From Vicinamibacterales bacterium (lineage in GTDB: Bacteria > Acidobacteriota > Vicinamibacteria > Vicinamibacterales > UBA8438): a stretch of 64,000 nucleotides of DNA. This document shows, piece by piece, positions 1 through 64,000 of the stretch. Numbering within the stretch: the first letter of the stretch is position 1; each line of letters begins with the position of its first letter. The stretch is taken from NCBI GenBank assembly GCA_965243615.1, contig CBDEVO010000003.1, positions 4,058,471-4,122,470 of the forward strand. The letters are read 5' to 3'. The notes under the pieces are model-generated. The model worked only from the letters and a program-made list of their open reading frames with translations, was not told the DNA's origin and did no database searches. Both the position numbers and the translations under genes were made by a program.

Positions 1-605
1 GGTCGAGGTCGCGTACGAGGCCGTGCTCGAAGCAGTGATCACGCGTTTGTGGGAAGTCGCACATCTGTTGGGCCGGCGTCGCGCGCGCAGGAGAGCTCCG
101 GCGGGCGGTCTTGTCGGCCCCGAGGAGTTCCCGCCGCTGCGAGATGTGGAGATGCTCCCGGACCTTCCGTGGCGGTTGCTCTCGCTGCAGCGTCTCGTCA
201 ATGACGCCACTGCCCGAGGACTGGACGCGGGTTGGGCCGACACCCAGGGGCTGAAGATCACGCCTCAGCCGTGGGGCTACGGTCGGTACCTGTGGCTCGC
301 GGGTGCGGAAGTGTGGTTCGGCATCCATTACGAGGATTGGGCTCGGCTCCCTCCCGATACTCCCCTCTGGCTCTGGTTCAGACCGAATTTCTCTCGAGAG
401 GCGCAAGACGACGCGCCGTGCGCTCGGTCCGCTTCGCAGAAGGAGCCCTCGCGAGCTCTTCGACGACGACGGTGGCGGTCTTGCTGTTCCCGTCCCGTTG
501 CCGGTGGAAAAGGAGTACGGTGCAGTACTCGACGCTGCGGTCCAGCGCCTTGAGGAAGTCGCACGGCTAATCGGTGAGACACCAAGCAGACGCAGAAGCA
601 GGTAG
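1..605 (+). pseudogene. Hypothetical protein, cut by the window edge, with an apparent frame change near 430-455 (frameshift or sequencing error)
   Basis: Frame 2 is open from nt 2 (VEVAYEAVLEAVITRLWEVAHLLG...GAEVWFGIHYEDWARLPPDTPLWLWFRPNFS) and then decays into R/C/S-rich text. Frame 3 continues with protein-like ELFDDDGGGLAVPVPLPVEKEYGAVLDAAVQRLEEVARLIGE, ending at TAG 603-605. The frame-3 tail repeats the motif seen at nt 2-70. Confidence 0.35.
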
Positions 606-634
606 TCAGCGACCGGGACGCAACTGGGTGTTCC

Positions 635-1426
635 ATGCATGAGACTCTCGATGTACGTTCGCGCGGCCCTCGGCGAGACAGCCGCTCGGAGAGCGGCTAC
701 GCCATGGCCGGGCTGCTCGTCGCCATCGGAATCATGAGCATCCTGATGACGGTGGCGATGCCCGCATGGCGCACCCTCGCCAAGCGGGAGAAGGAAGCCG
801 AGCTGCTGTTTCGCGGCCAGCAGTACATGCGGGCCATCGACCTGTATCAACGGCGCTTCCCCGGGGCCTACCCGACCGATATCGAGATGCTAGTGGAGGA
901 GCGCTTTCTCCGGCGGCTCTATCCCGACCCGATGACCGGAGAGCCGTTCCGGATCCTGACGCAGGGCTCGGCCGCGGCGTCCGCCGACGAGACTGCCGAG
1001 ACGGACACGGCGGGTGGCCGTCCGGGCCTCCCGGGGTCCCGGCGCGCCGCGGGGAATCTGCCCAGCGCGGCGCGTTCGGGCGTGGTCTCGGGCCGAGCCG
1101 GCAGAGTCTCCCCCGGCCCGTTCTCGGGGGCGCCAGGGGGCGAAGACGAGGAAATGGGCGGCATCGTCGGGGTGGTCAGCCGATCCACGGAGGAGTCGCT
1201 CCGCGACTACAACGGCGCTACCCGTTACGATCAGTGGCTCTTCGTTCACCAGGGGCAGGCGGTCGCGCCCGGGGCCGCGGGAGCGGCGGCCCCGTTTCCC
1301 GGAGGCATCGGGAGCGGACCGGGCGGACCGGACCGCATGGGCGGCGCGTCGGGGAACCTCGATAGCGGCTTTTTCTCGCGCCCCGCTGGCGGCGGTTTCC
1401 GTGACCGCGCCGGGCCGGGGCGGTAG
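635..1426 (+). CDS. Prepilin-type pseudopilin, GspG-like, with a long Gly/Pro/Ala-rich insert
   Basis: The leader and hydrophobic helix read SESG/YAMAGLLVAIGIMSILMTVAMPAW. The GspG-like core reads REKEAELLFRGQQYMRAIDLYQ...YPDPMTGEPF and ...SLRDYNGATRYDQWLFV. Position +5 is Gly, not the usual Glu. Confidence 0.7.
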   Translation: MHETLDVRSRGPRRDSRSESGYAMAGLLVAIGIMSILMTVAMPAWRTLAKREKEAELLFRGQQYMRAIDLYQRRFPGAYPTDIEMLVEERFLRRLYPDPMTGEPFRILTQGSAAASADETAETDTAGGRPGLPGSRRAAGNLPSAARSGVVSGRAGRVSPGPFSGAPGGEDEEMGGIVGVVSRSTEESLRDYNGATRYDQWLFVHQGQAVAPGAAGAAAPFPGGIGSGPGGPDRMGGASGNLDSGFFSRPAGGGFRDRAGPGR

Positions 1427-1782
1427 CTCCCGCCCGCGCCGTCCAACCGTTTGCGGGACCAGCGACACGAAAGTGATGTCGGCCGGCCGACACGACTCTC
1501 GGACACTTTCGGCATGGCCCCGGAGCAACCCGGGTCGGTCGCCGCAGATCGGCCGCTGCACCTCGAACAGGCTCGACATCCGTTGCACAAAGTCGAGGAC
1601 GATATTCAACGACAATCAGCGGGGACGGTCGCGGCGCCGGCTCGGATCAGGTCCCGGGGCGAAATCGGCAAAGGCAGGTAGAATCCGAATTGGCTGGCCG
1701 TGAATTGACCTGAAACGGCCGGTCAGCACAGAATGGGTGGTGGTGAAGGAGGCATGAGAACACGCGCCACGCGAGTGGCCCG

Positions 1783-2457
1783 ATGAGGGTGCTCGCGACA
1801 GGCATGAACGCCACCACGATGGTCGATACCCCTCCATTGCGTCTCCACGCAGTCAGCGTCGTCGTGACGGCCGCATTCCACAACCCGTCGATCCTCAACC
1901 CGGACTTCCTGGTGTCCCGCGCGATCGTTCCCGAGGACTGGAACGTCGCCGAAACACTGACGACGCCCCCCGTTGCGGTCGTGAAGTACGACAACGGAAT
2001 CGCGTGGACGGCGGACGAGTCGAGGCTGACCGTCACGGAGGAATGCGGGCCGGCATTCGACGACGCCTATCGCGTCCATGGCCTCGTCGACGCCTACCTC
2101 AAGAAGCTGCCGCATGTACCGTATCGGGGTCTGGGCCTCAACTGCCAAGTGACGGTATCGCAATCCGATCCAGAACGCTGGCTGATCGAACGATTCGCCG
2201 CCGACTGGCTCCGTACGGACCCGCAGGTTCGCGCACTGCAGCCGACGTTCGCTCTCGACGCGGGCAACGCCGTGTGCAGAATCACGTTCATGGATGCCGG
2301 CAGAAGTCAGCACGCGTGCGTGGCGGCTGAGTGCAACATGCACCACCAAGGCCCCTTCGAGGTGCGCGAGTTGCGGTCGGCTATCGCGCGCTGGCCGGAG
2401 CGCCAGGAGTTCATCGTGTCGGCTCTCCGCAGACTGTTCGGGAATCAGCCGGCATGA
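1783..2457 (+). CDS. Hypothetical protein (cassette gene A, 224 aa), no family recognised
   Basis: The ORF has ordinary protein-like composition (AFHNPSILNPDFLVSRAIVPEDW...). Its stop overlaps the next start as ATGA (2454-2457). A 10-codon upstream ORF with a strong GAAGGAGG Shine-Dalgarno ends in ATGA on its start codon. Confidence 0.6.
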   Translation: MRVLATGMNATTMVDTPPLRLHAVSVVVTAAFHNPSILNPDFLVSRAIVPEDWNVAETLTTPPVAVVKYDNGIAWTADESRLTVTEECGPAFDDAYRVHGLVDAYLKKLPHVPYRGLGLNCQVTVSQSDPERWLIERFAADWLRTDPQVRALQPTFALDAGNAVCRITFMDAGRSQHACVAAECNMHHQGPFEVRELRSAIARWPERQEFIVSALRRLFGNQPA

Positions 2458-3137
2458 ACAGTTCCGATGCAACCGCCAGCCCGGCACTCGACGCTATGGT
2501 GCGCGCCGGGATCCTGGCGGCGCTGGTGCGTGCCGCCCCATCACGGGACGAGCGCAGAACCTGGTCTTCGTCAGACGAGACGACGCCGGGAACCGCGTCT
2601 GGAAGACTCACTCACGAGGCTCACGTCCTGAAGCTCGGCCAGCGATATGCTGCTATAGCTGCCGCAAACACTGCCGAGGCCGGCGACGACCTGAATTCCG
2701 TCGCGTCGCGAATTCTCGGGGCGCCGCGGCTCAACGACATCACGGCGGCCCTGTCGTTCGCGGGGCGTCGGATCGTTGCTGATCGCATCGAGGAACTCGA
2801 CGCGATCACAACGGAAGGCGCCCCGGACGAGCCGGCGATCGTGCTCGCGTCTCTGCGAGGACTGGCGCTGTTCCTCCTGAGCGAATCCCAGCTTGCCGAT
2901 CCGGAGATAGGGGTCAGTCCGAACGGGCTGTTGCTGGCGGAATGGGCCACGGCGGAAGGTGGCGTTGTCGCCATGGAGTTCAGGCCCGACGGAATCATCC
3001 AATTTGCCGCGGTCTCGGCGGCCGACGGCACCGGTAATCGGCTGCGCGTCCACGGCGGGTTGCCGAAGGACCGCGCCCTGAACGCTGTCCGGGATTTCGT
3101 TCCCCAGGTGGACCGCCCGGGTGCCCCATCTTCCTGA
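2454..3137 (+). CDS. Hypothetical protein (cassette gene B, 227 aa)
   Basis: The start is set at ATG 2454, which forms an ATGA overlap with gene A. The upstream part of the 2331 ORF overlaps gene A. The translation is protein-like (PAIVLASLRGLALFLLSESQLADPEIGVSPNGLLLAEWATAEGGVVAMEF...). Confidence 0.55.
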   Translation: MNSSDATASPALDAMVRAGILAALVRAAPSRDERRTWSSSDETTPGTASGRLTHEAHVLKLGQRYAAIAAANTAEAGDDLNSVASRILGAPRLNDITAALSFAGRRIVADRIEELDAITTEGAPDEPAIVLASLRGLALFLLSESQLADPEIGVSPNGLLLAEWATAEGGVVAMEFRPDGIIQFAAVSAADGTGNRLRVHGGLPKDRALNAVRDFVPQVDRPGAPSS

Positions 3138-3549
3138 CGGCGATCACGTATCCCGCTACTGCAAGCCCTCATCCGTGGGCGCGGACGGCCTGCCGTTGAC
3201 GTCCGCATTCCGGCTCAAGCCGGACGAGGACTATCTGTCCGTCAACTGGCTGGAGTACTTCAGCTCGCCCCGCCTCGCCGACGCAGTCGAGCATGTTCGA
3301 GAGGTCTTTCGTCACAAAGGGTATGGACTCCGGCCCAACGGCAGGTTCGCGGTGCTCCGTATCGGCTCGGCGAAGAACGCGGTGGCTGCAGCGGTCGGAC
3401 GCTCCGGTCGAGTCCAACACCTGCCCCTCGACAACGATGCGTCGCACGCCGGTCTCTTCGGAGATCCGTCGCACGATCTCGCGGTCGCTGTCGAGTTGCG
3501 CGCTCTGATCCAGCGCGACGACGTCCACTCCGCCACGACGGTTCCGTGA
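3121..3549 (+). CDS. Hypothetical protein (cassette gene C, 142 aa)
   Basis: A GTG start overlaps gene B by 17 nt. The translation reads MPHLPDGDHVSRYCKPSSV...LSVNWLEYF...REVFRH...DASHAGLFG. No family is assigned with confidence. Confidence 0.55.
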   Translation: MPHLPDGDHVSRYCKPSSVGADGLPLTSAFRLKPDEDYLSVNWLEYFSSPRLADAVEHVREVFRHKGYGLRPNGRFAVLRIGSAKNAVAAAVGRSGRVQHLPLDNDASHAGLFGDPSHDLAVAVELRALIQRDDVHSATTVP

Positions 3550-3591
3550 GGGAACCCATCTCAAGCACGGCGCCGGAGGGAACGCTCCGCC

Positions 3592-4038
3592 CTACCACTC
3601 GGCGTAGGGCGTGCCGTCGAGGCCAGCGCCGCTCGCGCCGCTGCGTACGTCGAAGACGCCCTGGGCGCGGGGATCGGCGGGGTCGTACTCGGCGAGGACC
3701 ACCTGCCAGGTCGCCGTCGACCGCGTGAACGGGTCTTCCGGGATCGCGCGCAGATACCCTTCGGAGACCAGGTTCTCCAGCGCCGGCGGATACTCGGTCC
3801 GGTCCGCGTAGTACTGGTCGATAGCGTCCCGCATGCGAAACAGGTTCTCCTTCAGGGCCGCTTCCCGGGCCCGCGTGACCGCCGTACCGTAGCCGACCAT
3901 GGCGACGGCCACGAGGGTCGACATCAGCGAGACCACCACCACGAGCTCGATGAGCGTCCAGCCCGCCGCCGAACCGGCCGGCGGCCGCGGCCGGACCGCG
4001 AGCCGGGACTCCACGTATCGGGTGCGCCAGGCTTCCAT
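3592..4038 (-). CDS. gspG: Type II secretion / type IV pilus pseudopilin, GspG-like
   Basis: It has the prepilin cleavage/methylation motif AAG/WTLIELVVVVSLMSTLVAVAM with Glu at +5. The C-terminal part reads YLRAIPEDPF...GLDGTPYAEW. The start is set at ATG 4036-4038 (MEAWRT) because the longer ORF overlaps the preceding gene. Confidence 0.85.
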   Translation of the reverse strand: MEAWRTRYVESRLAVRPRPPAGSAAGWTLIELVVVVSLMSTLVAVAMVGYGTAVTRAREAALKENLFRMRDAIDQYYADRTEYPPALENLVSEGYLRAIPEDPFTRSTATWQVVLAEYDPADPRAQGVFDVRSGASGAGLDGTPYAEW

Positions 4039-4040
4039 CT

Positions 4041-4550
4041 TCACCACTCGTCGTAACGGGTCCCGTCGAGCGCCGTCGCCCTCGACGTCGTGTAGACGTC
4101 GTACACGTTGTCGCCACTCCACCGCCGCGAGTCGGGCTCGTCGTCGTAGGAGCGCAGCCCCCATTCGCGGCTCTGCGTCATCGGATCGAACGGAATGCGC
4201 CGCAGGAAGCGCATCTTGCGGCCGGTCGCGTCGTTCGCCATCTCGACGCCCTCCACCAGGACCTCGAGGCTGGCCGGGTACCCCTCGTTGTCCGCTTCCA
4301 CCTCCGGGCCACCGATGGTGCCGAGATCGACCGCGTCCTTGTGGCGGTCGATCGCGGTGCGCATCTCCCGCAGCGCCCGCCGCAGCTCCGCCTCGCGCTG
4401 GCGCTGCATCGTCACCCGGGCCAGCGGCATCACCGCCGACGCCAGGATGAGCACGATGGCGCTGACCACGAGCAACTCGACGAAGCTGTACCCCCGCTCC
4501 GCCCCGACGCGGGCGTGAAGGGCGCGCAGGAGCCCGCGGCGCCCCCTCAT
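4041..4550 (-). CDS. gspG: Type II secretion / type IV pilus pseudopilin, GspG-like
   Basis: The prepilin motif is ERG/YSFVELLVVSAIVLILASAVMPL with Glu at +5. The C-terminus reads RRIPFDPMT...ALDGTRYDEW. Its start forms an ATGA overlap with the pilO-like stop at 4547-4550. Confidence 0.85.
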   Translation of the reverse strand: MRGRRGLLRALHARVGAERGYSFVELLVVSAIVLILASAVMPLARVTMQRQREAELRRALREMRTAIDRHKDAVDLGTIGGPEVEADNEGYPASLEVLVEGVEMANDATGRKMRFLRRIPFDPMTQSREWGLRSYDDEPDSRRWSGDNVYDVYTTSRATALDGTRYDEW

Positions 4551-5146
4551 GCCCCGGGGCCTCCCGCCTCGGCCGGGGAGGCGTCGCGATAGTACGTGGA
4601 CACCCCGAGGGTGAGCACCAACCCCTCGTCCGACTCGTTCCCCTGCCCCAGCATGACGTCCTCGACGAGGATGAACTCGGGGGCCGTCTCGAGGACGTGG
4701 ATGAAACGGCGGACGTCCTCGTACCGTCCCGCGAGCACCATCGTGGTTCGCAGCCGGGACAGCGGGCTGCCGCGTTCCCGTTCCGACACGCTGCTCTGCC
4801 GCTCGAGCACGAGGGCGGAATCGCGGGCCAGTCGATCGAGGTACGGCGAGAGAACAGCGCGGGCGCCCGCGAAGCCGGACGGGAGGACCTGCGTGTAGAA
4901 CTGTTCCAGCCGTTCCTCGGCGCGGTCGGTGCTGGCGCCGGTCTCGGCCGCCGCCTCCCAGGCGGCGCGCATCTGTGCGAGGCGGCTCTCGGCCGCCACC
5001 GCGTCCGCCTCGGCCCGCGCGACCCGCCGCGACCAGGGATACAGGGCCACCGCGTAGAGGAGGCCGTCGACCGCCAGCAACAGGGCGACGGCCGTCACCA
5101 ACCGCCGGTGATCCGAGGCGATTCGCCGCAGCAGCGTCATCGACAT
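4547..5146 (-). CDS. pilO: PilO/GspM-like inner-membrane pilus assembly protein
   Basis: It has a single N-terminal TM (LVTAVALLLAVDGLLYAVALY) followed by a coiled-coil stretch, and it sits directly after pilM and pilN. The start is set at ATG 5144-5146 (MSMTLL). Confidence 0.6.
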   Translation of the reverse strand: MSMTLLRRIASDHRRLVTAVALLLAVDGLLYAVALYPWSRRVARAEADAVAAESRLAQMRAAWEAAAETGASTDRAEERLEQFYTQVLPSGFAGARAVLSPYLDRLARDSALVLERQSSVSERERGSPLSRLRTTMVLAGRYEDVRRFIHVLETAPEFILVEDVMLGQGNESDEGLVLTLGVSTYYRDASPAEAGGPGA

Positions 5147-5183
5147 GCCGGTCTCGGGCCTCGCCCCCCCGCGACGCGTCCCC

Positions 5184-5837
5184 TCAGTCGCCAGGCCGGG
5201 CATCGGGGGCACCGGCACCCGGCCCCACCGCGGCGTTCGGCGGCGAAGCGCCTTCCCCCGGCCCGCCGCCGGCATCGGAGGACGCCGGTGGACCGAGGTA
5301 GCGGCCCCGCAGGACCGCGCGGTACATCCCGTCCTCGGTCAACTCCACCTGCCGGTTCAGCACGCCGTCGAACGCGCCGGACGCCTCCAGGGACGTGACG
5401 AACCGGCTGATGGCGTCGAGGCTCCGGCCCCGCACCCCCATTGCCACGTCGACCGTGCCCGGCTCGATCTCCGGCCGCACCTCGGTGACCATCACGTCGG
5501 GCGGCAGGGTGGTCTCGATACGGTTGAAGAAGTCGGTCCACGAGAACACCCGCTGGGTGATCAGGGTGTTGGCCTCGCGTGTCGCCTCGGCCAGCGTACC
5601 GAGGTCCCGCGGCGTCGCGTTCCGTTGCGCCTCCGCGGTGCGGGCCGCCAGCTCCGCCGTCTCCCGGGCCGCGCGGTCCACGCGCGCCTCGAGGTCGCGG
5701 TTGAGCCGGGCGAGGTCGACGAGGCGCACGACCCCGGCCGCCAGCAAGGCGAGGCCGAGTGCCGCGGCCAGACCGAGCGCCGCCCGCGCGAGGCGCTCGT
5801 TGTAGAAGGGTCGGGTCGCCAGATTCGTCCGCAGCAT
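5184..5837 (-). CDS. pilN: PilN-like fimbrial assembly protein
   Basis: The N-terminus MLRTNLATRPFYNERL is characteristic of PilN and is followed by a TM and a coiled coil. The start at 5835-5837 was found by reverse-complementing the plus strand. The longer ORF is a GC artefact. Confidence 0.75.
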   Translation of the reverse strand: MLRTNLATRPFYNERLARAALGLAAALGLALLAAGVVRLVDLARLNRDLEARVDRAARETAELAARTAEAQRNATPRDLGTLAEATREANTLITQRVFSWTDFFNRIETTLPPDVMVTEVRPEIEPGTVDVAMGVRGRSLDAISRFVTSLEASGAFDGVLNRQVELTEDGMYRAVLRGRYLGPPASSDAGGGPGEGASPPNAAVGPGAGAPDARPGD

Positions 5838-5896
5838 CGCCAAACTGCAACATACCACGGGCGCCGGCGGCGCCGGGGCGCCCGGTGCGTCTCCGG

Positions 5897-6859
5897 TCAG
5901 ACCCCGCCGCGTGGGGTGTGCTCGCGGACGAGAAGGCCCGCCGGCGCCGCCGCCACGTCGGGAAGCGCCCCCCCCTCGCCCGGCGACCCCGCCGACCGGC
6001 CCGCGGCGACGGGGGTGACCGCGGTGTCGAGATGGGTCTCGATGAGCCGCCGGAGCCCCGCGGCGTCCTCGGTGGTGGCCCCTTCCCGGCTGACGGCCAG
6101 CAGCACCCGCCCGTACCCGTTGCCCTCCAGCCGATCCTCGTAGTACATCGTCGTCTGGTGCACGAGGTCCACGAGGTCTTCGTCGCCGCCGGCCGGGCGG
6201 TGGCGGAACAGGATCAGGTGTCCCCGACGCACGACGGCGATGGACCGGTATCCTCCCGCCGCGTGCACGAGCAGCCAGTCCGGCTCGGCCGGCGGACGGG
6301 CCGCGAGCACCGCGTCGATCAGGCTGAAGCTGGCCAGATTCACCACCCCCGCGTGCGCCCCGCCCCGCGCGCACGCGCTCTCGTACTCCTCGACGACGTC
6401 CCGCCGCATCAGGCTCACGACGAACTCCCGGCCGCCGCCGTCGACGGGGGCGCCGGGCGCGCAGGCCACCTGGGCGTCCTCGATCCGGAACGGCGCCGTC
6501 TTCCGCGCCCGCCATCGCACGAGCTGGTCGAGGTCGGCGGCGCGCGCGGGCACCTTGTCGAACCGCAGCAGCGACACCTTGGCGGCGCTGTCGGGCACCA
6601 CCAGGGCCACGCGCCGGGGCGACCCGGGCAGGGCCGTCCGCACCTGCCGGACGACGTCGCGCACGGTGTCGGGCTCGAGCACGTTGGCGGCGTTGGCGGC
6701 GGGGATGACCGACCCGGCGGGCAGCGGCCGGGAGACGGCGGCGGCCACCCGCCGCTCGCGGTCGAGGACGACGCCGGTGACGCGGTCGGCGGCGATCTCG
6801 ATGCCCGCCGACGGCGGGGGGGCGGCGACGAGGCGGGACAGGCTGCCGAGCGCGCTCAT
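5897..6859 (-). CDS. pilM: PilM-like actin-fold pilus assembly ATPase
   Basis: The translation reads IEIAADRVTGVVL...RVALVVPDSAAKVSLLRF...AGVVNLASFSLIDAV...LLVHAAGGYRSIAVV. It lies upstream of pilN, and its ATG forms an ATGA overlap with the gspE stop (6856-6859). Confidence 0.75.
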   Translation of the reverse strand: MSALGSLSRLVAAPPPSAGIEIAADRVTGVVLDRERRVAAAVSRPLPAGSVIPAANAANVLEPDTVRDVVRQVRTALPGSPRRVALVVPDSAAKVSLLRFDKVPARAADLDQLVRWRARKTAPFRIEDAQVACAPGAPVDGGGREFVVSLMRRDVVEEYESACARGGAHAGVVNLASFSLIDAVLAARPPAEPDWLLVHAAGGYRSIAVVRRGHLILFRHRPAGGDEDLVDLVHQTTMYYEDRLEGNGYGRVLLAVSREGATTEDAAGLRRLIETHLDTAVTPVAAGRSAGSPGEGGALPDVAAAPAGLLVREHTPRGGV

Positions 6860-8559
6860 TTGACGAACGTGACCTTGTTGATCTCCTGCAGGGTGGTCAG
6901 GCCGGCCAGGACCTTCTCGACCGCCGACTCCCGCAGGAAGCGCATGTTCTCGTCCCGCATCGCCTGCTTGATCTCCGAGGTCGGCGCCCGCGCCAGGATC
7001 AGCTCCCGGATCCGGTCGCTCAGGTCGAGCAGCTCGCACAGGGCGGTGCGGCCGCGGTAGCCGGTCCCGTTGCACTCGATGCACCCAACGGCCTCGAAGA
7101 GCTCGTGGCCCCGCGCGAGATCGGGGTCGAGGCCGGCGTCGGCCAGGGCCTCGTCGCTCAGCCGCAACGGCCGGCGGCACTCGGTGCAGAGCATCCGGAC
7201 GAGGCGCTGGGCGAGCACGCAGTTCAGCGAGGAGATGAACTGGTAGGCCTCGACCCCCATGTTCAGGAACCGCCCGAGCACGTCGAGCACGTTGTTGGCG
7301 TGCACGGTCGTGAAGACGAGGTGGCCGGTCAGCGCCGACTGAATGGCGATCTGCGCGGTCTCCGAGTCGCGGATCTCGCCGACCATGATCTTGTCGGGGT
7401 CGTGCCGGAGGATGGAGCGCAGCCCGCGGGCGAAGGTCAGCCCCTTGCGCTCGTTGATGGGGATCTGGGTGACGCCGTGAAGCTGGTACTCGACGGGGTC
7501 CTCGATGGTGACGATCTTGTCCTCGGGCGAGTGGATCTCGGAGAGCGCCGCGTAGAGCGTCGTCGTTTTCCCGCTCCCGGTGGGACCGGTCACCAGCACC
7601 ATGCCGTAGGGCTCCTTGATGGCCCGGCGGAAGCGGCGCAGCTCGGCCTCGGCGAACCCGAGGACGTCGAGGCGCAGCTCGCGGAACTGCTCGCTGATCG
7701 TCTCCTTGTCGAGAATGCGGATCACCGCGTCCTCGCCGTGCACCGTTGGCATGACCGACACCCGGAAGTCGATGGTCTTCCCCGGCACCCGGACCTTGAA
7801 GCGGCCGTCCTGGGGAATCCGCTTCTCGGCGATGTCGAGCTCCGCCATGACCTTGATGCGCGAGAGGATGGCCCCGTGGAACTGCCTGTCCACCGGGCGC
7901 ATGGCCGGCTGCAGGGTGCCGTCGATGCGGTACTTGACGTGGACGGCGTCGTCGAGGGTCTCGACGTGGATGTCGCTCGCGCGTCGCTGCAGGGCCGTGT
8001 AGATGGTCGAGTCGACGAGCCGGATGATGGGGCTGATGTCGCTCGTGAGTCGCTCGACGGTCAGGCTGTCCTCGCCGGCCTCGTCCTCGTGCAGGATCTG
8101 CAGCTCGAAGCTCTCGGTCGCCTCGTCGAGGACCCGCTGCGACCCCTCGCTCTTCTTGAGGATGGACTCGATGGCCGACCGCGTCCCCACCGTGACCCGG
8201 ATGGGGGTGTCCAGCAGCAGGGCCAGCTCGTCGATCTTCGGGAGATCGATGGGGTCGGAGACGACGATGACGAGGGTGTCGCCGACCCTGCGGTAGGGCA
8301 CGAAGCCGTACCGGAGCATGAGATCGGCGGGAATGGACCGGAACAGGTCCGCGTCCATGCTGAACCGGTCCATGTCCGCGAATTCCACCCGGTAGCGCTC
8401 GGCGAGCCGACGGGCCCGCGCGACCTCCTCCGCGTGGTCGGCCACGGCCGGCCCGCCGGCGGCCGGCCCGTCGCCCGGATGGAGGGCGCCGGGCCCCGCC
8501 GCGCGGCCGCTCTCCGCCCTGGGCCCGCCGGCCGCCGCGGTCGGATCGGGGGCGCTCAT
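6856..8559 (-). CDS. gspE: GspE/PilB-family secretion ATPase
   Basis: It has the Walker A motif VLVTGPTGSGKTTTLYA, the MVGEIRD box and HLVFTTVHAN. The tetracysteine motif is CTECRRP...CIECNGTGYRGR. The start at 8557-8559 (MSAPDP) forms an ATGA overlap with the gspF stop. Confidence 0.95.
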   Translation of the reverse strand: MSAPDPTAAAGGPRAESGRAAGPGALHPGDGPAAGGPAVADHAEEVARARRLAERYRVEFADMDRFSMDADLFRSIPADLMLRYGFVPYRRVGDTLVIVVSDPIDLPKIDELALLLDTPIRVTVGTRSAIESILKKSEGSQRVLDEATESFELQILHEDEAGEDSLTVERLTSDISPIIRLVDSTIYTALQRRASDIHVETLDDAVHVKYRIDGTLQPAMRPVDRQFHGAILSRIKVMAELDIAEKRIPQDGRFKVRVPGKTIDFRVSVMPTVHGEDAVIRILDKETISEQFRELRLDVLGFAEAELRRFRRAIKEPYGMVLVTGPTGSGKTTTLYAALSEIHSPEDKIVTIEDPVEYQLHGVTQIPINERKGLTFARGLRSILRHDPDKIMVGEIRDSETAQIAIQSALTGHLVFTTVHANNVLDVLGRFLNMGVEAYQFISSLNCVLAQRLVRMLCTECRRPLRLSDEALADAGLDPDLARGHELFEAVGCIECNGTGYRGRTALCELLDLSDRIRELILARAPTSEIKQAMRDENMRFLRESAVEKVLAGLTTLQEINKVTFVK

Positions 8560-9764
8560 GACAGGACCGTCCCGAGTTGCAGGAGGGGCAGGTACAGGGC
8601 GACGAGGAGGGCGGCGATGACGAGCCCCATCACGATCAGCAGCACCGGCTCGATCACGGCCACGAAGCGCCCGAGCCGGGTCTCGATCTCCTCGTCGAAG
8701 AAGTCGGCGACGCTCGTCAGCATCTCGCGCAGGGCCCCCGTCGCCTCGCCCACCTCGACCATCCGGACGACGACCGACGGGAAGATCCCCCGCGCGGCCA
8801 GCGCCGCGGCCAGCGCCTCGCCCTCGCGGACCCGCTGCCCGACGACCGCGAGCTGTTCCGCGTAGAACCGGTTGCCGAGGGCGCGCGCCGCCACGTCGAT
8901 GGCGTCGACCAGGGGTATCCCGCCGCCGAGGAGGGTGGCCAGGGTGCGCGACAGTTGTGAGGTCGCGAACCGGCTCGCGATCGAGCCGACGCCCGGAAGC
9001 CGCAGGACCAGCCGGTCGAGCAGCGCCGCCCGGCCCGGCCGCTGCAGCCAGCGCCAGGCCGCCCAACCCGCGAGCCCGGCGCCCGGGACGACGAGCAGAA
9101 GGTTGCTCCTCGCCGCGTCCGACACCGCGACCACGAGGCGGGTCATCAGCGGCAGCTCGGCCCCGAACCCGCCGTAGAACGCCTCGAACTCCGGCACCAC
9201 CCGAAGGATGATGATGGACACCACGACGAGCGAGAGGCCCAGCAGGATCACCGGGTAGATCAGCGCGGAGAGGGTCTTGCGTTGCAGGGCGGTGACCACC
9301 TTGACGTAGTCGACGTAGCGCCGGATGACCTCCTCGAGGCCCCCGCTCTTCTCCCCCGCCAGCAGCGAGGCGGTGTACACGCCGGGGACGAGCTCGCCCT
9401 GCGCGTCGAACGCCTCCGAGAGCGACGCGCCGGCGTGAACGCGGTCGTGGACGTCGTTCAGGACGGCCTTGAAGCCGGGATCGTCCATGCGCTGGCGCAG
9501 GATGTCGAGCGACTGCACGAGGGGTAGCCCCGCCCGCAGGAGCGTCGCCAGCTCCTGGTTGAAGACCAGGAACTCCCGGGTCCTGATGCGCCGGCGGGGC
9601 GCCGGCGAGAAGCCGGACCAGGCGAACGAGCCGCGGCGGCTGAGGGCGAGGACGTGGAGGCCCTTGGCCGCCAGCTCCTGTCGGAGGGCCGCCTCGCTCT
9701 CGGCGACGTGCACGCCCTCGATGACCTCGCCGGTCTCGTTGCCGAGTCTGCAGTGGAACTCCAT
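8556..9764 (-). CDS. gspF: GspF/PilC-family polytopic platform protein
   Basis: It contains two GspF repeats (FNQELATLLRAGLPLVQSL...; LSRTLATLLGGGIPLVDAI...) and a C-terminal TM, LLVALYLPLLQLG. The start is set at ATG 9762-9764 (MEFHCRL). Confidence 0.9.
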   Translation of the reverse strand: MEFHCRLGNETGEVIEGVHVAESEAALRQELAAKGLHVLALSRRGSFAWSGFSPAPRRRIRTREFLVFNQELATLLRAGLPLVQSLDILRQRMDDPGFKAVLNDVHDRVHAGASLSEAFDAQGELVPGVYTASLLAGEKSGGLEEVIRRYVDYVKVVTALQRKTLSALIYPVILLGLSLVVVSIIILRVVPEFEAFYGGFGAELPLMTRLVVAVSDAARSNLLLVVPGAGLAGWAAWRWLQRPGRAALLDRLVLRLPGVGSIASRFATSQLSRTLATLLGGGIPLVDAIDVAARALGNRFYAEQLAVVGQRVREGEALAAALAARGIFPSVVVRMVEVGEATGALREMLTSVADFFDEEIETRLGRFVAVIEPVLLIVMGLVIAALLVALYLPLLQLGTVLS

Positions 9765-9930
9765 GCGTCGGGGCCCGCGCCGCCGGGACGTGCACCGCGC
9801 CTCCGGCCTGCCCGACGCGATTCTAGCAGTCCGCGGCCCTCCGCGCCACGGCATCCGCGGTGCGCGCGCGGTTGCCGCATGTTTCACGGCATGTTAGAGT
9901 TGCGCCGTTTTCGCACGCACGGGAATCGAC

Positions 9931-10024
9931 CCTCCGGCAGTCCGCGCCGCAAACGGCGCGGACTGCCGGAGGGTTGGTTGGGCGCCCAGGGGAACCGAAA
10001 GCGACGAAGGGCGGACCGACTCGG
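9931..10024 (+). repeat. Dispersed intergenic repeat, copy A (best-preserved)
   Basis: It starts with a perfect 19-bp inverted repeat, CCTCCGGCAGTCCGCGCCG-caaa-CGGCGCGGACTGCCGGAGG (9931-9972). This is followed by GTTGGTTGGGCGCC...GAACCGAAAGCGACGAAGGGCGG. Confidence 0.8.
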
Positions 10025-10054
10025 ATGCCACGCACACGGCGGAGAACGACGGCG

Positions 10055-10339
10055 ATGTCTCTCGAAGCGCTCGGCATGGTGGAAACCAAGGGCCTCGTCG
10101 GCTCGATCGAGGCGGCCGACGCCATGGTCAAGGCCGCCAACGTGCTGCTCGTCGGCAAGGAGTACATCGGCGCCGGCTACGTGACCGTCTTCGTCCGGGG
10201 CGACGTCGGCGCCGTCAAGGCCGCCACCGACGCCGGCGCCGCCGCCGCCCGGCGGGTCGGCGAGCTCGTGGCCGTCCACGTCATCCCGCGCCCCCACGGC
10301 GAGGTGGAGAAGATCCTGCCGCAGGAGCCCGCGCCGTAG
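10055..10339 (+). CDS. Bacterial microcompartment shell protein, BMC-H (PduA/EutM/CcmK type)
   Basis: The translation [30 protein letters not shown]...[37 protein letters not shown] is a near-textbook BMC domain. A GGAGAA Shine-Dalgarno lies 8 nt upstream of ATG 10055. Confidence 0.95.
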
Positions 10340-10416
10340 AACGGCGCGGACTGCTGGAGGGTTGGTTGGGCGCCGAGCGGAGCCGTCAGGCGACGATGGG
10401 CGGGCCAAGTCCGCGA
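10321..10416 (+). repeat. Dispersed intergenic repeat, copy B
   Basis: The sequence is GCGCCGtagaACGGCGCGGACTGCTGGAGGGTTGGTTGGGCGCCGAGCGGAGCCGTCAGGCGACGATGGGCGGGCC. The left hairpin arm overlaps the last codons and stop of the BMC-H gene. Confidence 0.8.
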
Positions 10417-10539
10417 CGCCAAGTGATCGACCCACCGCGCATCCGGCCATGGCTGATCGGGCCCTCCTGAACGGCACGGACCTCGGGTCGAGTCCCGACT
10501 CGCGCACGCCCGGCGCCCGGCCCCCCGGCGCGTCCCGCC

Positions 10540-12339
10540 ATGGCTGACAGCCCCCCCCGCATCGACTCGGACCTCGACTCGATACGCGAGGCGCGGCAGC
10601 TCGCCCGGCGGGCCCGCGACGCCCAGACGCGCCTCGCCGAGCTGACCCAGGAGCAGGTGGACGGCATGGTCGGCGCCGCCGCCGCGGCCGCCGCCACCCA
10701 GGCCGCGCCGTTCGCCCGGATGGCGGTGGAGGAGACCGGCTACGGCAACGAGGCGGACAAGGTCCGCAAGAACCTGTTCGCGGCCGAGACTATTCACCGG
10801 TTCATCGAGCCCATGCGCACCGTCGGCGTCATCCGGCGCCTCGAGGCCGAGCGCGTCGTCGAGATCGCCGAGCCGTTCGGGGTCGTCGCCGCGGTGGTGC
10901 CGTCGACCAACCCCACCTCCACCGCGATCTACAAGATCCTGGTCTGCCTGAAGGCGCGGTGCGCGGTGGTCCTGAGCCCGCATCCCGCCGCCGCCCGGTG
11001 CGTGCGACGGGTCGCCGAGGTGATGACCGCGGCCGCCGTCGACGCGGGCATGCCCGACGACGCGGTCACCTGCATGACGACCGTGACCCTCGAGGGCACG
11101 CAGGAGCTGATGCGGCGCCGCGAGGTCGCCGTCATCCTCGCCACCGGGGGCCTCGGCCTCGTCCGCGCCGCCTACAGCGCGGGGAAGCCGGCCTACGGAG
11201 TCGGGCCCGGCAACGCCCCCGCGTACATCGAACGGACGGCGGACCTGCCCAAGGCGGTGGCCGACATCATCACCGGGAAGACCTTCGACAACGGGCTGCT
11301 CTGCTCGTCGGAGAACTCCGTGGTGGTCGACGAGGCGGTGGCCGGGGAGGCGCGCCGCGAGTTCGAGCGGCAGGGCGGCTACTTCCTGAACGCGAGCGAG
11401 GCCGACCGCCTCGCCGGCGCCCTCGTCACCGCCGACCGCCTGCCCAGCCCGGAGCTGGTCGGCCGTACCGCGGCGGAGATCGCGGCCCGCACCGGTATCG
11501 ACGCGCCGGCGGGGACCCGGGTCCTCGTCGCCCCCCTCGAGGGGGTGGGGCGCGACCACCCCCTGTCGATCGAGAAGCTCTGTCCGGTCCTCTCGTTCTA
11601 CGTCGTCGCCGACTGGCGGGCGGGCTGCGAGCGGTGCATGGAGATCCTGCGCTACGGCGGGATGGGTCACACCATGGCCATCCACTCGCAGGACGAGCAG
11701 GTGATCCTCGAGTTCGGCCTCCGCAAGCCCGCCTTCCGCATCGTCGTCAACACCCCGACGACCCTCGGCTCGATCGGCATGACGACGGGGCTCGACCCCT
11801 CGATGACCCTCGGCTGCGGCGGGCACGGCGGCAACATCACCTCGGACAACATCACCCCGCGGCACCTGCTGAACGTCAAGCGCCTGGCCTGGGAGGTGCG
11901 CCCTGCCGACCGGCCTTCGCCGGAGCGGACCGACGCCGCCGCCCCTTCTCCGGCTACCCCGGCCGCCGGGCGGCCGCGCCCCAGGAGGCTCGACCCCGGA
12001 CTACTCTCCCGCCGAATCGACACGTTCCTCGCCTCGCGGGGCGTCGGCACGGCTCCGCCCTCCGCGGCGGCAGGGCCCCCCGCCCCGGCCGCGGCCCCGG
12101 CGGGGGCGGCCCCGGCGGACGACCCGAGCCCGGCGCCCCCCACTCCCCCCGCCGCATCGACGGCGCCGGCCCGGGTCGACGCGCCGACCGGGCAGAGCGC
12201 CGCCGTCGAGTTCGTCTGCGAGGACGACGTCCGCCAGGCGGTGGAGGTCGGCCGGCGCATCGCCGTCGACGAACGCACGATCATCACCCCCGCCGCCCGC
12301 GACCTCGGAGAGCGGCACGGGGTCTTCGTGGAGGCCTGA
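10540..12339 (+). CDS. CoA-acylating aldehyde dehydrogenase (PduP/EutE-like) with a ~146-aa C-terminal extension
   Basis: The ALDH core reads VVPSTNPTST, GGLGLVRAAYSAGKPAYGVGPGNAP and the catalytic-Cys context FDNGLLCSSENSVVV. From about nt 11899 there is a Pro/Ala-rich linker. The protein ends with AAVEFVCEDDVRQAVEVGRRIAVDERTIITPAARDLGERHGVFVEA. Confidence 0.9.
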   Translation: MADSPPRIDSDLDSIREARQLARRARDAQTRLAELTQEQVDGMVGAAAAAAATQAAPFARMAVEETGYGNEADKVRKNLFAAETIHRFIEPMRTVGVIRRLEAERVVEIAEPFGVVAAVVPSTNPTSTAIYKILVCLKARCAVVLSPHPAAARCVRRVAEVMTAAAVDAGMPDDAVTCMTTVTLEGTQELMRRREVAVILATGGLGLVRAAYSAGKPAYGVGPGNAPAYIERTADLPKAVADIITGKTFDNGLLCSSENSVVVDEAVAGEARREFERQGGYFLNASEADRLAGALVTADRLPSPELVGRTAAEIAARTGIDAPAGTRVLVAPLEGVGRDHPLSIEKLCPVLSFYVVADWRAGCERCMEILRYGGMGHTMAIHSQDEQVILEFGLRKPAFRIVVNTPTTLGSIGMTTGLDPSMTLGCGGHGGNITSDNITPRHLLNVKRLAWEVRPADRPSPERTDAAAPSPATPAAGRPRPRRLDPGLLSRRIDTFLASRGVGTAPPSAAAGPPAPAAAPAGAAPADDPSPAPPTPPAASTAPARVDAPTGQSAAVEFVCEDDVRQAVEVGRRIAVDERTIITPAARDLGERHGVFVEA

Positions 12340-12639
12340 ACCGGCGCGAACCGTCGACTCCCGGCCGGCGGCTTCCGTGGCGGGGCGCCCCCGCCATCGG
12401 TCTTCCGTTCGGCACGGCCGTGCCCGGGGCCGCCGGCGTGCAGAGGAGGCGCTCGCGGCCGCGAGCGTCGGGGACACCGCTCCCGGCCGCCGGCACGGCC
12501 AGGACGCCCGGGGCAGTGCCGCGCACTTCCTGCGATCAGGCGCCCCCGCGCTCCCGTTCGGTTCCTGCACCCCCAATCCGGGGCAAGCGCCCGCAAGCAG
12601 CGCTCAGGCGCCGGCAGTCTTCTTGCAACCAGACCCGCC

Positions 12640-14154
12640 GTGCTCGCCATCGTGCAAAGCGCGGCCGTGTTCGGCATCGAGGCGCATCCCGTCCGGGTCG
12701 AGGTCGACGTCTCGGACGGCGGGTTGCCGACGACCGTCCTCGTCGGCCTGCCCGACGCCAGCGTGCGCGAGAGCCGCGAGCGTATCGACAGCGCCATCCG
12801 CAACTCCGGCATCGAGTTCCAGAAGCGGCGAGTGACGGTCAACCTCTCGCCCGCGGACATGCGAAAGGTGGGCTCGGCATTCGATCTGCCGATCGCCCTC
12901 GGCATGCTCGCCGCCGCCGGTCTCGTTCCGAGGGACCGGCTCGACCGGACGCTGATCGTCGGCGAGCTTTCTCTCGACGGCGCGGTCCGGCCGGTGCGGG
13001 GGCTCCTCCCGATCGCGGCCCAAGCCGCGCGGGACGGAATCGAACGCCTGGTGGCGCCCGACGCCAACGCCGGCGAGGCGGCCATCGTCGGCGGCCTCGG
13101 GGTGCTGCCCGTGGCTACGCTCGAAGAGGCCGTCGCGGTCCTGGCGGGGCGATCCGGCCGGACCGCGGAGCCGGGGCCGCGTCCCGCCCCCGCCGTCCCC
13201 CCGGCGCCGGACCTCGCCGACGTGCGGGGACAAGCGTTGGCCCGCCGGGCGCTGGAGATAGCCGCCGCCGGAGGCCACAACCTGATCTTCATCGGGCCGC
13301 CGGGGGCCGGCAAGAGCATGCTCGCCCGGCGGCTGCCGGGCATCCTGCCCGCGTTGACGACGCACGAGGCCCTCGAGGTGACCACCATCCACTCGGTGGC
13401 GGGGCTGCTGCCGCCGGGCGGCGGGCTCGTGACCACCCCGCCCTTCCGTGCTCCCCACCACACCGCGTCGGACGTCGCGCTCGCCGGCGGCGGCGCGATC
13501 CCCCGGCCCGGCGAGATCAGCCTCGCCCACAACGGCGTCCTCCTCCTCGACGAGGCGGCGGAGTTCGCCCGCCACGTCCTCGACGCCCTGCGCCAGCCCC
13601 TCGAGGAGGGTGCGGTGCAGGTGGCCCGCGCGGCGCGATCGACGGTCTTCCCGGCCCGCTTTCTGCTCGTCGCCACCACGAATCCCTGCATCTGCGGCTA
13701 CCTCGGGGAGCCGACCCGCCCGTGCCGCTGTTCCCCGCGCCAGATCGCGCGCTATCGGAGCCGGCTCTCGGGACCGTTGCTCGACCGCATCGACCTGAGC
13801 GTCCGGGTGCCGGCGGTGCCCTTCAGCGCGCTGACCGGGACCGAGCCCGGCGAGGCGTCGGCGCCGGTGCGCCGGCGGGTCGCGGCCGCGCGCGAGGCGC
13901 AGCGGGCGCGGAACCGGTGTCAGGACGGAGCCCCGGTGAACGCCCGCCTGCACGGTCGCGCCCTCTCCCGGCACTGCGCCCTCGACGCGGCCGGGCTCCG
14001 GATCCTCGACGCGGCCAGCCGCCGGTTTCGTCTCAGCGCCCGGAGCTGCCACCGGTTGATGAAGGTGGCGCGCACGATTGCCGACCTTGCGGGCGATGAG
14101 ACGATCGCGGCCGAGCATCTCGCGGAAGCGGTACAGTTCAGGCTCGACGAGTGA
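12640..14154 (+). CDS. comM: YifB/ComM family Mg-chelatase-like AAA+ ATPase
   Basis: The N-terminus is MLAIVQSAAVFGIEAHPVRVEVDVS.GGLP...VGLPD and the Walker A is LIFIGPPGAGKSMLARR. The zinc-ribbon-like segment is NPCICGYLGEPTRPCRCSP. It uses a GTG start. Confidence 0.95.
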   Translation: MLAIVQSAAVFGIEAHPVRVEVDVSDGGLPTTVLVGLPDASVRESRERIDSAIRNSGIEFQKRRVTVNLSPADMRKVGSAFDLPIALGMLAAAGLVPRDRLDRTLIVGELSLDGAVRPVRGLLPIAAQAARDGIERLVAPDANAGEAAIVGGLGVLPVATLEEAVAVLAGRSGRTAEPGPRPAPAVPPAPDLADVRGQALARRALEIAAAGGHNLIFIGPPGAGKSMLARRLPGILPALTTHEALEVTTIHSVAGLLPPGGGLVTTPPFRAPHHTASDVALAGGGAIPRPGEISLAHNGVLLLDEAAEFARHVLDALRQPLEEGAVQVARAARSTVFPARFLLVATTNPCICGYLGEPTRPCRCSPRQIARYRSRLSGPLLDRIDLSVRVPAVPFSALTGTEPGEASAPVRRRVAAAREAQRARNRCQDGAPVNARLHGRALSRHCALDAAGLRILDAASRRFRLSARSCHRLMKVARTIADLAGDETIAAEHLAEAVQFRLDE

Positions 14155-14248
14155 CGCCGTCAGGAGTCCGCGCCGTCCCATGGCGCAGACTCGGGGCCCT
14201 CGAGGCGACGGGTGTCCGGAACGCGCGAGCGTGCCGATACTCCGGGAC

Positions 14249-14758
14249 ATGGAACTGCGCAGGACGGGAGTGTTCGATTCGCCGACGCTGCTGCTTCGGG
14301 CGGCCGGGCTGGCGCTGGGGATGGTCCTCGCCGGCCAGGCCCCGGGGGGCGGCGTCGCGGCGGCCCAGTCCGACGACGACCCGCGGGGCTGCCTGGCGCT
14401 GGCGGTCTACTGGGAAGCGGGCGGCGAGGGTCGCGAGGGCATGGCGGCGGTGGCCTGGGTCGTCCTCAACCGTCGCATGCACCGCGACTTCCCTCCGACG
14501 GTCTGCGATGTCGTCTACCAGGGCGGCACCGCGCCCGGCTGCCAGTTCAGGTTCTGGTGCGACGGGAAGAGCGACGAGCCGCGGGACGCCGACCTCTGGG
14601 CCCTCGCCCTCGACGTCGCAACGGAAGCGCTGGAGGGCCGCGGAGCCGATCCGACCGGCGGTGCGCTGTTCTTTCACGCCGCCGCCCTCGGAACCGCGCC
14701 GTGGCGGGTGCCGCGGGAACGCACCGTCCGGATCGGGCGGCACATCTACTATCGGTAG
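14249..14758 (+). CDS. SleB-like cell wall hydrolase (Hydrolase_2 family)
   Basis: It has a signal-like N-terminus. The core reads CLALAVYWEAGGEGREGMAAVAWVVLNRRMHRDFPPTVCDVVYQ...CQFRFWCDG. The start is set at ATG 14249. Confidence 0.75.
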   Translation: MELRRTGVFDSPTLLLRAAGLALGMVLAGQAPGGGVAAAQSDDDPRGCLALAVYWEAGGEGREGMAAVAWVVLNRRMHRDFPPTVCDVVYQGGTAPGCQFRFWCDGKSDEPRDADLWALALDVATEALEGRGADPTGGALFFHAAALGTAPWRVPRERTVRIGRHIYYR

Positions 14759-14788
14759 CCGGCCCGTCGCCGCGCCGCGAGCGGGCGC

Positions 14789-16906
14789 TCAGGACCCCGC
14801 GCCGACCGGCTCCGCGACGCTCCTGCCCCGACGAATCAACTCCTCCTGCACCTCGCGCCGCGGCTCGCCGGCGGCGGGGGTTCTGAGGACGTACTCGCCG
14901 TCGGACCCGCAGTCCCACACCGAGCAGTTGTCCTGCTCGTAGGCGGCCAGGATCTCGTCGAGCTCGCGCTTGAGCGCGGGGTCCTCGACGGGGATCACCG
15001 TCTCCACGCGGCCGTTCAGGTTCCGCTTCATCCAGTCCGCGGAGCCGATGAAGTGCTCCGGTCGTCCCGCGTTGACGAACCGGAAGATCCGGCTGTGCTC
15101 GAGGAAGCGCCCCACGACGCCGAACACCCGCACCGTCTCCGACAGCCCGTCCACCCCGGGACGCAGGCAGCACAGCCCGCGGACGTTGAGCCGGACGGGC
15201 ACGCCCGCCCCGCTCGCGTCGTAGAGCTCGTGGATGATCTCGGCGTCCTGGAGCTGGTTCATCTTCGCGTCGATTCCCGATGGCCGCCCCTCCCGGGCGT
15301 GCTCCGCCTCCCGGCGGATCAGCTCGATGAAGCGGCGCCGCATCGACACCGGGGCCACCAGCAGCTTGCTGCTCTCGGGATAGGGAATCACGCCGGTCAG
15401 CGAGTTGAAGACGGTGGCGACGTCGTTGCCGATCGACTCGTCGCAGGTCAGCAGTCCGACGTCCTCGTATATCCGGGCCGTACCCGAGTGGTAGTTCCCG
15501 GTGCCGACGTGCGCGTAGCGCCGCACCCCGTCCGGCTCGTCGCGCACGACGAGGGCGAGCTTGACATGGGTCTTGAGCCGCTCCACCCCGTAGGACACGT
15601 GCACGCCTTCCTTCTCCAGGAAGTTGCCCCACGCGATGTTCGGGGCCTCGTCGAACCGGGCCGTGATCTCGACCAGCACCGCCACCTGCTTGCCCTGCCG
15701 CGCAGCCTCCGCCAGTGCCCGCAGCAGCGGCGAGTCGCGGCTGGTGCGGTAGATCGTCAGCTTGATCGCGAGCACCGCCGGGTCCGTCGCGGCCGAGTTC
15801 AGGAACCGCAGCACGGAGCCGTCGAAGCTCTGGTAGGGGTGGTGCAGCAGGATGTCGCCGCGCGCGATCTCGTCGAAGATCGCCGAGGAGGTGTCGGGCA
15901 GCCGCTGGAGCCGCGGGTGGTCGGCCGGCTCGTGCGGCGGCTGGCGCAGGTCGTCGCGGCCCGGTCCGTCGAAGATCTGAAGGTCGCTCACGCCGAGCGG
16001 CGCCCGCGTGGGATAAACGTCGTCGGGGCCGATGCCGAGCTGGCGGCTCAGCCACGACACCTGATGCTCCGGCATGGTGCTGTCCACCTGCAGCCGGACC
16101 ACCCCCGCGAACCGACGGGCCTTCAGCTCCGAGCTCACCTGCCGGACGATGCTCCCGGGTTCCTCGAGCGGCGCGTCGCCGCCGTCCGCCTGGTCGACGT
16201 CTCCCTCCGCCGCGCGAGTGACCCGGAACACGTGGACCGCGGCGGGCGGCGAGCCGGGATACAGCAGGTCGAGGTTGGCGGCGATGACCTGCTCGATGGG
16301 CACGACGCCGGGGCGGTCGTCCAGGGGAATCCACCGCGGGCGGTTGCCGGGCACCTTGATGCGCACGAAGCGGGTATCGCCGTCGTGCGGAATGAAGACC
16401 GCGAGATTGAGCCCGAGGTTGCTGATGAACGGGAACGGATGCTCCGAATCGACGGCGAGCGGTGTCAGTATCGGCTGGATGTTGCGCGCGAAGTAGGCGC
16501 GCAGGGCCGCGCGCTCGTCCCGCTTCAGGTCGTCGTGCCGCAGGATGGGCAGCCCCGCCCGGGCGAGGTCCGGCACCAGCTCCTCGTGCCACAGCCGGCC
16601 GAGCTCCGCCACCTGGGTGAGGAGCTGGGCGCGGCAGGCGGCCAGCTCGTCGGCCGGGGTGCGGCCGTCGATGGAGAGCTTCTTGGCCCGGTTGTCGATC
16701 TCGCGCTTGAGGCCGCTCATGCGCTTCATGAAGAACTCGTCGTGGAGCATCCCGATGATGCCCGCGAACTTGACGCGCTCGAGCAGGGGCAGATCGGCGC
16801 GGCCGACGAGATGCAGCACCCGGCGGGCGAACCCGAGCCAGCTCAGCTCGCGGCTGAGGAACGCCCGGGCCGGTCCCAGGGCGGCGAGGCGTGCTCTGGT
16901 CGACAC
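14789..16906 (-). CDS. ppk: Polyphosphate kinase 1
   Basis: The translation looks like PPK1 along its full length: FLSRELSWLGFARRVL...RVKFAGIIGMLHDEFFMKR...LHHPYQSF...HVGTGNYH...GSADWMKRNL. Confidence 0.95.
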   Translation of the reverse strand: MSTRARLAALGPARAFLSRELSWLGFARRVLHLVGRADLPLLERVKFAGIIGMLHDEFFMKRMSGLKREIDNRAKKLSIDGRTPADELAACRAQLLTQVAELGRLWHEELVPDLARAGLPILRHDDLKRDERAALRAYFARNIQPILTPLAVDSEHPFPFISNLGLNLAVFIPHDGDTRFVRIKVPGNRPRWIPLDDRPGVVPIEQVIAANLDLLYPGSPPAAVHVFRVTRAAEGDVDQADGGDAPLEEPGSIVRQVSSELKARRFAGVVRLQVDSTMPEHQVSWLSRQLGIGPDDVYPTRAPLGVSDLQIFDGPGRDDLRQPPHEPADHPRLQRLPDTSSAIFDEIARGDILLHHPYQSFDGSVLRFLNSAATDPAVLAIKLTIYRTSRDSPLLRALAEAARQGKQVAVLVEITARFDEAPNIAWGNFLEKEGVHVSYGVERLKTHVKLALVVRDEPDGVRRYAHVGTGNYHSGTARIYEDVGLLTCDESIGNDVATVFNSLTGVIPYPESSKLLVAPVSMRRRFIELIRREAEHAREGRPSGIDAKMNQLQDAEIIHELYDASGAGVPVRLNVRGLCCLRPGVDGLSETVRVFGVVGRFLEHSRIFRFVNAGRPEHFIGSADWMKRNLNGRVETVIPVEDPALKRELDEILAAYEQDNCSVWDCGSDGEYVLRTPAAGEPRREVQEELIRRGRSVAEPVGAGS

Positions 16907-16991
16907 CGCTTCCCCTTTCGATTCGGCGGCTCGCTGTTAATATCTCGCGGGGTTTCCGCTCCCGGAAGCCTTCGATTATAGGACACCCGTC

Positions 16992-18494
16992 GTGCCGAAC
17001 CCGACAGAGACCCTTCCCGAGAACATCGCCGCCGTCGACCTCGGCTCCAACAGCTTCCACATGCTCGTCGCCCGCACCAAGGGCGGTGAGCCGATCCTCG
17101 TCGATCGCCTGCGCGAGATGGTGCAGCTCGCTTCCGGCCTCGCCCCCGACGGACGCCTCAGCCCCGAGTCGCGCGACCGGGCCATCGAGTGCCTTCGACG
17201 GTTCGGGCAGAGGCTGCGCCACATGGATCCCAGCGAGGTCCGGGCGGTGGGCACCAACACGTTGCGGGCCGCGGTCGACGCTGGCGAGTTCCTGGTCGAC
17301 GCGGAGCGGGCGCTGGGACACTCGATAGAGACGATCTCCGGCATCGAGGAGGCCCGCCTGATCTTCCTCGGGGTGACGCGGACCCTGCCCGGGCCGCAAT
17401 CCCGGCGGCTGGTCGTCGACATCGGCGGCGGCAGCACCGAGCTGATCGTGGGTGACGAGGCCCCTCTCGACATGGAGAGCCTCTACATGGGCTGCATCAA
17501 CGTCAGCCGCGCCCATTTCGGCGACGGCCGGCTCACCCCCGAGAACTGGCGGCGGGCCGAGCTCGCCGCGTTGCAGGAGCTGGAGCCGGTCACCGGGCGC
17601 TTCCGCGCGATCGACTGGGAGGAGGCGGTCGGGGCCTCGGGGACCATCCGGGCCATCGACGGCCTCGTCCGCACCTACGGATGGAGCCGGAAGGGGATCA
17701 CGGCCGGCGCCCTGGGCAGGCTGCGCGAGGCCCTGCTGCGGGCGGGACGCGTCGGCCGGCTGAAGCTGGAGGGGCTGAACCCCAGGCGCAGGACGACCAT
17801 CGCGGGGGGGGCGGCGATCCTGTCGGCCCTGTTCGAGGCGCTCGGCATCGAGGTCATGCGACGCTCGGACGGGGCCCTGCGAGAGGGCCTGCTCTACGAC
17901 TCTCTCGGCCGGATCCGCGATCAGGACGTGCGCGAGCGGGGGGTCGAGGCCCTGGCGGATCGCGCGCACGTCGACCGGCAGCAGGCGGCGCGCGTGAAGC
18001 AGACGAGCCTGCTCCTGCTCGCCCAGGTGGCGGACGGCTGGGACCTCGGGAGCCGCAACGCGCGGCAGTTCCTGTCCTGGGCCGCGAACCTGCACGAGAT
18101 AGGTCTCGACATCGCCCACAACCACTACCACCGGCACGGCGAGTACATCGTCGCCCACGCCGACCTGCAGGGATTCTCGCTGCCCGAGCAGCAGGTGCTC
18201 GCGACCCTGGTTCGGTCTCACCGGCGCAAGTTCCCGAGCGAGGTCATCGCCGCCATCCCCCGGAACTGGTCGGCGTGGACCGAGCGGCTCGCGATGCCGC
18301 TGCGCCTGTCGGTGGTCCTGCACCGGAGCCGGAGTCCGCTGCCCCTCCCCCCGATCGAGCTCAGCGCCGCGAAGAACGCCCTGGACCTGCGGTTCCCCCC
18401 CGGGTGGCTCGACCAGCACCCCCTGACGCGGGCCGATCTGGAAACCGAGGCCACCTACCTCCGGGGAGCCGGCTACAAGCTGTCGTTCGGCTGA
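16992..18494 (+). CDS. ppx: Exopolyphosphatase Ppx/GppA
   Basis: The translation reads AAVDLGSNSFHMLVAR...VGTNTLR...GIEEARLIFLGV...VVDIGGGSTELI plus a C-terminal HD-like region. It is divergent from ppk across an 85-nt spacer. Confidence 0.95.
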   Translation: MPNPTETLPENIAAVDLGSNSFHMLVARTKGGEPILVDRLREMVQLASGLAPDGRLSPESRDRAIECLRRFGQRLRHMDPSEVRAVGTNTLRAAVDAGEFLVDAERALGHSIETISGIEEARLIFLGVTRTLPGPQSRRLVVDIGGGSTELIVGDEAPLDMESLYMGCINVSRAHFGDGRLTPENWRRAELAALQELEPVTGRFRAIDWEEAVGASGTIRAIDGLVRTYGWSRKGITAGALGRLREALLRAGRVGRLKLEGLNPRRRTTIAGGAAILSALFEALGIEVMRRSDGALREGLLYDSLGRIRDQDVRERGVEALADRAHVDRQQAARVKQTSLLLLAQVADGWDLGSRNARQFLSWAANLHEIGLDIAHNHYHRHGEYIVAHADLQGFSLPEQQVLATLVRSHRRKFPSEVIAAIPRNWSAWTERLAMPLRLSVVLHRSRSPLPLPPIELSAAKNALDLRFPPGWLDQHPLTRADLETEATYLRGAGYKLSFG

Positions 18495-18556
18495 CAGGGT
18501 TGGTTGGGCCGGCGGAGCCGAAGGCGACGATGGGCGGGCGGCGGCCGGCTCGGGCC
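18495..18556 (+). repeat. Dispersed intergenic repeat, copy C (core only, no 5' hairpin)
   Basis: The sequence CAGGGTTGGTTGGGCCGGCGGAGCCGAAGGCGACGATGGGCGGGCGG lies directly after the ppx stop. Confidence 0.7.
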
Positions 18557-18582
18557 CCTGGCGGTGCGTGTCGGCCGGCCGA

Positions 18583-19086
18583 CTACGGCTCGAGCCGGGC
18601 CAGCATCCGGGGAACGACCAGCCACTGCAGCTCGCCGAGGCCGGGCCGGACCTCGTTCCAACCCGCCGCGTCGAGCCGGATGCACGCGAGGGCGGCGGTC
18701 GGGAACCGGAGGGCCGCTCCGCCGATCAGGATCGAGGCGGTCTCCGAGCAGGCCGGCTCGTGCCCCACGACGAGGAGGGTCTCCACGCCGGGGTCGACGG
18801 CGCGCACGCACGCCAGCACGTCGTCGGGCGACGCGCCGTACAGCTCGGGGACGACGGCGGCCGGGGCCCGCCATCCGCCGGCGTCGGCGGCGTGCCGCAG
18901 GGTCTCGGCCGTGCGGACGGCCGGCGAGCAGAGGACGTGATCGGGAGCCGGCCCCGCCCGCTCGAGGAACCGCCCCATGCACCGGGCCGCCCTCACGCCG
19001 CGCGGGGCGAGCGGGCGCTCGCGATCCGGCCGCGGCGGGGCGTCCCAGCTCGACTTGCCGTGACGGAACAGGAGAATCGTCTTCAC
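18583..19086 (-). CDS. sixA: Histidine phosphatase family protein, SixA-like
   Basis: It has the RHG motif (MKTILLFRHGKSSW...LAPRG) and VVGHEP. Its start forms an ATGA overlap with the parA-like stop (19083-19086). Confidence 0.75.
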   Translation of the reverse strand: MKTILLFRHGKSSWDAPPRPDRERPLAPRGVRAARCMGRFLERAGPAPDHVLCSPAVRTAETLRHAADAGGWRAPAAVVPELYGASPDDVLACVRAVDPGVETLLVVGHEPACSETASILIGGAALRFPTAALACIRLDAAGWNEVRPGLGELQWLVVPRMLARLEP

Positions 19087-19841
19087 GACGGCTCCGGGCG
19101 GGCCTCCTCGAGCCGCCGCACCAGCTCGCCCCAGAGGGCCGCGTAGGCGCGCGCGGCCTCACTCGTCCTCCGGAACGCGCAGAGGGGCTCGCGCCGCGCG
19201 CTCATCTGCTCGACCGCGCTCGAGTACGGAATCCCGGTCGCGAGCATCGGGCACGGCATCTCTTCCGGGGCTTCGCAGATCCGGCGATGCAGGGTCCGGC
19301 GGCGATCGACCATCGAGTAGAACGGCAGCACCCGGACCGCCGCCGGTTCCCGCCGCAGGTGCCGGGCGAGCTGGCGGAGGGTCCGTCGCGACAGCGCCGT
19401 GGGAATGGTCGGCACGATCAGGGCGTCGGCGACCGCGAAGACCGCCTCCGAGGCGAGCGAGATGCCGGGGGCGCAGTCGAGGAAGACGTAGTCGTAGCCG
19501 GCGCCGAGCTCGCGGATTCTGCGGGTGAGGCGCCGGACGTACTTCGGGCTGTCGAGCAGCAGATCCAGGTGGCGGTACGAGAAGTCGGCGGGAAGCAGGT
19601 CCAGCCCCTCGTAGTCCGTCTCGCGGACGTAGCGGGCGAGGGCGCGCTTGCCGCGGACGAGCTTCCTGCCGCCTCCCCGGACCCTCATCTTGACCCGGAA
19701 GCACCAGGTGGCCGCGCCCTGCGGGTCGAGGTCGCAGATGAGGGTCCGCGCCCCCGCCGCGGCGGCGAGCCACGCCAGGTTGACGGCGGCCGACGTCTTC
19801 CCCACGCCGCCCTTGATGTTGTAGGCCGCCAGCACCTTCAT
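19083..19841 (-). CDS. ParA/MinD-family ATPase (orphan ParA-like)
   Basis: The deviant Walker A is MKVLAAYNIKGGVGKTSAAVNLA, followed by LICDLDPQG and DYVFLDCAPG. The start at 19839-19841 forms an ATGA overlap with the upstream CHAD gene. Confidence 0.85.
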   Translation of the reverse strand: MKVLAAYNIKGGVGKTSAAVNLAWLAAAAGARTLICDLDPQGAATWCFRVKMRVRGGGRKLVRGKRALARYVRETDYEGLDLLPADFSYRHLDLLLDSPKYVRRLTRRIRELGAGYDYVFLDCAPGISLASEAVFAVADALIVPTIPTALSRRTLRQLARHLRREPAAVRVLPFYSMVDRRRTLHRRICEAPEEMPCPMLATGIPYSSAVEQMSARREPLCAFRRTSEAARAYAALWGELVRRLEEARPEPS

Positions 19842-21412
19842 TGTGAACCGCGGGCTGCGTCCGGGGCTTTCGGACGGGAGGCGAGGAGCCGGTCGAGGTC
19901 GGCCGCGGTGCGCGCGGTCGCGAACCTGCCGACCTCGTCGGCGAGCCGCCGCCTCGCGGCGGTCTGCCGCGACTCCAGCCGGTCGACCAGGCGCCCCGCC
20001 GTCAGGAGCGCCGGCGCGTCCGCGCCGCCCGCCGCGAGGAGCTCGCGGGCGGTGTCCTGCAGCTCGCCCTGCTGGACCTCGAGATCGTTGTACTCCCCGA
20101 GATCGTCCTGCAGCCGCTTGAGGGAGCGGATGAACGTGTTCACGGGGCCGGCCGCGAACAGGCTGCGGAAGAACTCGAGCAGGTACCGCAGCTTCTTGCA
20201 GGCGATTCGCAGGTCGTGAATGGCTTCGGCCGGGGTCTCCACCGAGAGGCCGCGCCCACGCCTGCGCACTCTCTCGAAGGCCCGCTCGATGCGCTCGCCC
20301 GCCACCTCGCGGACGGGACGGGCGGCGTTCGCGCCGCCGCCGTCGCCGTCGGTCTCGAGAAGGCGCCGCCATTCCCGCTTCAGCCGTCGGTAGCGGGCCG
20401 AGTCGAGCCCCGCAAGCTGCTCCGCGTGCGCAGCCTCCCGCCGGCGCTTCAGGTGCTCGGCCAGCGGGGACAGGTCGCCGCGGGCGGACGGCGGCAGCTC
20501 GGCCTGGTGGCCCCGCAGGCCGAGCAGGTGCACGTCGAGGTCCCGGGGCGGCCCCGTCAACCGGCCGAGCCACGCGAACTCGCCGGCGAAGCGGCGCGTC
20601 GCGGCGTCGTCGAAGACGTCCCTGACCTGTCCCAGGCAGGAACGCGTCCGCCGCACGGCGACCCGGAAGTCGTGCAGGAACTCGGGGTCGAGGTCCGCCC
20701 GGAGCCCCGCCTCGTTGGCCTGCATCATCTCCCACAGCGCGGCGAGGATGCGCTTCACGGCGCGGTCGGTGCGCGCGTCCGGATCGAGGCGCAGCTCGAG
20801 CTTGCCGGTGTAGTCGCCGGGCTGACGACCGACCGCGGCGAGTGCGAGATCGATCTCCGTCCCGGGTCCCGGCGGGAGTCCCAGGTCCTCTTCCACGAAC
20901 CGGCGCACGCCGCGGTAGGCCTGCTCGTATCCCGTCATCCTGGCGAGGCGCAGGATCGTCGGCAGCCGCCGGCGGCGCCGCGTGGAACCGGCCGCGGTCC
21001 CATGATCGAGCGAGACGCGCACCACCGCCTTCTCCCGGCTGTCCACCACGGAGATCCGATCGCTGCGGCGCTCGATCCTCACCACCGGCAGCAGCCGCCG
21101 GATGTCCGTCACCGCCTGAAGCTCGTCCCGGAAGCCGCCCGGGGGCAGATCGCGGGCGAAGTCCGGCGGGGCCGGCAGGGTCGCCCGGTGGCGGCGGCGG
21201 CCGTCGAAATGGTCCCAGCGCAAGTGGCACGACCCGTCCGCGTCGTCGGACAGGACCGTCCCCGCGCCGCCGTAGAGGCGCCAGTCGAACGTGTCGAGAT
21301 AGGTGCGGGCGGAGGCCCGCTTGTCCTCACGCCGGGTCGGGAACCGCTCCGCGAGCCGGGACAGGATGCCGGCCGCGGTCCGCGGCCCGTCGAGCAGGTA
21401 CCTGTGACACAT
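19838..21412 (-). CDS. CYTH-like plus CHAD domain protein
   Basis: The N-terminal CYTH-like region reads YLDTFDWRLYGGAGTVL. The CHAD helices have conserved His/Arg: LHDFRVAVRRTRSCL and IHDLRIACKKLRYLLEFF. The start is set at ATG 21410-21412 (MCHRYLL). Confidence 0.85.
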   Translation of the reverse strand: MCHRYLLDGPRTAAGILSRLAERFPTRREDKRASARTYLDTFDWRLYGGAGTVLSDDADGSCHLRWDHFDGRRRHRATLPAPPDFARDLPPGGFRDELQAVTDIRRLLPVVRIERRSDRISVVDSREKAVVRVSLDHGTAAGSTRRRRRLPTILRLARMTGYEQAYRGVRRFVEEDLGLPPGPGTEIDLALAAVGRQPGDYTGKLELRLDPDARTDRAVKRILAALWEMMQANEAGLRADLDPEFLHDFRVAVRRTRSCLGQVRDVFDDAATRRFAGEFAWLGRLTGPPRDLDVHLLGLRGHQAELPPSARGDLSPLAEHLKRRREAAHAEQLAGLDSARYRRLKREWRRLLETDGDGGGANAARPVREVAGERIERAFERVRRRGRGLSVETPAEAIHDLRIACKKLRYLLEFFRSLFAAGPVNTFIRSLKRLQDDLGEYNDLEVQQGELQDTARELLAAGGADAPALLTAGRLVDRLESRQTAARRRLADEVGRFATARTAADLDRLLASRPKAPDAARGSQ

Positions 21413-21517
21413 CTGTCCGCCTGAATGGTACACCGTCGCCCCGTCGCCGGCTCGCGGCCGATTGCACACCGTTTCACAATCCACGGTCGGCGTGGTAGTA
21501 TCCGAGACGAGAGGTGG

Positions 21518-22453
21518 GTGCTGGTCAAACGCTATTCCTTCATCGTCGCTGATCGTTCGACCGGAGTCGTACACCGCTTCGCCCTGAGTTTCCGCCCGAA
21601 GCTGGTGGCAGCCCTGTTGATCGCTCTCCCCCTCGGGTGGGCCGGCCATGCCGCCTGGCTCGATGGGTCCCGGTTCGATCCGGCCCAGTGGCTGAAGTCG
21701 CCCCGCTGGACGATGAACGACCGGCTGCGCTCGTTCAACGCCCTGCTCCAGTCCGAAATCGACCGCTACGGCACCACCGTCACCGACCTGTCCCGCCGGG
21801 TGGCCGCCCTGCAGCCCGTCGTCGAGGCCCTGCACGATCAGTCCGTCGTCGACCCCGGCGTCAGGCAGGCCATGATGCAGGTGGCGGAGGTCGATCGCTC
21901 GCGGAGGGCGTCGACCCTGCGGACGGTGGCGCAGGCGGCGCCGACCGAGACCCTGAACCTGCTTCACGATCTGCTCGACGTGCTGGAGATCGAGCTCGGG
22001 GTCGTTCAGGGCAACATCCGGCTCCGGCGGGACCTCGCCGCCGCGACGCCGCTCGACCTCCCCGTCCGGGGCCGCATCATGTCCCGGTTCGGGTACCGGA
22101 GCGATCCTTTCACGGACGAGTGGAGGTTTCACGAGGGACTCGACATCGACACCGGATACGGGCAACCGGTCCGGGCGACGGCCGGCGGCCGCGTCGTGGA
22201 AGCCGGGCGCCATGGCAACCACGGCGAGATGATCGAGCTCGACCACGGCTTCGGCCGCCGCACGCGCTACGCTCATCTGTCGGAGTTCGCCGTCCGCGTG
22301 GGCGAAGATGTCGAGCGGGGGCAGGTCATCGGCTACGCCGGCGCCACCGGCCGCGCCACCGGATCGCACATCCACTACGAGGTCCTGGTCGGCAACCGGC
22401 CCATGAACCCGCTCCGGCTGGTGTTCGCCTCCGGCGGCGTCTCGGCGGACTGA
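21518..22453 (+). CDS. M23 family metallopeptidase
   Basis: The translation reads FHEGLDIDTGYGQPVRATAGGRVV...HGEMIELDHGFG..TRYAHLS...GATGRATGSHIHYEV. The start is uncertain. GTG 21518 follows GAGAGG, and ATG 21425 would leave only 12 nt to the divergent CHAD gene. Confidence 0.85.
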   Translation: MLVKRYSFIVADRSTGVVHRFALSFRPKLVAALLIALPLGWAGHAAWLDGSRFDPAQWLKSPRWTMNDRLRSFNALLQSEIDRYGTTVTDLSRRVAALQPVVEALHDQSVVDPGVRQAMMQVAEVDRSRRASTLRTVAQAAPTETLNLLHDLLDVLEIELGVVQGNIRLRRDLAAATPLDLPVRGRIMSRFGYRSDPFTDEWRFHEGLDIDTGYGQPVRATAGGRVVEAGRHGNHGEMIELDHGFGRRTRYAHLSEFAVRVGEDVERGQVIGYAGATGRATGSHIHYEVLVGNRPMNPLRLVFASGGVSAD

Positions 22454-22524
22454 TTTCCGCCGGCGGGCCGGCCGGCGTCATCCCTCTTCCACCAGGGCTC
22501 CCCGTTTCCCGAAAACTCCGCGAG

Positions 22525-22625
22525 CCAGGAATCTGCGCCGCAGGCGGCGTGGGCTCCTGCAGGATTGGTTGGGCGCCCGGCGGAGCCGAAGGCGACGATG
22601 GGCAGGCCGGGTTTCGCCGGCTCGC
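22525..22625 (+). repeat. Dispersed intergenic repeat, copy D
   Basis: The sequence is CTGCGCCGcaggCGGCGTGGGCTCCTGCAGGATTGGTTGGGCGCCCGGCGGAGCCGAAGGCGACGATGGGCAGGCCGG plus a small GCCGG/CCGGC hairpin. Confidence 0.75.
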
Positions 22626-22825
22626 GCGCCCGTTGTTGGGCGGCGGCGGCGGCCCCGGTTTCGCAACGGTCGAACCCGTCGTCTTGACGCGTATAGGCCC
22701 CTTCCCTACAATCGATCACATCCGTGTCTACCGGATCGACACCCGCCTTGGATCATCATCGACAGCGCAACGCTACGGAGGGGCCGGCCCTGCCCGAGGA
22801 ACGGCCGGCGGTCCCGGCCGCGGGA

Positions 22826-22888
22826 CGGCGCGAGCTGCCGGAGGGATGGTCGGGCGCCAAGCGTAGCCGCGGGCGACGATCGCCGCGC
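22826..22888 (+). repeat. Dispersed intergenic repeat, copy E (degenerate)
   Basis: The sequence is CGGCGCGAGCTGCCGGAGGGATGGTCGGGCGCCAAGCGTAGCCGCGGGCGACGATCGCCGCG, about 35 nt upstream of secA. Confidence 0.55.
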
Positions 22889-22923
22889 TAGATTGCCTTC
22901 GACGCGGTCCCGGGACTCGACCG

Positions 22924-27343
<4,420 letters not shown>

Positions 27344-27402
27344 GCTGCTTGCGGCGAATCACGCATCGTCTTCCACCTCCCGCCGGGGCGGGACGACGAT
27401 CC

Positions 27403-27879
27403 TCACGCCTCCACCGAGTCCACCGGCCCGCTTCGGGGCAAAGCCGCGCCTGATCCTTCCGGCAGGTCGATGGCGATCTCCCGCGAGTCGCCGCCCCGGT
27501 CGTGGATGCGGACCGACACCGCGCCCGACACGGGACGCGGCAGGCGGTCCGCCCATTCGATGCACACGAGAGCGCCGGATTCCGGCAGCTCCTCGAGCCC
27601 GAGGTCGTCGGTCTCGGCCGGGTCGAGCCGATAGAGGTCGACGTGCTGGACCCGGCCCCCGCCGTAGGCCTGGACGATCGTGAACGTGGGGCTGCTGACC
27701 TCGTCGGGGTCGATGCCCATGCCCTCGACGAACCCCCGCACGAACGCAGTCTTCCCGGCCCCGAGGTCCCCGAAGAGCTGCACGACGGTCCCGGGGGGAA
27801 GACGCCGGGCGAGATCGGCGGCGATGTCCGCCGTCTGTCGTTCGGAGTGACTCTCGTGGCGTGTGTGCATGGCCGGCAC
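27403..27879 (-). CDS. tsaE: tRNA t6A37 biosynthesis ATPase TsaE
   Basis: The translation reads VQLFGDLGAGKTAFVRGFVEGMG....VSSPTFTIVQAY....VQHVDLYRL. Confidence 0.9.
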   Translation of the reverse strand: MPAMHTRHESHSERQTADIAADLARRLPPGTVVQLFGDLGAGKTAFVRGFVEGMGIDPDEVSSPTFTIVQAYGGGRVQHVDLYRLDPAETDDLGLEELPESGALVCIEWADRLPRPVSGAVSVRIHDRGGDSREIAIDLPEGSGAALPRSGPVDSVEA

Positions 27880-27896
27880 TCGTCGGGTCTGCAGGG

Positions 27897-29489
27897 TCAG
27901 AGGGGCTTGAACGCGGGCTCCTGTTCATGCCGGTCGGGTCCGTCGCCGGCCAGGGTCACGAGGGCGGGGCCGAGACCGCGCGCGAGGTCGCCGGCCAGCA
28001 ACCCCGCGCCGTGCTCGGCCGCCGCCGCGTCCCCCGCGAGCCCGTGCAGGCATACGCCGAGCCCGCAGGCGGTCTCGACGTCCGGGAGCTGCGCCATCCA
28101 CGCGGCCAGCACCCCGGTGAGCACGTCGCCGGTCCCGCCGGTGGCCATGCCCGGATTGCCGGTGACGTTGATCCACACGTCACCGGCCGGGGTCGCCACC
28201 AGGGTCCGCGCCCCCTTCAGGACGACGAAGATGCCCTGCTCCCCCGCCAGGTCGCGGGCCACGTCGAGGCGGTGGGCGGTCACGTACTCGGCCGGCCGGC
28301 CGATGATGCGCCCCATCTCGCCGGCGTGCGGGGTGATGACGAGCGGGCGGTCCGGACGTCCCCGGAGGCCGGCGGGGTCGCCGGCGAACGCGTTCAGGGC
28401 GTCGGCGTCGAGCACCATCGGGACCCGGGCGCGGTCCACCAGCTCGCGTACGAACCGCGTGACGCCGGTCGCGCGCCCCAGGCCGGGTCCGACCGCGAGG
28501 ACGTCGCAGCGCTCGGCGAGCACCGCGCCGGCCGCCTCGGCCGCGACGCGGCCCTCGCCGTCGTCGTCGAGCCCCAGGGTCATGTACTCCGGCGCCATCG
28601 CGGCCACGACGGGCTGGCAGACGCGGGGCGTCGCCACCGTGACCAGGCCCGCCCCCGAGCGCAGGGCGCCGAGCGCCGCGAGGCCGGCGGCGCCGGTCTT
28701 GCCCGTCGACCCCGCGGCGACGAGCACCCGCCCGTAGTCGCCCTTGTGGGTGTCCCGGGGCCGGTGCGGGACCTGCCTCCGGCACCATGCCCGGGTGACG
28801 ACGGTGACGCGCGATCCCGCCACCTCGTCCACGACCATCGCCGGAATCCCGATGTCGGCGACCAATACGGTGCCGGCCCGGGCCGCGGCCGGGTCCAGCA
28901 GCAGCGGCAGCTTCGGTGCGCCGAGCGTCACCGTGAGGGCGGCGGCGACCGCTTCCCCGATCGGTTCCGACGTATCCGCCGACAGACCGGACGGGAGGTC
29001 GATCGACGCCACCGGGACGTCCAAGGCGTTGAGACCGCGGACGACGGTCCGCCAGTGTCCGGCCAGGGGGCGCGTCAGGCCGGTACCGAACAGGGCGTCG
29101 ATCACCAGATCGCATCGGCCGGAGTACGCGCGCGCCGCTTCCCACGCGGCAGGGCTCGAGGCGTCGATCACCGGCACCCCGACTCGCCGGAGGGCCGCCA
29201 GGTTGACCCCGGCGTCTCCCCCGACGTCCGCCTCGGGCGCGGCCAGGTACGCCCTTACGGCGGCGCCGCGGTCGGTCAGGATGCGCGCCGCGACGAACCC
29301 GTCGCCGCCGTTGTTCCCCTTCCCGCACACCACCGCGATGCGCCGGTTCGCGCCGAGCGGCCAACGCGACTCCAGGGCGGCGACGACCTGCCGGCCGGCC
29401 GCCTCCATCAGCACCAGCGACGGCACTCGGAGATCGGAGATCGTCCGCCGGTCCGCGTCACGCATCTGGGCGGTGTTCAGCACCCGCAT
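27897..29489 (-). CDS. nnr: Bifunctional NAD(P)H-hydrate repair enzyme (epimerase/dehydratase)
   Basis: The YjeF_N part reads VVCGKGNNGGDGFVAAR. The C-terminal kinase-like part reads KGDYGRVLV...LDADALN...GTGDVLTGVLAAWMAQ. The start is set at ATG 29487-29489 (MRVLNTAQMR). Confidence 0.92.
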   Translation of the reverse strand: MRVLNTAQMRDADRRTISDLRVPSLVLMEAAGRQVVAALESRWPLGANRRIAVVCGKGNNGGDGFVAARILTDRGAAVRAYLAAPEADVGGDAGVNLAALRRVGVPVIDASSPAAWEAARAYSGRCDLVIDALFGTGLTRPLAGHWRTVVRGLNALDVPVASIDLPSGLSADTSEPIGEAVAAALTVTLGAPKLPLLLDPAAARAGTVLVADIGIPAMVVDEVAGSRVTVVTRAWCRRQVPHRPRDTHKGDYGRVLVAAGSTGKTGAAGLAALGALRSGAGLVTVATPRVCQPVVAAMAPEYMTLGLDDDGEGRVAAEAAGAVLAERCDVLAVGPGLGRATGVTRFVRELVDRARVPMVLDADALNAFAGDPAGLRGRPDRPLVITPHAGEMGRIIGRPAEYVTAHRLDVARDLAGEQGIFVVLKGARTLVATPAGDVWINVTGNPGMATGGTGDVLTGVLAAWMAQLPDVETACGLGVCLHGLAGDAAAAEHGAGLLAGDLARGLGPALVTLAGDGPDRHEQEPAFKPL

Positions 29490-29694
29490 CCTGTTCCGCC
29501 GATCGGTGGTAGCCCATCCTCGGGCCTGCCCGTCGCCCACTGCCCCCGGGCATGCCGCCGCTCTCCGACGGGCACCGGCCGCGGCCGCGGTTCGCGCCGA
29601 CATCGGTCCCGTCCCGCGACCGGCGAGCTGACGGCATCGGCGCGACCGTTCTGCCGCGCTCGGCCCGTCACCGAGGCCCTGCGCGTATGGTACC

Positions 29695-30630
29695 GTGGAC
29701 GGCGTGAATCCGAACCCTGTCGACGCGCCCGCCGCCCCCGCCGCCGGCATCGCCGAGGCCACCGTGAACGTGAACGGGGTCGTGACCTCCGGCGACCGGG
29801 CGGTGGTCTCGGTCTTCGACCACGGCTTCCTCTACGGCGACGGCGTTTACGAGACCTTGCGCACCTACAACCGCCGGCCCTTCCTGCCCGACCGCCACCT
29901 CGCCCGGCTCCGCGCGTCGGCCGCGCGCCTGTCCCTGGAGGTCCCGGTGACGGACGCGGAGCTCGAGTCCCGCATGCGCGACACCATGCGGGGGGTCCAT
30001 GCCCAGGGCGAGGTGATGCTGCGGATTCTCGTCACGCGGGGAGTCGGCGACCTCGGCTACGACCCCGCCGTGTGTCGCACGCCGACGGTAGTCATCATCG
30101 CCCGCCCGCATCGCGAGTCGCCCGCCCGCGTGCAATGCGACGGCGTGCGGCTGGTCGTGGCCAGCGTCGTGCGCAACCACCCCCGCAGCGTCGACCCCGT
30201 CATCAAGTCGAACAACCTGCTCAACAACGTGCTGGCGATGCAGGAGGCGGTGCGCGAGGGCGCCTACGAGGCGATACTCCTCAACCACCGGGGCGAGCTC
30301 GCCGAGTGCTCGCAGTCGAACCTGTTCGTGGTGCGGGACGGCGTCGTCCTGACCCCGCCGCTCGACGCCGGGCTGCTCGAAGGGGTGACGCGCAACCTGC
30401 TCTTCGAGGTGGGCGCGGGCGCCGGGGTGCCGGTGCGGGAAGCCGTGCTCCGCCAAACGGACCTGGCCTCGGTGGACGAGCTGTTCATCACCAGCACCAC
30501 GCGCGAGGTGGTGCCGGTGGTCCGGGTCGGCGACCACGTGATCGGGTCCGGCTCGCCGGGCCCCGTGACCCGGCGACTGCTGGCGCGGCTTCGCGAGCGG
30601 GCCGACCATCTCACCCGCGCGCCCGACTGA
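29695..30630 (+). CDS. Class IV aminotransferase (BCAT / D-AAT / ADC lyase family)
   Basis: The translation reads VSVFDHGFLYGDGVYETLRTY...RHLARLRASA...KSNNLLNNVLAMQEA...ECSQSNLFVV...ITSTTREVVPV. Confidence 0.85.
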   Translation: MDGVNPNPVDAPAAPAAGIAEATVNVNGVVTSGDRAVVSVFDHGFLYGDGVYETLRTYNRRPFLPDRHLARLRASAARLSLEVPVTDAELESRMRDTMRGVHAQGEVMLRILVTRGVGDLGYDPAVCRTPTVVIIARPHRESPARVQCDGVRLVVASVVRNHPRSVDPVIKSNNLLNNVLAMQEAVREGAYEAILLNHRGELAECSQSNLFVVRDGVVLTPPLDAGLLEGVTRNLLFEVGAGAGVPVREAVLRQTDLASVDELFITSTTREVVPVVRVGDHVIGSGSPGPVTRRLLARLRERADHLTRAPD

Positions 30631-30735
30631 TCCCGCGATGATCGGGGCCCGCCCGTCGGGCCCCGTGGCCCGACGCCTGCTGCAGCGCTGCACGAGCGGG
30701 CCGACCATCTCGCCTGCGCGCCCGACTGATCCCGC
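30557..30735 (+). repeat. Degenerate tandem duplication of the last ~80 nt (including the stop) of the aminotransferase gene
   Basis: Copy 1 (30557-30636) and copy 2 (30657-30735) both run CGGGCCCCGTG...GAGCGGGCCGACCATCTC.CC.GCGCGCCCGACTGATCCCGC. The period is 99-100 nt and copy 2 has a 1-nt deletion. Confidence 0.85.
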
Positions 30736-30737
30736 CA

Positions 30738-30795
30738 CGCCCCGGCCAAACCAACCAGGGAGGGCCGTATTCGGCGCTCCCCACCGACGTATCCG
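30738..30795 (-). repeat. Dispersed intergenic repeat, copy F (truncated, inverted orientation)
   Basis: The plus strand reads CCAAACCAACCAGGGAGGGCCGTATTCGGCGC. This matches the reverse complement of the GGTTGGTTGG and GCGCCG-loop-CGGC parts of the repeat. Confidence 0.35.
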
Positions 30796-30864
30796 GTCAC
30801 CGGCAGCGACTCGGGCGGGAGCACCCGGGCTCGCCTGGCCGCCTGCCGCCCCTGCCACACCGGG

Positions 30865-33759
30865 TCACTCCTGATAGGCCTCCACGGGCGGGCAGGCGCA
30901 GACCAGGTTGCGGTCGCCGTGCGCGTCGTCGATCCGCCCCACCGACGGCCAGAACTTGTTCGCGCGCACGAAGGGCAGCGGGTAAACGGCCTGCTCCCGG
31001 GAGTAGGGGTGGGACCAGACGTCGGCAGTGGCCTCGGCCGCGGTGTGGGGGGCGTTCTTCAGCACGTTGTCGGCGGGGTCGGCGGCGCCGCCCACGATGG
31101 CCTCGATCTCGCCGCGGATGGCGATCAGGGCGTCGCAGAACCGGTCGAGCTCCTCGCGCGGCTCGCTCTCGGTCGGCTCCACCATCATCGTCCCCGGCAC
31201 GGGAAACGATACCGTCGGAGCGTGAAACCCGTAGTCCATGAGGCGCTTCGCGACGTCGAGCTCGGTGACGCCGTGCGGCCGGAGGGCCCGCAGATCGAGA
31301 ATCAGCTCATGCGCGACCCGGCCGTTGGCTCGCGCGTACAGCACGTCGTAGTGCGAGGCGAGGCGCGCCTTGACGTAGTTGGCGCCGAGTATCGCGGCCG
31401 CGGTGGCCCGCCGCATGCCGTCCGGCCCGAGCATCCGGACGTATCCGTGCGAGATGAGGAGAATGCTGGCGCTCCCCCACGGCGCGGCCGAAATCGCGGG
31501 AATCGCCCGCCCGCCGCCGACCGGCGCCAGCGGATGCCCCGGCAGGTACGGCGCGAGGTGCTCCGCGCACGCGATCGGCCCCATGCCGGGCCCGCCGCCG
31601 CCGTGGGGAATCGCGAACGTCTTGTGCAGGTTGATGTGGCAGACGTCGGCCCCGATCGCGGCGGGGCTGGTCACCCCGACCTGGGCGTTCAGGTTCGCCC
31701 CGTCCATGTACACCTGACCGCCGGCGTCGTGGACGACGTCGCAGATCTCGCGGATGGCGTCTTCGAAGACCCCGTGCGTGGACGGGTACGTGATCATCAG
31801 GCCGCACAGGGCGTTGCGGTGGGCCGCCGCCTTGGCGCGCAGGTCCTCGAGGTCGACGTTCCCGCCGTCGTCGCAGGCCACCACCACGACCCGCATCCCC
31901 GCCATCGTCGCGGTGGCCGGGTTCGTGCCGTGGGCGGACGCCGGAATCAGGACCACGTCGCGGCCGCCGCCGCCGTGATCGCGGTGCCAGGCGCGAATGA
32001 CCATGAGCCCCGCGAACTCGCCCTGCGCCCCCGAGTTCGGCTGCAGCGACACCGCGGGCAGCCCGGTGATGGCGGCGAGCGACGCCTCGAGCTCGCGGAA
32101 CACGGTCCGGTAACCCTCGGTCGTATCCGCCGGCGCGAACGGGTGGACGGCGGCGAACGCCGGCCAGCTCACGGCGCGGATCTCGGAAGCCGCGGTCAGC
32201 TTCATCGTGCAGGACCCGAGGGGGATCATCGACGTGTCGAGACCCAGATCGCGCCGCTCGAGCTGCTTCAGATAGCGCATCATCTGGGTCTCGGACCGGT
32301 GCCGGTGGAAGACCGGATGGGTCAGATACGCCGACGTGCGCACGAGGGGCTCGGGCCAGTCGGGAGCCGCTTCCCGGGTGGCGGCGGCCCCGTCCGGGGC
32401 GGCAGCCGCGGGGGGCGGGGCCGGCCGGTCGAGGGCGCCGGCGACGAGCGACAGGATGTGGGCCACGTCGCCCGGGCTCGTGGTCTCGTCGAGGGCGATG
32501 CCCACCGACTCGTCGCCGCGGTAGCGGAAGTGCACGCCCGCCGCCTCGGCGCCGGCCCGCAGCCGCTCCCGCGCGGCAGTCGGCAACGGCACCGTGACCG
32601 TGTCGAAGAAGTGCGGGTGAACGGGCGCAAGGCCCAGCCCCCGCAGCCCCTCCGCCAGCCGCCGGGCCAGCCCGTGCACGCGGACGGCGATGGCGCGCAG
32701 GCCGTCCGGGCCGTGGTAGACCGCGTAGAAGCCGGCGAGGTTGGCGAGCAGGGCCTGGGCGGTGCAGATGTTCGAGGTCGCGCGGTCGCGTCTGATGTGC
32801 TGCTCGCGGGTCTGCAGCGCCATCCGATAGGCGGGGTGACCGTGCCGGTCGACGGACAGCCCGATGACGCGTCCCGGCACCTGCCTGACGAGCTTCTCGC
32901 GGGTGGCGAAGAACGCCGCGTGCGGTCCGCCGTAGCCCATCGGCACGCCGAACCGCTGCGAGTTGCCCACCACGACGTCCGCCCCGCTCTCGCCGGGCGG
33001 CGTCATCAGGGTCAGGGCCAGCAGGTCGGTGCAGACGGCGGCCAGGGCCCCCGCCCCGTGGGCGCGGTCCACCACCTCCGCAATCGGGAGCACGGCGCCG
33101 TCCTCGCCCGGCGTCTGAAGGAGGACGCCGAAGACCCCGTCGTCGATCCGCATCGCCGCCGGGTCGCCCACCTCGACCCTGATGCCCAGCGGCTCGGCCC
33201 GGCCCCGCACCACGTCGACGGTCTGGGGGAAGCAGTGCCGCGACACCAGCAGCCGGTCGGCGCCGGGCGCGGTGCGCGACCGCACGCGGTGCATCATCGC
33301 CATCGCTTCCGCCGCCGCCGTCGCCTCGTCGAGGAGCGAGGCGTTCGCCACCGCCATCCCCGTCAGGTCGCCCACCATCGTCTGGTAGTTCAACAGCGCC
33401 TCGAGGCGCCCCTGCGCCACCTCCGCCTGATACGGCGTGTAGGGGGTGTACCAACCGGGGTTCTCGAACACGTTGCGCAGGATGACGCTCGGGGTGATGC
33501 AGCCGTAGTACCCCAGGCCAATGCAGGCCCGGCCGGACCGGTTGCGGGCGGCGATGGTGCGCAGGCGGGCGAGGTACTCGGCCTCGGTCTCCGGTCCCGG
33601 CGTCCGCAGGGGGGCGTCCAGCCGGATGTCGGGGGGCACCGCCTCGTCGACGAGGGCCTCGAGCGAGGCGGCACCCACCGCGGCGAGCATCCCCTCGACG
33701 TCGTCGGGGCGAGGCCCGATGTGTCGCTCGGAGAACCGGTCGGCTCGTGCGCGGGTCAC
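30865..33759 (-). CDS. gcvP: Glycine dehydrogenase (decarboxylating), P protein
   Basis: It is a full-length single-chain GcvP: FSERHIGP...TPYQAEVAQGRLEALLN...NLHKTFAIPHGGGGPG (PLP lysine context). The start is set at GTG 33757-33759, which gives 964 aa. Confidence 0.95.
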   Translation of the reverse strand: MTRARADRFSERHIGPRPDDVEGMLAAVGAASLEALVDEAVPPDIRLDAPLRTPGPETEAEYLARLRTIAARNRSGRACIGLGYYGCITPSVILRNVFENPGWYTPYTPYQAEVAQGRLEALLNYQTMVGDLTGMAVANASLLDEATAAAEAMAMMHRVRSRTAPGADRLLVSRHCFPQTVDVVRGRAEPLGIRVEVGDPAAMRIDDGVFGVLLQTPGEDGAVLPIAEVVDRAHGAGALAAVCTDLLALTLMTPPGESGADVVVGNSQRFGVPMGYGGPHAAFFATREKLVRQVPGRVIGLSVDRHGHPAYRMALQTREQHIRRDRATSNICTAQALLANLAGFYAVYHGPDGLRAIAVRVHGLARRLAEGLRGLGLAPVHPHFFDTVTVPLPTAARERLRAGAEAAGVHFRYRGDESVGIALDETTSPGDVAHILSLVAGALDRPAPPPAAAAPDGAAATREAAPDWPEPLVRTSAYLTHPVFHRHRSETQMMRYLKQLERRDLGLDTSMIPLGSCTMKLTAASEIRAVSWPAFAAVHPFAPADTTEGYRTVFRELEASLAAITGLPAVSLQPNSGAQGEFAGLMVIRAWHRDHGGGGRDVVLIPASAHGTNPATATMAGMRVVVVACDDGGNVDLEDLRAKAAAHRNALCGLMITYPSTHGVFEDAIREICDVVHDAGGQVYMDGANLNAQVGVTSPAAIGADVCHINLHKTFAIPHGGGGPGMGPIACAEHLAPYLPGHPLAPVGGGRAIPAISAAPWGSASILLISHGYVRMLGPDGMRRATAAAILGANYVKARLASHYDVLYARANGRVAHELILDLRALRPHGVTELDVAKRLMDYGFHAPTVSFPVPGTMMVEPTESEPREELDRFCDALIAIRGEIEAIVGGAADPADNVLKNAPHTAAEATADVWSHPYSREQAVYPLPFVRANKFWPSVGRIDDAHGDRNLVCACPPVEAYQE

Positions 33760-33770
33760 GCCGGGTCCGC

Positions 33771-34151
33771 CTACTTCACCAGCTCGGCATAGGCGGCCGA
33801 GTCGAGGAGTCCGGACGCGGCGGCGGTGTCGGTCAGCTCGATCGCCATCATCCAGGTGCCGTGGGGGTCGGCGTTCACCGTCTCGGGGGTCGTCGCGAGC
33901 GCCGCGTTGACCTCGGTGACCCGGCCGGCCAGGGGGCAGTAGAGGTCGGACACCGCCTTCACCGACTCGATCGACCCGAACTGGGCGCCCTGCTCGAGCT
34001 GCCGCCCCACCTCGGGCAGCTCGACGTACACCACGTCGCCGAGCTGGGCCTGCGCGTAGTCGGTGATGCCGACCCGGGCCGTCGTCCCCGAGATCAGGAT
34101 CCACTCGTGGTCCTTGGTGTAGAGCCGGTCAGTCGGATACATGCTGCTCAT
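33771..34151 (-). CDS. gcvH: Glycine cleavage system H protein
   Basis: The translation is YTKDHEWI...ARVGITDYAQAQLGDVVYVELPEVG....GSIESVKAVSDLYCPLAG, with the lipoyl-lysine motif. Its start forms an ATGA overlap with the gcvT stop (34148-34151). Confidence 0.95.
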   Translation of the reverse strand: MSSMYPTDRLYTKDHEWILISGTTARVGITDYAQAQLGDVVYVELPEVGRQLEQGAQFGSIESVKAVSDLYCPLAGRVTEVNAALATTPETVNADPHGTWMMAIELTDTAAASGLLDSAAYAELVK

Positions 34152-35263
34152 CCCGGGCGCTTGTAGAACGGTAGCGGCACGACGCGGGCCGGCACCCGGC
34201 GCCCGCGGACGTCCACCTCGTACTCGGTGTCGGGCGCGGCAGCCGCGGCGGGGACGTAGGCGAGGGCGACGGCCTTCTCGAGGAACGGCGTTCGGGTGCC
34301 GCTGGTCACCCGGCCTACCTCCTCGCCGCCGGCGTAGACTCGGTAGCCGTGCCGCGCAATACCTGGCCCCGCCATCCCGAGCCCCACGAGCTTGCGGTCG
34401 ATCCCGGCTTCGCGCTGCTTCACGAGCGCCTCGCGCCCGACGAAATCGGGCTTGTCCCAGCCCACGATCCAGCCGAGGCCGGCCTCGAGGACCGTCGTGG
34501 TGCGGTCGATGTCCTGGCCGCTGAGCCGCATAGCGGCCTCGAGGCGCAGCGTGTCGCGGGCGCCCAGCCCCGCCGGCTGCAGCCCGTGGTGTCGGCCGGC
34601 CGACATCAGCGCCGTCCACAGCCGGTCGGCCGCCTGCGGGGCCACGAACACCTCGAGCCCGTCCTCGCCCGTGTAGCCGGTGCGCGAGATGGTCGCGCGA
34701 ATGCCCGACACCTCGCCCGTCGCGAAGCGGTAGTAGCGGATGGCCGCGAGGTCGACCTCGGTCAGCGGCTGCACGACGTCGAGGGCCCGCGGCCCCTGCA
34801 CCGCGATCAGGGCGTAGCGCGAGCTGGTGTTCACCGCCACCGCGTCGCCGACGCCCGCGATGTGGTCGCGAATCCACTCGAAGCCGGTCGCGATGTTGGC
34901 GGCGTTGACCACCAGCATGAAGTGGTCGCCGGCCAGCCGGTACACCAGCAGGTCGTCGACGAAGGTGCCCTCGGGCGTTGCCAGCGCCGAGTACTGGGCC
35001 TGGCCGACCTCGAGGCGGCTGGCGTCGTTGGTCGAAATCCGCTGGACGGCGGCGAGGGCGTCCGCCCCGGCGATCTCGATCTCGCCCATGTGGCTGACGT
35101 CGAACAGCCCCGCCGCGCGCCGCACCGCGAGGTGCTCCTCGGTGATGCCGGCGTACTGCAGGGGCATCTCCCACCCCGCGAACGGCACCATCTTCGCGCC
35201 GAGGGCCACGTGACGGCCGTGCAGGGGCGTCTTCGAGGGGGCGGAAGCCGAGGCGTCGGTCAT
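34148..35263 (-). CDS. gcvT: Glycine cleavage system aminomethyltransferase T
   Basis: The translation reads TPLHGRHVALGAKMVPFAGWEMPLQY...FDVSHMGEIEI...ISRTGYTGEDGLEVF...GLGARDTLRLEA. The start is ATG 35261-35263. Confidence 0.95.
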   Translation of the reverse strand: MTDASASAPSKTPLHGRHVALGAKMVPFAGWEMPLQYAGITEEHLAVRRAAGLFDVSHMGEIEIAGADALAAVQRISTNDASRLEVGQAQYSALATPEGTFVDDLLVYRLAGDHFMLVVNAANIATGFEWIRDHIAGVGDAVAVNTSSRYALIAVQGPRALDVVQPLTEVDLAAIRYYRFATGEVSGIRATISRTGYTGEDGLEVFVAPQAADRLWTALMSAGRHHGLQPAGLGARDTLRLEAAMRLSGQDIDRTTTVLEAGLGWIVGWDKPDFVGREALVKQREAGIDRKLVGLGMAGPGIARHGYRVYAGGEEVGRVTSGTRTPFLEKAVALAYVPAAAAAPDTEYEVDVRGRRVPARVVPLPFYKRPG

Positions 35264-35481
35264 GACACGGTAGCGTCGGTGGCGGGCGGTCCGTGCCGGG
35301 AGCGCCGGCTTGCGGAAAGAAGTCCTGGCCGCGGGCTTGGCCGCAGCCAGCGCCAAGGTGCCGGAAGAACCTGATAGAAACGTACTATGGGACCCGCGGG
35401 GGGTCAAGGCGCGGCTCCCCCGCCGCCCGCGGTCCTGGGGCGCTTCCCGAGCGTGTGACGACCGGAGCCGGCTGGACGGCC

Positions 35482-36846
35482 TCAGGACGGATGACGCAGG
35501 TACGACTGCAGCGTATGGTAGCTGATGCCGAGCACCTCGCACGTACGCCGCTTGTTGCGACCGCAACGCTCGAGCATCAGCCGTGCATAGCGGCTGCCCC
35601 AGGTGCGCATCGACTCCGCCCGGGTGATGGACGGCAGCAGCAGCTCCGCGTAGTCGCGGGTCAGCTCCGCCGGCAGGTCCTGCAGGCCGATGGTGTCCTC
35701 GGTGGCGAGGGCCAGGGCCCGTTCGACGACCCGTTGCAGCTCCCGGACGTTCCCGGGCCAGTCGTGAGCGCGCAGGGCGTCGGCGGCGCTCTCCGACAGG
35801 GCCAGCCGGCGCAGTCCGTCATGCCGGGACAGAAAGTGCTCGGCGAGCGAGATGACGTCCTCGCGACGCTGCCGAAGCGGCGGAACGTGCAACTCGACGC
35901 CGGCGAGGCGGTAGTAGAGGTCGGTGCGGAAGTGCCCCTCGTCCGCGAGTCGCCGCAACCTCTGGTTCGTTGCCACGACGATGCGGATGTCCACCGCCCG
36001 GGCCCCGTGTCCGCCGACCCGCTCGACGGAGAGCTCCTGTATGGCGCGCAGCAGCTTGGCCTGCGCCGCCGGCGACAGATCGGCGACCTCGTCGAGGAAC
36101 AGCGTGCCCTGGTCGGCGATCTCGAACTTGCCGCGGCGGGCGCGCACGCCGGTCGCGACCCGGTCCTCGATGCCGAACAACTCGGCTTCCAGCAGCGTCT
36201 CGACGAGGGCGGCGCAGTTCACGGCGACGAAGGGTCCCGGGCGCCGTCGACTCAGCTCATGCACCTGCCGCGCCACCAACTCCTTGCCGGAACCGCACTC
36301 GCCCTCGATCAGAACCGTGAAGTCGGTCGCCGCCACCCGCTCGATCTGCTCCCTCAATCGGCGCATCGGCGCGCTCGTTCCGACCAGCGGCGCCGCCGGC
36401 TCCGGCGGCCGACCCGGCAGCGGCGCCCGGCAAGCGATGAGCAGACCGACCACCCGGGCCGCCTGCCGCAGCGCCTGTCGCTCCCACGCGTCGAGCGCCA
36501 AACCGGGATCGATGCTCACCTCCAGGGCGAGATCCGAGCGTGGGGAGACCGATACGGGGAACCTCAGAGAAGATGCCGCCGGCCCCTCGCGCGCGGCCAG
36601 CGGAGGGGCGGGAGCCGCCGTCAGGCGCGCGCCGCGAATCGGAACGAGACGCTCCAGGGCCGCGGGGACCGCGGCCTCCAGCACGCCAATCTTCGCGCCG
36701 CCGACGATCCGTGACTCGAGAACGGCGAGGAACTCCGAGAAGCGCTGGCCGCGCTCGACGAAGTCGCCACGGTGGACGACGGGGTTCGGACACGACATCG
36801 ACAGCTCGGCCATGGCAAAAGCGCGCTCCTCCATGTCAGTGAGCAC
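35482..36846 (-). CDS. Enhancer-binding-protein-type (NtrC-family AAA+) transcriptional activator with a divergent GAFTGA loop
   Basis: The AAA+ core reads [15 protein letters not shown]...[10 protein letters not shown]...RIVVATN...WPGNVRELQ. The C-terminal HTH is [23 protein letters not shown]. The loop reads [13 protein letters not shown] instead of ELFGHEKGAFTGA. Confidence 0.85.
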
Positions 36847-36931
36847 GAGGGCTGCGGGATGGTCGGACGCACGGCGCTCGAAGGCGCCGTGCGTGTAATC
36901 ACACGAATGATATGCAAATCACACGAGAATA

Positions 36932-37285
36932 TCAACGTGTTTGCACTTGCCCGCGCTCTCGAGCGTCGCCCCCTTCCGGCAGGGTCATCGGCCGGTCGAA
37001 ACGCAACGCCCCCCGGTAGAGCACACCGCGGTCCGGCGGGATCGCGGACACCCAGGCCCGCACGACTTCGCCGGAGGCTCGCAACTCGCCGTCGGTGGTC
37101 GTCAACAGGAGCAGTGCCTTCAACCCGGGACGGAGTCGGGTCAGCGTCTCCACGAGGGCTCCTCCACGCGACACGTCCACCAGCCCGGCTTCGAAGCCGG
37201 GTCGGAGGCGCGCGGCCCGCAGCCACCCCAGGTCGGTCCCGGAACGGCGAACATGCCGTCTTCTCTCGGTCCGCCCGCTCGTCAT
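36932..37285 (-). CDS. PilZ domain protein
   Basis: It has the RRRHVRR and DVSRGGA motifs (RxxxR ... D/NxSxxG). The start was chosen at ATG 37283-37285 (ATGA overlap with the upstream gene). An alternative ATG lies at 37295-37297. Confidence 0.7.
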   Translation of the reverse strand: MTSGRTERRRHVRRSGTDLGWLRAARLRPGFEAGLVDVSRGGALVETLTRLRPGLKALLLLTTTDGELRASGEVVRAWVSAIPPDRGVLYRGALRFDRPMTLPEGGDARERGQVQTR

Positions 37286-37977
37286 CGGGTCACCCATGAC
37301 GCCGTGCCCTCGTTGAACTCGAGGATGCGGACCCGCCCGGTCGCACCCAGCACGCGCACCGCGAGCTGCCGCCCCGACCGGTAGTGCAGGTACAGGGTGC
37401 CGCTCGTCGCGGTTCCCATCGGGCTGAACGTCAGGCCGTCGGATGCGCCGAACCGAATCGGGTCCGAACCGGCGGCCAGCGCCTCGCGGCCGGCTATCCC
37501 CGGCAAGCGGGCCGCGATACCGATGGCGACGCCCGGAAACCGGTCGCCGATGCGCTCGAAGTCGGCCAGCCGCGCGTCCACGCCGCTTCGGATGTCCCGT
37601 GCCCGCAGGCCGTCGCCGTCCCCGTCCGCGTACATCGCGTAGCGGTACCGCTCGCCATCGTGCTCGAACCTCAGTCCCACGTGAACCGACTGCGTCACCG
37701 CCCGCACCCGGGTCGACTGGATCAGGGCCGCGAGATGCCGGGCCGCGGCGACGGCACGCAGACCGTCGACTCGCGACCGCACCGACGGGAGCGCGAGCGC
37801 GGCGGCAACGCCGAGCAAGACGAGCACGACACCGGCCTCGACCAGGGTGAACCCGGCCGCGCGCACGGGTCTGTCGTCGGCGTGAACCGGCCCGAACCGG
37901 TTGCGCGGTACCCGCGCGCCCCGGGGGCGGTGCCCCGGGGCGCGCCGGCACGCACGGCTACGGACGCTGGCCGGCAT
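37282..37977 (-). CDS. GspH/FimT-like minor pseudopilin
   Basis: The prepilin motif is RAAG/FTLVEAGVVLVLLGVAAALALP with Glu at +5. The start is uncertain: GTG 37864-37866 would give a short, typical leader (MRAAG/F). Confidence 0.65.
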   Translation of the reverse strand: MPASVRSRACRRAPGHRPRGARVPRNRFGPVHADDRPVRAAGFTLVEAGVVLVLLGVAAALALPSVRSRVDGLRAVAAARHLAALIQSTRVRAVTQSVHVGLRFEHDGERYRYAMYADGDGDGLRARDIRSGVDARLADFERIGDRFPGVAIGIAARLPGIAGREALAAGSDPIRFGASDGLTFSPMGTATSGTLYLHYRSGRQLAVRVLGATGRVRILEFNEGTASWVTR

Positions 37978-38290
37978 CGGGCTCGGCTGCCACGACGGTC
38001 ACCAGCGGCTTCAACCGGAGGAAGGTGCGCTCGCCGATGCCGCGCACGTCCATCAGGTCCTCGATCCTCTCGAAGCCGCCATGTTCACGGCGATACTCGA
38101 GAATCCGCTCCGCCGTGCGCGGCCCGACTCCCGGGAGCGTATCGAGCTCCACGGCCGTCGCGGAGTTGAGATCGATCAGCTCCGACTGCGCGCGCGGCGC
38201 CTCCGGCGCCGTCTCCTGGACCTCGGCCGCACCCCAGTGGCTGGCGCACAGGGTCAGAACCATCACCATGCCCCACAGCACTCTTCGCAT
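37958..38290 (-). CDS. comEA: ComEA-family helix-hairpin-helix DNA-binding protein
   Basis: It has a signal/anchor N-terminus followed by IDLNSATAVELDTLPGVGPRTAERILEYRREHGGFERIEDLMDVRGIGERTF. Confidence 0.85.
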   Translation of the reverse strand: MRRVLWGMVMVLTLCASHWGAAEVQETAPEAPRAQSELIDLNSATAVELDTLPGVGPRTAERILEYRREHGGFERIEDLMDVRGIGERTFLRLKPLVTVVAAEPDAGQRP

Positions 38291-38321
38291 CGTCTTCTCT
38301 CCTGTTGCAAGGAACTCCGGT

Positions 38322-38350
38322 GGTCACCGGCGCCTCCTGCGCCGGTGACC
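38322..38350. other. Perfect 12-bp hairpin upstream of comEA
   Basis: The sequence is GGTCACCGGCGC-ctcct-GCGCCGGTGACC. It lies 32-60 nt upstream of the comEA start codon. It could be an operator, an attenuator or a bidirectional terminator. Confidence 0.4.
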
Positions 38351-38848
38351 GGCTCACGCCCCGCCGCCAGGCGCGGCGACCGCAACCAGGTCGGGCACGC
38401 GGGCCGCCGCGTGACGGCGGGGACAACCACTCAGAGCAAGAAGCCGGCCAAGATTCCGGCGCTGCCCGCCGGGAAAGGGTCAAGTTCCGTGTTGTCAGGT
38501 ACTTGCGGTCGAGAGCGCGGTGCTCGAAGACACGGGATGACGGCAACCTCCGCCATCCGGACGGAACCCCTGGTCGACCTCGCGACGACGGGCATACGTG
38601 GAACGCCGCCGTCAACCACGGATCCGCGCTGGACACCGCTGGTTGACTCCTGCGGAACGGGGGCGTCGAGGCCGCAGGTGGGCGTCGACCGCGCTGGCCA
38701 ACCGGCTCGCGATGAATCTCGGGCCGGAGCGTCCCTGAAGCCGGCTGCCCCTGATCGCCCGGGGGGTGAAGTGGCGTATACTGAAGTGTTTCGTGAGGGC
38801 CGCTCCAGACCGTCCGGCCGCCCTGCGAGGCGCACGCGCACTTCCCGC

Positions 38849-38924
38849 GTCCCCATCGTCCAGAGGCCTAGGATTCAGCCCTTTCAAGGCTGAGACACGG
38901 GTTCGAATCCCGTTGGGGACGCCA
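38849..38924 (+). tRNA. tRNA-Glu (anticodon UUC), CCA encoded
   Basis: The sequence is GTCCCCATCGTCCAGAGGCCTAGGATTCAGCCCTTTCAAGGCTGAGACACGGGTTCGAATCCCGTTGGGGACGCCA. The acceptor stem is GTCCCCA/TGGGGAC and the anticodon arm is CAGCC-CTTTCAA-GGCTG. The T arm is ACGGG-TTCGAAT-CCCGT. It closely resembles the E. coli tRNA-Glu layout. Confidence 0.9.
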
Positions 38925-38937
38925 TCGCTCGCTCGCC

Positions 38938-38956
38938 CGGTCTCTGCCCGAGACCG
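38938..38956 (+). terminator. Hairpin after tRNA-Glu
   Basis: CGGTCTC-tgccc-GAGACCG lies 14 nt after the tRNA 3' end. There is no clear U-tract. Confidence 0.3.
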
Positions 38957-39095
38957 TCATCCGCCCCTCCAGCGTCCAGCGCCGGTGCGTGGTAACCTCT
39001 TTGGAAGGTGCCGTGCGGCGGGGAGGCCGGTGGACATTCCCACGCGGCGAACTCGTTGGCGACAGGGCCGCCTGCCGGGTGCGCGGGGAAGCGTC

Positions 39096-40946
39096 ATGGG
39101 ACATCGAATCGCGCGGGCGCTGCGGGCCGTGGCCTTCTGCGTCGTTGCAACCTCGGCGGCCGCCGCGGGCCAAGCGCCCTCCTCCGGAAGCGCTTCCGCG
39201 CCGCACGTCGCTCCCCTTGCCCTGACTCCCGCCGAGTACAACAACACCATCGCCGACCTCTTCGGCTTTCCCCGGGACGGCGACCGGTGGCCGGCGCGCC
39301 CCGCCCTCGCCGACCGCATCAGCCCCCGGCGCGAGCCGAGCAAGGGCGTTTTCGCGGCCCCGCCGCCCCCGCCCGTGTGGCCTTGGCGCTTCCCGTCGGA
39401 GACCGGCTCCGAGGGGTTCGAGGGCATCGCCGAGGGGCAGGCGCCGTCCTCCTACCAGGTCGAGGAGCTGCACCTGGCAGCGATGCACTTCGCTTCGTTC
39501 GCCCTCGTGTCGCCGACGTTCTTCACCTGCGACGGGTGGGGCTCGCTTCCCGCCGCCGAGCGGGCGGCCTGCGCGTGGACGAGCCTCCTGCGCTTCGCCC
39601 GGCGGGCCTACCGCCGGCCCCTCGACGCCGGGGAAAGCCGGCGCCTGGAGGCGTTCTGGCAGGACAACGCCGCGTCCGGGCCCCTCGACGAGGCGGTTGC
39701 GCTGACGGTGGCGGGCATCCTGCAGGCGCCGACCTTCCACTTCAGGATCGAGCCGCGCGAGCGGGCCGACGCCTCCAAGCCACTGAGCCGGTGGGAGCTG
39801 GCGTCGCGCCTCGCCTACTTCCTGTGGGACTCGATGCCCGACGAGGCGCTGCTCGCGGCGGCCGGGGCGGGACAACTCGACACCCGGGCCGGCATCGAGA
39901 CCCAGGCCCGGCGGATGCTCGACGACCCCTGGGCCCCGCCCGCCGTCGTGCGCTTCCACCACCAGTGGCTCGGCACCGACGACGTGCTGCTCGTCGCGCC
40001 CGCCCGACGCGCGTTCGGTCCGCTGTTCGGCCTCGAGCCCCGGCTCGCAACCGCCCGCGACGACGACGTGGAGTGGCCCGCCGTCATGGGTCCCGTGCGC
40101 CACTCGATGAAGATCGAGACGGAGCTGTTCGTCGAGCGGACGGTCTTCGACGGCGCCGGCACGTTCACGGCGCTGATGACCGACCACCAGGGCTACATGT
40201 CGGACGCCACCGCCCCCATCTACGGCGACGGCGCCGAGCGCGTCGAGGGCCCCGAGGTCACCCGGACCATCGACCTCGTGGTCGCCTCCATCGGCCGGCG
40301 GAAGCCGCTGACCCTCTATCCAGCGAGCTTCCCCCCCGGAGAGCGGGCGGGGGTGCTGACCCTGCCCTCGGTGCTCGCCCTCGGCGCCTACGCGGTGCAG
40401 CCGGGGCCCATTCCCCGCGGAGTGCGGGTGCTCGAGCGGCTCGCCTGCATGCACCTCGGCACGCCGGTCCAGGGGGCGGAGACGGCCCTGCCCCCCGACA
40501 CCCTGACGGCGGAGAGCACCAACCGCGAGCGCACCGCCGCCGCCACCCGGCCCGGCACGTGCGTCACCTGCCACCGGACCATCAACCCGCCGGGGTTCGC
40601 CTTCGAGCACTACGACGCCATCGGCCGCTGGCGCTCGCACGACAACGGGCAGCCGGTCGACGCGAGCGGCTCGCTGACCCTGGCCGGCGGAGAGCGCATC
40701 GCGTTCGCCGACGGCGTCGACTTCGCGCGGCGGCTCGCGGCAAGCGGCCGCGTACGCGACTGCTACGTGCTGCACTGGACGCGCTACGCCCTCGGCGAGC
40801 GGCTCGACGCGGCGGCGCCGGGGCTCGACGCGTTGCGGGCGGGCTTCCGCGCCGACGACTCGATCGAGGAGCTGCTGGTGTCGATTGCCGGCAGCGACCT
40901 CTTCCGCCGGCGGCCGGGCGCCGGCGCGACGGGAGGCCACGAATGA
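39096..40946 (+). CDS. DUF1592/DUF1588-type exported protein (PSD-family, CxxCH-containing)
   Basis: The signal peptide is MGHRIARALRAVAFCVVATSAAAAGQ. Family motifs include LASRLAYFLWDSMPDEALL and RFHHQWLG. Another is GTCVTCHRTINPPGFAFEHYDAIGRWR. It is paired with a DUF1552-type gene through an ATGA overlap. Confidence 0.8.
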   Translation: MGHRIARALRAVAFCVVATSAAAAGQAPSSGSASAPHVAPLALTPAEYNNTIADLFGFPRDGDRWPARPALADRISPRREPSKGVFAAPPPPPVWPWRFPSETGSEGFEGIAEGQAPSSYQVEELHLAAMHFASFALVSPTFFTCDGWGSLPAAERAACAWTSLLRFARRAYRRPLDAGESRRLEAFWQDNAASGPLDEAVALTVAGILQAPTFHFRIEPRERADASKPLSRWELASRLAYFLWDSMPDEALLAAAGAGQLDTRAGIETQARRMLDDPWAPPAVVRFHHQWLGTDDVLLVAPARRAFGPLFGLEPRLATARDDDVEWPAVMGPVRHSMKIETELFVERTVFDGAGTFTALMTDHQGYMSDATAPIYGDGAERVEGPEVTRTIDLVVASIGRRKPLTLYPASFPPGERAGVLTLPSVLALGAYAVQPGPIPRGVRVLERLACMHLGTPVQGAETALPPDTLTAESTNRERTAAATRPGTCVTCHRTINPPGFAFEHYDAIGRWRSHDNGQPVDASGSLTLAGGERIAFADGVDFARRLAASGRVRDCYVLHWTRYALGERLDAAAPGLDALRAGFRADDSIEELLVSIAGSDLFRRRPGAGATGGHE

Positions 40947-42343
40947 TCTCGCGACGACGCGTGCTGCGGATGGGCGGGCTCACCGCCCTCGGCGCGGCGG
41001 TTCCCGACGCCGCGTTGCGGGCCTTCGCCCGCGAGTCCGTTCCGGTCCGGCGCCTCGTCGTCATCAGCCACTGCCACGGCTGGCCCTACGAGGGCTGGCG
41101 GATGCTCCACCCCGGCCGGTCCACGGGCGAGCCGTGGACGCTCGACCTCGCGCCGCTCGCCGCGAGCGACCTCAGCCGCGCGCTGGCGCCGCTCCACTCG
41201 CACCGCCGCCGCGTGCTCGCGCTCGACGGGCTCTCGCTGGCCACCGCCGAGCTCGACGCCGGGGGCAACCGCCACGACCGGGGGTGGATTCACGCCTGGA
41301 CCGGCGACAACGCCGACTTCGCGGCGCGAGACACGCGGTCGGTCTCGCCGTCGCTGGATCAGGTCGTCGCCGCGCACGTCGCGAGGCCCGACCGGCTGCC
41401 CTCGCTCGAGCTGTCGCTCGACGCCGCCCTCGAGGCGGGACGGCCCATCAGCTACAGCCTCGGGGGCATGCGCCTGCCGGCGGAGCGGTCGCCGCTCGGG
41501 GCCTGGAACCGGGTCTTCGGGCCGGCGTCGTCGGGCGACGCGGTGGGCCGGCGCCGCCGCACGACCCTCGACTTCGCGTACCGCGAGTACCGCGAGCTGG
41601 CCCCTCGCTTCACCGCCGGCGAGCGGGCCCGGCTCGAGACCCACTTCGGGCTCGTCGAGCGGCTGGGCCACCGCCTCGAGAGCCTCGCCACCCTCGCGTG
41701 CGACGCCCCGGCGCAGCCCGCGGCCGAGTTCGAGCGCTACGACCTGGGGTTCGACGCGTTCACCGACGTCGTCGCGGCCGCCTTCAGCTGCGACATCACC
41801 CGGGTCGTCACCCTGTCGCTCGGCGAGATGCCGACGGCCGAGTTCGGGGCCGACCACATCAGCGACAAGGTGCACAAGGGCATCGCCCACTACATTCACG
41901 AAGACCCCGCCAAGTACGCCGCGATGACCGACTACGTGCGCCACCACGCGGCCCAGGTCGCCCGGCTCGTGAGCACCCTCGAGGCGGTCCCCGACGCGGG
42001 CGGCGGGTCCATCATGGACAACACGCTCGTCGTCTGGGGCTCCGAGCTCGGCGACGGGTGGCACGGCTACGCTCACTACTGCCCCGTGCTCATCGGCGGC
42101 GAGTGGGCGTTCAGGACGGGGCGCTATCTCCACTGGCCGCACGAGACGCCGGCGGAGATGCGGGTGCCGTCGCAGGTGCTGACCGGCGGCGCGACCCGGT
42201 TCTCGGGCATTCCCCACCAGCGGATGCTGGTGAGCGCGGCCCGCGCCATGGGGCTCGACCTGGACCACGTCGGGCTGAAGCACGTCCGCGGGCAACGGGG
42301 CGACTTCATCGACGTCAGCGGCCCGCTGCGAGGCCTTGCCTAG
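40943..42343 (+). CDS. DUF1552-type protein with a Tat-like signal
   Basis: The twin-arginine leader is MISRRRVLRMGGLTALGAA, and the body includes TRVVTLSLGEM...LVVWGSELGDG. This is the classic partner position behind DUF1592. Confidence 0.8.
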   Translation: MISRRRVLRMGGLTALGAAVPDAALRAFARESVPVRRLVVISHCHGWPYEGWRMLHPGRSTGEPWTLDLAPLAASDLSRALAPLHSHRRRVLALDGLSLATAELDAGGNRHDRGWIHAWTGDNADFAARDTRSVSPSLDQVVAAHVARPDRLPSLELSLDAALEAGRPISYSLGGMRLPAERSPLGAWNRVFGPASSGDAVGRRRRTTLDFAYREYRELAPRFTAGERARLETHFGLVERLGHRLESLATLACDAPAQPAAEFERYDLGFDAFTDVVAAAFSCDITRVVTLSLGEMPTAEFGADHISDKVHKGIAHYIHEDPAKYAAMTDYVRHHAAQVARLVSTLEAVPDAGGGSIMDNTLVVWGSELGDGWHGYAHYCPVLIGGEWAFRTGRYLHWPHETPAEMRVPSQVLTGGATRFSGIPHQRMLVSAARAMGLDLDHVGLKHVRGQRGDFIDVSGPLRGLA

Positions 42344-42386
42344 CACCAGAAACTCGGGCGAAATCTCCAAACTCCAGCTTCGGCCG

Positions 42387-43520
42387 TCAGCCGCCGTTCG
42401 CGGTCAGGTATCGCCGGCCCGAGAGCACCATCGCGCCGAGGCCGAGCCACGTCGCCGCGAGCCAGAAGAGCCCGCCGAGCCACGGGATCTCGAACAGCAG
42501 GTAGAGCGCGAGGATGCCGACGGCCATCGCCGCGTACGGCGAGGCGTCGGGGCGGCCGGCGCGGGCGAGCAACTCGTTGCCCGCCCACACCGCGATAGGG
42601 AGCTTGGCCACGTAGAGGGCCACGGCGAACAGGAGCATGCCGATGATGCCGATGGGCAGCCCGACCAGCGTCATCATCACCACCGCCGCCCCGACCGGCA
42701 CTATCAGGAACGCGCCGAACCCGAGCAGCGCGCCGAGGGTGGTCTCGCCCGCGATGGCCGAGGCCAACCGCTGTAGCAGGGGCCGGAGCAGCGCGACGGC
42801 CAGCATGCCGGCGAGCAGCGCCGCCCCCGCCTGCCACGTCCAGAAGAGGAGACTCCGCGCCGCGCTGCCGTCGTCCTCGTCGTCCTCGTCGATCGGTTCC
42901 TGGTAGCGCACCACCCCCGCCACCCGGGCCGCCGCCTCCGGGCTCAGGGGTATCCGCGTCCGATAGTCGAGGTCGCCCTCGATGCGCGCGTCTGGGGCGA
43001 GGTCGAGGCGGTCGGCGATGACGTTCGCATTGCCGCGCACCGTACCGCTGAGCACGAGCTCACCCACCGCCGCGCGCAGGTCCTCCTCCACCGTCCCGTC
43101 GATCTCGAGGCTGCTCGCGGCGGCCGCGACGCCTCCCCGGATGACGGCGCCCTCGAGGAGCTGCAGCCGGTTCCCCCCCGCGATCAGGTCGCCGTCGATC
43201 GTGGAGTCCACGGTCACCTGGTCCCCGACCACGCGGGTCGAGTCGCCGATGACGCCCCGCAGGTCGACGGTCCTGGCCGCCGCGAACACGTCTCCATCGA
43301 CCCGACCGTCGACGAGCACCCGCTGCGCCCCCGCCACCAGGTCTCCGGCCAGTTGCCCGTGGACGCGGACCGCCTCGCCCGCCGCGTAGAGATCGCCCTC
43401 GCGGACCTCGCCGCTCGGAACGGTCACCACCGTGCCCGCCTCGCCTTCCTGCGCCGCGGCCGGCGTGGACGCGGCCGCCAGCGCCGCCGTCAGCAGCAAT
43501 CCCATCGCTCGGTGAACCAT
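42387..43520 (-). CDS. Exported bactofilin-like (beta-helical repeat) domain fused to a C-terminal multi-TM domain
   Basis: The signal peptide is MGLLLTAALAAASTPAAAQ. It is followed by repeated G-D/x-V-x-G units (VHGQLAGDLVAGAQRVLVDGRVDGDVFAAARTVDLRGVIGD...). Then come the acidic linker EPIDEDDEDD and about 5 hydrophobic helices. Confidence 0.55.
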   Translation of the reverse strand: MVHRAMGLLLTAALAAASTPAAAQEGEAGTVVTVPSGEVREGDLYAAGEAVRVHGQLAGDLVAGAQRVLVDGRVDGDVFAAARTVDLRGVIGDSTRVVGDQVTVDSTIDGDLIAGGNRLQLLEGAVIRGGVAAAASSLEIDGTVEEDLRAAVGELVLSGTVRGNANVIADRLDLAPDARIEGDLDYRTRIPLSPEAAARVAGVVRYQEPIDEDDEDDGSAARSLLFWTWQAGAALLAGMLAVALLRPLLQRLASAIAGETTLGALLGFGAFLIVPVGAAVVMMTLVGLPIGIIGMLLFAVALYVAKLPIAVWAGNELLARAGRPDASPYAAMAVGILALYLLFEIPWLGGLFWLAATWLGLGAMVLSGRRYLTANGG

Positions 43521-43722
43521 GTGTCGTCCTCCCGGGTAGGATGGTGTCGTCCCCCCGCCTCCACAATCAACCCGACTTGCGATCGGCGGTTGCTCGGGGG
43601 TCGCCAGCGGTCGGGAACCGCCGATGGCCGGCTCGCATCCTGCTCGGGCATCGCGTCACCGCTTCTCCCCCGCTGCTTCCCCGGCTGGCCCTGACCGACG
43701 CGCGCGGTCACGCCCCCGCGGC

Positions 43723-44487
43723 TCACCAGGGGAATATCTCGCGCAGTCGGCGGGCCTGCCGCCGGGACAGCGCCACCGTACCTGCGCCGGGGCACACGAT
43801 GGTGTACGCGCCCGCGTCGGCGGGCCGGATCTCGGCGATCCGGGCGAGGTTGACCAGACAGCCCCGGTGGGCGCGAAAGAACCGGCCCTCCAACTGGTCC
43901 TCGAGATCGGAAAGGGTGCGATCCACGAGGAACCGTGCGGCCGGGGTCCGGGCGAAGACGAGCGTGTCCTCCGCCTCGAACCACACGATCTCGTCCGGAT
44001 CGAGCAGCAGAATCCGCGAGCCGCGCCGGACGCTGATGCGGTCGGGCCGCGGTGCCGCGACGACGCCTCCGGCGACGGTTCGCCGCAGGGCGTCGAGCTC
44101 GTCGAGTATGCGCCGGGCCGGGCCGGCGGTGTCGATGCGCTCGCGGGCGCGCTCGAGGGCCTCGGCGAACCGCTCCCGTCCCACGGGCTTCAGCAGGTAG
44201 TCGATGGACCGCACCTCGAACGCCGGCACCGCGTAGCGGTCGTAGGCGGTGACGAAGATCACGTGCGGGACGTGGCCGACCCGCTCGAGGACGTCGAAGC
44301 CGGTGCCCTCGGGCATCCGCACGTCGAGGAAGCAGAGGTCGGGCGTGGTCTCGTCGATCAGCTTGACAGCCGCCTCGGCGTCGGCGGCCTCCCCCGCGAG
44401 CTCGAAGTCGGGATGCGCGGCAAGTAGCCGCTTGATCCGGTCGCGGGCAGGTTTCTCGTCGTCGATGACGACGCAGCGGCGGCTCAT
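43723..44487 (-). CDS. LytTR-family response regulator
   Basis: The receiver domain reads VVIDDEKPARDRI...DLCFLDVRMPEGTGFDV. The LytTR DNA-binding domain reads FEAEDTLVFART....FLVDRTLSDLEDQL...FFRAHRGCLVNL. Confidence 0.9.
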   Translation of the reverse strand: MSRRCVVIDDEKPARDRIKRLLAAHPDFELAGEAADAEAAVKLIDETTPDLCFLDVRMPEGTGFDVLERVGHVPHVIFVTAYDRYAVPAFEVRSIDYLLKPVGRERFAEALERARERIDTAGPARRILDELDALRRTVAGGVVAAPRPDRISVRRGSRILLLDPDEIVWFEAEDTLVFARTPAARFLVDRTLSDLEDQLEGRFFRAHRGCLVNLARIAEIRPADAGAYTIVCPGAGTVALSRRQARRLREIFPW

Positions 44488-45590
44488 GGCGCGCTCTCCG
44501 CGCGCCCGGACGGCGCCGGCGCGGCGGGCAGCGTGAGCCGCGCGCGCGCGCCGGCTCCGCGCGGGCCGGCGGACAGCGCGAGGGCCGCGCGCCCGCCGTA
44601 GGACGCCTGGAGCCGGCGGGCGATGTTGCCCAGGCCGTGGTCGTCGCGGACCAGGTCTTCCCCGTCGCCGGCGAGTCCGATTCCGTCGTCGATCACGTCG
44701 ATGCGCAGCACGCTGTCGTCGAGGGCGGCGGAGACGTCGATGCGGCCTCCGCGCGACCGCGGCGCGAGCCCGTGCCCGACCGCGTTCTCGACGAGGGGCT
44801 GGAGAATCAGACCGGGCACCCGCACCCGAAGCGAGTCGGGCTCGACGTCCCAGGCCACCCGCAGCCGGTCGCCGAAGCGGACCTGCTCGATGCGCAGGTA
44901 GCCCTTGGTGAAGGCGATCTCGTCGCGCAGGGCGACGGGCGCGGCGTCGGCCGCGGCGAACACGTAGCGGAAGAGGTCGGCGAAGGTCTCCAGCAGCTCC
45001 TCGGCCGTCCGCGCATCCTCCTCGACCATCGAGCCGATGGTGTTGAGGGTGTTGAAGAAGAAGTGCGGGTTGATGCGCGCCTGGAGCGCGGCCAGCTCGG
45101 CGCGGGCCGCCTCCTCGCGCAGCCGCGCCTCGACCAGCCGCACCTCCCGCATCTCGCGCAGGGCGTCCTGCAGCCGCAACCGCATCTCCTCGTAGCCGAG
45201 CACGACGCCGCCGACCACCAGGGCGAGGACGCTGTTGAGGACGACGACCCCGACCGCGAGGCGCGGCTCGCGGAAGACGAACAGTGGATAGGCCCCGAGC
45301 ACGGCCACGCTGCCCAGGCCCGCGCCCGACAGCAGGGCTACGACGAGCAGCGGAAACCGGAGCAGGCTCGAGCGTCCCCGCAGCCGCGGAAAGAGCCAGA
45401 CCGAACAGACCAGCGCGGTGAGGCCGACCACGTTGGCGAAGAGCACGGAGATCACCAGGATGGGGCGCTCGACGCCCTCCCCCTGGAACACGCTGACGCC
45501 GAGGCCGACGGCGAGGCCGGCGAGGCTGCAGGCCGAGATCCAGAACGCGGCGTGGCGACCGAGGCTTCGGGCCGGGCGCGAGCGGCTCAC
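44484..45590 (-). CDS. LytS-type sensor histidine kinase (His_kinase + HATPase_c) with a multi-TM sensor
   Basis: It has INPHFFFNTLNTIGSMV and LILQPLVENAVGHG, and GLGNIARRL. GTG 45588-45590 forms a GTGA overlap with the upstream gene, and ATGA joins it to the regulator at 44484-44487. Confidence 0.88.
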   Translation of the reverse strand: MSRSRPARSLGRHAAFWISACSLAGLAVGLGVSVFQGEGVERPILVISVLFANVVGLTALVCSVWLFPRLRGRSSLLRFPLLVVALLSGAGLGSVAVLGAYPLFVFREPRLAVGVVVLNSVLALVVGGVVLGYEEMRLRLQDALREMREVRLVEARLREEAARAELAALQARINPHFFFNTLNTIGSMVEEDARTAEELLETFADLFRYVFAAADAAPVALRDEIAFTKGYLRIEQVRFGDRLRVAWDVEPDSLRVRVPGLILQPLVENAVGHGLAPRSRGGRIDVSAALDDSVLRIDVIDDGIGLAGDGEDLVRDDHGLGNIARRLQASYGGRAALALSAGPRGAGARARLTLPAAPAPSGRAESAP

Positions 45591-46798
45591 CGCACCCTCG
45601 CGAGGACGAGGGTGACGTCGTCGTGGGCGTCGACGGGGCCGCTCCACCGCAGGAGGGCCTCGAGCACGGTGTCGATGATCGCCTCGAGGGGACGCGCGCG
45701 GTGCGCGTGCAGCAGATCGGCCAGCCTCTCCGCCCCGAACTCCTCGCCGTCGGGCGCCGGCGCCTCGGTGACGCCGTCGGTGAACAGCGCCAGCAGATCG
45801 CCGGGCACCAGTGTCCTGGCGCCGGTCTCGTAGGCCGCGCCCTCGAACAGTCCGATGGGCATGCCGCCGTCCTCGCAGCGCTCGGTGTCGCCTCCCCGGA
45901 CGAGGATCGCCGGCAGGTGCCCGGCGTTGGTGTAGGACAGGAGGCGCGTCTCGGGATCGAAGGTGGCGACGAACGCGGTGGCGTAGCGGGCGGCGGACGA
46001 CGAGCCGCACAACGCCTCGTTCAGGCCGGCTGCGAGCGATCCGGGGGTCCTCGCGGTCGGGAAGCGGCTGCGCATGGAGGCCTGCAGGTTGGCCATGAGG
46101 AGGGCGGCGGGGACTCCCTTGCCGGACACGTCGACGATGGCCACACCCAGCCGGCCGTCACCGTCCCGGAGGTAGTCGTAGAGGTCGCCGCCGACCGCGA
46201 TGGCGGGCCGGCAGACACCCGCCAGCTCCAGCCCCGCGACGTCGGGGACCTCGCGCGGCAGCAGCTCGCGCTGGACTTCCCGGGCCACCTTCAGCTCGCG
46301 CTCGAGCGCGTCCCGCTCCCGCAGGACCCGGTACGACGCCTCGATCTGGCGCCGCATCCGGTCGTAGGTTCCCAGGGCCACCGCGACCCCCGCCGCGAGC
46401 ACCGCGTTGAACGCGACGAGAAACAGGGCGGCCCGGGGCTGCGCGGCCACGTAGAACGGATCGGTGAAGATGACCAGGATCGAGCCGAAGATCGTGCCCG
46501 ACACGACGATCAGGGCCTCGAGCACGAGGCGCAGCCCCCCCGGCACGCGGGCCAGCAGCGGGAACACCACCCGGGCCGAGATGTACGCGCTGAAGCCGAC
46601 GACCTCGGCGAACAGCACGCTCAACCGCAGGACGGGGCCGAGATCGACGCCGGCCCCGAACGAGATGCCGGCCGCGAAAACCACGCCGACCCCGAGCCAC
46701 GCGGCGGTCCAGCCGGTGAGGAAGCGCCAGCCCGGAGCCGCCGCCTCGGCCGGTGACCGTGGACTCGGGGTCGGCGCCGCGGAAGGAGACGGAGTCAT
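45587..46798 (-). CDS. Membrane-anchored PP2C/SpoIIE-family phosphatase
   Basis: The C-terminal domain reads AREVQRELLP...AIAVGGDLYDY...AIVDVSGKGVPAALLMA...TNAGHLP...LFTDGVTEA...HDDVTLVLARV. The N-terminal TM block is homologous to that of the adjacent kinase. Confidence 0.88.
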   Translation of the reverse strand: MTPSPSAAPTPSPRSPAEAAAPGWRFLTGWTAAWLGVGVVFAAGISFGAGVDLGPVLRLSVLFAEVVGFSAYISARVVFPLLARVPGGLRLVLEALIVVSGTIFGSILVIFTDPFYVAAQPRAALFLVAFNAVLAAGVAVALGTYDRMRRQIEASYRVLRERDALERELKVAREVQRELLPREVPDVAGLELAGVCRPAIAVGGDLYDYLRDGDGRLGVAIVDVSGKGVPAALLMANLQASMRSRFPTARTPGSLAAGLNEALCGSSSAARYATAFVATFDPETRLLSYTNAGHLPAILVRGGDTERCEDGGMPIGLFEGAAYETGARTLVPGDLLALFTDGVTEAPAPDGEEFGAERLADLLHAHRARPLEAIIDTVLEALLRWSGPVDAHDDVTLVLARVR

Positions 46799-46810
46799 GG
46801 GCCGGCGCCG

Positions 46811-47419
46811 TCAGCGGAGAGACCGACCGGACTCGAGCTCCCGTGGACCCGCGGAACCGACGCCGTTCACCGGTACCGCGCGCCCGTCCCGCAGCACGTG
46901 ACGGGTCTCGCCCGCGAGAACGCTCCACTCTCCGTTCCACCGCTCGACGCGCGGCCGGTGGCCGGGGAACGGGTTGGACAGGCGGAAGGTGGTGTCGGCG
47001 GACACAAAGAAGAGCAGCCCGGGGGCCGAGTCGCCCCGGCAGCGGGGACTCCGGAACACCAGGGCGTCCCGCCTGCCGTCGCCGTCGAAGTCGCGCTGGT
47101 CGGGGAGATCGAGACACATGTCGTCGGTCTCGCCGATCACGATGTGCTCGCGGTTGCCGATGCGGGCGACGAGAATGTCGAAGAAGCGGGCGCCCTTGAC
47201 GACGTGGTACACGATGCGGTCGGACGCAGCCGGGGAGTCGCGCCCGAAGGGAACGGCGGCCGTCCCCGGCCCGGCCGGCGAGAGCTTGTCGTCCGCCTCT
47301 GGGGCGGGAGCGGAATCGGAAGCCGGATGGCCCGCGGGTTGCGGCCCGCCATCGATCCGGCAACCGCCGAGCGCCGCCGCAAGGACCACCAACGTTCCCA
47401 GGGCGGCGCCCGGTCTCAT
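46811..47419 (-). CDS. Hypothetical lipoprotein
   Basis: It has the lipobox LAAALGGC and an FG-GAP-like segment, DQRDFDGDGRRDALVF. Confidence 0.6.
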   Translation of the reverse strand: MRPGAALGTLVVLAAALGGCRIDGGPQPAGHPASDSAPAPEADDKLSPAGPGTAAVPFGRDSPAASDRIVYHVVKGARFFDILVARIGNREHIVIGETDDMCLDLPDQRDFDGDGRRDALVFRSPRCRGDSAPGLLFFVSADTTFRLSNPFPGHRPRVERWNGEWSVLAGETRHVLRDGRAVPVNGVGSAGPRELESGRSLR

Positions 47420-47435
47420 GCGGTATCCGGCCCGC

Positions 47436-47777
47436 TCAGCCGAGCACGCCGGCGTAGCTGTCGGCGTCGAAGCCGACGAGCAGGGTCTTGCCGACCCGCA
47501 GCAGCGGCGCCCGCAGGTTGCCGGTGGCGCCGACCATGGCGTCCACCACCGCGTCGTCGGGCGCCCCGCGGGGCTTGAACTCCGCCACCTTCCGGCCCTT
47601 GGCGACGATGATGCGCGACGCCGCCTCGGCCAGCTCGCGGGCGTCGGTCCGGCCGAGCTTGCGGCTCGCCGGCACCCGTTCCTTCACGTCGATCCCGTTG
47701 GCCTCCAGGAACTTGGAGGCTCTGGAGCAGCTCGTTCAACCGGATCGGTGGTAGTACCAGTCGACCCTACTGCCCAT
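47436..47777 (-). CDS. ArsC/Spx/YffB-like thioredoxin-fold protein with an in-frame TGA (candidate selenocysteine, UxxC)
   Basis: The minus strand reads ATG(47777-47775) GGC AGT AGG GTC GAC TGG TAC TAC CAC CGA TCC GGT TGA(47738-47736) ACG AGC TGC. This translates as MGSRVDWYYHRSG-U-TSCSRASKFLEANGIDVKERV..., running into the 83-aa track ORF (...GNLRAPLLRVGKTLLVGFDADSYAGVLG). Confidence 0.6.
47701..47720 (-). promoter_or_regulatory. Candidate bacterial SECIS hairpin
   Basis: On the mRNA, GCCUCC-AAGUUCCU-GGAGGC starts 15 nt after the UGA, and the apical loop contains GU. An alternative CUCCAG/CUGGAG pairing (47729-47703) is also possible. Confidence 0.45.
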
Positions 47778-48777
47778 CGTTCGCCGCCGCCTTCTCGACC
47801 GCCCGGGCCCCGGTCAGCGTGCCGTCCATGCCGTAGTTGCCCTCGTGGCACGCGTACTCGAACAGCGGGAGGTCGCTCAGCCGCATCGGGAGCTCCACCG
47901 ACCACGGCTGCGTCCACGTCGTGGGGTCCGTCACCGTGAACGAGTAGAGCAGCACGTCGTCGCTCATGCGCCGGAACCGCTCGACGAGATGGAGGTTCTC
48001 GCTCGAGTTGCGGAAGCTGGTCTCGCGCAGGAAGTTCTTCGTCTCGACGACCAGGGTGTCGCCGTCCCAGTGACCGCGGGACACGCCGGTCCACATCGGC
48101 ACGGTGCCGTGGCCGCTGCCGTCGAGGGGGACGATGCGGGCGTTGTGCACCATCTCGTTGAGTATCACGACGTGGTCGGCGGTCTGGAAGATCTGCACGT
48201 TCATGTTGTAGGCGGCGGGCAGCATCGGCGGCCCCGAGTTGAACCCGGTGATGCACCGCTCGCCGAGAGGCCGGTCCTCCGGGCCCCACGACGGCCGCTG
48301 GTTGACGCGCAGGCGCTCGGCCGCCCGGGCCTCGGCCGCCTCGGTCAACGCCGGCACCCGGCCGTTCGGGGGATCGACGACGAGCGAGGTCCGGCGGGTC
48401 TCGACGACGGAGTCGCCGCGGTCCCACCAGAAGTCGTTGTAGGCGAGGGCGAGGTCGCGGCTTTCGCGGGTGCCGTTCACCTCTCCCCGGGCGGTCGTCT
48501 CGAGCTTGCGGGCCTCCCGGTCGCGGTCGGCGTTGCTCTCCCGCACGCGCTCGGCGGCGTAGGCGGAGACCTCCTCCTCGGAGAGGAACGCCTGGTCCGC
48601 GAACTCCTCGGGACGCTCGAGGGGGGTCACGGTCCGGAAGTCCCAGACGCCGCTGATGTCGGGGTGCCCGTCGGGGGTGCGCAGGATCTCGCTCCCGGAC
48701 TGGGCGGCGGCCGGGGCCGCGAGAGACAGCGCGAGCGCGGCGCTGCCCGCGAGCACGGCGATGGTTCGGATGTTCAT
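47767..48777 (-). CDS. Exported protein, unnamed family (paralog 1 of 4; C-terminal EYACHEGNYG motif)
   Basis: The signal peptide is MNIRTIAVLAGSAALALSLAAPAAAQ, and it carries the shared motifs listed in the findings. An alternative GTG start lies at 48789. Confidence 0.8.
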   Translation of the reverse strand: MNIRTIAVLAGSAALALSLAAPAAAQSGSEILRTPDGHPDISGVWDFRTVTPLERPEEFADQAFLSEEEVSAYAAERVRESNADRDREARKLETTARGEVNGTRESRDLALAYNDFWWDRGDSVVETRRTSLVVDPPNGRVPALTEAAEARAAERLRVNQRPSWGPEDRPLGERCITGFNSGPPMLPAAYNMNVQIFQTADHVVILNEMVHNARIVPLDGSGHGTVPMWTGVSRGHWDGDTLVVETKNFLRETSFRNSSENLHLVERFRRMSDDVLLYSFTVTDPTTWTQPWSVELPMRLSDLPLFEYACHEGNYGMDGTLTGARAVEKAAANDGQ

Positions 48778-48989
48778 GGTCTTCGTCACCTCTGATGAAA
48801 GACGGCGTCTACCCGCAACGCGGGGTACTCCTGGCTACCGTTCGAACGAGCTTTCCCGTTGCCGGATCGGACTTCGGCTCGACCGATTCGGTTCGCGTCG
48901 GCTGCTCCCGGTCTCCTCAAGCTCGGCGAACGCCGAGATGAAGGGCTTCGTCGAGGCGATCGTGAACGACCGCCTCGGTGCATTCCTCC

Positions 48990-50036
48990 CTACTGCCCCG
49001 CCTCGGCCGCGGCTTCCTGCACCCGCGCGCCGGCGAGGATGTTGTAGAGGCCGTAGTTGCCCTCGTGGCAGGCGTACTCGTACATCGGCTGCTCGTTCAA
49101 CACCATCGGCACCTCGTAGGTCCACGGCCTCGACCAGACGGTCGGGTCGTCGATCGTCGCCTCGTAGTTCAGGACTCCGGGCGACACCCGGGTGAAGCGC
49201 TCGGTGAGGCGGAGGTTCGCATCGGTCGAGCCCGAGCGGAAGCTCGTCTCGCGCAGGAAGTTGGCCGTCTCGACGACGAGGGTGTCCCCCTCCCAGTGCC
49301 CGCGGGAGTCCCCCTGCCACTGCGGCAGATCGATCTCCGCCCGCCCGTCGAGGGGAACGATGCGCACGTTGTGGTTCATCTCGTTGAGCAGCGCCACGTG
49401 GTCGGGGGTCTGGAAGATCTGCACGTTGTTGTTGTAGCCCCCCGGGGTCATCGGCGGACCCGCGTTGAAGCCGGTGATGCAGCGAAGCTGCAGGCCGTTG
49501 GCCCCGAGGTCCTCGACCCAGCCGCCCGGCGTCGGCGAGTGGTTGTCGACGCCCTCCCGCGCCGCGCGCAACGCCGCCTGCCGCTCGGCCGCCTCTGGGA
49601 CCAGCGCCGGGATCTTGCCGTCCGGCGGGTCGACGACCAGCGACGTGCGCCGCGTGCCGACGGTGGTGGTGCCGCGGTCGAGCCACAGGTTGTTGTAGAA
49701 GCCGGGGGCCCCCTCCTCGCCGCGGTCGACGCTCGCGGTGACCTCCGTTCTCACGGCGGGGCGATTCAGGAGCTCCTCGTTGCGGGCCAGGGTCTCCTGC
49801 TCCAGGTTCGCGGCCTCCTCCTCGCTGAGGAAGGCCCGGTCGCCCAGATCGTCGGGACGCTCCATCGGCGTGATCGAGCGGAAGTCCCAGACGCCCTGGA
49901 TGTCGGGGGCGCCCCACGCGGTCCGCGGCACCGCCTCGTCGGCGCCCTGACCGGCGGCGACGGCCGGGGCCAGCATTCCCAAGGCGACGGCGACGGCGAT
50001 CGCCCGACCCGTTGCGGCGCGGTTTCGATGGTTCAT
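48990..50036 (-). CDS. Exported protein, unnamed family (paralog 2 of 4)
   Basis: The start is ATG 50034-50036 (MNHRNRA), preceded by GAGGAGGG. It has a signal peptide and full-length similarity to the other three copies. Confidence 0.85.
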   Translation of the reverse strand: MNHRNRAATGRAIAVAVALGMLAPAVAAGQGADEAVPRTAWGAPDIQGVWDFRSITPMERPDDLGDRAFLSEEEAANLEQETLARNEELLNRPAVRTEVTASVDRGEEGAPGFYNNLWLDRGTTTVGTRRTSLVVDPPDGKIPALVPEAAERQAALRAAREGVDNHSPTPGGWVEDLGANGLQLRCITGFNAGPPMTPGGYNNNVQIFQTPDHVALLNEMNHNVRIVPLDGRAEIDLPQWQGDSRGHWEGDTLVVETANFLRETSFRSGSTDANLRLTERFTRVSPGVLNYEATIDDPTVWSRPWTYEVPMVLNEQPMYEYACHEGNYGLYNILAGARVQEAAAEAGQ

Positions 50037-50112
50037 GTCACCCTCCTCGGTCCACTCGGATGGATACGCATGATCGCCCACTTCGGCGGCCGGACGCAAG
50101 GCGCCCGGGGCG

Positions 50113-51456
50113 TCAGTAGTCGGCCGCATCGAGCGAGAAGCTGACGATCTCCTCGTCGTTCCGGGTGAGGACGTGCCGGTTGGCGTAGGCGGGATGGACC
50201 CAGCTCACGTTGCGCAGCTCCCGGCGGTTGCCGGGGTTGGAAGTCGGCGCGATCAGTTGCGTGCGGCTGATCTCCTCGTAGCCGGCCGGACTCAGCCGCG
50301 AGATGATCAGCTCGCCCCGGTCGTTGTTGATGAACACGCGGTCCCGGTTCTTGACCATGAACCCCGAGACCCAGCGGCGCCGCTCGACCGTGGCCTCCTG
50401 CGTCTCCCAGATGCGCTCGCCGGTCTCGGCGTCCAGGCAGCGGAGCTGGCCGTAGCTGCAGATGCCGTAGATGTACCCGCCGTCGATGATGGGCGTGGCG
50501 AGCACCGCGTGCAGCCCCTCGGTGCGGATCTCGCTGTTGCTGCTCCCCTTCCACTCGATGGTCGCCGCGGGGCGGTCCTGGTTGAGGGCGAGCATCATCG
50601 GGCCGTCGTAGAACGTGGTGAAGAAGAGCCGGGCCCCCACCTGCACGGGCACCGCGACGGTCATGGCGCCGCCCACGACGTACGGCTGCCGCCAATAGAC
50701 GTCGCCCGTCACCGGGTCGAGCGAGGCGACCTCCTCCGGGTCCCAGACGATGAGCTGCCGCGCCCCGCCCGCCTCGATGATGATGGGCTGCGCGACCCCG
50801 AGGTCGGCCTCGCTCGGCAGGGCCCGCCAGATCTCCTCCCCCGTCATCTTGTCGAAGGCGACGACGCGGGCGTCGGGCGGGCCGCCGACGAGGCAGATGA
50901 GCCGCTCGCCGTCGACCAGCGGCGCGCTCGCGAAGCCCCAGTCGAAGCCCCACCGCATGCGGTCGACGCCGTAGTCCTCGGCGTAGCGTTTCCGCCACAG
51001 GAGCTCGCCGGTGTCGACGGCCAGGGCCGACATCACGCCGGTGCGCCCCAGGACGTAGACGCGGTCGCCGTCGACGGTCGGCGTCGCCCCCGGCCCGATC
51101 TCCCACTGGATGCCCGCGTAGTCGGCCTCCCACGACCGGGTCCAGAGAATCTCGCCGGTCGCCTCGTCGAGGGCGAGGGCCCGCTCGACCCCGCGCATGC
51201 CCTGTTGCGGCTCCCAGTCGGTGACGAACACGCGGCCGTCGGCCACCGCGGGGCCGGAGTAGCCGGCCTTGACGGGGGTGCGCCAGCGCGCCCTGAGCCC
51301 CTCGTCGGGGAACGCGCGGAGGATGCCCGTCTCGTTCCACACCCCGCGGCGCCCCTCTCCGCGGAACTCGGGCCAGTCTTCGGCCGCCACCTCCGCCGCG
51401 CCGCCGGCCAGCCAGGCCGCGCAGGCGACGATCGCAGTCAGTCTCGCGCAGGTCAT
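50113..51456 (-). CDS. PQQ-like / BamB-like beta-propeller repeat protein, exported
   Basis: After the signal peptide it reads WPEFRGEGRRGVWNETG. It then has repeated D..TGE.LW and V.G..VY.. blades (ALDEATGEILW, AVDTGELLW, FDKMTGEEIW, LDPVTGDVYW, LDAETGERIW). Confidence 0.8.
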   Translation of the reverse strand: MTCARLTAIVACAAWLAGGAAEVAAEDWPEFRGEGRRGVWNETGILRAFPDEGLRARWRTPVKAGYSGPAVADGRVFVTDWEPQQGMRGVERALALDEATGEILWTRSWEADYAGIQWEIGPGATPTVDGDRVYVLGRTGVMSALAVDTGELLWRKRYAEDYGVDRMRWGFDWGFASAPLVDGERLICLVGGPPDARVVAFDKMTGEEIWRALPSEADLGVAQPIIIEAGGARQLIVWDPEEVASLDPVTGDVYWRQPYVVGGAMTVAVPVQVGARLFFTTFYDGPMMLALNQDRPAATIEWKGSSNSEIRTEGLHAVLATPIIDGGYIYGICSYGQLRCLDAETGERIWETQEATVERRRWVSGFMVKNRDRVFINNDRGELIISRLSPAGYEEISRTQLIAPTSNPGNRRELRNVSWVHPAYANRHVLTRNDEEIVSFSLDAADY

Positions 51457-51609
51457 TCGTGCATGTCTCCGGTCAGGGCCCCAGGTGATTGGATGGCCAT
51501 CTCGAGCTCGGTGAGGCGAAACCCATCGGGTTCCCTCGATCGCTCCACGCTCTTCCTTCGATTCGGTATGGTCGACACCGGAAGGATGCCATGGCTGACT
51601 GCCGGAGGG

Positions 51610-52551
51610 TCAGCGCGGGGCGAGCTCGGTGTAGAGCGCCTCGACGGCGGCCGGCAGACCCGTCAGGTCGTACTCGGCATACCGATCCGGCAACTCCAAC
51701 GCCCCCGCCGCCTCCGCGGCGCTCCGGCCGGCCGAGTGCTCCCGCTCCACCGCGGCGACCAGCTCGCGCATGAACCCGGCGTACTCGGCGAGGTCGTCCC
51801 ACGTCAGGAACCCGCTCCAGGCGCGTGCCCTGCCCCGCTCCCGGCGCCCCCGGCCCGCATAGGTCGAGGGGAACGGCCCGTGCCCGGTGATCACCCGCGC
51901 CACCCCGTCGATGGCCGCGACGGCGCGGTCGAGGGTGTCGGGAAAGGCGAGCCCGCTGCCGCCCCGCTCGAGGTCGATGACGGGGACCGCCCTGTCGGGG
52001 AACAGGCCGCCCAGATAGGCGACCCCCTTCTCGGGAAAGACCACCACGACGTCGCCGTCGGTATGGGCGGGACCGAAGTGGTAGAGGTCGATGCGGTCGA
52101 GGTCGTCGAGCAGCGTGAAGCGATCGGTGAAGGTGGCCGTCGGCAGGCCCGGCCCGTCCTCGGCGTAGCGGCCGTCGCGGACCATCGCGGCCCGGGCGTT
52201 GGCGTGGGCGACGATGGTGACCGCGTCGGGGAACTCCGCGTTGCTGCCCGCGTGCTCCTCGTGGGCGTGGGTGTTGATGATCGTGGTAACCGGGAGGTCG
52301 GTCACCTGCTCGACCGCCTCGCGCATGGCGTCGCCCCAGCCCGGCGGCTTGGTGTCGATCAGGACCACGCCGCCGTTGATCTCGTCGATGAGGGCGAGGC
52401 CGTTGCCGCCCCCACCCCCGAGGTGGTAGAGCACGTCCCGGACGTTGAGGGTGTCGATGCTGACGATGCGCTCCGTCCCGGCCTGCGCGAGGGCCGGCAC
52501 GGCGGACCCCGACAGGAGGACGGCGGCCACGGCCGCCCCGATCCATCTCAT
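51610..52551 (-). CDS. MBL-fold metallo-hydrolase, exported
   Basis: After the signal peptide it has the HxHxxH-type motif INTHAHEEHAGSN, then GPAHTDGDVVV and ITGHG. The start ATG 52549-52551 is preceded by GGAGAGAG. Confidence 0.85.
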   Translation of the reverse strand: MRWIGAAVAAVLLSGSAVPALAQAGTERIVSIDTLNVRDVLYHLGGGGGNGLALIDEINGGVVLIDTKPPGWGDAMREAVEQVTDLPVTTIINTHAHEEHAGSNAEFPDAVTIVAHANARAAMVRDGRYAEDGPGLPTATFTDRFTLLDDLDRIDLYHFGPAHTDGDVVVVFPEKGVAYLGGLFPDRAVPVIDLERGGSGLAFPDTLDRAVAAIDGVARVITGHGPFPSTYAGRGRRERGRARAWSGFLTWDDLAEYAGFMRELVAAVEREHSAGRSAAEAAGALELPDRYAEYDLTGLPAAVEALYTELAPR

Positions 52552-52652
52552 GCGACTCTCTCCGCTTCCTCGCCCGGGTCCTCGCCTTGTCCGCATCCAC
52601 TCGAGCCGACCCTTCCGCGTCCGACCCGGTTCCACGGCGCCGACTCCTGCAG

Positions 52653-53561
52653 CTACAGCACCCCGGCCTGCTCCATGACCGCCTCGCACTTGCCCCGTAT
52701 CTCGGTCGCCACCTCGAACGGGTCCCCCTGCTGCAACTCGGCCCGGAACAGCTCGACCGACAGCGCCCCCGTGAACTCCTTCTCGGCCAGCTTCTGCAGA
52801 ATGCGCACCACCGGGGCGATGCCGTCGCCGGGAATGATCCGCGAGTCGTTGTCGATGAGCTCGCGCGGTCCGTCGAGGAGGTCCTGGAAGTGGGTGTGGG
52901 CCAGCTCGCCCGGCTCGAGCAGGTCGAGGTCCTCGAACTTGCTCATGCCCGACCAGAAGTGGAAGAAATCGATCATCGGCCGGACGGCGGGATGGTCCGC
53001 GGCCCGGATCATCGCCAGCGACGACGTCAGCGTGGACAGATGGGTCGAGGTGCGCGTGAACTCGATCATCGTGGTGAGACCGAACCCGGCGGTGATCTCC
53101 GCGACCTCGCGGATGGCGGCCGGCGTAGCGTCGAAGTCGGCGGCGGTGACCGGCCGGTTCGTGACCGACGGCGAGTAGATGAGCTCGAGGCCGAGGCTCG
53201 CGAACTGCTCGCAACGCTCCCGCCAGGTGTCGAGCGAGGCCGCGCGGGCCGGCCCCGGAATCCACAGGTCGGGCAGGGCCACCGCGGCCGAAACGGGGGT
53301 CATCCCGTTGTCGGTCATCACGCGTCCCGCCGCCGCCAGCGTGTCGTTGGCGAGGAAGTCGACCAGCATCTGGTCGTTGAGCTCGACGTAGCGGATGCCC
53401 GCCCTCGCCCAGCCCTCGAGCGAGCCGCGGTAGCCGGCCCCCCGCGACGTGTTCTGGTGCATGGCCAGCAGCATCTTGCCGGGCTCGGCGGACTGCGCGC
53501 CGGCCAGCCGGGCGAAAGGCAAGGCCAGGGGCGCCATCAGAAGGTTGCGTCTCGTCAGCAT
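52653..53561 (-). CDS. Xylose-isomerase-like TIM-barrel protein (sugar phosphate isomerase/epimerase family) with a Tat-like leader
   Basis: The leader is MLTRRNLLMAPLALPFARLAGAQS. The body reads GIRYVEL...GLELIYSP...TTMIEFTR...HFQD...GALSVELF. The start ATG 53559-53561 is preceded by GAGAGGAA. Confidence 0.75.
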   Translation of the reverse strand: MLTRRNLLMAPLALPFARLAGAQSAEPGKMLLAMHQNTSRGAGYRGSLEGWARAGIRYVELNDQMLVDFLANDTLAAAGRVMTDNGMTPVSAAVALPDLWIPGPARAASLDTWRERCEQFASLGLELIYSPSVTNRPVTAADFDATPAAIREVAEITAGFGLTTMIEFTRTSTHLSTLTSSLAMIRAADHPAVRPMIDFFHFWSGMSKFEDLDLLEPGELAHTHFQDLLDGPRELIDNDSRIIPGDGIAPVVRILQKLAEKEFTGALSVELFRAELQQGDPFEVATEIRGKCEAVMEQAGVL

Positions 53562-53663
53562 GGATTCCTCTCGTGTCGTCGTCGGCCTTCTGCGGCCGCG
53601 CGTTCTTCCGCCGCGCCGGCGCCGCAACGGCGGTCGGCCCGCGGCACCGTCCATATCCGGCGG

Positions 53664-54677
53664 CTACCGGCCGCTTTCCGCCGCCCCCGCTTCCTGCACC
53701 ACCGCGCCGGCGAGGATGTTGTAGAGCCCGTAGTTGCCCTCGTGGCAGGCGTACTCGAACAGCGGCTGGTCGTTCTTCACCATGGGGATCTGGTAGCTCC
53801 AGGGCCGGTCCCAGGCGCCCGGATCGTTAACCGTCACCTGGTACATCAGCGTGCCCTCGGACACCCGGGTGAACCGCTCGACGAGGTGCAGGTCGGCAGT
53901 GGTCACGCCGCCCCGGAAGCTCGTCTCGCGCAGGAAGTTGGTCGTCTCCACCACCAGGGTGTCGCCCTCCCAGCGACCCCGCGAGTCGCCCATCCACTGC
54001 CGCACGCCGTCGTCGAGGTTCGGCCGCCCGTCGAGCGGGATCACGCGCGAGCTGTGCACCATCTCGTTCAGCAGGACCACGTGGTCCTCGGTCTGGAACA
54101 CCTGGAGGTTCTGGTTGTAGCCGCCCGGCGTCATCGGCGGGCCGGTGTTGAAGCCGAGGATGCAGCGGACCGCGAACATGCCCGGCCCGAGGTCCTCGAC
54201 CCAGCCGCCGGGGGTCGGCGAGTGGCGGTTGACGCCGGCCCGCGCCTGCTGCTCCGCCTCCCGTCGCGCCGTCGCGGCCGCCGACAGGGGCGGCACCCGG
54301 CCGTCGGGCGGGTCCGTCACCAGCGACGTCTGGCGGGTCTCGCTGACCCGGTTGCCGGGGTCGAACCAGAACTGGTTGTAGTTGCCGACCACGTCGGCCG
54401 GCTCCTGGTCGTCGCGCACCGCGAACGCCGCGAGGCGATCGGCCTCGAACTGCGCCGCCTCCTCGGGCGTGAACACCGCCTGATCGGCCAGCGCCTCGGG
54501 CCGCTCGAACGGGGTCAGGGTGCGGAAGTCCCACACGCCGTTGAGGTCCGGGGCGCCCCAGGCGGTCCGGGGGGCCGCGTCGTCGGCCGCCGGCTGGGCG
54601 ACCGCGCCCGGCGCGAGAACGCCGGCCGCGAGAACGAGCACCGCACACGCCGCCGCCGCATATCGCTGGATGGCCAC
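53664..54677 (-). CDS. Exported protein, unnamed family (paralog 3 of 4)
   Basis: GTG 54675-54677 is preceded by a strong AGGGAGGAAG Shine-Dalgarno, although the ORF extends to 54716. This copy is closest to paralog 2: both contain HSPTPGGWVEDLG. Confidence 0.85.
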   Translation of the reverse strand: MAIQRYAAAACAVLVLAAGVLAPGAVAQPAADDAAPRTAWGAPDLNGVWDFRTLTPFERPEALADQAVFTPEEAAQFEADRLAAFAVRDDQEPADVVGNYNQFWFDPGNRVSETRQTSLVTDPPDGRVPPLSAAATARREAEQQARAGVNRHSPTPGGWVEDLGPGMFAVRCILGFNTGPPMTPGGYNQNLQVFQTEDHVVLLNEMVHSSRVIPLDGRPNLDDGVRQWMGDSRGRWEGDTLVVETTNFLRETSFRGGVTTADLHLVERFTRVSEGTLMYQVTVNDPGAWDRPWSYQIPMVKNDQPLFEYACHEGNYGLYNILAGAVVQEAGAAESGR

Positions 54678-54828
54678 GGGGCTTCCTCCCTGGTTCCGTT
54701 TACGGTTCCCCTTCAACTGTCGACCGGCGCATGATCGCTCCGATGCCCGCGGCCGTCAACCCGGCCGGGTCAGGGAGAGGGCCCGGCAGGCGTGAGGACA
54801 TCGAACCGGCAACGTGTAAGCTTGGTGC

Positions 54829-55044
54829 GTGAAGGCAAGGACGATTGCCATCGACCGGGAAGCGCATGAGCTGCGGGCTGCAAGCAAGCGGCGCGGGGAG
54901 CCCTTCAGCGACGTAATCGAGCGCGCCGTCCAGGCGGAACGGCACACGGCGTCGTATCTGCTCGATCACATCGACGACATCCTACTGGCCGAGGACACCC
55001 TCACCGCCATCGAGGCGGTGATGAGCGAGCGGAGACGCTCCTGA
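54829..55044 (+). CDS. Small VapB-like putative antitoxin / RHH-like protein, with no adjacent toxin
   Basis: KARTIAIDREAHELRAASKRRGEPFSDVIERAV resembles the archaeal-type VapB antitoxin pattern (TI.I.DE.Y..L......GESFSDVI.RL). It is 71 aa with a GTG start. Confidence 0.55.
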   Translation: MKARTIAIDREAHELRAASKRRGEPFSDVIERAVQAERHTASYLLDHIDDILLAEDTLTAIEAVMSERRRS

Positions 55045-55108
55045 CCGCATCGTTGCCGGTTCCGTGGAGATTCGGGTCGGACAGTCGTCACGACAACGGA
55101 GGGTTGGA

Positions 55109-56143
55109 ATGCAGGCACGTCCCATCGCCGCGCTCGGCATGTTGCTCATCGTCTCGCTCATCGCCGGCCCGGCGCGCGGTCAGGCCCCGCGGCTGCCCGA
55201 CGGGCGGCCGGACCTGCAGGGGGTGTGGGACTTCCGCACCATGACGCCGCTGCAGCGGCCCCAGATGATGGCCGATCGGGAGTTCCTGACGGAGGAAGAG
55301 GCCGCGACCCAGGAGAACCGGATCGCGGCGTTCCGGGCCAGCCAGCTCGAGCCGAGCGAGGTGCGGACCGAGCCGCTGCCGGCCGGTGGCGGAGGCCGCG
55401 CGGTGGGCGGGTACAACGACTTCTGGCTCGACTACGGCACGACCGTCGTCGAGGACCGCCGCACCTCGCTCATCGTCGACCCGCCGGACGGTCGGCTGCC
55501 CGCCCTGACCCCCGAGGGCGAGGCGCTCCGCCAGGTAGGCTCGCTGATCGAGGACCTGCCGATTCCGCTGCCGGTGCGGGTCCGCAGCGCCGGCACCGGC
55601 GCCGACCGGCCCGAGGACCGCGGCCTCGCCGAGCGCTGCCTCGTCGGGTTCAACAGCGGCCCGCCGATGATGCCGAGCGGCTACAACAACAACATGCAGC
55701 TCTTCCAGACCGCGGACACCGTCGCGATCCTGAACGAGATGGTGCACGACCTGCGGGTCATTCCCCTCGACGGCCGCCCGCGGCTCCCGGAGGGCATCCG
55801 CCAGTGGGCGGGCAGCTCGCGGGGGCACTGGGAGGGCGACACCCTGGTGGTCGAGACCACCAACATGACCGACAAGACGGGCAGCTTCGACCCGTCGGCC
55901 ACCACCGCCATCGGCACCGGCCTGACCGTCACCCTGACGGAACGGTTCACCCGCCTCGACGGCGACACCCTGCTCTACGAGTACACGGTGGACGACCCCG
56001 TCATCTTCTCGCGGCCGTTCACCGTCGCGGTGCCGATGCGGCGGTCCGACGAGCCGATGTTCGAGTACGCCTGCCACGAGGGCAACTACGGCCTGCTCAA
56101 CATCCTGAGCGGCGCCCGCGCCGAGGACGCCGCCGCCCGCTGA
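55109..56143 (+). CDS. Exported protein, unnamed family (paralog 4 of 4)
   Basis: ATG 55109 is preceded by ACGGAGGG. The signal peptide is MQARPIAALGMLLIVSLIAGPARGQ, and the shared motifs are present. Confidence 0.85.
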   Translation: MQARPIAALGMLLIVSLIAGPARGQAPRLPDGRPDLQGVWDFRTMTPLQRPQMMADREFLTEEEAATQENRIAAFRASQLEPSEVRTEPLPAGGGGRAVGGYNDFWLDYGTTVVEDRRTSLIVDPPDGRLPALTPEGEALRQVGSLIEDLPIPLPVRVRSAGTGADRPEDRGLAERCLVGFNSGPPMMPSGYNNNMQLFQTADTVAILNEMVHDLRVIPLDGRPRLPEGIRQWAGSSRGHWEGDTLVVETTNMTDKTGSFDPSATTAIGTGLTVTLTERFTRLDGDTLLYEYTVDDPVIFSRPFTVAVPMRRSDEPMFEYACHEGNYGLLNILSGARAEDAAAR

Positions 56144-56289
56144 GCCGTCGCGGCGTGCTCAAGGCTCATCGGAGTCGACCTTGCCGAGGGCCCAGCCGCG
56201 GAAGGCTTCGAGGTCGCCGAGGTCGTCCCGGATCGCCCGGTACGCGATGCCGTGATCGGCGCTGGAACCACGGAACGTCCGGCCGGGCG

Positions 56290-56823
<534 letters not shown>

Positions 56824-57364
56824 TGACCCGGCCTGGGGTCGGCCGGCGGCCCGGTGCCCGGGCCAGTCCCGGCGCGCCTCGGAGTGCTGCCCCGCAGCCG
56901 CGGGCCGGGTCGGAACGGGCCCATTCTCACACAGCCGTCACGGGGCGGGGCGGCCGATGGCACGAACTCCCCGCCCCGCGCGGCCGGGGGCGCCGTTCCA
57001 CGAGGCGCCTGGCAGGGGCGCCGGCGCCGGCCGCGGGTCATCCCATCGCGTCCGTGCCCGCGAAGGGCCGGCAGGCCGACACGCGCCGCCCCCCGGCGCT
57101 CCCGTCCCGCCGGGCTGGTGCACGACAGGTCTGCGGGGTGACGCCCGGCCGGGTCGGGCTGGTGGTTGGGGTATCGTGGTCGGCGGCATCTCACCTGTCG
57201 CCGCCCCCTCGCGGCGCATGCTCGTGAACCGCCCGCAGGTAGTTGATAAGGTGAGGCGTTCCCCGGAGGCCGCGGGGCGGGGAGGCCGACGCCCCGATGC
57301 GTCACGGATGCGATAATCGACCGCCTCGGCCTGGTCACCAGGAAGCGAATCCGGAGGTGTGACG

Positions 57365-58813
57365 ATGAAGGTGTTGAGAAGCCTCGTTCCCATCGGCGCG
57401 CTCGGACTGACGTTCCTCGCTCTCCCGGCCGCCGCGCAGCCGGCGCCCGAGACGATCATCCGCGGCGGCGACGTCTTCACCGCGGGCGGCCTGCGGCAGG
57501 CCGACATCCGGGTCGTCGGGTCGACCATCGCCGAGATCGGCACCGGTCTCGCGGCCCGTGGCGCGGGCACCCGCGAGATCGACGCGCGCGGCCGGCTGGT
57601 GCTGCCGGGGGGCGTCGACCCCCACGTGCACCTCGGCCGCGACCGGCTGGACGACTACACGTCGGGCTCGGCGGCTGCCCTCGCGGGGGGTCTCACGACG
57701 ATCTCGAACTTCGGCGGGGTGGGGGCGGGCAGCACGCCGGCCGCGGCGGTGGCCCAGGCCGCCGCGGACGTGGCCGAGCAGGCGATCGCCGACTTCATCT
57801 TCCACCCCATCGTCTCGGACCCCGCCACCGCCACCGCCGAAACCCTCGCGGCCCTCGCCGACACCGGGCAGACCACCATCAAGGTGTTCATGGTGCGGCC
57901 CACGTTCGACGCCAGGGCCCCCGGCTTCGTCTCGACCATGCACGCGGCCCGCGAGAACGGCGTGCTCATGATGATGCACTGCGAGGATGCGGCGCTCGTG
58001 CAGATCACGTCGGAGCGGCTGCTGGCGGAAGGGCGCGGCGGCCTCGAGAACTTCCCCGACGCCCGGCCGGTGACGGCGGAGGTCGCGGCGACGCAGCGCG
58101 CGGTGTCGATGGCCGAGCAGACGGGCGCCGCCCTCTACATCGTCCACCTGTCTTCGGAGGGCGCCCTGCGGGTCGCCGAGCGGGCGCAGGCGCGCGGCCT
58201 GCCGGTGTACGTCGAGACGCGCCCCATCTACCTGCACCTGACGCGTGAGCGGTTCGACGGCCCCACCCCGGGCCTCTACATCGGTCAGCCCCCGCTGCGG
58301 GAGCAGAGCGACGTCGACGCCCTGTGGGACGGCATCGCCCGCGGGACCGTGCACGTCGTGGCCACCGACCACGTCGCCTACACGCGCGAGCAGAAGCTCG
58401 ACCCCGCGCAGAACGTCGTGCAGCACCGCGCGGGGATGAGCAACCTCCAGGTGATGCTGCCGATGCTCTACTCCGAGGGGGTCCGGGACGGCCGGATCAG
58501 CCTGGAGCGCTTCGTCGAGGTCACCTCCAGCAACCCCGCCAGGCTGTTCGGCCTGTATCCCCGCAAGGGGGCAATCGCGGTGGGGTCCGACGCGGACCTC
58601 GTGCTGTGGGACCCGGAGGAGACGCGGACCATCCGCAACGAGGACATGCTGTCGAACAGCGGCTACTCGGTGCACGCGGGCCGGGTGGTCACGGGCTGGC
58701 CGACCCTGACCATGCGGCGCGGGGAGATCGTGTACCGCAACGGCGAGGTCCTGGGCGCGGCGGGCAGCGGCGAGCTCGTCGACCGCGATCGGTGGCGCGG
58801 ACCACCGCTGTGA
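57365..58813 (+). CDS. Cyclic amidohydrolase (dihydropyrimidinase/hydantoinase/dihydroorotase-like) with a signal peptide
   Basis: The metal ligands are GGVDPHVHL, KVFM, MMHCED, IVHLSS and ATDHVAY. The N-terminus is MKVLRSLVPIGALGLTFLALPAAAQP. A GGAGG Shine-Dalgarno lies 7 nt upstream of ATG 57365. Confidence 0.85.
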   Translation: MKVLRSLVPIGALGLTFLALPAAAQPAPETIIRGGDVFTAGGLRQADIRVVGSTIAEIGTGLAARGAGTREIDARGRLVLPGGVDPHVHLGRDRLDDYTSGSAAALAGGLTTISNFGGVGAGSTPAAAVAQAAADVAEQAIADFIFHPIVSDPATATAETLAALADTGQTTIKVFMVRPTFDARAPGFVSTMHAARENGVLMMMHCEDAALVQITSERLLAEGRGGLENFPDARPVTAEVAATQRAVSMAEQTGAALYIVHLSSEGALRVAERAQARGLPVYVETRPIYLHLTRERFDGPTPGLYIGQPPLREQSDVDALWDGIARGTVHVVATDHVAYTREQKLDPAQNVVQHRAGMSNLQVMLPMLYSEGVRDGRISLERFVEVTSSNPARLFGLYPRKGAIAVGSDADLVLWDPEETRTIRNEDMLSNSGYSVHAGRVVTGWPTLTMRRGEIVYRNGEVLGAAGSGELVDRDRWRGPPL

Positions 58814-58858
58814 TGCAGGCGCGGCGCCGCCGGAACGGCCGGCGTCGGGGAGCCGGCG

Positions 58859-59569
58859 TCATGCGAGCTCCCATGGACGGCGGGCGGCCGCGGCCCGCGC
58901 CGCGCCTCGCCGGACCCCCGCCGCGATGGAGATGAAGAAGCCCGCGACGAGCCCGGGCAGCGCCGCGAGGTCCCGCCGGAAGGACTGCTGGTCGGCGTCG
59001 CCGACGATGAGGACTCCGCGCCGCATCGCGAACAGGGTGAAGGCGGCCGAGGCGAGCGTCAACGCCACGGAGGCGGCCGTGGCGCGCCCGAGCTCGGCCG
59101 TGCCGGCGGCGAGGTGTACCCCGAACTCGAGCACGTGCGCCGCCACCGGGATGGCGACCATGACGACGAGGGCGGCCGCCCAACCCGGGGTGGCCCGGCG
59201 AAAGGCCTGGGTGAGCGCGGACCAGCCACCGGTGCTCGCCACCCGGTACGCGAACTCGACCCCCAGCGCGGCGCCCGCCGCTTCCACGCCCGAGCCGCGC
59301 GTCACCGCCAGGAACAGAAGGCCCCGCACCACGCCGCTCACGAAGGCCGCCTTCCAGTTCCAGCGCGCGACGAGGTGATGGCGCGGCCGCCTCACCACAT
59401 CGGCGAGCACCGCCTTCACCGCAAGATCTCCGGCCTCGCCGCCCCGGCAGGCGCAGCCGGCCGCCGCCGGCCGCACCCCCTCGTGTGGTGAGTCGGGCAC
59501 GACCATACCCAGGCGGCGCGCCCGGGCTTCGAGCGCGACGCTTCCGCCGGTGTCGGTACACCCCCTCAT
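58859..59569 (-). CDS. Hypothetical membrane protein (start uncertain)
   Basis: It has several hydrophobic helices (AAFVSGVVRGLLFLAV, AAALVVMVAIPVAAHVL, VALTLASAAFTLFAM, LVAGFFISIAAG). No family was recognised. Confidence 0.4.
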   Translation of the reverse strand: MRGCTDTGGSVALEARARRLGMVVPDSPHEGVRPAAAGCACRGGEAGDLAVKAVLADVVRRPRHHLVARWNWKAAFVSGVVRGLLFLAVTRGSGVEAAGAALGVEFAYRVASTGGWSALTQAFRRATPGWAAALVVMVAIPVAAHVLEFGVHLAAGTAELGRATAASVALTLASAAFTLFAMRRGVLIVGDADQQSFRRDLAALPGLVAGFFISIAAGVRRGAARAAAARRPWELA

Positions 59570-59711
59570 GTCTGACCTCCGCGACGGAATGCGTCAGACA
59601 TCGTCGAATCGGCTCGCGCCCATGGAACAGGACGCGGGATCGGCCTCTCTGGCCGTGCGGGGACGTGGCGCTGGGATGCGGTTGGAGTTGGACGACGACG
59701 ACCGGCGAGGG

Positions 59712-61097
59712 CTACCGGACGCCGTCCATGAACTTCGCCCGCAGGGCCTCGCGGTCCACCACCCCGCCCCGCAGATGGACGCTGTCGATCCGGCGCGTGT
59801 TGGTGATGTCATCTAGCGGGTTCGCGTCGAGCACCACGAACGAGGCCTGCTTGCCGGGGGCCACCGTGCCGAGATCGTCGAGCTTCAGGATGGCGGCGTT
59901 GACCGCCGTCGCAGCGACGATAACCTCCATCGCGGTGAGGCCGCAGCCGGCCATGTCGCGCAGCTCGATGTGCGTGGTCCAGGCGACGCTGACGCCCGAG
60001 TCGGTGCCCATGCCGATGATCATCCCCGCCTCGCGGTTCCTCGCGAGGTTCCGGCACTGCAGCTCGAAGGACCCGCCGGGGCCCTCGGCCGCGAGACGGT
60101 CGGCCTCGCGGCGCAGGTTCTCGATCTCGAACGGCGGCAGCGTCTCGCTCAGCCACGGCAGGTCGTCGTGCGTGACCGGCGAGCCGGGCAGGTTGGGGAC
60201 GGTCCAGACCTCGGGGCGCTCGCGGACCAGGGCCATGTGCTCGTCGTCGATGTCGCGGTCGCGCACGGTGTGGGCGAAGCCGTCGACGCCGGCCCGCAGC
60301 AGCGCCTTGGCGTCGGCGAGCCCGCTCGTGGTGCCGAGATGCGCCGTCACCCGCATGCCGCGGGCGTGCGCCTCGCCGATGATGGCCTCGTACACGGCCG
60401 GCTCGAGCTTCGGAACGGTTCCGCCCCGGTCGTCGACCCAGATCTTCACGAGGTCGACGCCGTGCCCGTGCAGCTCCTCGACGGCCCCGCGGCCCTCGGC
60501 CTCGGTGCCCGCCCCGCGGGGGATCCCCAGGCGATAGGGTTGCTGGGGCCCGGCCATCGGCGTGGCGGCGATGCCCCGGCCCGACGTCAGGAAGCGCGCC
60601 GCGCCGGGGAGCATCGCCTCCCGCAGCTCGAACGCCAGCGCCTCGTCGAACTCGAGCCCGAGGCTCATGGTGGCCGCGACCCCGTGATACGCCGACCGCT
60701 CCAGATGCTCGACGAGGTTGGCGCGCGTGTAGTTGTCGGGGCTGTGCGACCCGTCCTTCACGTTCGTTAGCCCGATGTGCTGGTGCGCGTCGATCATCGC
60801 GGGAATCACCGTCTTCCCCGACAGGTCCACCCGCGCCGCGCCCGGCGGCGCCTCGCGTTCCCCCGCCTCGCCTACCCAGGCGAAGACGCCGTCCTCGACG
60901 AGAAACGCGGAGCGCTCGACGGGCGGACCGCCGCCGCCGTCGATGAGCCTCGCGCCCTCGAACCAGGTTGCGTTCCCCGCCGCAACCGGCGGTTCGTCCA
61001 CCGGGGCGCAGGCAATAGCCAGCAGCACGGCAGCGCATGCGAGCAGGCTCGGGGACACGAGTCGAGACCGCCGGGTCGAAGAAAAAAGGGTCGACAT
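59712..61097 (-). CDS. Amidohydrolase family lipoprotein (imidazolonepropionase/prolidase-like)
   Basis: It has the lipobox LLAIAC. The body reads GKTVIPAMIDAHQHIG...VKIWVDD...VTAHL...GVDGFAHT...GMGTDSG. Confidence 0.8.
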   Translation of the reverse strand: MSTLFSSTRRSRLVSPSLLACAAVLLAIACAPVDEPPVAAGNATWFEGARLIDGGGGPPVERSAFLVEDGVFAWVGEAGEREAPPGAARVDLSGKTVIPAMIDAHQHIGLTNVKDGSHSPDNYTRANLVEHLERSAYHGVAATMSLGLEFDEALAFELREAMLPGAARFLTSGRGIAATPMAGPQQPYRLGIPRGAGTEAEGRGAVEELHGHGVDLVKIWVDDRGGTVPKLEPAVYEAIIGEAHARGMRVTAHLGTTSGLADAKALLRAGVDGFAHTVRDRDIDDEHMALVRERPEVWTVPNLPGSPVTHDDLPWLSETLPPFEIENLRREADRLAAEGPGGSFELQCRNLARNREAGMIIGMGTDSGVSVAWTTHIELRDMAGCGLTAMEVIVAATAVNAAILKLDDLGTVAPGKQASFVVLDANPLDDITNTRRIDSVHLRGGVVDREALRAKFMDGVR

Positions 61098-61157
61098 CTC
61101 TCAGCTCCCGGGGAAAACCGCCATCCATGATAAGCGGCCGTCGGCACCCGCCGCGGC

Positions 61158-61742
61158 TCATCGCCGCCGCAGCGCGACGTGCAGGTCGAAGTGCTCGACG
61201 ACGGCCGTCAGCACCGTCAGGGCGACGTGCCCGGGGACGAGCATCGGGAACTCGCGCGAGAGCGCGGGACAGAGCAGGCCTATCGCCGCGAACTGCAACA
61301 CGATGCCCGCGTGCATGGGGTGGGAGATCCACGAGTAGGGAAACGACGTGACCCGGGCGCGCGGCACCGCGCCGAGCTCGACCCCGTAGTACGTCCGGGT
61401 CACGCCGAGGGCCCGTACCGCCAGCGCGTTCAGGACGATGCCGGCGACGAGCAGCGACCATCCCGCGACGGACGGCGCCAGCTCGCCCGACCGGACAGCG
61501 AGTGCGGCGAGCAGGCCGAACGCCACGGTCCGCCAGGCGGCGGACTGCAGCGCGAAACGCGCGGCCACGGTGCGCCGGAAGACGAACGCGGAGAGATTGA
61601 CGGCATGGTAGCCAGAGCTCAGGCCGTAGACGAGCACCCGCACGTCCTCGACCACGACGAGCAACGGCAGCAGCGCCGCGAGCGCCAACACCGCCTGCCC
61701 GACGAGGCCCGCCGCTTGCGATCGCCAGTCCGCCATGGTCAT
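61158..61742 (-). CDS. Membrane methyltransferase-like protein (PEMT / ICMT family-like)
   Basis: It has multiple TM helices and a C-terminal YSWISHPMHAGIVLQF-type segment typical of this family. Confidence 0.5.
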   Translation of the reverse strand: MTMADWRSQAAGLVGQAVLALAALLPLLVVVEDVRVLVYGLSSGYHAVNLSAFVFRRTVAARFALQSAAWRTVAFGLLAALAVRSGELAPSVAGWSLLVAGIVLNALAVRALGVTRTYYGVELGAVPRARVTSFPYSWISHPMHAGIVLQFAAIGLLCPALSREFPMLVPGHVALTVLTAVVEHFDLHVALRRR

Positions 61743-62008
61743 GCGGAGCGTCGCCGGCTCTCCGGCCGCATGGTAGAGCCCCGTCTATCGGTTGGGTGAC
61801 GGCGCCGACAATCCCGGGCTACGGTGCGTGTGTCCTGCCGAACCGCGATGATGGCGACAGCGTTCGCGATCGCGCGCCAACGCGTCGAGCGAGCAGGACC
61901 GCGGGGCTTCGACTACCGTGACCTAGGGTGCGCGCGCCGACATCGTCGTAGTCGATCATACCGGCGCCCGGACGACACACCCGAACTCACCTCCGTTCGA
62001 TGGCGCAT

Positions 62009-62407
62009 CTACCAGTATCTGACGGGGAGGCCATCCACTCGGCCGAAGCTCCGGCGGTCGCGCGTGGCGACCGAGTAGCCGAGACGCACCGCGGTCGCCG
62101 CAATCATCAGGTCGTGGGCGCCCATGGGCGTGCCCTTCAGTGCGAGATCCGCGGCCAGCGCCGCGTGCACCTGCGCAGCCTGCAGGTCGAAAGCGCTGAC
62201 CGGGAGGATCGCGAGCCACCGCTCGGCGAACGCGCGCGCCTGCATGAGGCGCAGGCCGCTGAGCCGGTGGGTGCCGTGGAGCAGCTCGGACGCGGTAATC
62301 GCGGCGATGCCCACGGGTTCGTCCGGGCCGGCCGCGAGCGCGGTCTCGAGGTCCAGTCGGCCACGTTCGGCCGCGATCAGGATGCTCGAGTCGATCAGGG
62401 TTCCCAT
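62009..62407 (-). CDS. vapC: PIN-domain toxin VapC
   Basis: The acidic residues are in the canonical PIN positions in MGTLIDSSILIAAERG...ITASELLHG...HDLMIAATAV...VATRDRRSF. The start is ATG 62405-62407. Confidence 0.85.
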   Translation of the reverse strand: MGTLIDSSILIAAERGRLDLETALAAGPDEPVGIAAITASELLHGTHRLSGLRLMQARAFAERWLAILPVSAFDLQAAQVHAALAADLALKGTPMGAHDLMIAATAVRLGYSVATRDRRSFGRVDGLPVRYW

Positions 62408-62727
62408 CGGTTCTCGGGGACCTCGGGGCGATTGTACAGGGCGATGCCCTCCTCGACCGCCTCGAGGTAGTCCTCGCCGGGCGATGGCACGGACCCTGAA
62501 CGGACGAGCTCGACGAAGTCGCGAATCGTGACGGTCTTCGCCTTCACGGGGCTGATCTCGGCTACCGGCGTGCCGCCACGCTCCACGACGTAGACGGCGT
62601 GCTCCTCCCGCACCCGATCGACGATCGCTCCGAAGTTCTTCGCGGTCTCCGTCGCGGTGACGACCCGTGCGCCGGATGCCGCTGGCGACCGCGGCCCGGC
62701 CCCGCTGCCTCGCAATCGTTTGGCCAT
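62395..62727 (-). CDS. Phd/YefM-type antitoxin
   Basis: TATETAKNFGAIVDRVREEHAVYVVERGGTPVAEISPV is the typical Phd N-domain. It overlaps the vapC start by 13 nt. The start may be internal. Confidence 0.75.
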   Translation of the reverse strand: MAKRLRGSGAGPRSPAASGARVVTATETAKNFGAIVDRVREEHAVYVVERGGTPVAEISPVKAKTVTIRDFVELVRSGSVPSPGEDYLEAVEEGIALYNRPEVPENRWEP

Positions 62728-62849
62728 TCACCCATGTTACGGATTATGCGGAGTATGCGCAATCTCTGGATCCGGACCGGAGAGTGCGGCGTCCTCTCCC
62801 CGAGAAACGCCTGCACCGGTCGATCCCCGTGGCGCTCGGCGAAGTGCGA

Positions 62850-62972
62850 CCGGGAGTCTGCGCCGCAGAACGGCGCGGACTCCGGGAGAGTTGGTTGCGC
62901 GCCAGACCGAGCGGCAGGCGACGATTGGCGGCCAAGGCCCGGGGACGTTTCCGCAAGCGGCCGGCCTTGGCC
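62850..62972 (+). repeat. Dispersed intergenic repeat, copy G, plus a 10-bp terminal hairpin
   Basis: The repeat reads CCGGGAGTCTGCGCCGcagaACGGCGCGGACTCCGGGAGAGTTGGTTGCGCGCCAGACCGAGCGGCAGGCGACGATTGGCGG. It is followed by GGCCAAGGCC-N23-GGCCTTGGCC (62930-62972), 7 nt beyond the PQQ dehydrogenase stop. Confidence 0.75.
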
Positions 62973-62978
62973 CTCCGT

Positions 62979-64000
62979 TCAGGGCAGAGCGAGCGCGATC
63001 AACTCGGCGCCGCCCTCGGCGCTCGACGTGCCGACGGCCACCGCGATGTACTGCTTCCCCTCGTGCAGGTAGCTGACCGGGTTGCCGTAGGGCACGGCCG
63101 GCAGCTCCACCGACCCCAGGTAGGCTCCGGTGTCCTTGTCGTAGGCGGTCATGGCCCGCGCCGCCTCGACCATGTCGTCGACGTAGCGACCGCCGGAGTT
63201 GACGATGAGCAGAGTCTTCGTGACGAGGGGACCGCCCCCGTGCATGCCGTTGTGGCCGCCGAGCGGAGGCAGCCCGAGGTGGCGCAGGGCCGGGTGGTTC
63301 CGCGGGCCGTCGCCGTGGGGAACCATCCAGGCGTGGTCGCCGGTGTTCAGGTCGATGGCGGTGACCCGCTTGTAGGGCGGCTTCACGAGGGGCAGCCCCT
63401 GCGGCCCCGGCACCGGCTGCGCCCACGGATCGGTGAAGTAGCCGACGGTGGCGGGAGGCGGGTACTCGACCAGCTCGACCGCCCGCAGCCGGGTCTGCGA
63501 CGGCACGAACAGGCGCCCCGTCTCGGGGTCGACGGCCGCGCCCGGCCAGTTGATGCCCCCGCCGGGGCCCGGCGACTGGATGATGGGCCGGCCCTCGCCC
63601 CGCACCGGCGGCGGCGTGAAGATGGGCCCGAGCTGCGCCCGCCCGGCGAGGCGGAGGGCCTCCGTGCGGAGCTCGGGGGTGAAGTCGATGAGGTCGTCGA
63701 CGGTGATGCCCTGCAGGTCGAACGCGGCCGGCTTCGTCGGGAACGGCTGGGTCGGCGCGTACCACTCCCCCGGCACCGCGCCGGCGGGGACCGGCCGCTC
63801 CTCTATCGGCCACACCGGCTCGCCGGTCACGCGGTCGAAGACGTACACGAAGGCCTGCTTGCTGGGCTGGGCGATCGCCTTCACGTCCCTGCCGCCGACA
63901 CGGATGTCGACGAGGTTGCCGGCGGTCGGGAAGTCGTAGTCCCAGAGCCCGTGGTGCACCGCCTGGAAGTGCCAGACCCGCTGACCGGTCTCGACGTCGA
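62979..64000 (-). CDS. PQQ-dependent dehydrogenase (glucose/quinate-type), 3' part; the gene continues beyond the window
   Basis: The frame is open to the window edge (VDVETGQRVWHFQAVHHGLWDYD...). The propeller blades read AIDLNTGDHAW and AYDKDTGAYLG. Confidence 0.85.
   Translation of the reverse strand, partial: DVETGQRVWHFQAVHHGLWDYDFPTAGNLVDIRVGGRDVKAIAQPSKQAFVYVFDRVTGEPVWPIEERPVPAGAVPGEWYAPTQPFPTKPAAFDLQGITVDDLIDFTPELRTEALRLAGRAQLGPIFTPPPVRGEGRPIIQSPGPGGGINWPGAAVDPETGRLFVPSQTRLRAVELVEYPPPATVGYFTDPWAQPVPGPQGLPLVKPPYKRVTAIDLNTGDHAWMVPHGDGPRNHPALRHLGLPPLGGHNGMHGGGPLVTKTLLIVNSGGRYVDDMVEAARAMTAYDKDTGAYLGSVELPAVPYGNPVSYLHEGKQYIAVAVGTSSAEGGAELIALALP

What the first reader, a model, noticed from the sequence alone, without database searches (positions are those of the whole stretch)
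47767..56143. Four paralogs of an unnamed exported protein family (C-terminal EYACHEGNYG) interleaved with a beta-propeller, an MBL hydrolase and a Tat-exported TIM-barrel enzyme
Four ORFs encode ~340-aa proteins, each with a signal peptide, that align over their full length: 47767-48777 (-), 48990-50036 (-), 53664-54677 (-) and 55109-56143 (+).

These motifs are present in all four, read directly from the translations:
- GVWDFR
- R(R/Q)TSL(V/I)(V/T)DPP(D/N)G(R/K)xP
- C(I/L)xGFNxGPPM
- LNEMxH
- (V/I)PLDG
- G(H/R)W(E/D)GDTLVVET
- ERF(T/R)R
- (F/Y)EYACHEGNYG at the C-terminus

Copies 2 and 3 also share the 13-mer HSPTPGGWVEDLG. I cannot place this family in any named domain.

The copies alternate with three other exported proteins. 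These are a PQQ-like beta-propeller protein (50113-51456), an MBL-fold hydrolase (51610-52551) and a xylose-isomerase-like TIM barrel with a twin-arginine leader (52653-53561).

The minus-strand genes of the cluster, including the candidate selenoprotein at the distal end, point the same way. Paralog 4 and the small VapB-like gene upstream of it are read divergently on the plus strand.

A four-fold local expansion of an invariant-Cys/His-bearing secreted family next to periplasmic enzymes suggests an extracytoplasmic catabolic or redox system of unknown substrate.
Basis: partly seen in the sequence, partly recalled or inferred. Interest (0 to 1): 0.7.

Follow-up and report, generated by a model that had tools for sequence, protein, structure and literature searches.

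The report
Unnamed exported family linked to quinoproteins
Four old, diverged copies of a very large exported bacterial protein family that no database names sit among periplasmic enzymes, and in two phyla this family recurs next to PQQ-dependent dehydrogenases, which makes it a well-defined target of unknown function.

Summary
Four ORFs encode full-length paralogs (47-60% identical) with signal peptides and every listed motif.

The family is real, very large and unnamed:
- It has 23,439 clusters at 50% identity (2,365 at E<=1e-30).
- It has no Pfam, NCBIfam or PDB sequence match, even below threshold across 107 diverse members.
- Every source calls it "hypothetical".

A confident AlphaFold model (pLDDT 86) has no full-length relative in the PDB. 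Only about 115 residues weakly resemble FABP/lipocalin-type barrels.

Mature proteins almost always contain exactly two Cys, both invariant. This most likely means one structural disulfide, not a metal or haem site.

The copies are not a recent local expansion: each has 78-89% orthologs in other genomes.

Neighbourhoods in 86 loci show real linkage to:
- PQQ-dependent dehydrogenases (24 loci, 12 of them within 600 bp; also in marine Gammaproteobacteria);
- a SoxH-related MBL hydrolase (12 loci, both phyla);
- the MBL-propeller pair (5 loci).

The TIM barrel is not co-conserved.

Best reading (inferred): a periplasmic small-molecule-handling accessory protein of quinoprotein-centred catabolic modules. 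The biochemical function remains unknown.

The parts
47767..48777 (-). Family copy 1 (336 aa from the ATG; an alternative GTG start at 48789 gives 340 aa)
   Evidence: ORF; aligned; all motifs present and GAGGTG before the ATG; ortholog at 87% identity in L005
48990..50036 (-). Family copy 2 (348 aa). This is the sequence that was modelled. Invariant Cys186 and Cys323; near-invariant His324.
   Evidence: The AlphaFold model has pLDDT 85.8. The longer ORF reaching 50129 would overlap the propeller gene, and GGAGG precedes the ATG at 50036.
50113..51456 (-). Exported PQQ_2-type beta-propeller protein (447 aa). It is not a full PQQ dehydrogenase.
   Evidence: Pfam PF13360, E 2.4e-33. All NCBIfam matches are far below cutoff. 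It is co-conserved with the MBL and a family gene in L005, L017, L052 and L054.
51610..52551 (-). Exported metallo-beta-lactamase-fold hydrolase (313 aa), SoxH-related subtype
   Evidence: Pfam PF00753, E 9.7e-14. The best NCBIfam match is TIGR04559 at 54.8 bits against a cutoff of 280. The same subtype lies near family genes in 12 of 81 loci and in Gammaproteobacteria.
52653..53561 (-). Xylose-isomerase-like TIM barrel (302 aa) with a twin-arginine-like leader. It lies inside the cluster but is not co-conserved with the family.
   Evidence: Pfam PF01261, E 7e-21. MLTRRNLL leader. Found only in L005 and, 10 kb from the family gene, in L066.
53664..54677 (-). Family copy 3 (337 aa). Closest to copy 2 and shares the HSPTPGGWVEDLG insertion.
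   Evidence: A sigma-70-like promoter match lies at 54759-54731 on the minus strand, just upstream (a consensus match only).
54829..55044 (+). Small VapB-like (putative antitoxin) gene upstream of copy 4, with no VapC partner
   Evidence: Pfam PF02697 at 26.0 bits, just below the 27.9 cutoff. Conserved at 59% identity in the syntenic locus L005.
55109..56143 (+). Family copy 4 (344 aa), transcribed divergently
   Evidence: Orthologs at 78-89% identity in L005, L033 and L040.
62979..63959 (-). C-terminal part of a full PQQ-dependent dehydrogenase (cut by the window end), about 7 kb from copy 4
   Evidence: Pfam PF01011, E 4.8e-80, profile positions 287-595; NCBIfam result

Best explanation
The four genes are old, diverged paralogs of a very large, so far unnamed, Sec-exported protein family (mature size about 310 aa).

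The protein is predicted to be one compact domain:
- An N-terminal G-V-W strand and two conserved segments wrap an up-and-down beta-meander/barrel (residues about 200-315). This barrel weakly resembles FABP/lipocalin (calycin) barrels.
- The EYACHEGN loop and a C-terminal helix follow.
- The two invariant cysteines most likely form a single structural disulfide that ties the EYACHEGN loop to the R-C segment (inferred).

I propose that it works in the periplasm as a small-molecule-handling accessory protein. It would bind a substrate, product or cofactor for exported catabolic enzymes. The main partners would be PQQ-dependent dehydrogenases and a SoxH-related MBL hydrolase with its PQQ-like propeller partner. 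The many paralogs would then serve different enzyme partners or ligands.

Shown: paralogy, export signal, family size and orphan status, predicted fold class, the two-Cys pattern, and the cross-phylum gene linkage. Inferred: the disulfide, the binding role, and the functional coupling to the neighbouring genes.
For: - Paralogy and motifs.
- Family size: 23,439 / 11,909 / 2,365 clusters at E<=1e-3 / 1e-10 / 1e-30.
- Orphan status: no Pfam, NCBIfam or PDB sequence match, even at E<=10 over 107 members.
- Names: only 'hypothetical' or 'uncharacterized' in both phyla.
- Model: pLDDT 85.8, pTM 0.84, with eight consecutive hairpin-connected strands and a C-terminal helix.
- Fold search: the only PDB matches are FABP/CRABP/SAHS barrels, probability about 1.0, TM (target) 0.45-0.55 over about 115 columns.
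- Cysteines: exactly two in 124 of 136 members, both 100% conserved.
- Export: signal peptide in 91 of 102 members, and few lipoboxes.
- Tandem arrays: 38 of 80 loci hold two or more copies, up to seven; within-locus identity has a median of 41%.
- PQQ-DH linkage: 24 of 86 loci, 19 within 3 kb, 12 within 600 bp, with density decaying over distance. It directly flanks the family gene in Gammaproteobacteria L085, L087 and L089, and one lies in the window itself.
- MBL linkage: same subtype in both phyla, 34% identity, E 2e-30, 17-bp gap in L081.
- MBL-propeller-family trio: conserved in four further loci.
- Other close neighbours are exported or catabolic enzymes: GSDH, SMP-30 lactonase, esterases, amidase.
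Against: - No ligand, cofactor or activity has been shown.
- About 25 polar residues (R, E, N, Y, T, H) are at least 90% conserved across very diverse members. That looks more like a catalytic or cofactor site than a variable ligand pocket.
- 62 of 86 loci have no PQQ-DH within the held flanks, so the linkage is facultative.
- The adjacent PQQ-DHs belong to different classes.
- Co-divergence with the adjacent PQQ-DH is weak: r 0.28.
- The calycin resemblance covers only a third of the protein, at borderline TM. Profile comparison with Lipocalin_5 was negative.
Confidence: 0.4

Rival explanations
1. The family is a new enzyme. It would be a barrel-based periplasmic catalyst that processes products or substrates of the neighbouring enzymes, for example lactones, esters, amides or aldehydes. 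Catalysis would come from the conserved polar set (E320, C323, H324, E325, N327, R185, R225, E219, E279, Y291).
For: - The unusually strong conservation of about 25 polar residues across members only 40% identical overall is typical of active sites.
- Many diverged paralogs per genome resemble catabolic enzyme families.
- The neighbours are hydrolases and dehydrogenases of the same compartment.
- From general knowledge, calycin-type barrels do include enzymes such as lipocalin-type prostaglandin D synthase, which has a catalytic Cys.
Against: - The two cysteines behave as a pair: exactly two in 124 of 136 members. In an exported protein that favours a disulfide over a free nucleophile.
- There is no similarity to any known catalytic family.
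- The neighbours are too varied to suggest one reaction.
Confidence: 0.25
2. The family is a dedicated partner of quinoprotein dehydrogenases. It would be either a periplasmic PQQ carrier/loading chaperone or an electron acceptor that carries a non-covalent cofactor (haem b, quinone or PQQ).
For: - Linkage to PQQ-DHs of several different classes in two phyla points to something common to all quinoproteins rather than to one substrate.
- Six conserved Arg plus Trp, Asn and Tyr could bind an anionic planar cofactor.
- Rare fusions to CxxCH-containing domains exist (P0123, P0154).
- PqqU, a PQQ importer, was found in the class Vicinamibacteria, and the acidobacterial PqqU-encoders in that survey lack PQQ biosynthesis genes (PMC12124388).
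Against: - Most family genes (62 of 86 loci) have no PQQ-DH nearby.
- A single cofactor chaperone would not need 4-7 tandem paralogs.
- There is no known cofactor-binding motif and only one conserved His.
- The mirror-tree signal is weak.
- The fusions are rare, and at least one apparent fusion (P0230) is probably two merged genes.
Confidence: 0.15
3. One reading: the eight genes form one dedicated extracytoplasmic catabolic or redox system for a single unknown substrate. The four paralogs would be a local expansion that carries a Cys/His redox or metal centre.
For: - The genes are tightly packed, with gaps of 64-200 bp and seven on one strand.
- The whole arrangement is conserved in L005.
- All the products carry export signals.
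Against: - L005 is a close relative (83-90% identity), so its synteny says little.
- The TIM barrel is not co-conserved elsewhere.
- The paralogs are ancient, not a local expansion.
- There is no metal or haem motif.
Confidence: 0.1
4. The neighbourhood signal is incidental. On this reading the family is a general periplasmic or envelope protein (structural, stress-related or a chaperone) that happens to lie in gene-dense regions rich in exported enzymes.
For: - Most immediate neighbours are singletons (107 of about 260 adjacent genes) or other family copies.
- Genomes of this order carry very many PQQ-DH and DUF1592/DUF1552 genes, and the latter pair shows a flat, chance-like distance profile.
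Against: - The distance decay for PQQ-DH, MBL, amidase and DUF6152 is hard to get by chance.
- The same PQQ-DH and MBL adjacency recurs in a second phylum.
Confidence: 0.1

Closest known systems
Calycin superfamily barrels (FABP/CRABP, lipocalins, tardigrade SAHS proteins)
   Same: They are the only structural matches in the PDB: Foldseek probability about 1.0, best E 3.8e-4 to 5xn9_A. Shared features are an up-and-down antiparallel barrel, a G-x-W motif on the first strand, a helix after the barrel, and a likely disulfide that fixes the C-terminal segment.
   Different: - Only about 115 of 348 residues align, at TM 0.45-0.55 and RMSD about 5 A.
- The protein is 2-3 times larger, with about 150 conserved extra residues.
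- There is no sequence or profile similarity to calycin families.
- No ligand is known.
[quoted passage not shown]
   Same: The genomic logic is the same: exported proteins of unknown role that recur beside PQQ dehydrogenases, together with an MBL hydrolase and a beta-propeller. The window's MBL has these models as its best NCBIfam match.
   Different: - The family itself is unrelated in sequence and predicted fold to any of these proteins.
- The window's MBL (54.8 against 280 bits) and its propeller fall far below those families' cutoffs.
- The SoxYZ-like carrier and rhodanese-domain components listed for the ped cluster did not appear among the window genes scanned with Pfam/NCBIfam or among the recurrent neighbour clusters.
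Massively expanded periplasmic binding families such as Bug/TctC receptors in Betaproteobacteria (from my own knowledge; an analogy only)
   Same: Signal-peptide proteins of about 320-340 aa. Many old paralogs per genome. They are scattered next to diverse catabolic genes.
   Different: The fold differs: Bug proteins are two-lobed alpha/beta binding proteins. No transporter partner recurs next to this family. The core of this family is far more conserved.

Membership tests
Any curated family in Pfam-A or NCBIfam | Significant match to a curated profile HMM | tested here: not met
   No hits for the four copies. No hits at E<=0.01, and no recurrent family at E<=10, over 107 diverse members.
Any protein with a solved structure | Sequence or profile match to a PDB chain, or a full-length structural match | tested here: not met
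   The profile search found nothing at E<=10. Foldseek matches cover only about a third of the model, at TMq about 0.21.
Calycin superfamily (lipocalin/FABP) | 8-10-stranded up-and-down antiparallel beta-barrel enclosing a cavity | tested here: inconclusive
   The model has eight consecutive hairpin-linked strands plus two short N-terminal strands. FABP/SAHS matches have probability about 1.0 but TM (target) 0.45-0.55 and RMSD about 5 A.
Calycin superfamily (lipocalin/FABP) | Sequence or profile relationship to a calycin-clan family | tested here: not met
   hhalign of the 107-sequence profile against Lipocalin_5 sequences gave probability 0.4% (the template profile was thin). There are no sub-threshold Pfam calycin hits.
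Calycin superfamily (lipocalin/FABP) | N-terminal G-x-W signature on strand A, packing against a conserved basic residue | tested here: inconclusive
   G48 is 99% and W50 86% conserved on a predicted first strand. Its packing partner could not be checked without coordinates.
c-type cytochromes | CxxCH haem-attachment motif | tested here: not met
   There are only two Cys, 137 residues apart. The local sequence is E-Y-A-C-H.
Cupredoxin / type-1 copper or Met-rich periplasmic copper proteins | Conserved His-Cys-His-Met (or Met/His-rich) ligand set | tested here: not met
   Only one His (H324) is at least 85% conserved, and no Met reaches 85% conservation, across 107 members.
Quinoprotein relay system / PQQ-catabolism accessory set (TIGR04558, TIGR04559; the accession of the beta-propeller model, TIGR03866, is from memory) | The MBL and the propeller reach the curated cutoffs of those models | tested here: not met
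   The window MBL scores 54.8 bits against a cutoff of 280 for TIGR04559. The propeller has no match to the PQQ-associated propeller model; its best match is BamB, far below cutoff.
Quinoprotein relay system / PQQ-catabolism accessory set | Genomic association with PQQ-dependent dehydrogenases | tested here: met
   24 of 86 loci, 12 of them within 600 bp. Flanking PQQ-DHs in Gammaproteobacteria. A PQQ-DH at 62979-63959 in the window.
Periplasmic solute-binding proteins (SBP; the PedG/MxaJ type) | Two-lobed alpha/beta fold and a match to SBP profiles | tested here: not met
   There are no SBP Pfam hits. The predicted structure is a beta-barrel with a few helices.

The most novel reading that the evidence does not exclude
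The family is a previously unrecognised, dedicated periplasmic partner of PQQ-dependent dehydrogenases in Acidobacteriota and marine Gammaproteobacteria. It would be either the cofactor-loading carrier that hands scavenged PQQ to exported apo-enzymes, or a new kind of electron acceptor built on a calycin-like barrel. Its paralogs would be matched to different quinoproteins.
Probability: 0.15. Interest if true: 0.8.

Novelty: new variant of a known kind. Interest (0 to 1): 0.55.

Why it matters
- This is one of the larger protein families with no name, no domain model and no solved relative. It has tens of thousands of sequence clusters and is abundant in soil and sponge Acidobacteriota (Vicinamibacterales, Bryobacterales) and in marine Pseudohongiellaceae and SAR86.
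- It has a clear signature: two invariant Cys and the EYACHEGN loop.
- A confident structure model is now available.
- It has a reproducible cross-phylum gene linkage to periplasmic quinoprotein dehydrogenases and to a SoxH-like hydrolase, whose own accessory genes are still unexplained (PMC12997753).
- Naming the family and finding its ligand or activity would annotate thousands of genes. It could also clarify how soluble PQQ enzymes are supplied with cofactor, substrate or an electron outlet in bacteria reported to lack PQQ biosynthesis genes (PMC12124388).

Tried and rejected
- **Haem c or copper site at 'ACHEGN':** rejected. There is no CxxCH, only one conserved His and no Met reaching 85% conservation.
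- **Homology to the Lipocalin_5 domain suggested by the P0230 'fusion':** the tail is a separate 196-aa protein elsewhere, and hhalign gave probability 0.4%.
- **Domain fusions as functional clues:** they are rare and heterogeneous (CxxCH plus squalene-cyclase-like repeats, cytochrome c'-like, OMP barrel). They are not decisive.
- **DUF1592/DUF1552 association:** they are frequent neighbours (12-13 loci) but show a flat distance profile, so this is most likely chance in genomes rich in these genes.
- **TIM-barrel co-conservation:** not found beyond the near-identical locus L005.
- **Mirror-tree co-divergence of family genes with adjacent PQQ-DHs:** weak (r 0.28; 5 of 2000 permutations reach it), probably driven by a few orthologous pairs.
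- **Shared upstream DNA motifs among the four paralogs:** none. The repeats found are in the coding sequence.
- **Literature:** no paper contains the motif as a sequence, and none mentions DUF6152. A general search was uninformative.
- **Exact look-up of copy 4 in public assemblies:** not on record.
- **First structure model from a shallow alignment:** poor (pLDDT 60). It was superseded by the 107-sequence model.

Full report
**Observation.** The region holds four ORFs: 47767-48777 (alternative start 48789) (-), 48990-50036 (-), 53664-54677 (-) and 55109-56143 (+).
- They align over their whole length. Pairwise identity is 47-60%, and copies 2 and 3 are closest.
The 13-mer HSPTPGGWVEDLG occurs only in copies 2 and 3.
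- DNA repeats of 100-300 nt at 71-81% identity show the same paralogy.
- Each protein begins with a signal-peptide-like leader.
- A VapB-like gene (54829-55044, just under the Pfam cutoff) precedes copy 4.
- G+C is about 72% throughout. The closest genomes are Vicinamibacterales (Acidobacteriota) MAGs.

**The family is real, very large and unnamed.**
- An exhaustive HMMER search with the four-paralog profile found 23,439 clusters (50% identity) at E<=1e-3, 11,909 at E<=1e-10 and 2,365 at E<=1e-30.
Every name given by a source was 'hypothetical' or 'uncharacterized', and no hit had a precomputed Pfam domain. This held for the acidobacterial branch and for a marine gammaproteobacterial branch (Pseudohongiellaceae, SAR86, Tara samples).
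- Pfam and NCBIfam give no hit for the four copies.
- A scan of 107 diverse members gave no Pfam hit at E<=0.01 and no recurrent family even at E<=10.
- Profile searches of all PDB sequences found nothing significant.
- The literature library holds neither the motif as a sequence nor DUF6152.

**Sequence anatomy (copy-2 numbering).**
- Invariant across the 107 members, which are about 40-50% identical to copy 2 for all but the closest few: R60, G140, P143, R185, C186, G242, G246, E279, E320, C323.
- At least 95% conserved: S132, Q209, E219, R225, W248, Y291, D297, H324, E325, N327 and R338.
- Only one histidine and two cysteines are conserved family-wide, and no methionine reaches 85% conservation.
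- 124 of 136 family ORFs collected from other genomes have exactly two Cys in the mature part.
- 91 of 102 full-length members have a signal-peptide-like N-terminus, and 5 of 107 have a lipobox-like motif.
- In an exported protein this pattern is most simply read as one structural disulfide. That is an inference: I could not obtain model coordinates to measure the distance.

**Structure.**
- A shallow alignment gave a poor model (pLDDT 60).
- The 107-sequence alignment gave a confident one (pLDDT 85.8, pTM 0.84).
- The model has a short N-terminal strand (GVWDF), a helix, a second short strand in the RRTSLVVDPPDG segment, two helices, eight consecutive hairpin-linked strands (204-314), the EYACHEGN loop and a C-terminal helix.
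- Foldseek against the PDB returned only FABP/CRABP/SAHS barrels. The best E-value was 3.8e-4, over about 115 aligned columns, with TM 0.45-0.55 on the target and 0.21 on the query.
- So a third of the protein weakly resembles a calycin barrel, and there is no full-length structural relative.
- A profile comparison with Lipocalin_5 was negative. That test was suggested by one apparent fusion, which turned out to be two merged genes.

**Age of the copies.**
- Each window copy has a much closer relative in other genomes (78-89% identity) than among its window paralogs (47-60%).
- Paralogs within a locus are a median 41% identical.
- 38 of 80 loci from species-representative genomes carry two or more copies within 10 kb, up to seven. 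Several genomes contribute several separate loci.
- The window therefore holds an old array of diverged subfamilies, not a recent four-fold expansion.

**Neighbourhood.** I clustered ORFs from 80 loci without prior labels and named the recurrent clusters.
- The commonest partner is a full-length PQQ-dependent dehydrogenase.
- With broader queries, 24 of 86 independent loci have one in the held flank, 19 within 3 kb and 12 within 600 bp.
- The PQQ-DH share of genes falls from 5.5% within 1.5 kb to 1.3% beyond 7.5 kb.
- The window itself carries the C-terminal part of a PQQ-DH at 62979-63959.
- In marine Gammaproteobacteria the family gene is directly flanked by PQQ-DHs in three of five sampled contexts (L085, L087, L089).
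- In a fourth (L081) an MBL precedes it with a 17-bp gap. That MBL is the same subtype as the window's: 34% identity, E 2e-30, and the same best NCBIfam model, SoxH_rel_PQQ_2, below cutoff.
- This MBL subtype lies within about 2.5 kb of a family gene in 12 of 81 independent loci.
- The MBL-propeller pair seen in the window recurs with a family gene in L005, L017, L052 and L054, down to about 50% propeller identity.
- Amidase (6 of 6 within 1.5 kb) and DUF6152 (a small exported protein that usually follows a family gene directly; 13 loci) are also tightly linked.
- GSDH, SMP-30 lactonase, esterases and TonB receptors also occur.
- DUF1592 and DUF1552 are frequent neighbours but show a flat distance profile, as expected by chance.
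- The TIM barrel is not co-conserved.
- The adjacent PQQ-DHs belong to different classes, and co-divergence with the family gene is weak (r 0.28).

**Interpretation.**
- What is shown: an exported, disulfide-type two-Cys, single-domain protein with a partly calycin-like barrel. It belongs to a very large orphan family that is repeatedly placed beside periplasmic quinoprotein dehydrogenases and a SoxH-related hydrolase in two phyla.
- The published ped cluster of Pseudomonas contains a comparable set of unexplained accessory genes: a PQQ-associated beta-propeller and a SoxH-like metallohydrolase (PMC12997753). The window's MBL and propeller do not reach those families' cutoffs, and the family itself has no counterpart there.
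- My best explanation (confidence 0.4) is a periplasmic small-molecule-handling accessory protein for such enzyme modules.
- The strong conservation of many polar residues keeps a new enzyme (0.25) and a cofactor or electron-transfer partner of quinoproteins (0.15) in play.
- The second of these is made more interesting by a published survey. It found the PQQ importer PqqU in the class Vicinamibacteria, and the acidobacterial PqqU-encoders in that survey lacked PQQ biosynthesis genes (PMC12124388).

**Verdict.**
- The family is a well-delimited piece of protein 'dark matter' with a concrete, testable genomic association.
- No new mechanism is demonstrated. I rate novelty as a new variant of a known kind (an exported barrel-type accessory protein) and interest at 0.55.

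Noticed in passing
window 47436-47765 (-), in-frame TGA at 47736-47738: Candidate ArsC-family selenoprotein. Read through the TGA, the ORF gives ...HRSG-U-TSC..., a U-x-x-C redox motif. The part after the TGA matches NCBIfam ArsC_rel_Se_1 (63 bits for the partial ORF against a cutoff of 85). A 7-bp GC-rich hairpin starts 18 nt after the UGA, but the fold is not better than shuffled sequence. No tRNA-Sec is present in the window.
   Followed up: partly
window 54829-55044 (+): An orphan VapB-like (putative antitoxin) gene with no VapC/PIN partner. It sits 64 bp upstream of family copy 4 and is conserved in the syntenic locus L005 (59% identity). It may be a small regulator of copy 4 rather than an antitoxin.
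   Followed up: no
window 62979-63959 (-), runs off the right edge: The C-terminal half of a full PQQ-dependent dehydrogenase (Pfam PF01011, E 4.8e-80), about 7 kb from copy 4. This matches the linkage seen in other genomes.
   Followed up: partly
window 57359-58813 (+) and 59712-61097 (-): Two amidohydrolase-family enzymes just beyond copy 4; both N-termini look signal-peptide-like by eye. An uncharacterised 236-aa ORF lies between them, and a cyclophilin lies at 56290-56823.
   Followed up: no
L025, L026, L032, L049, L071, L073, L077, L080 (for example L077 9431-9898): In Bryobacterales and some Vicinamibacterales, a small exported DUF6152 protein directly follows a family gene. Its mature N-terminus would begin His-His. 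DUF6644/CopD-like membrane proteins are often nearby. L049 shows the module three times. No literature mentions DUF6152.
   Followed up: partly
L081 10639-11085; L087 7495-7887 and 9012-9452; L089 7508-7900: In marine Gammaproteobacteria the family gene is accompanied by a small exported DUF7282 protein (1-bp gap in L087) and a 130-aa Polyketide_cyc2 (SRPBCC) protein. Both lie between the flanking PQQ dehydrogenases.
   Followed up: no
proteins P0123 (714 aa) and P0154 (403 aa): Rare family members carry N-terminal extensions with CxxCH haem motifs: a squalene-cyclase-like repeat domain in P0123 and a cytochrome c'-like segment in P0154. P0149 has a C-terminal OMP beta-barrel domain. Whether these are true fusions was not verified.
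   Followed up: partly
window 38766-40946 (+) and tRNA-Glu at 38849-38924 (+): The mechanical start of a DUF1592/DUF1588/DUF1595-type ORF overlaps a tRNA-Glu gene, so the real start must lie further downstream.
   Followed up: no
window 43723-46798 (-): A LytTR-type response regulator ORF, a His_kinase/HATPase sensor and a SpoIIE/PP2C phosphatase lie just downstream of the minus-strand cluster. No link to the family was tested. The LytTR label is from inspection only; the kinase and phosphatase were confirmed.
   Followed up: no
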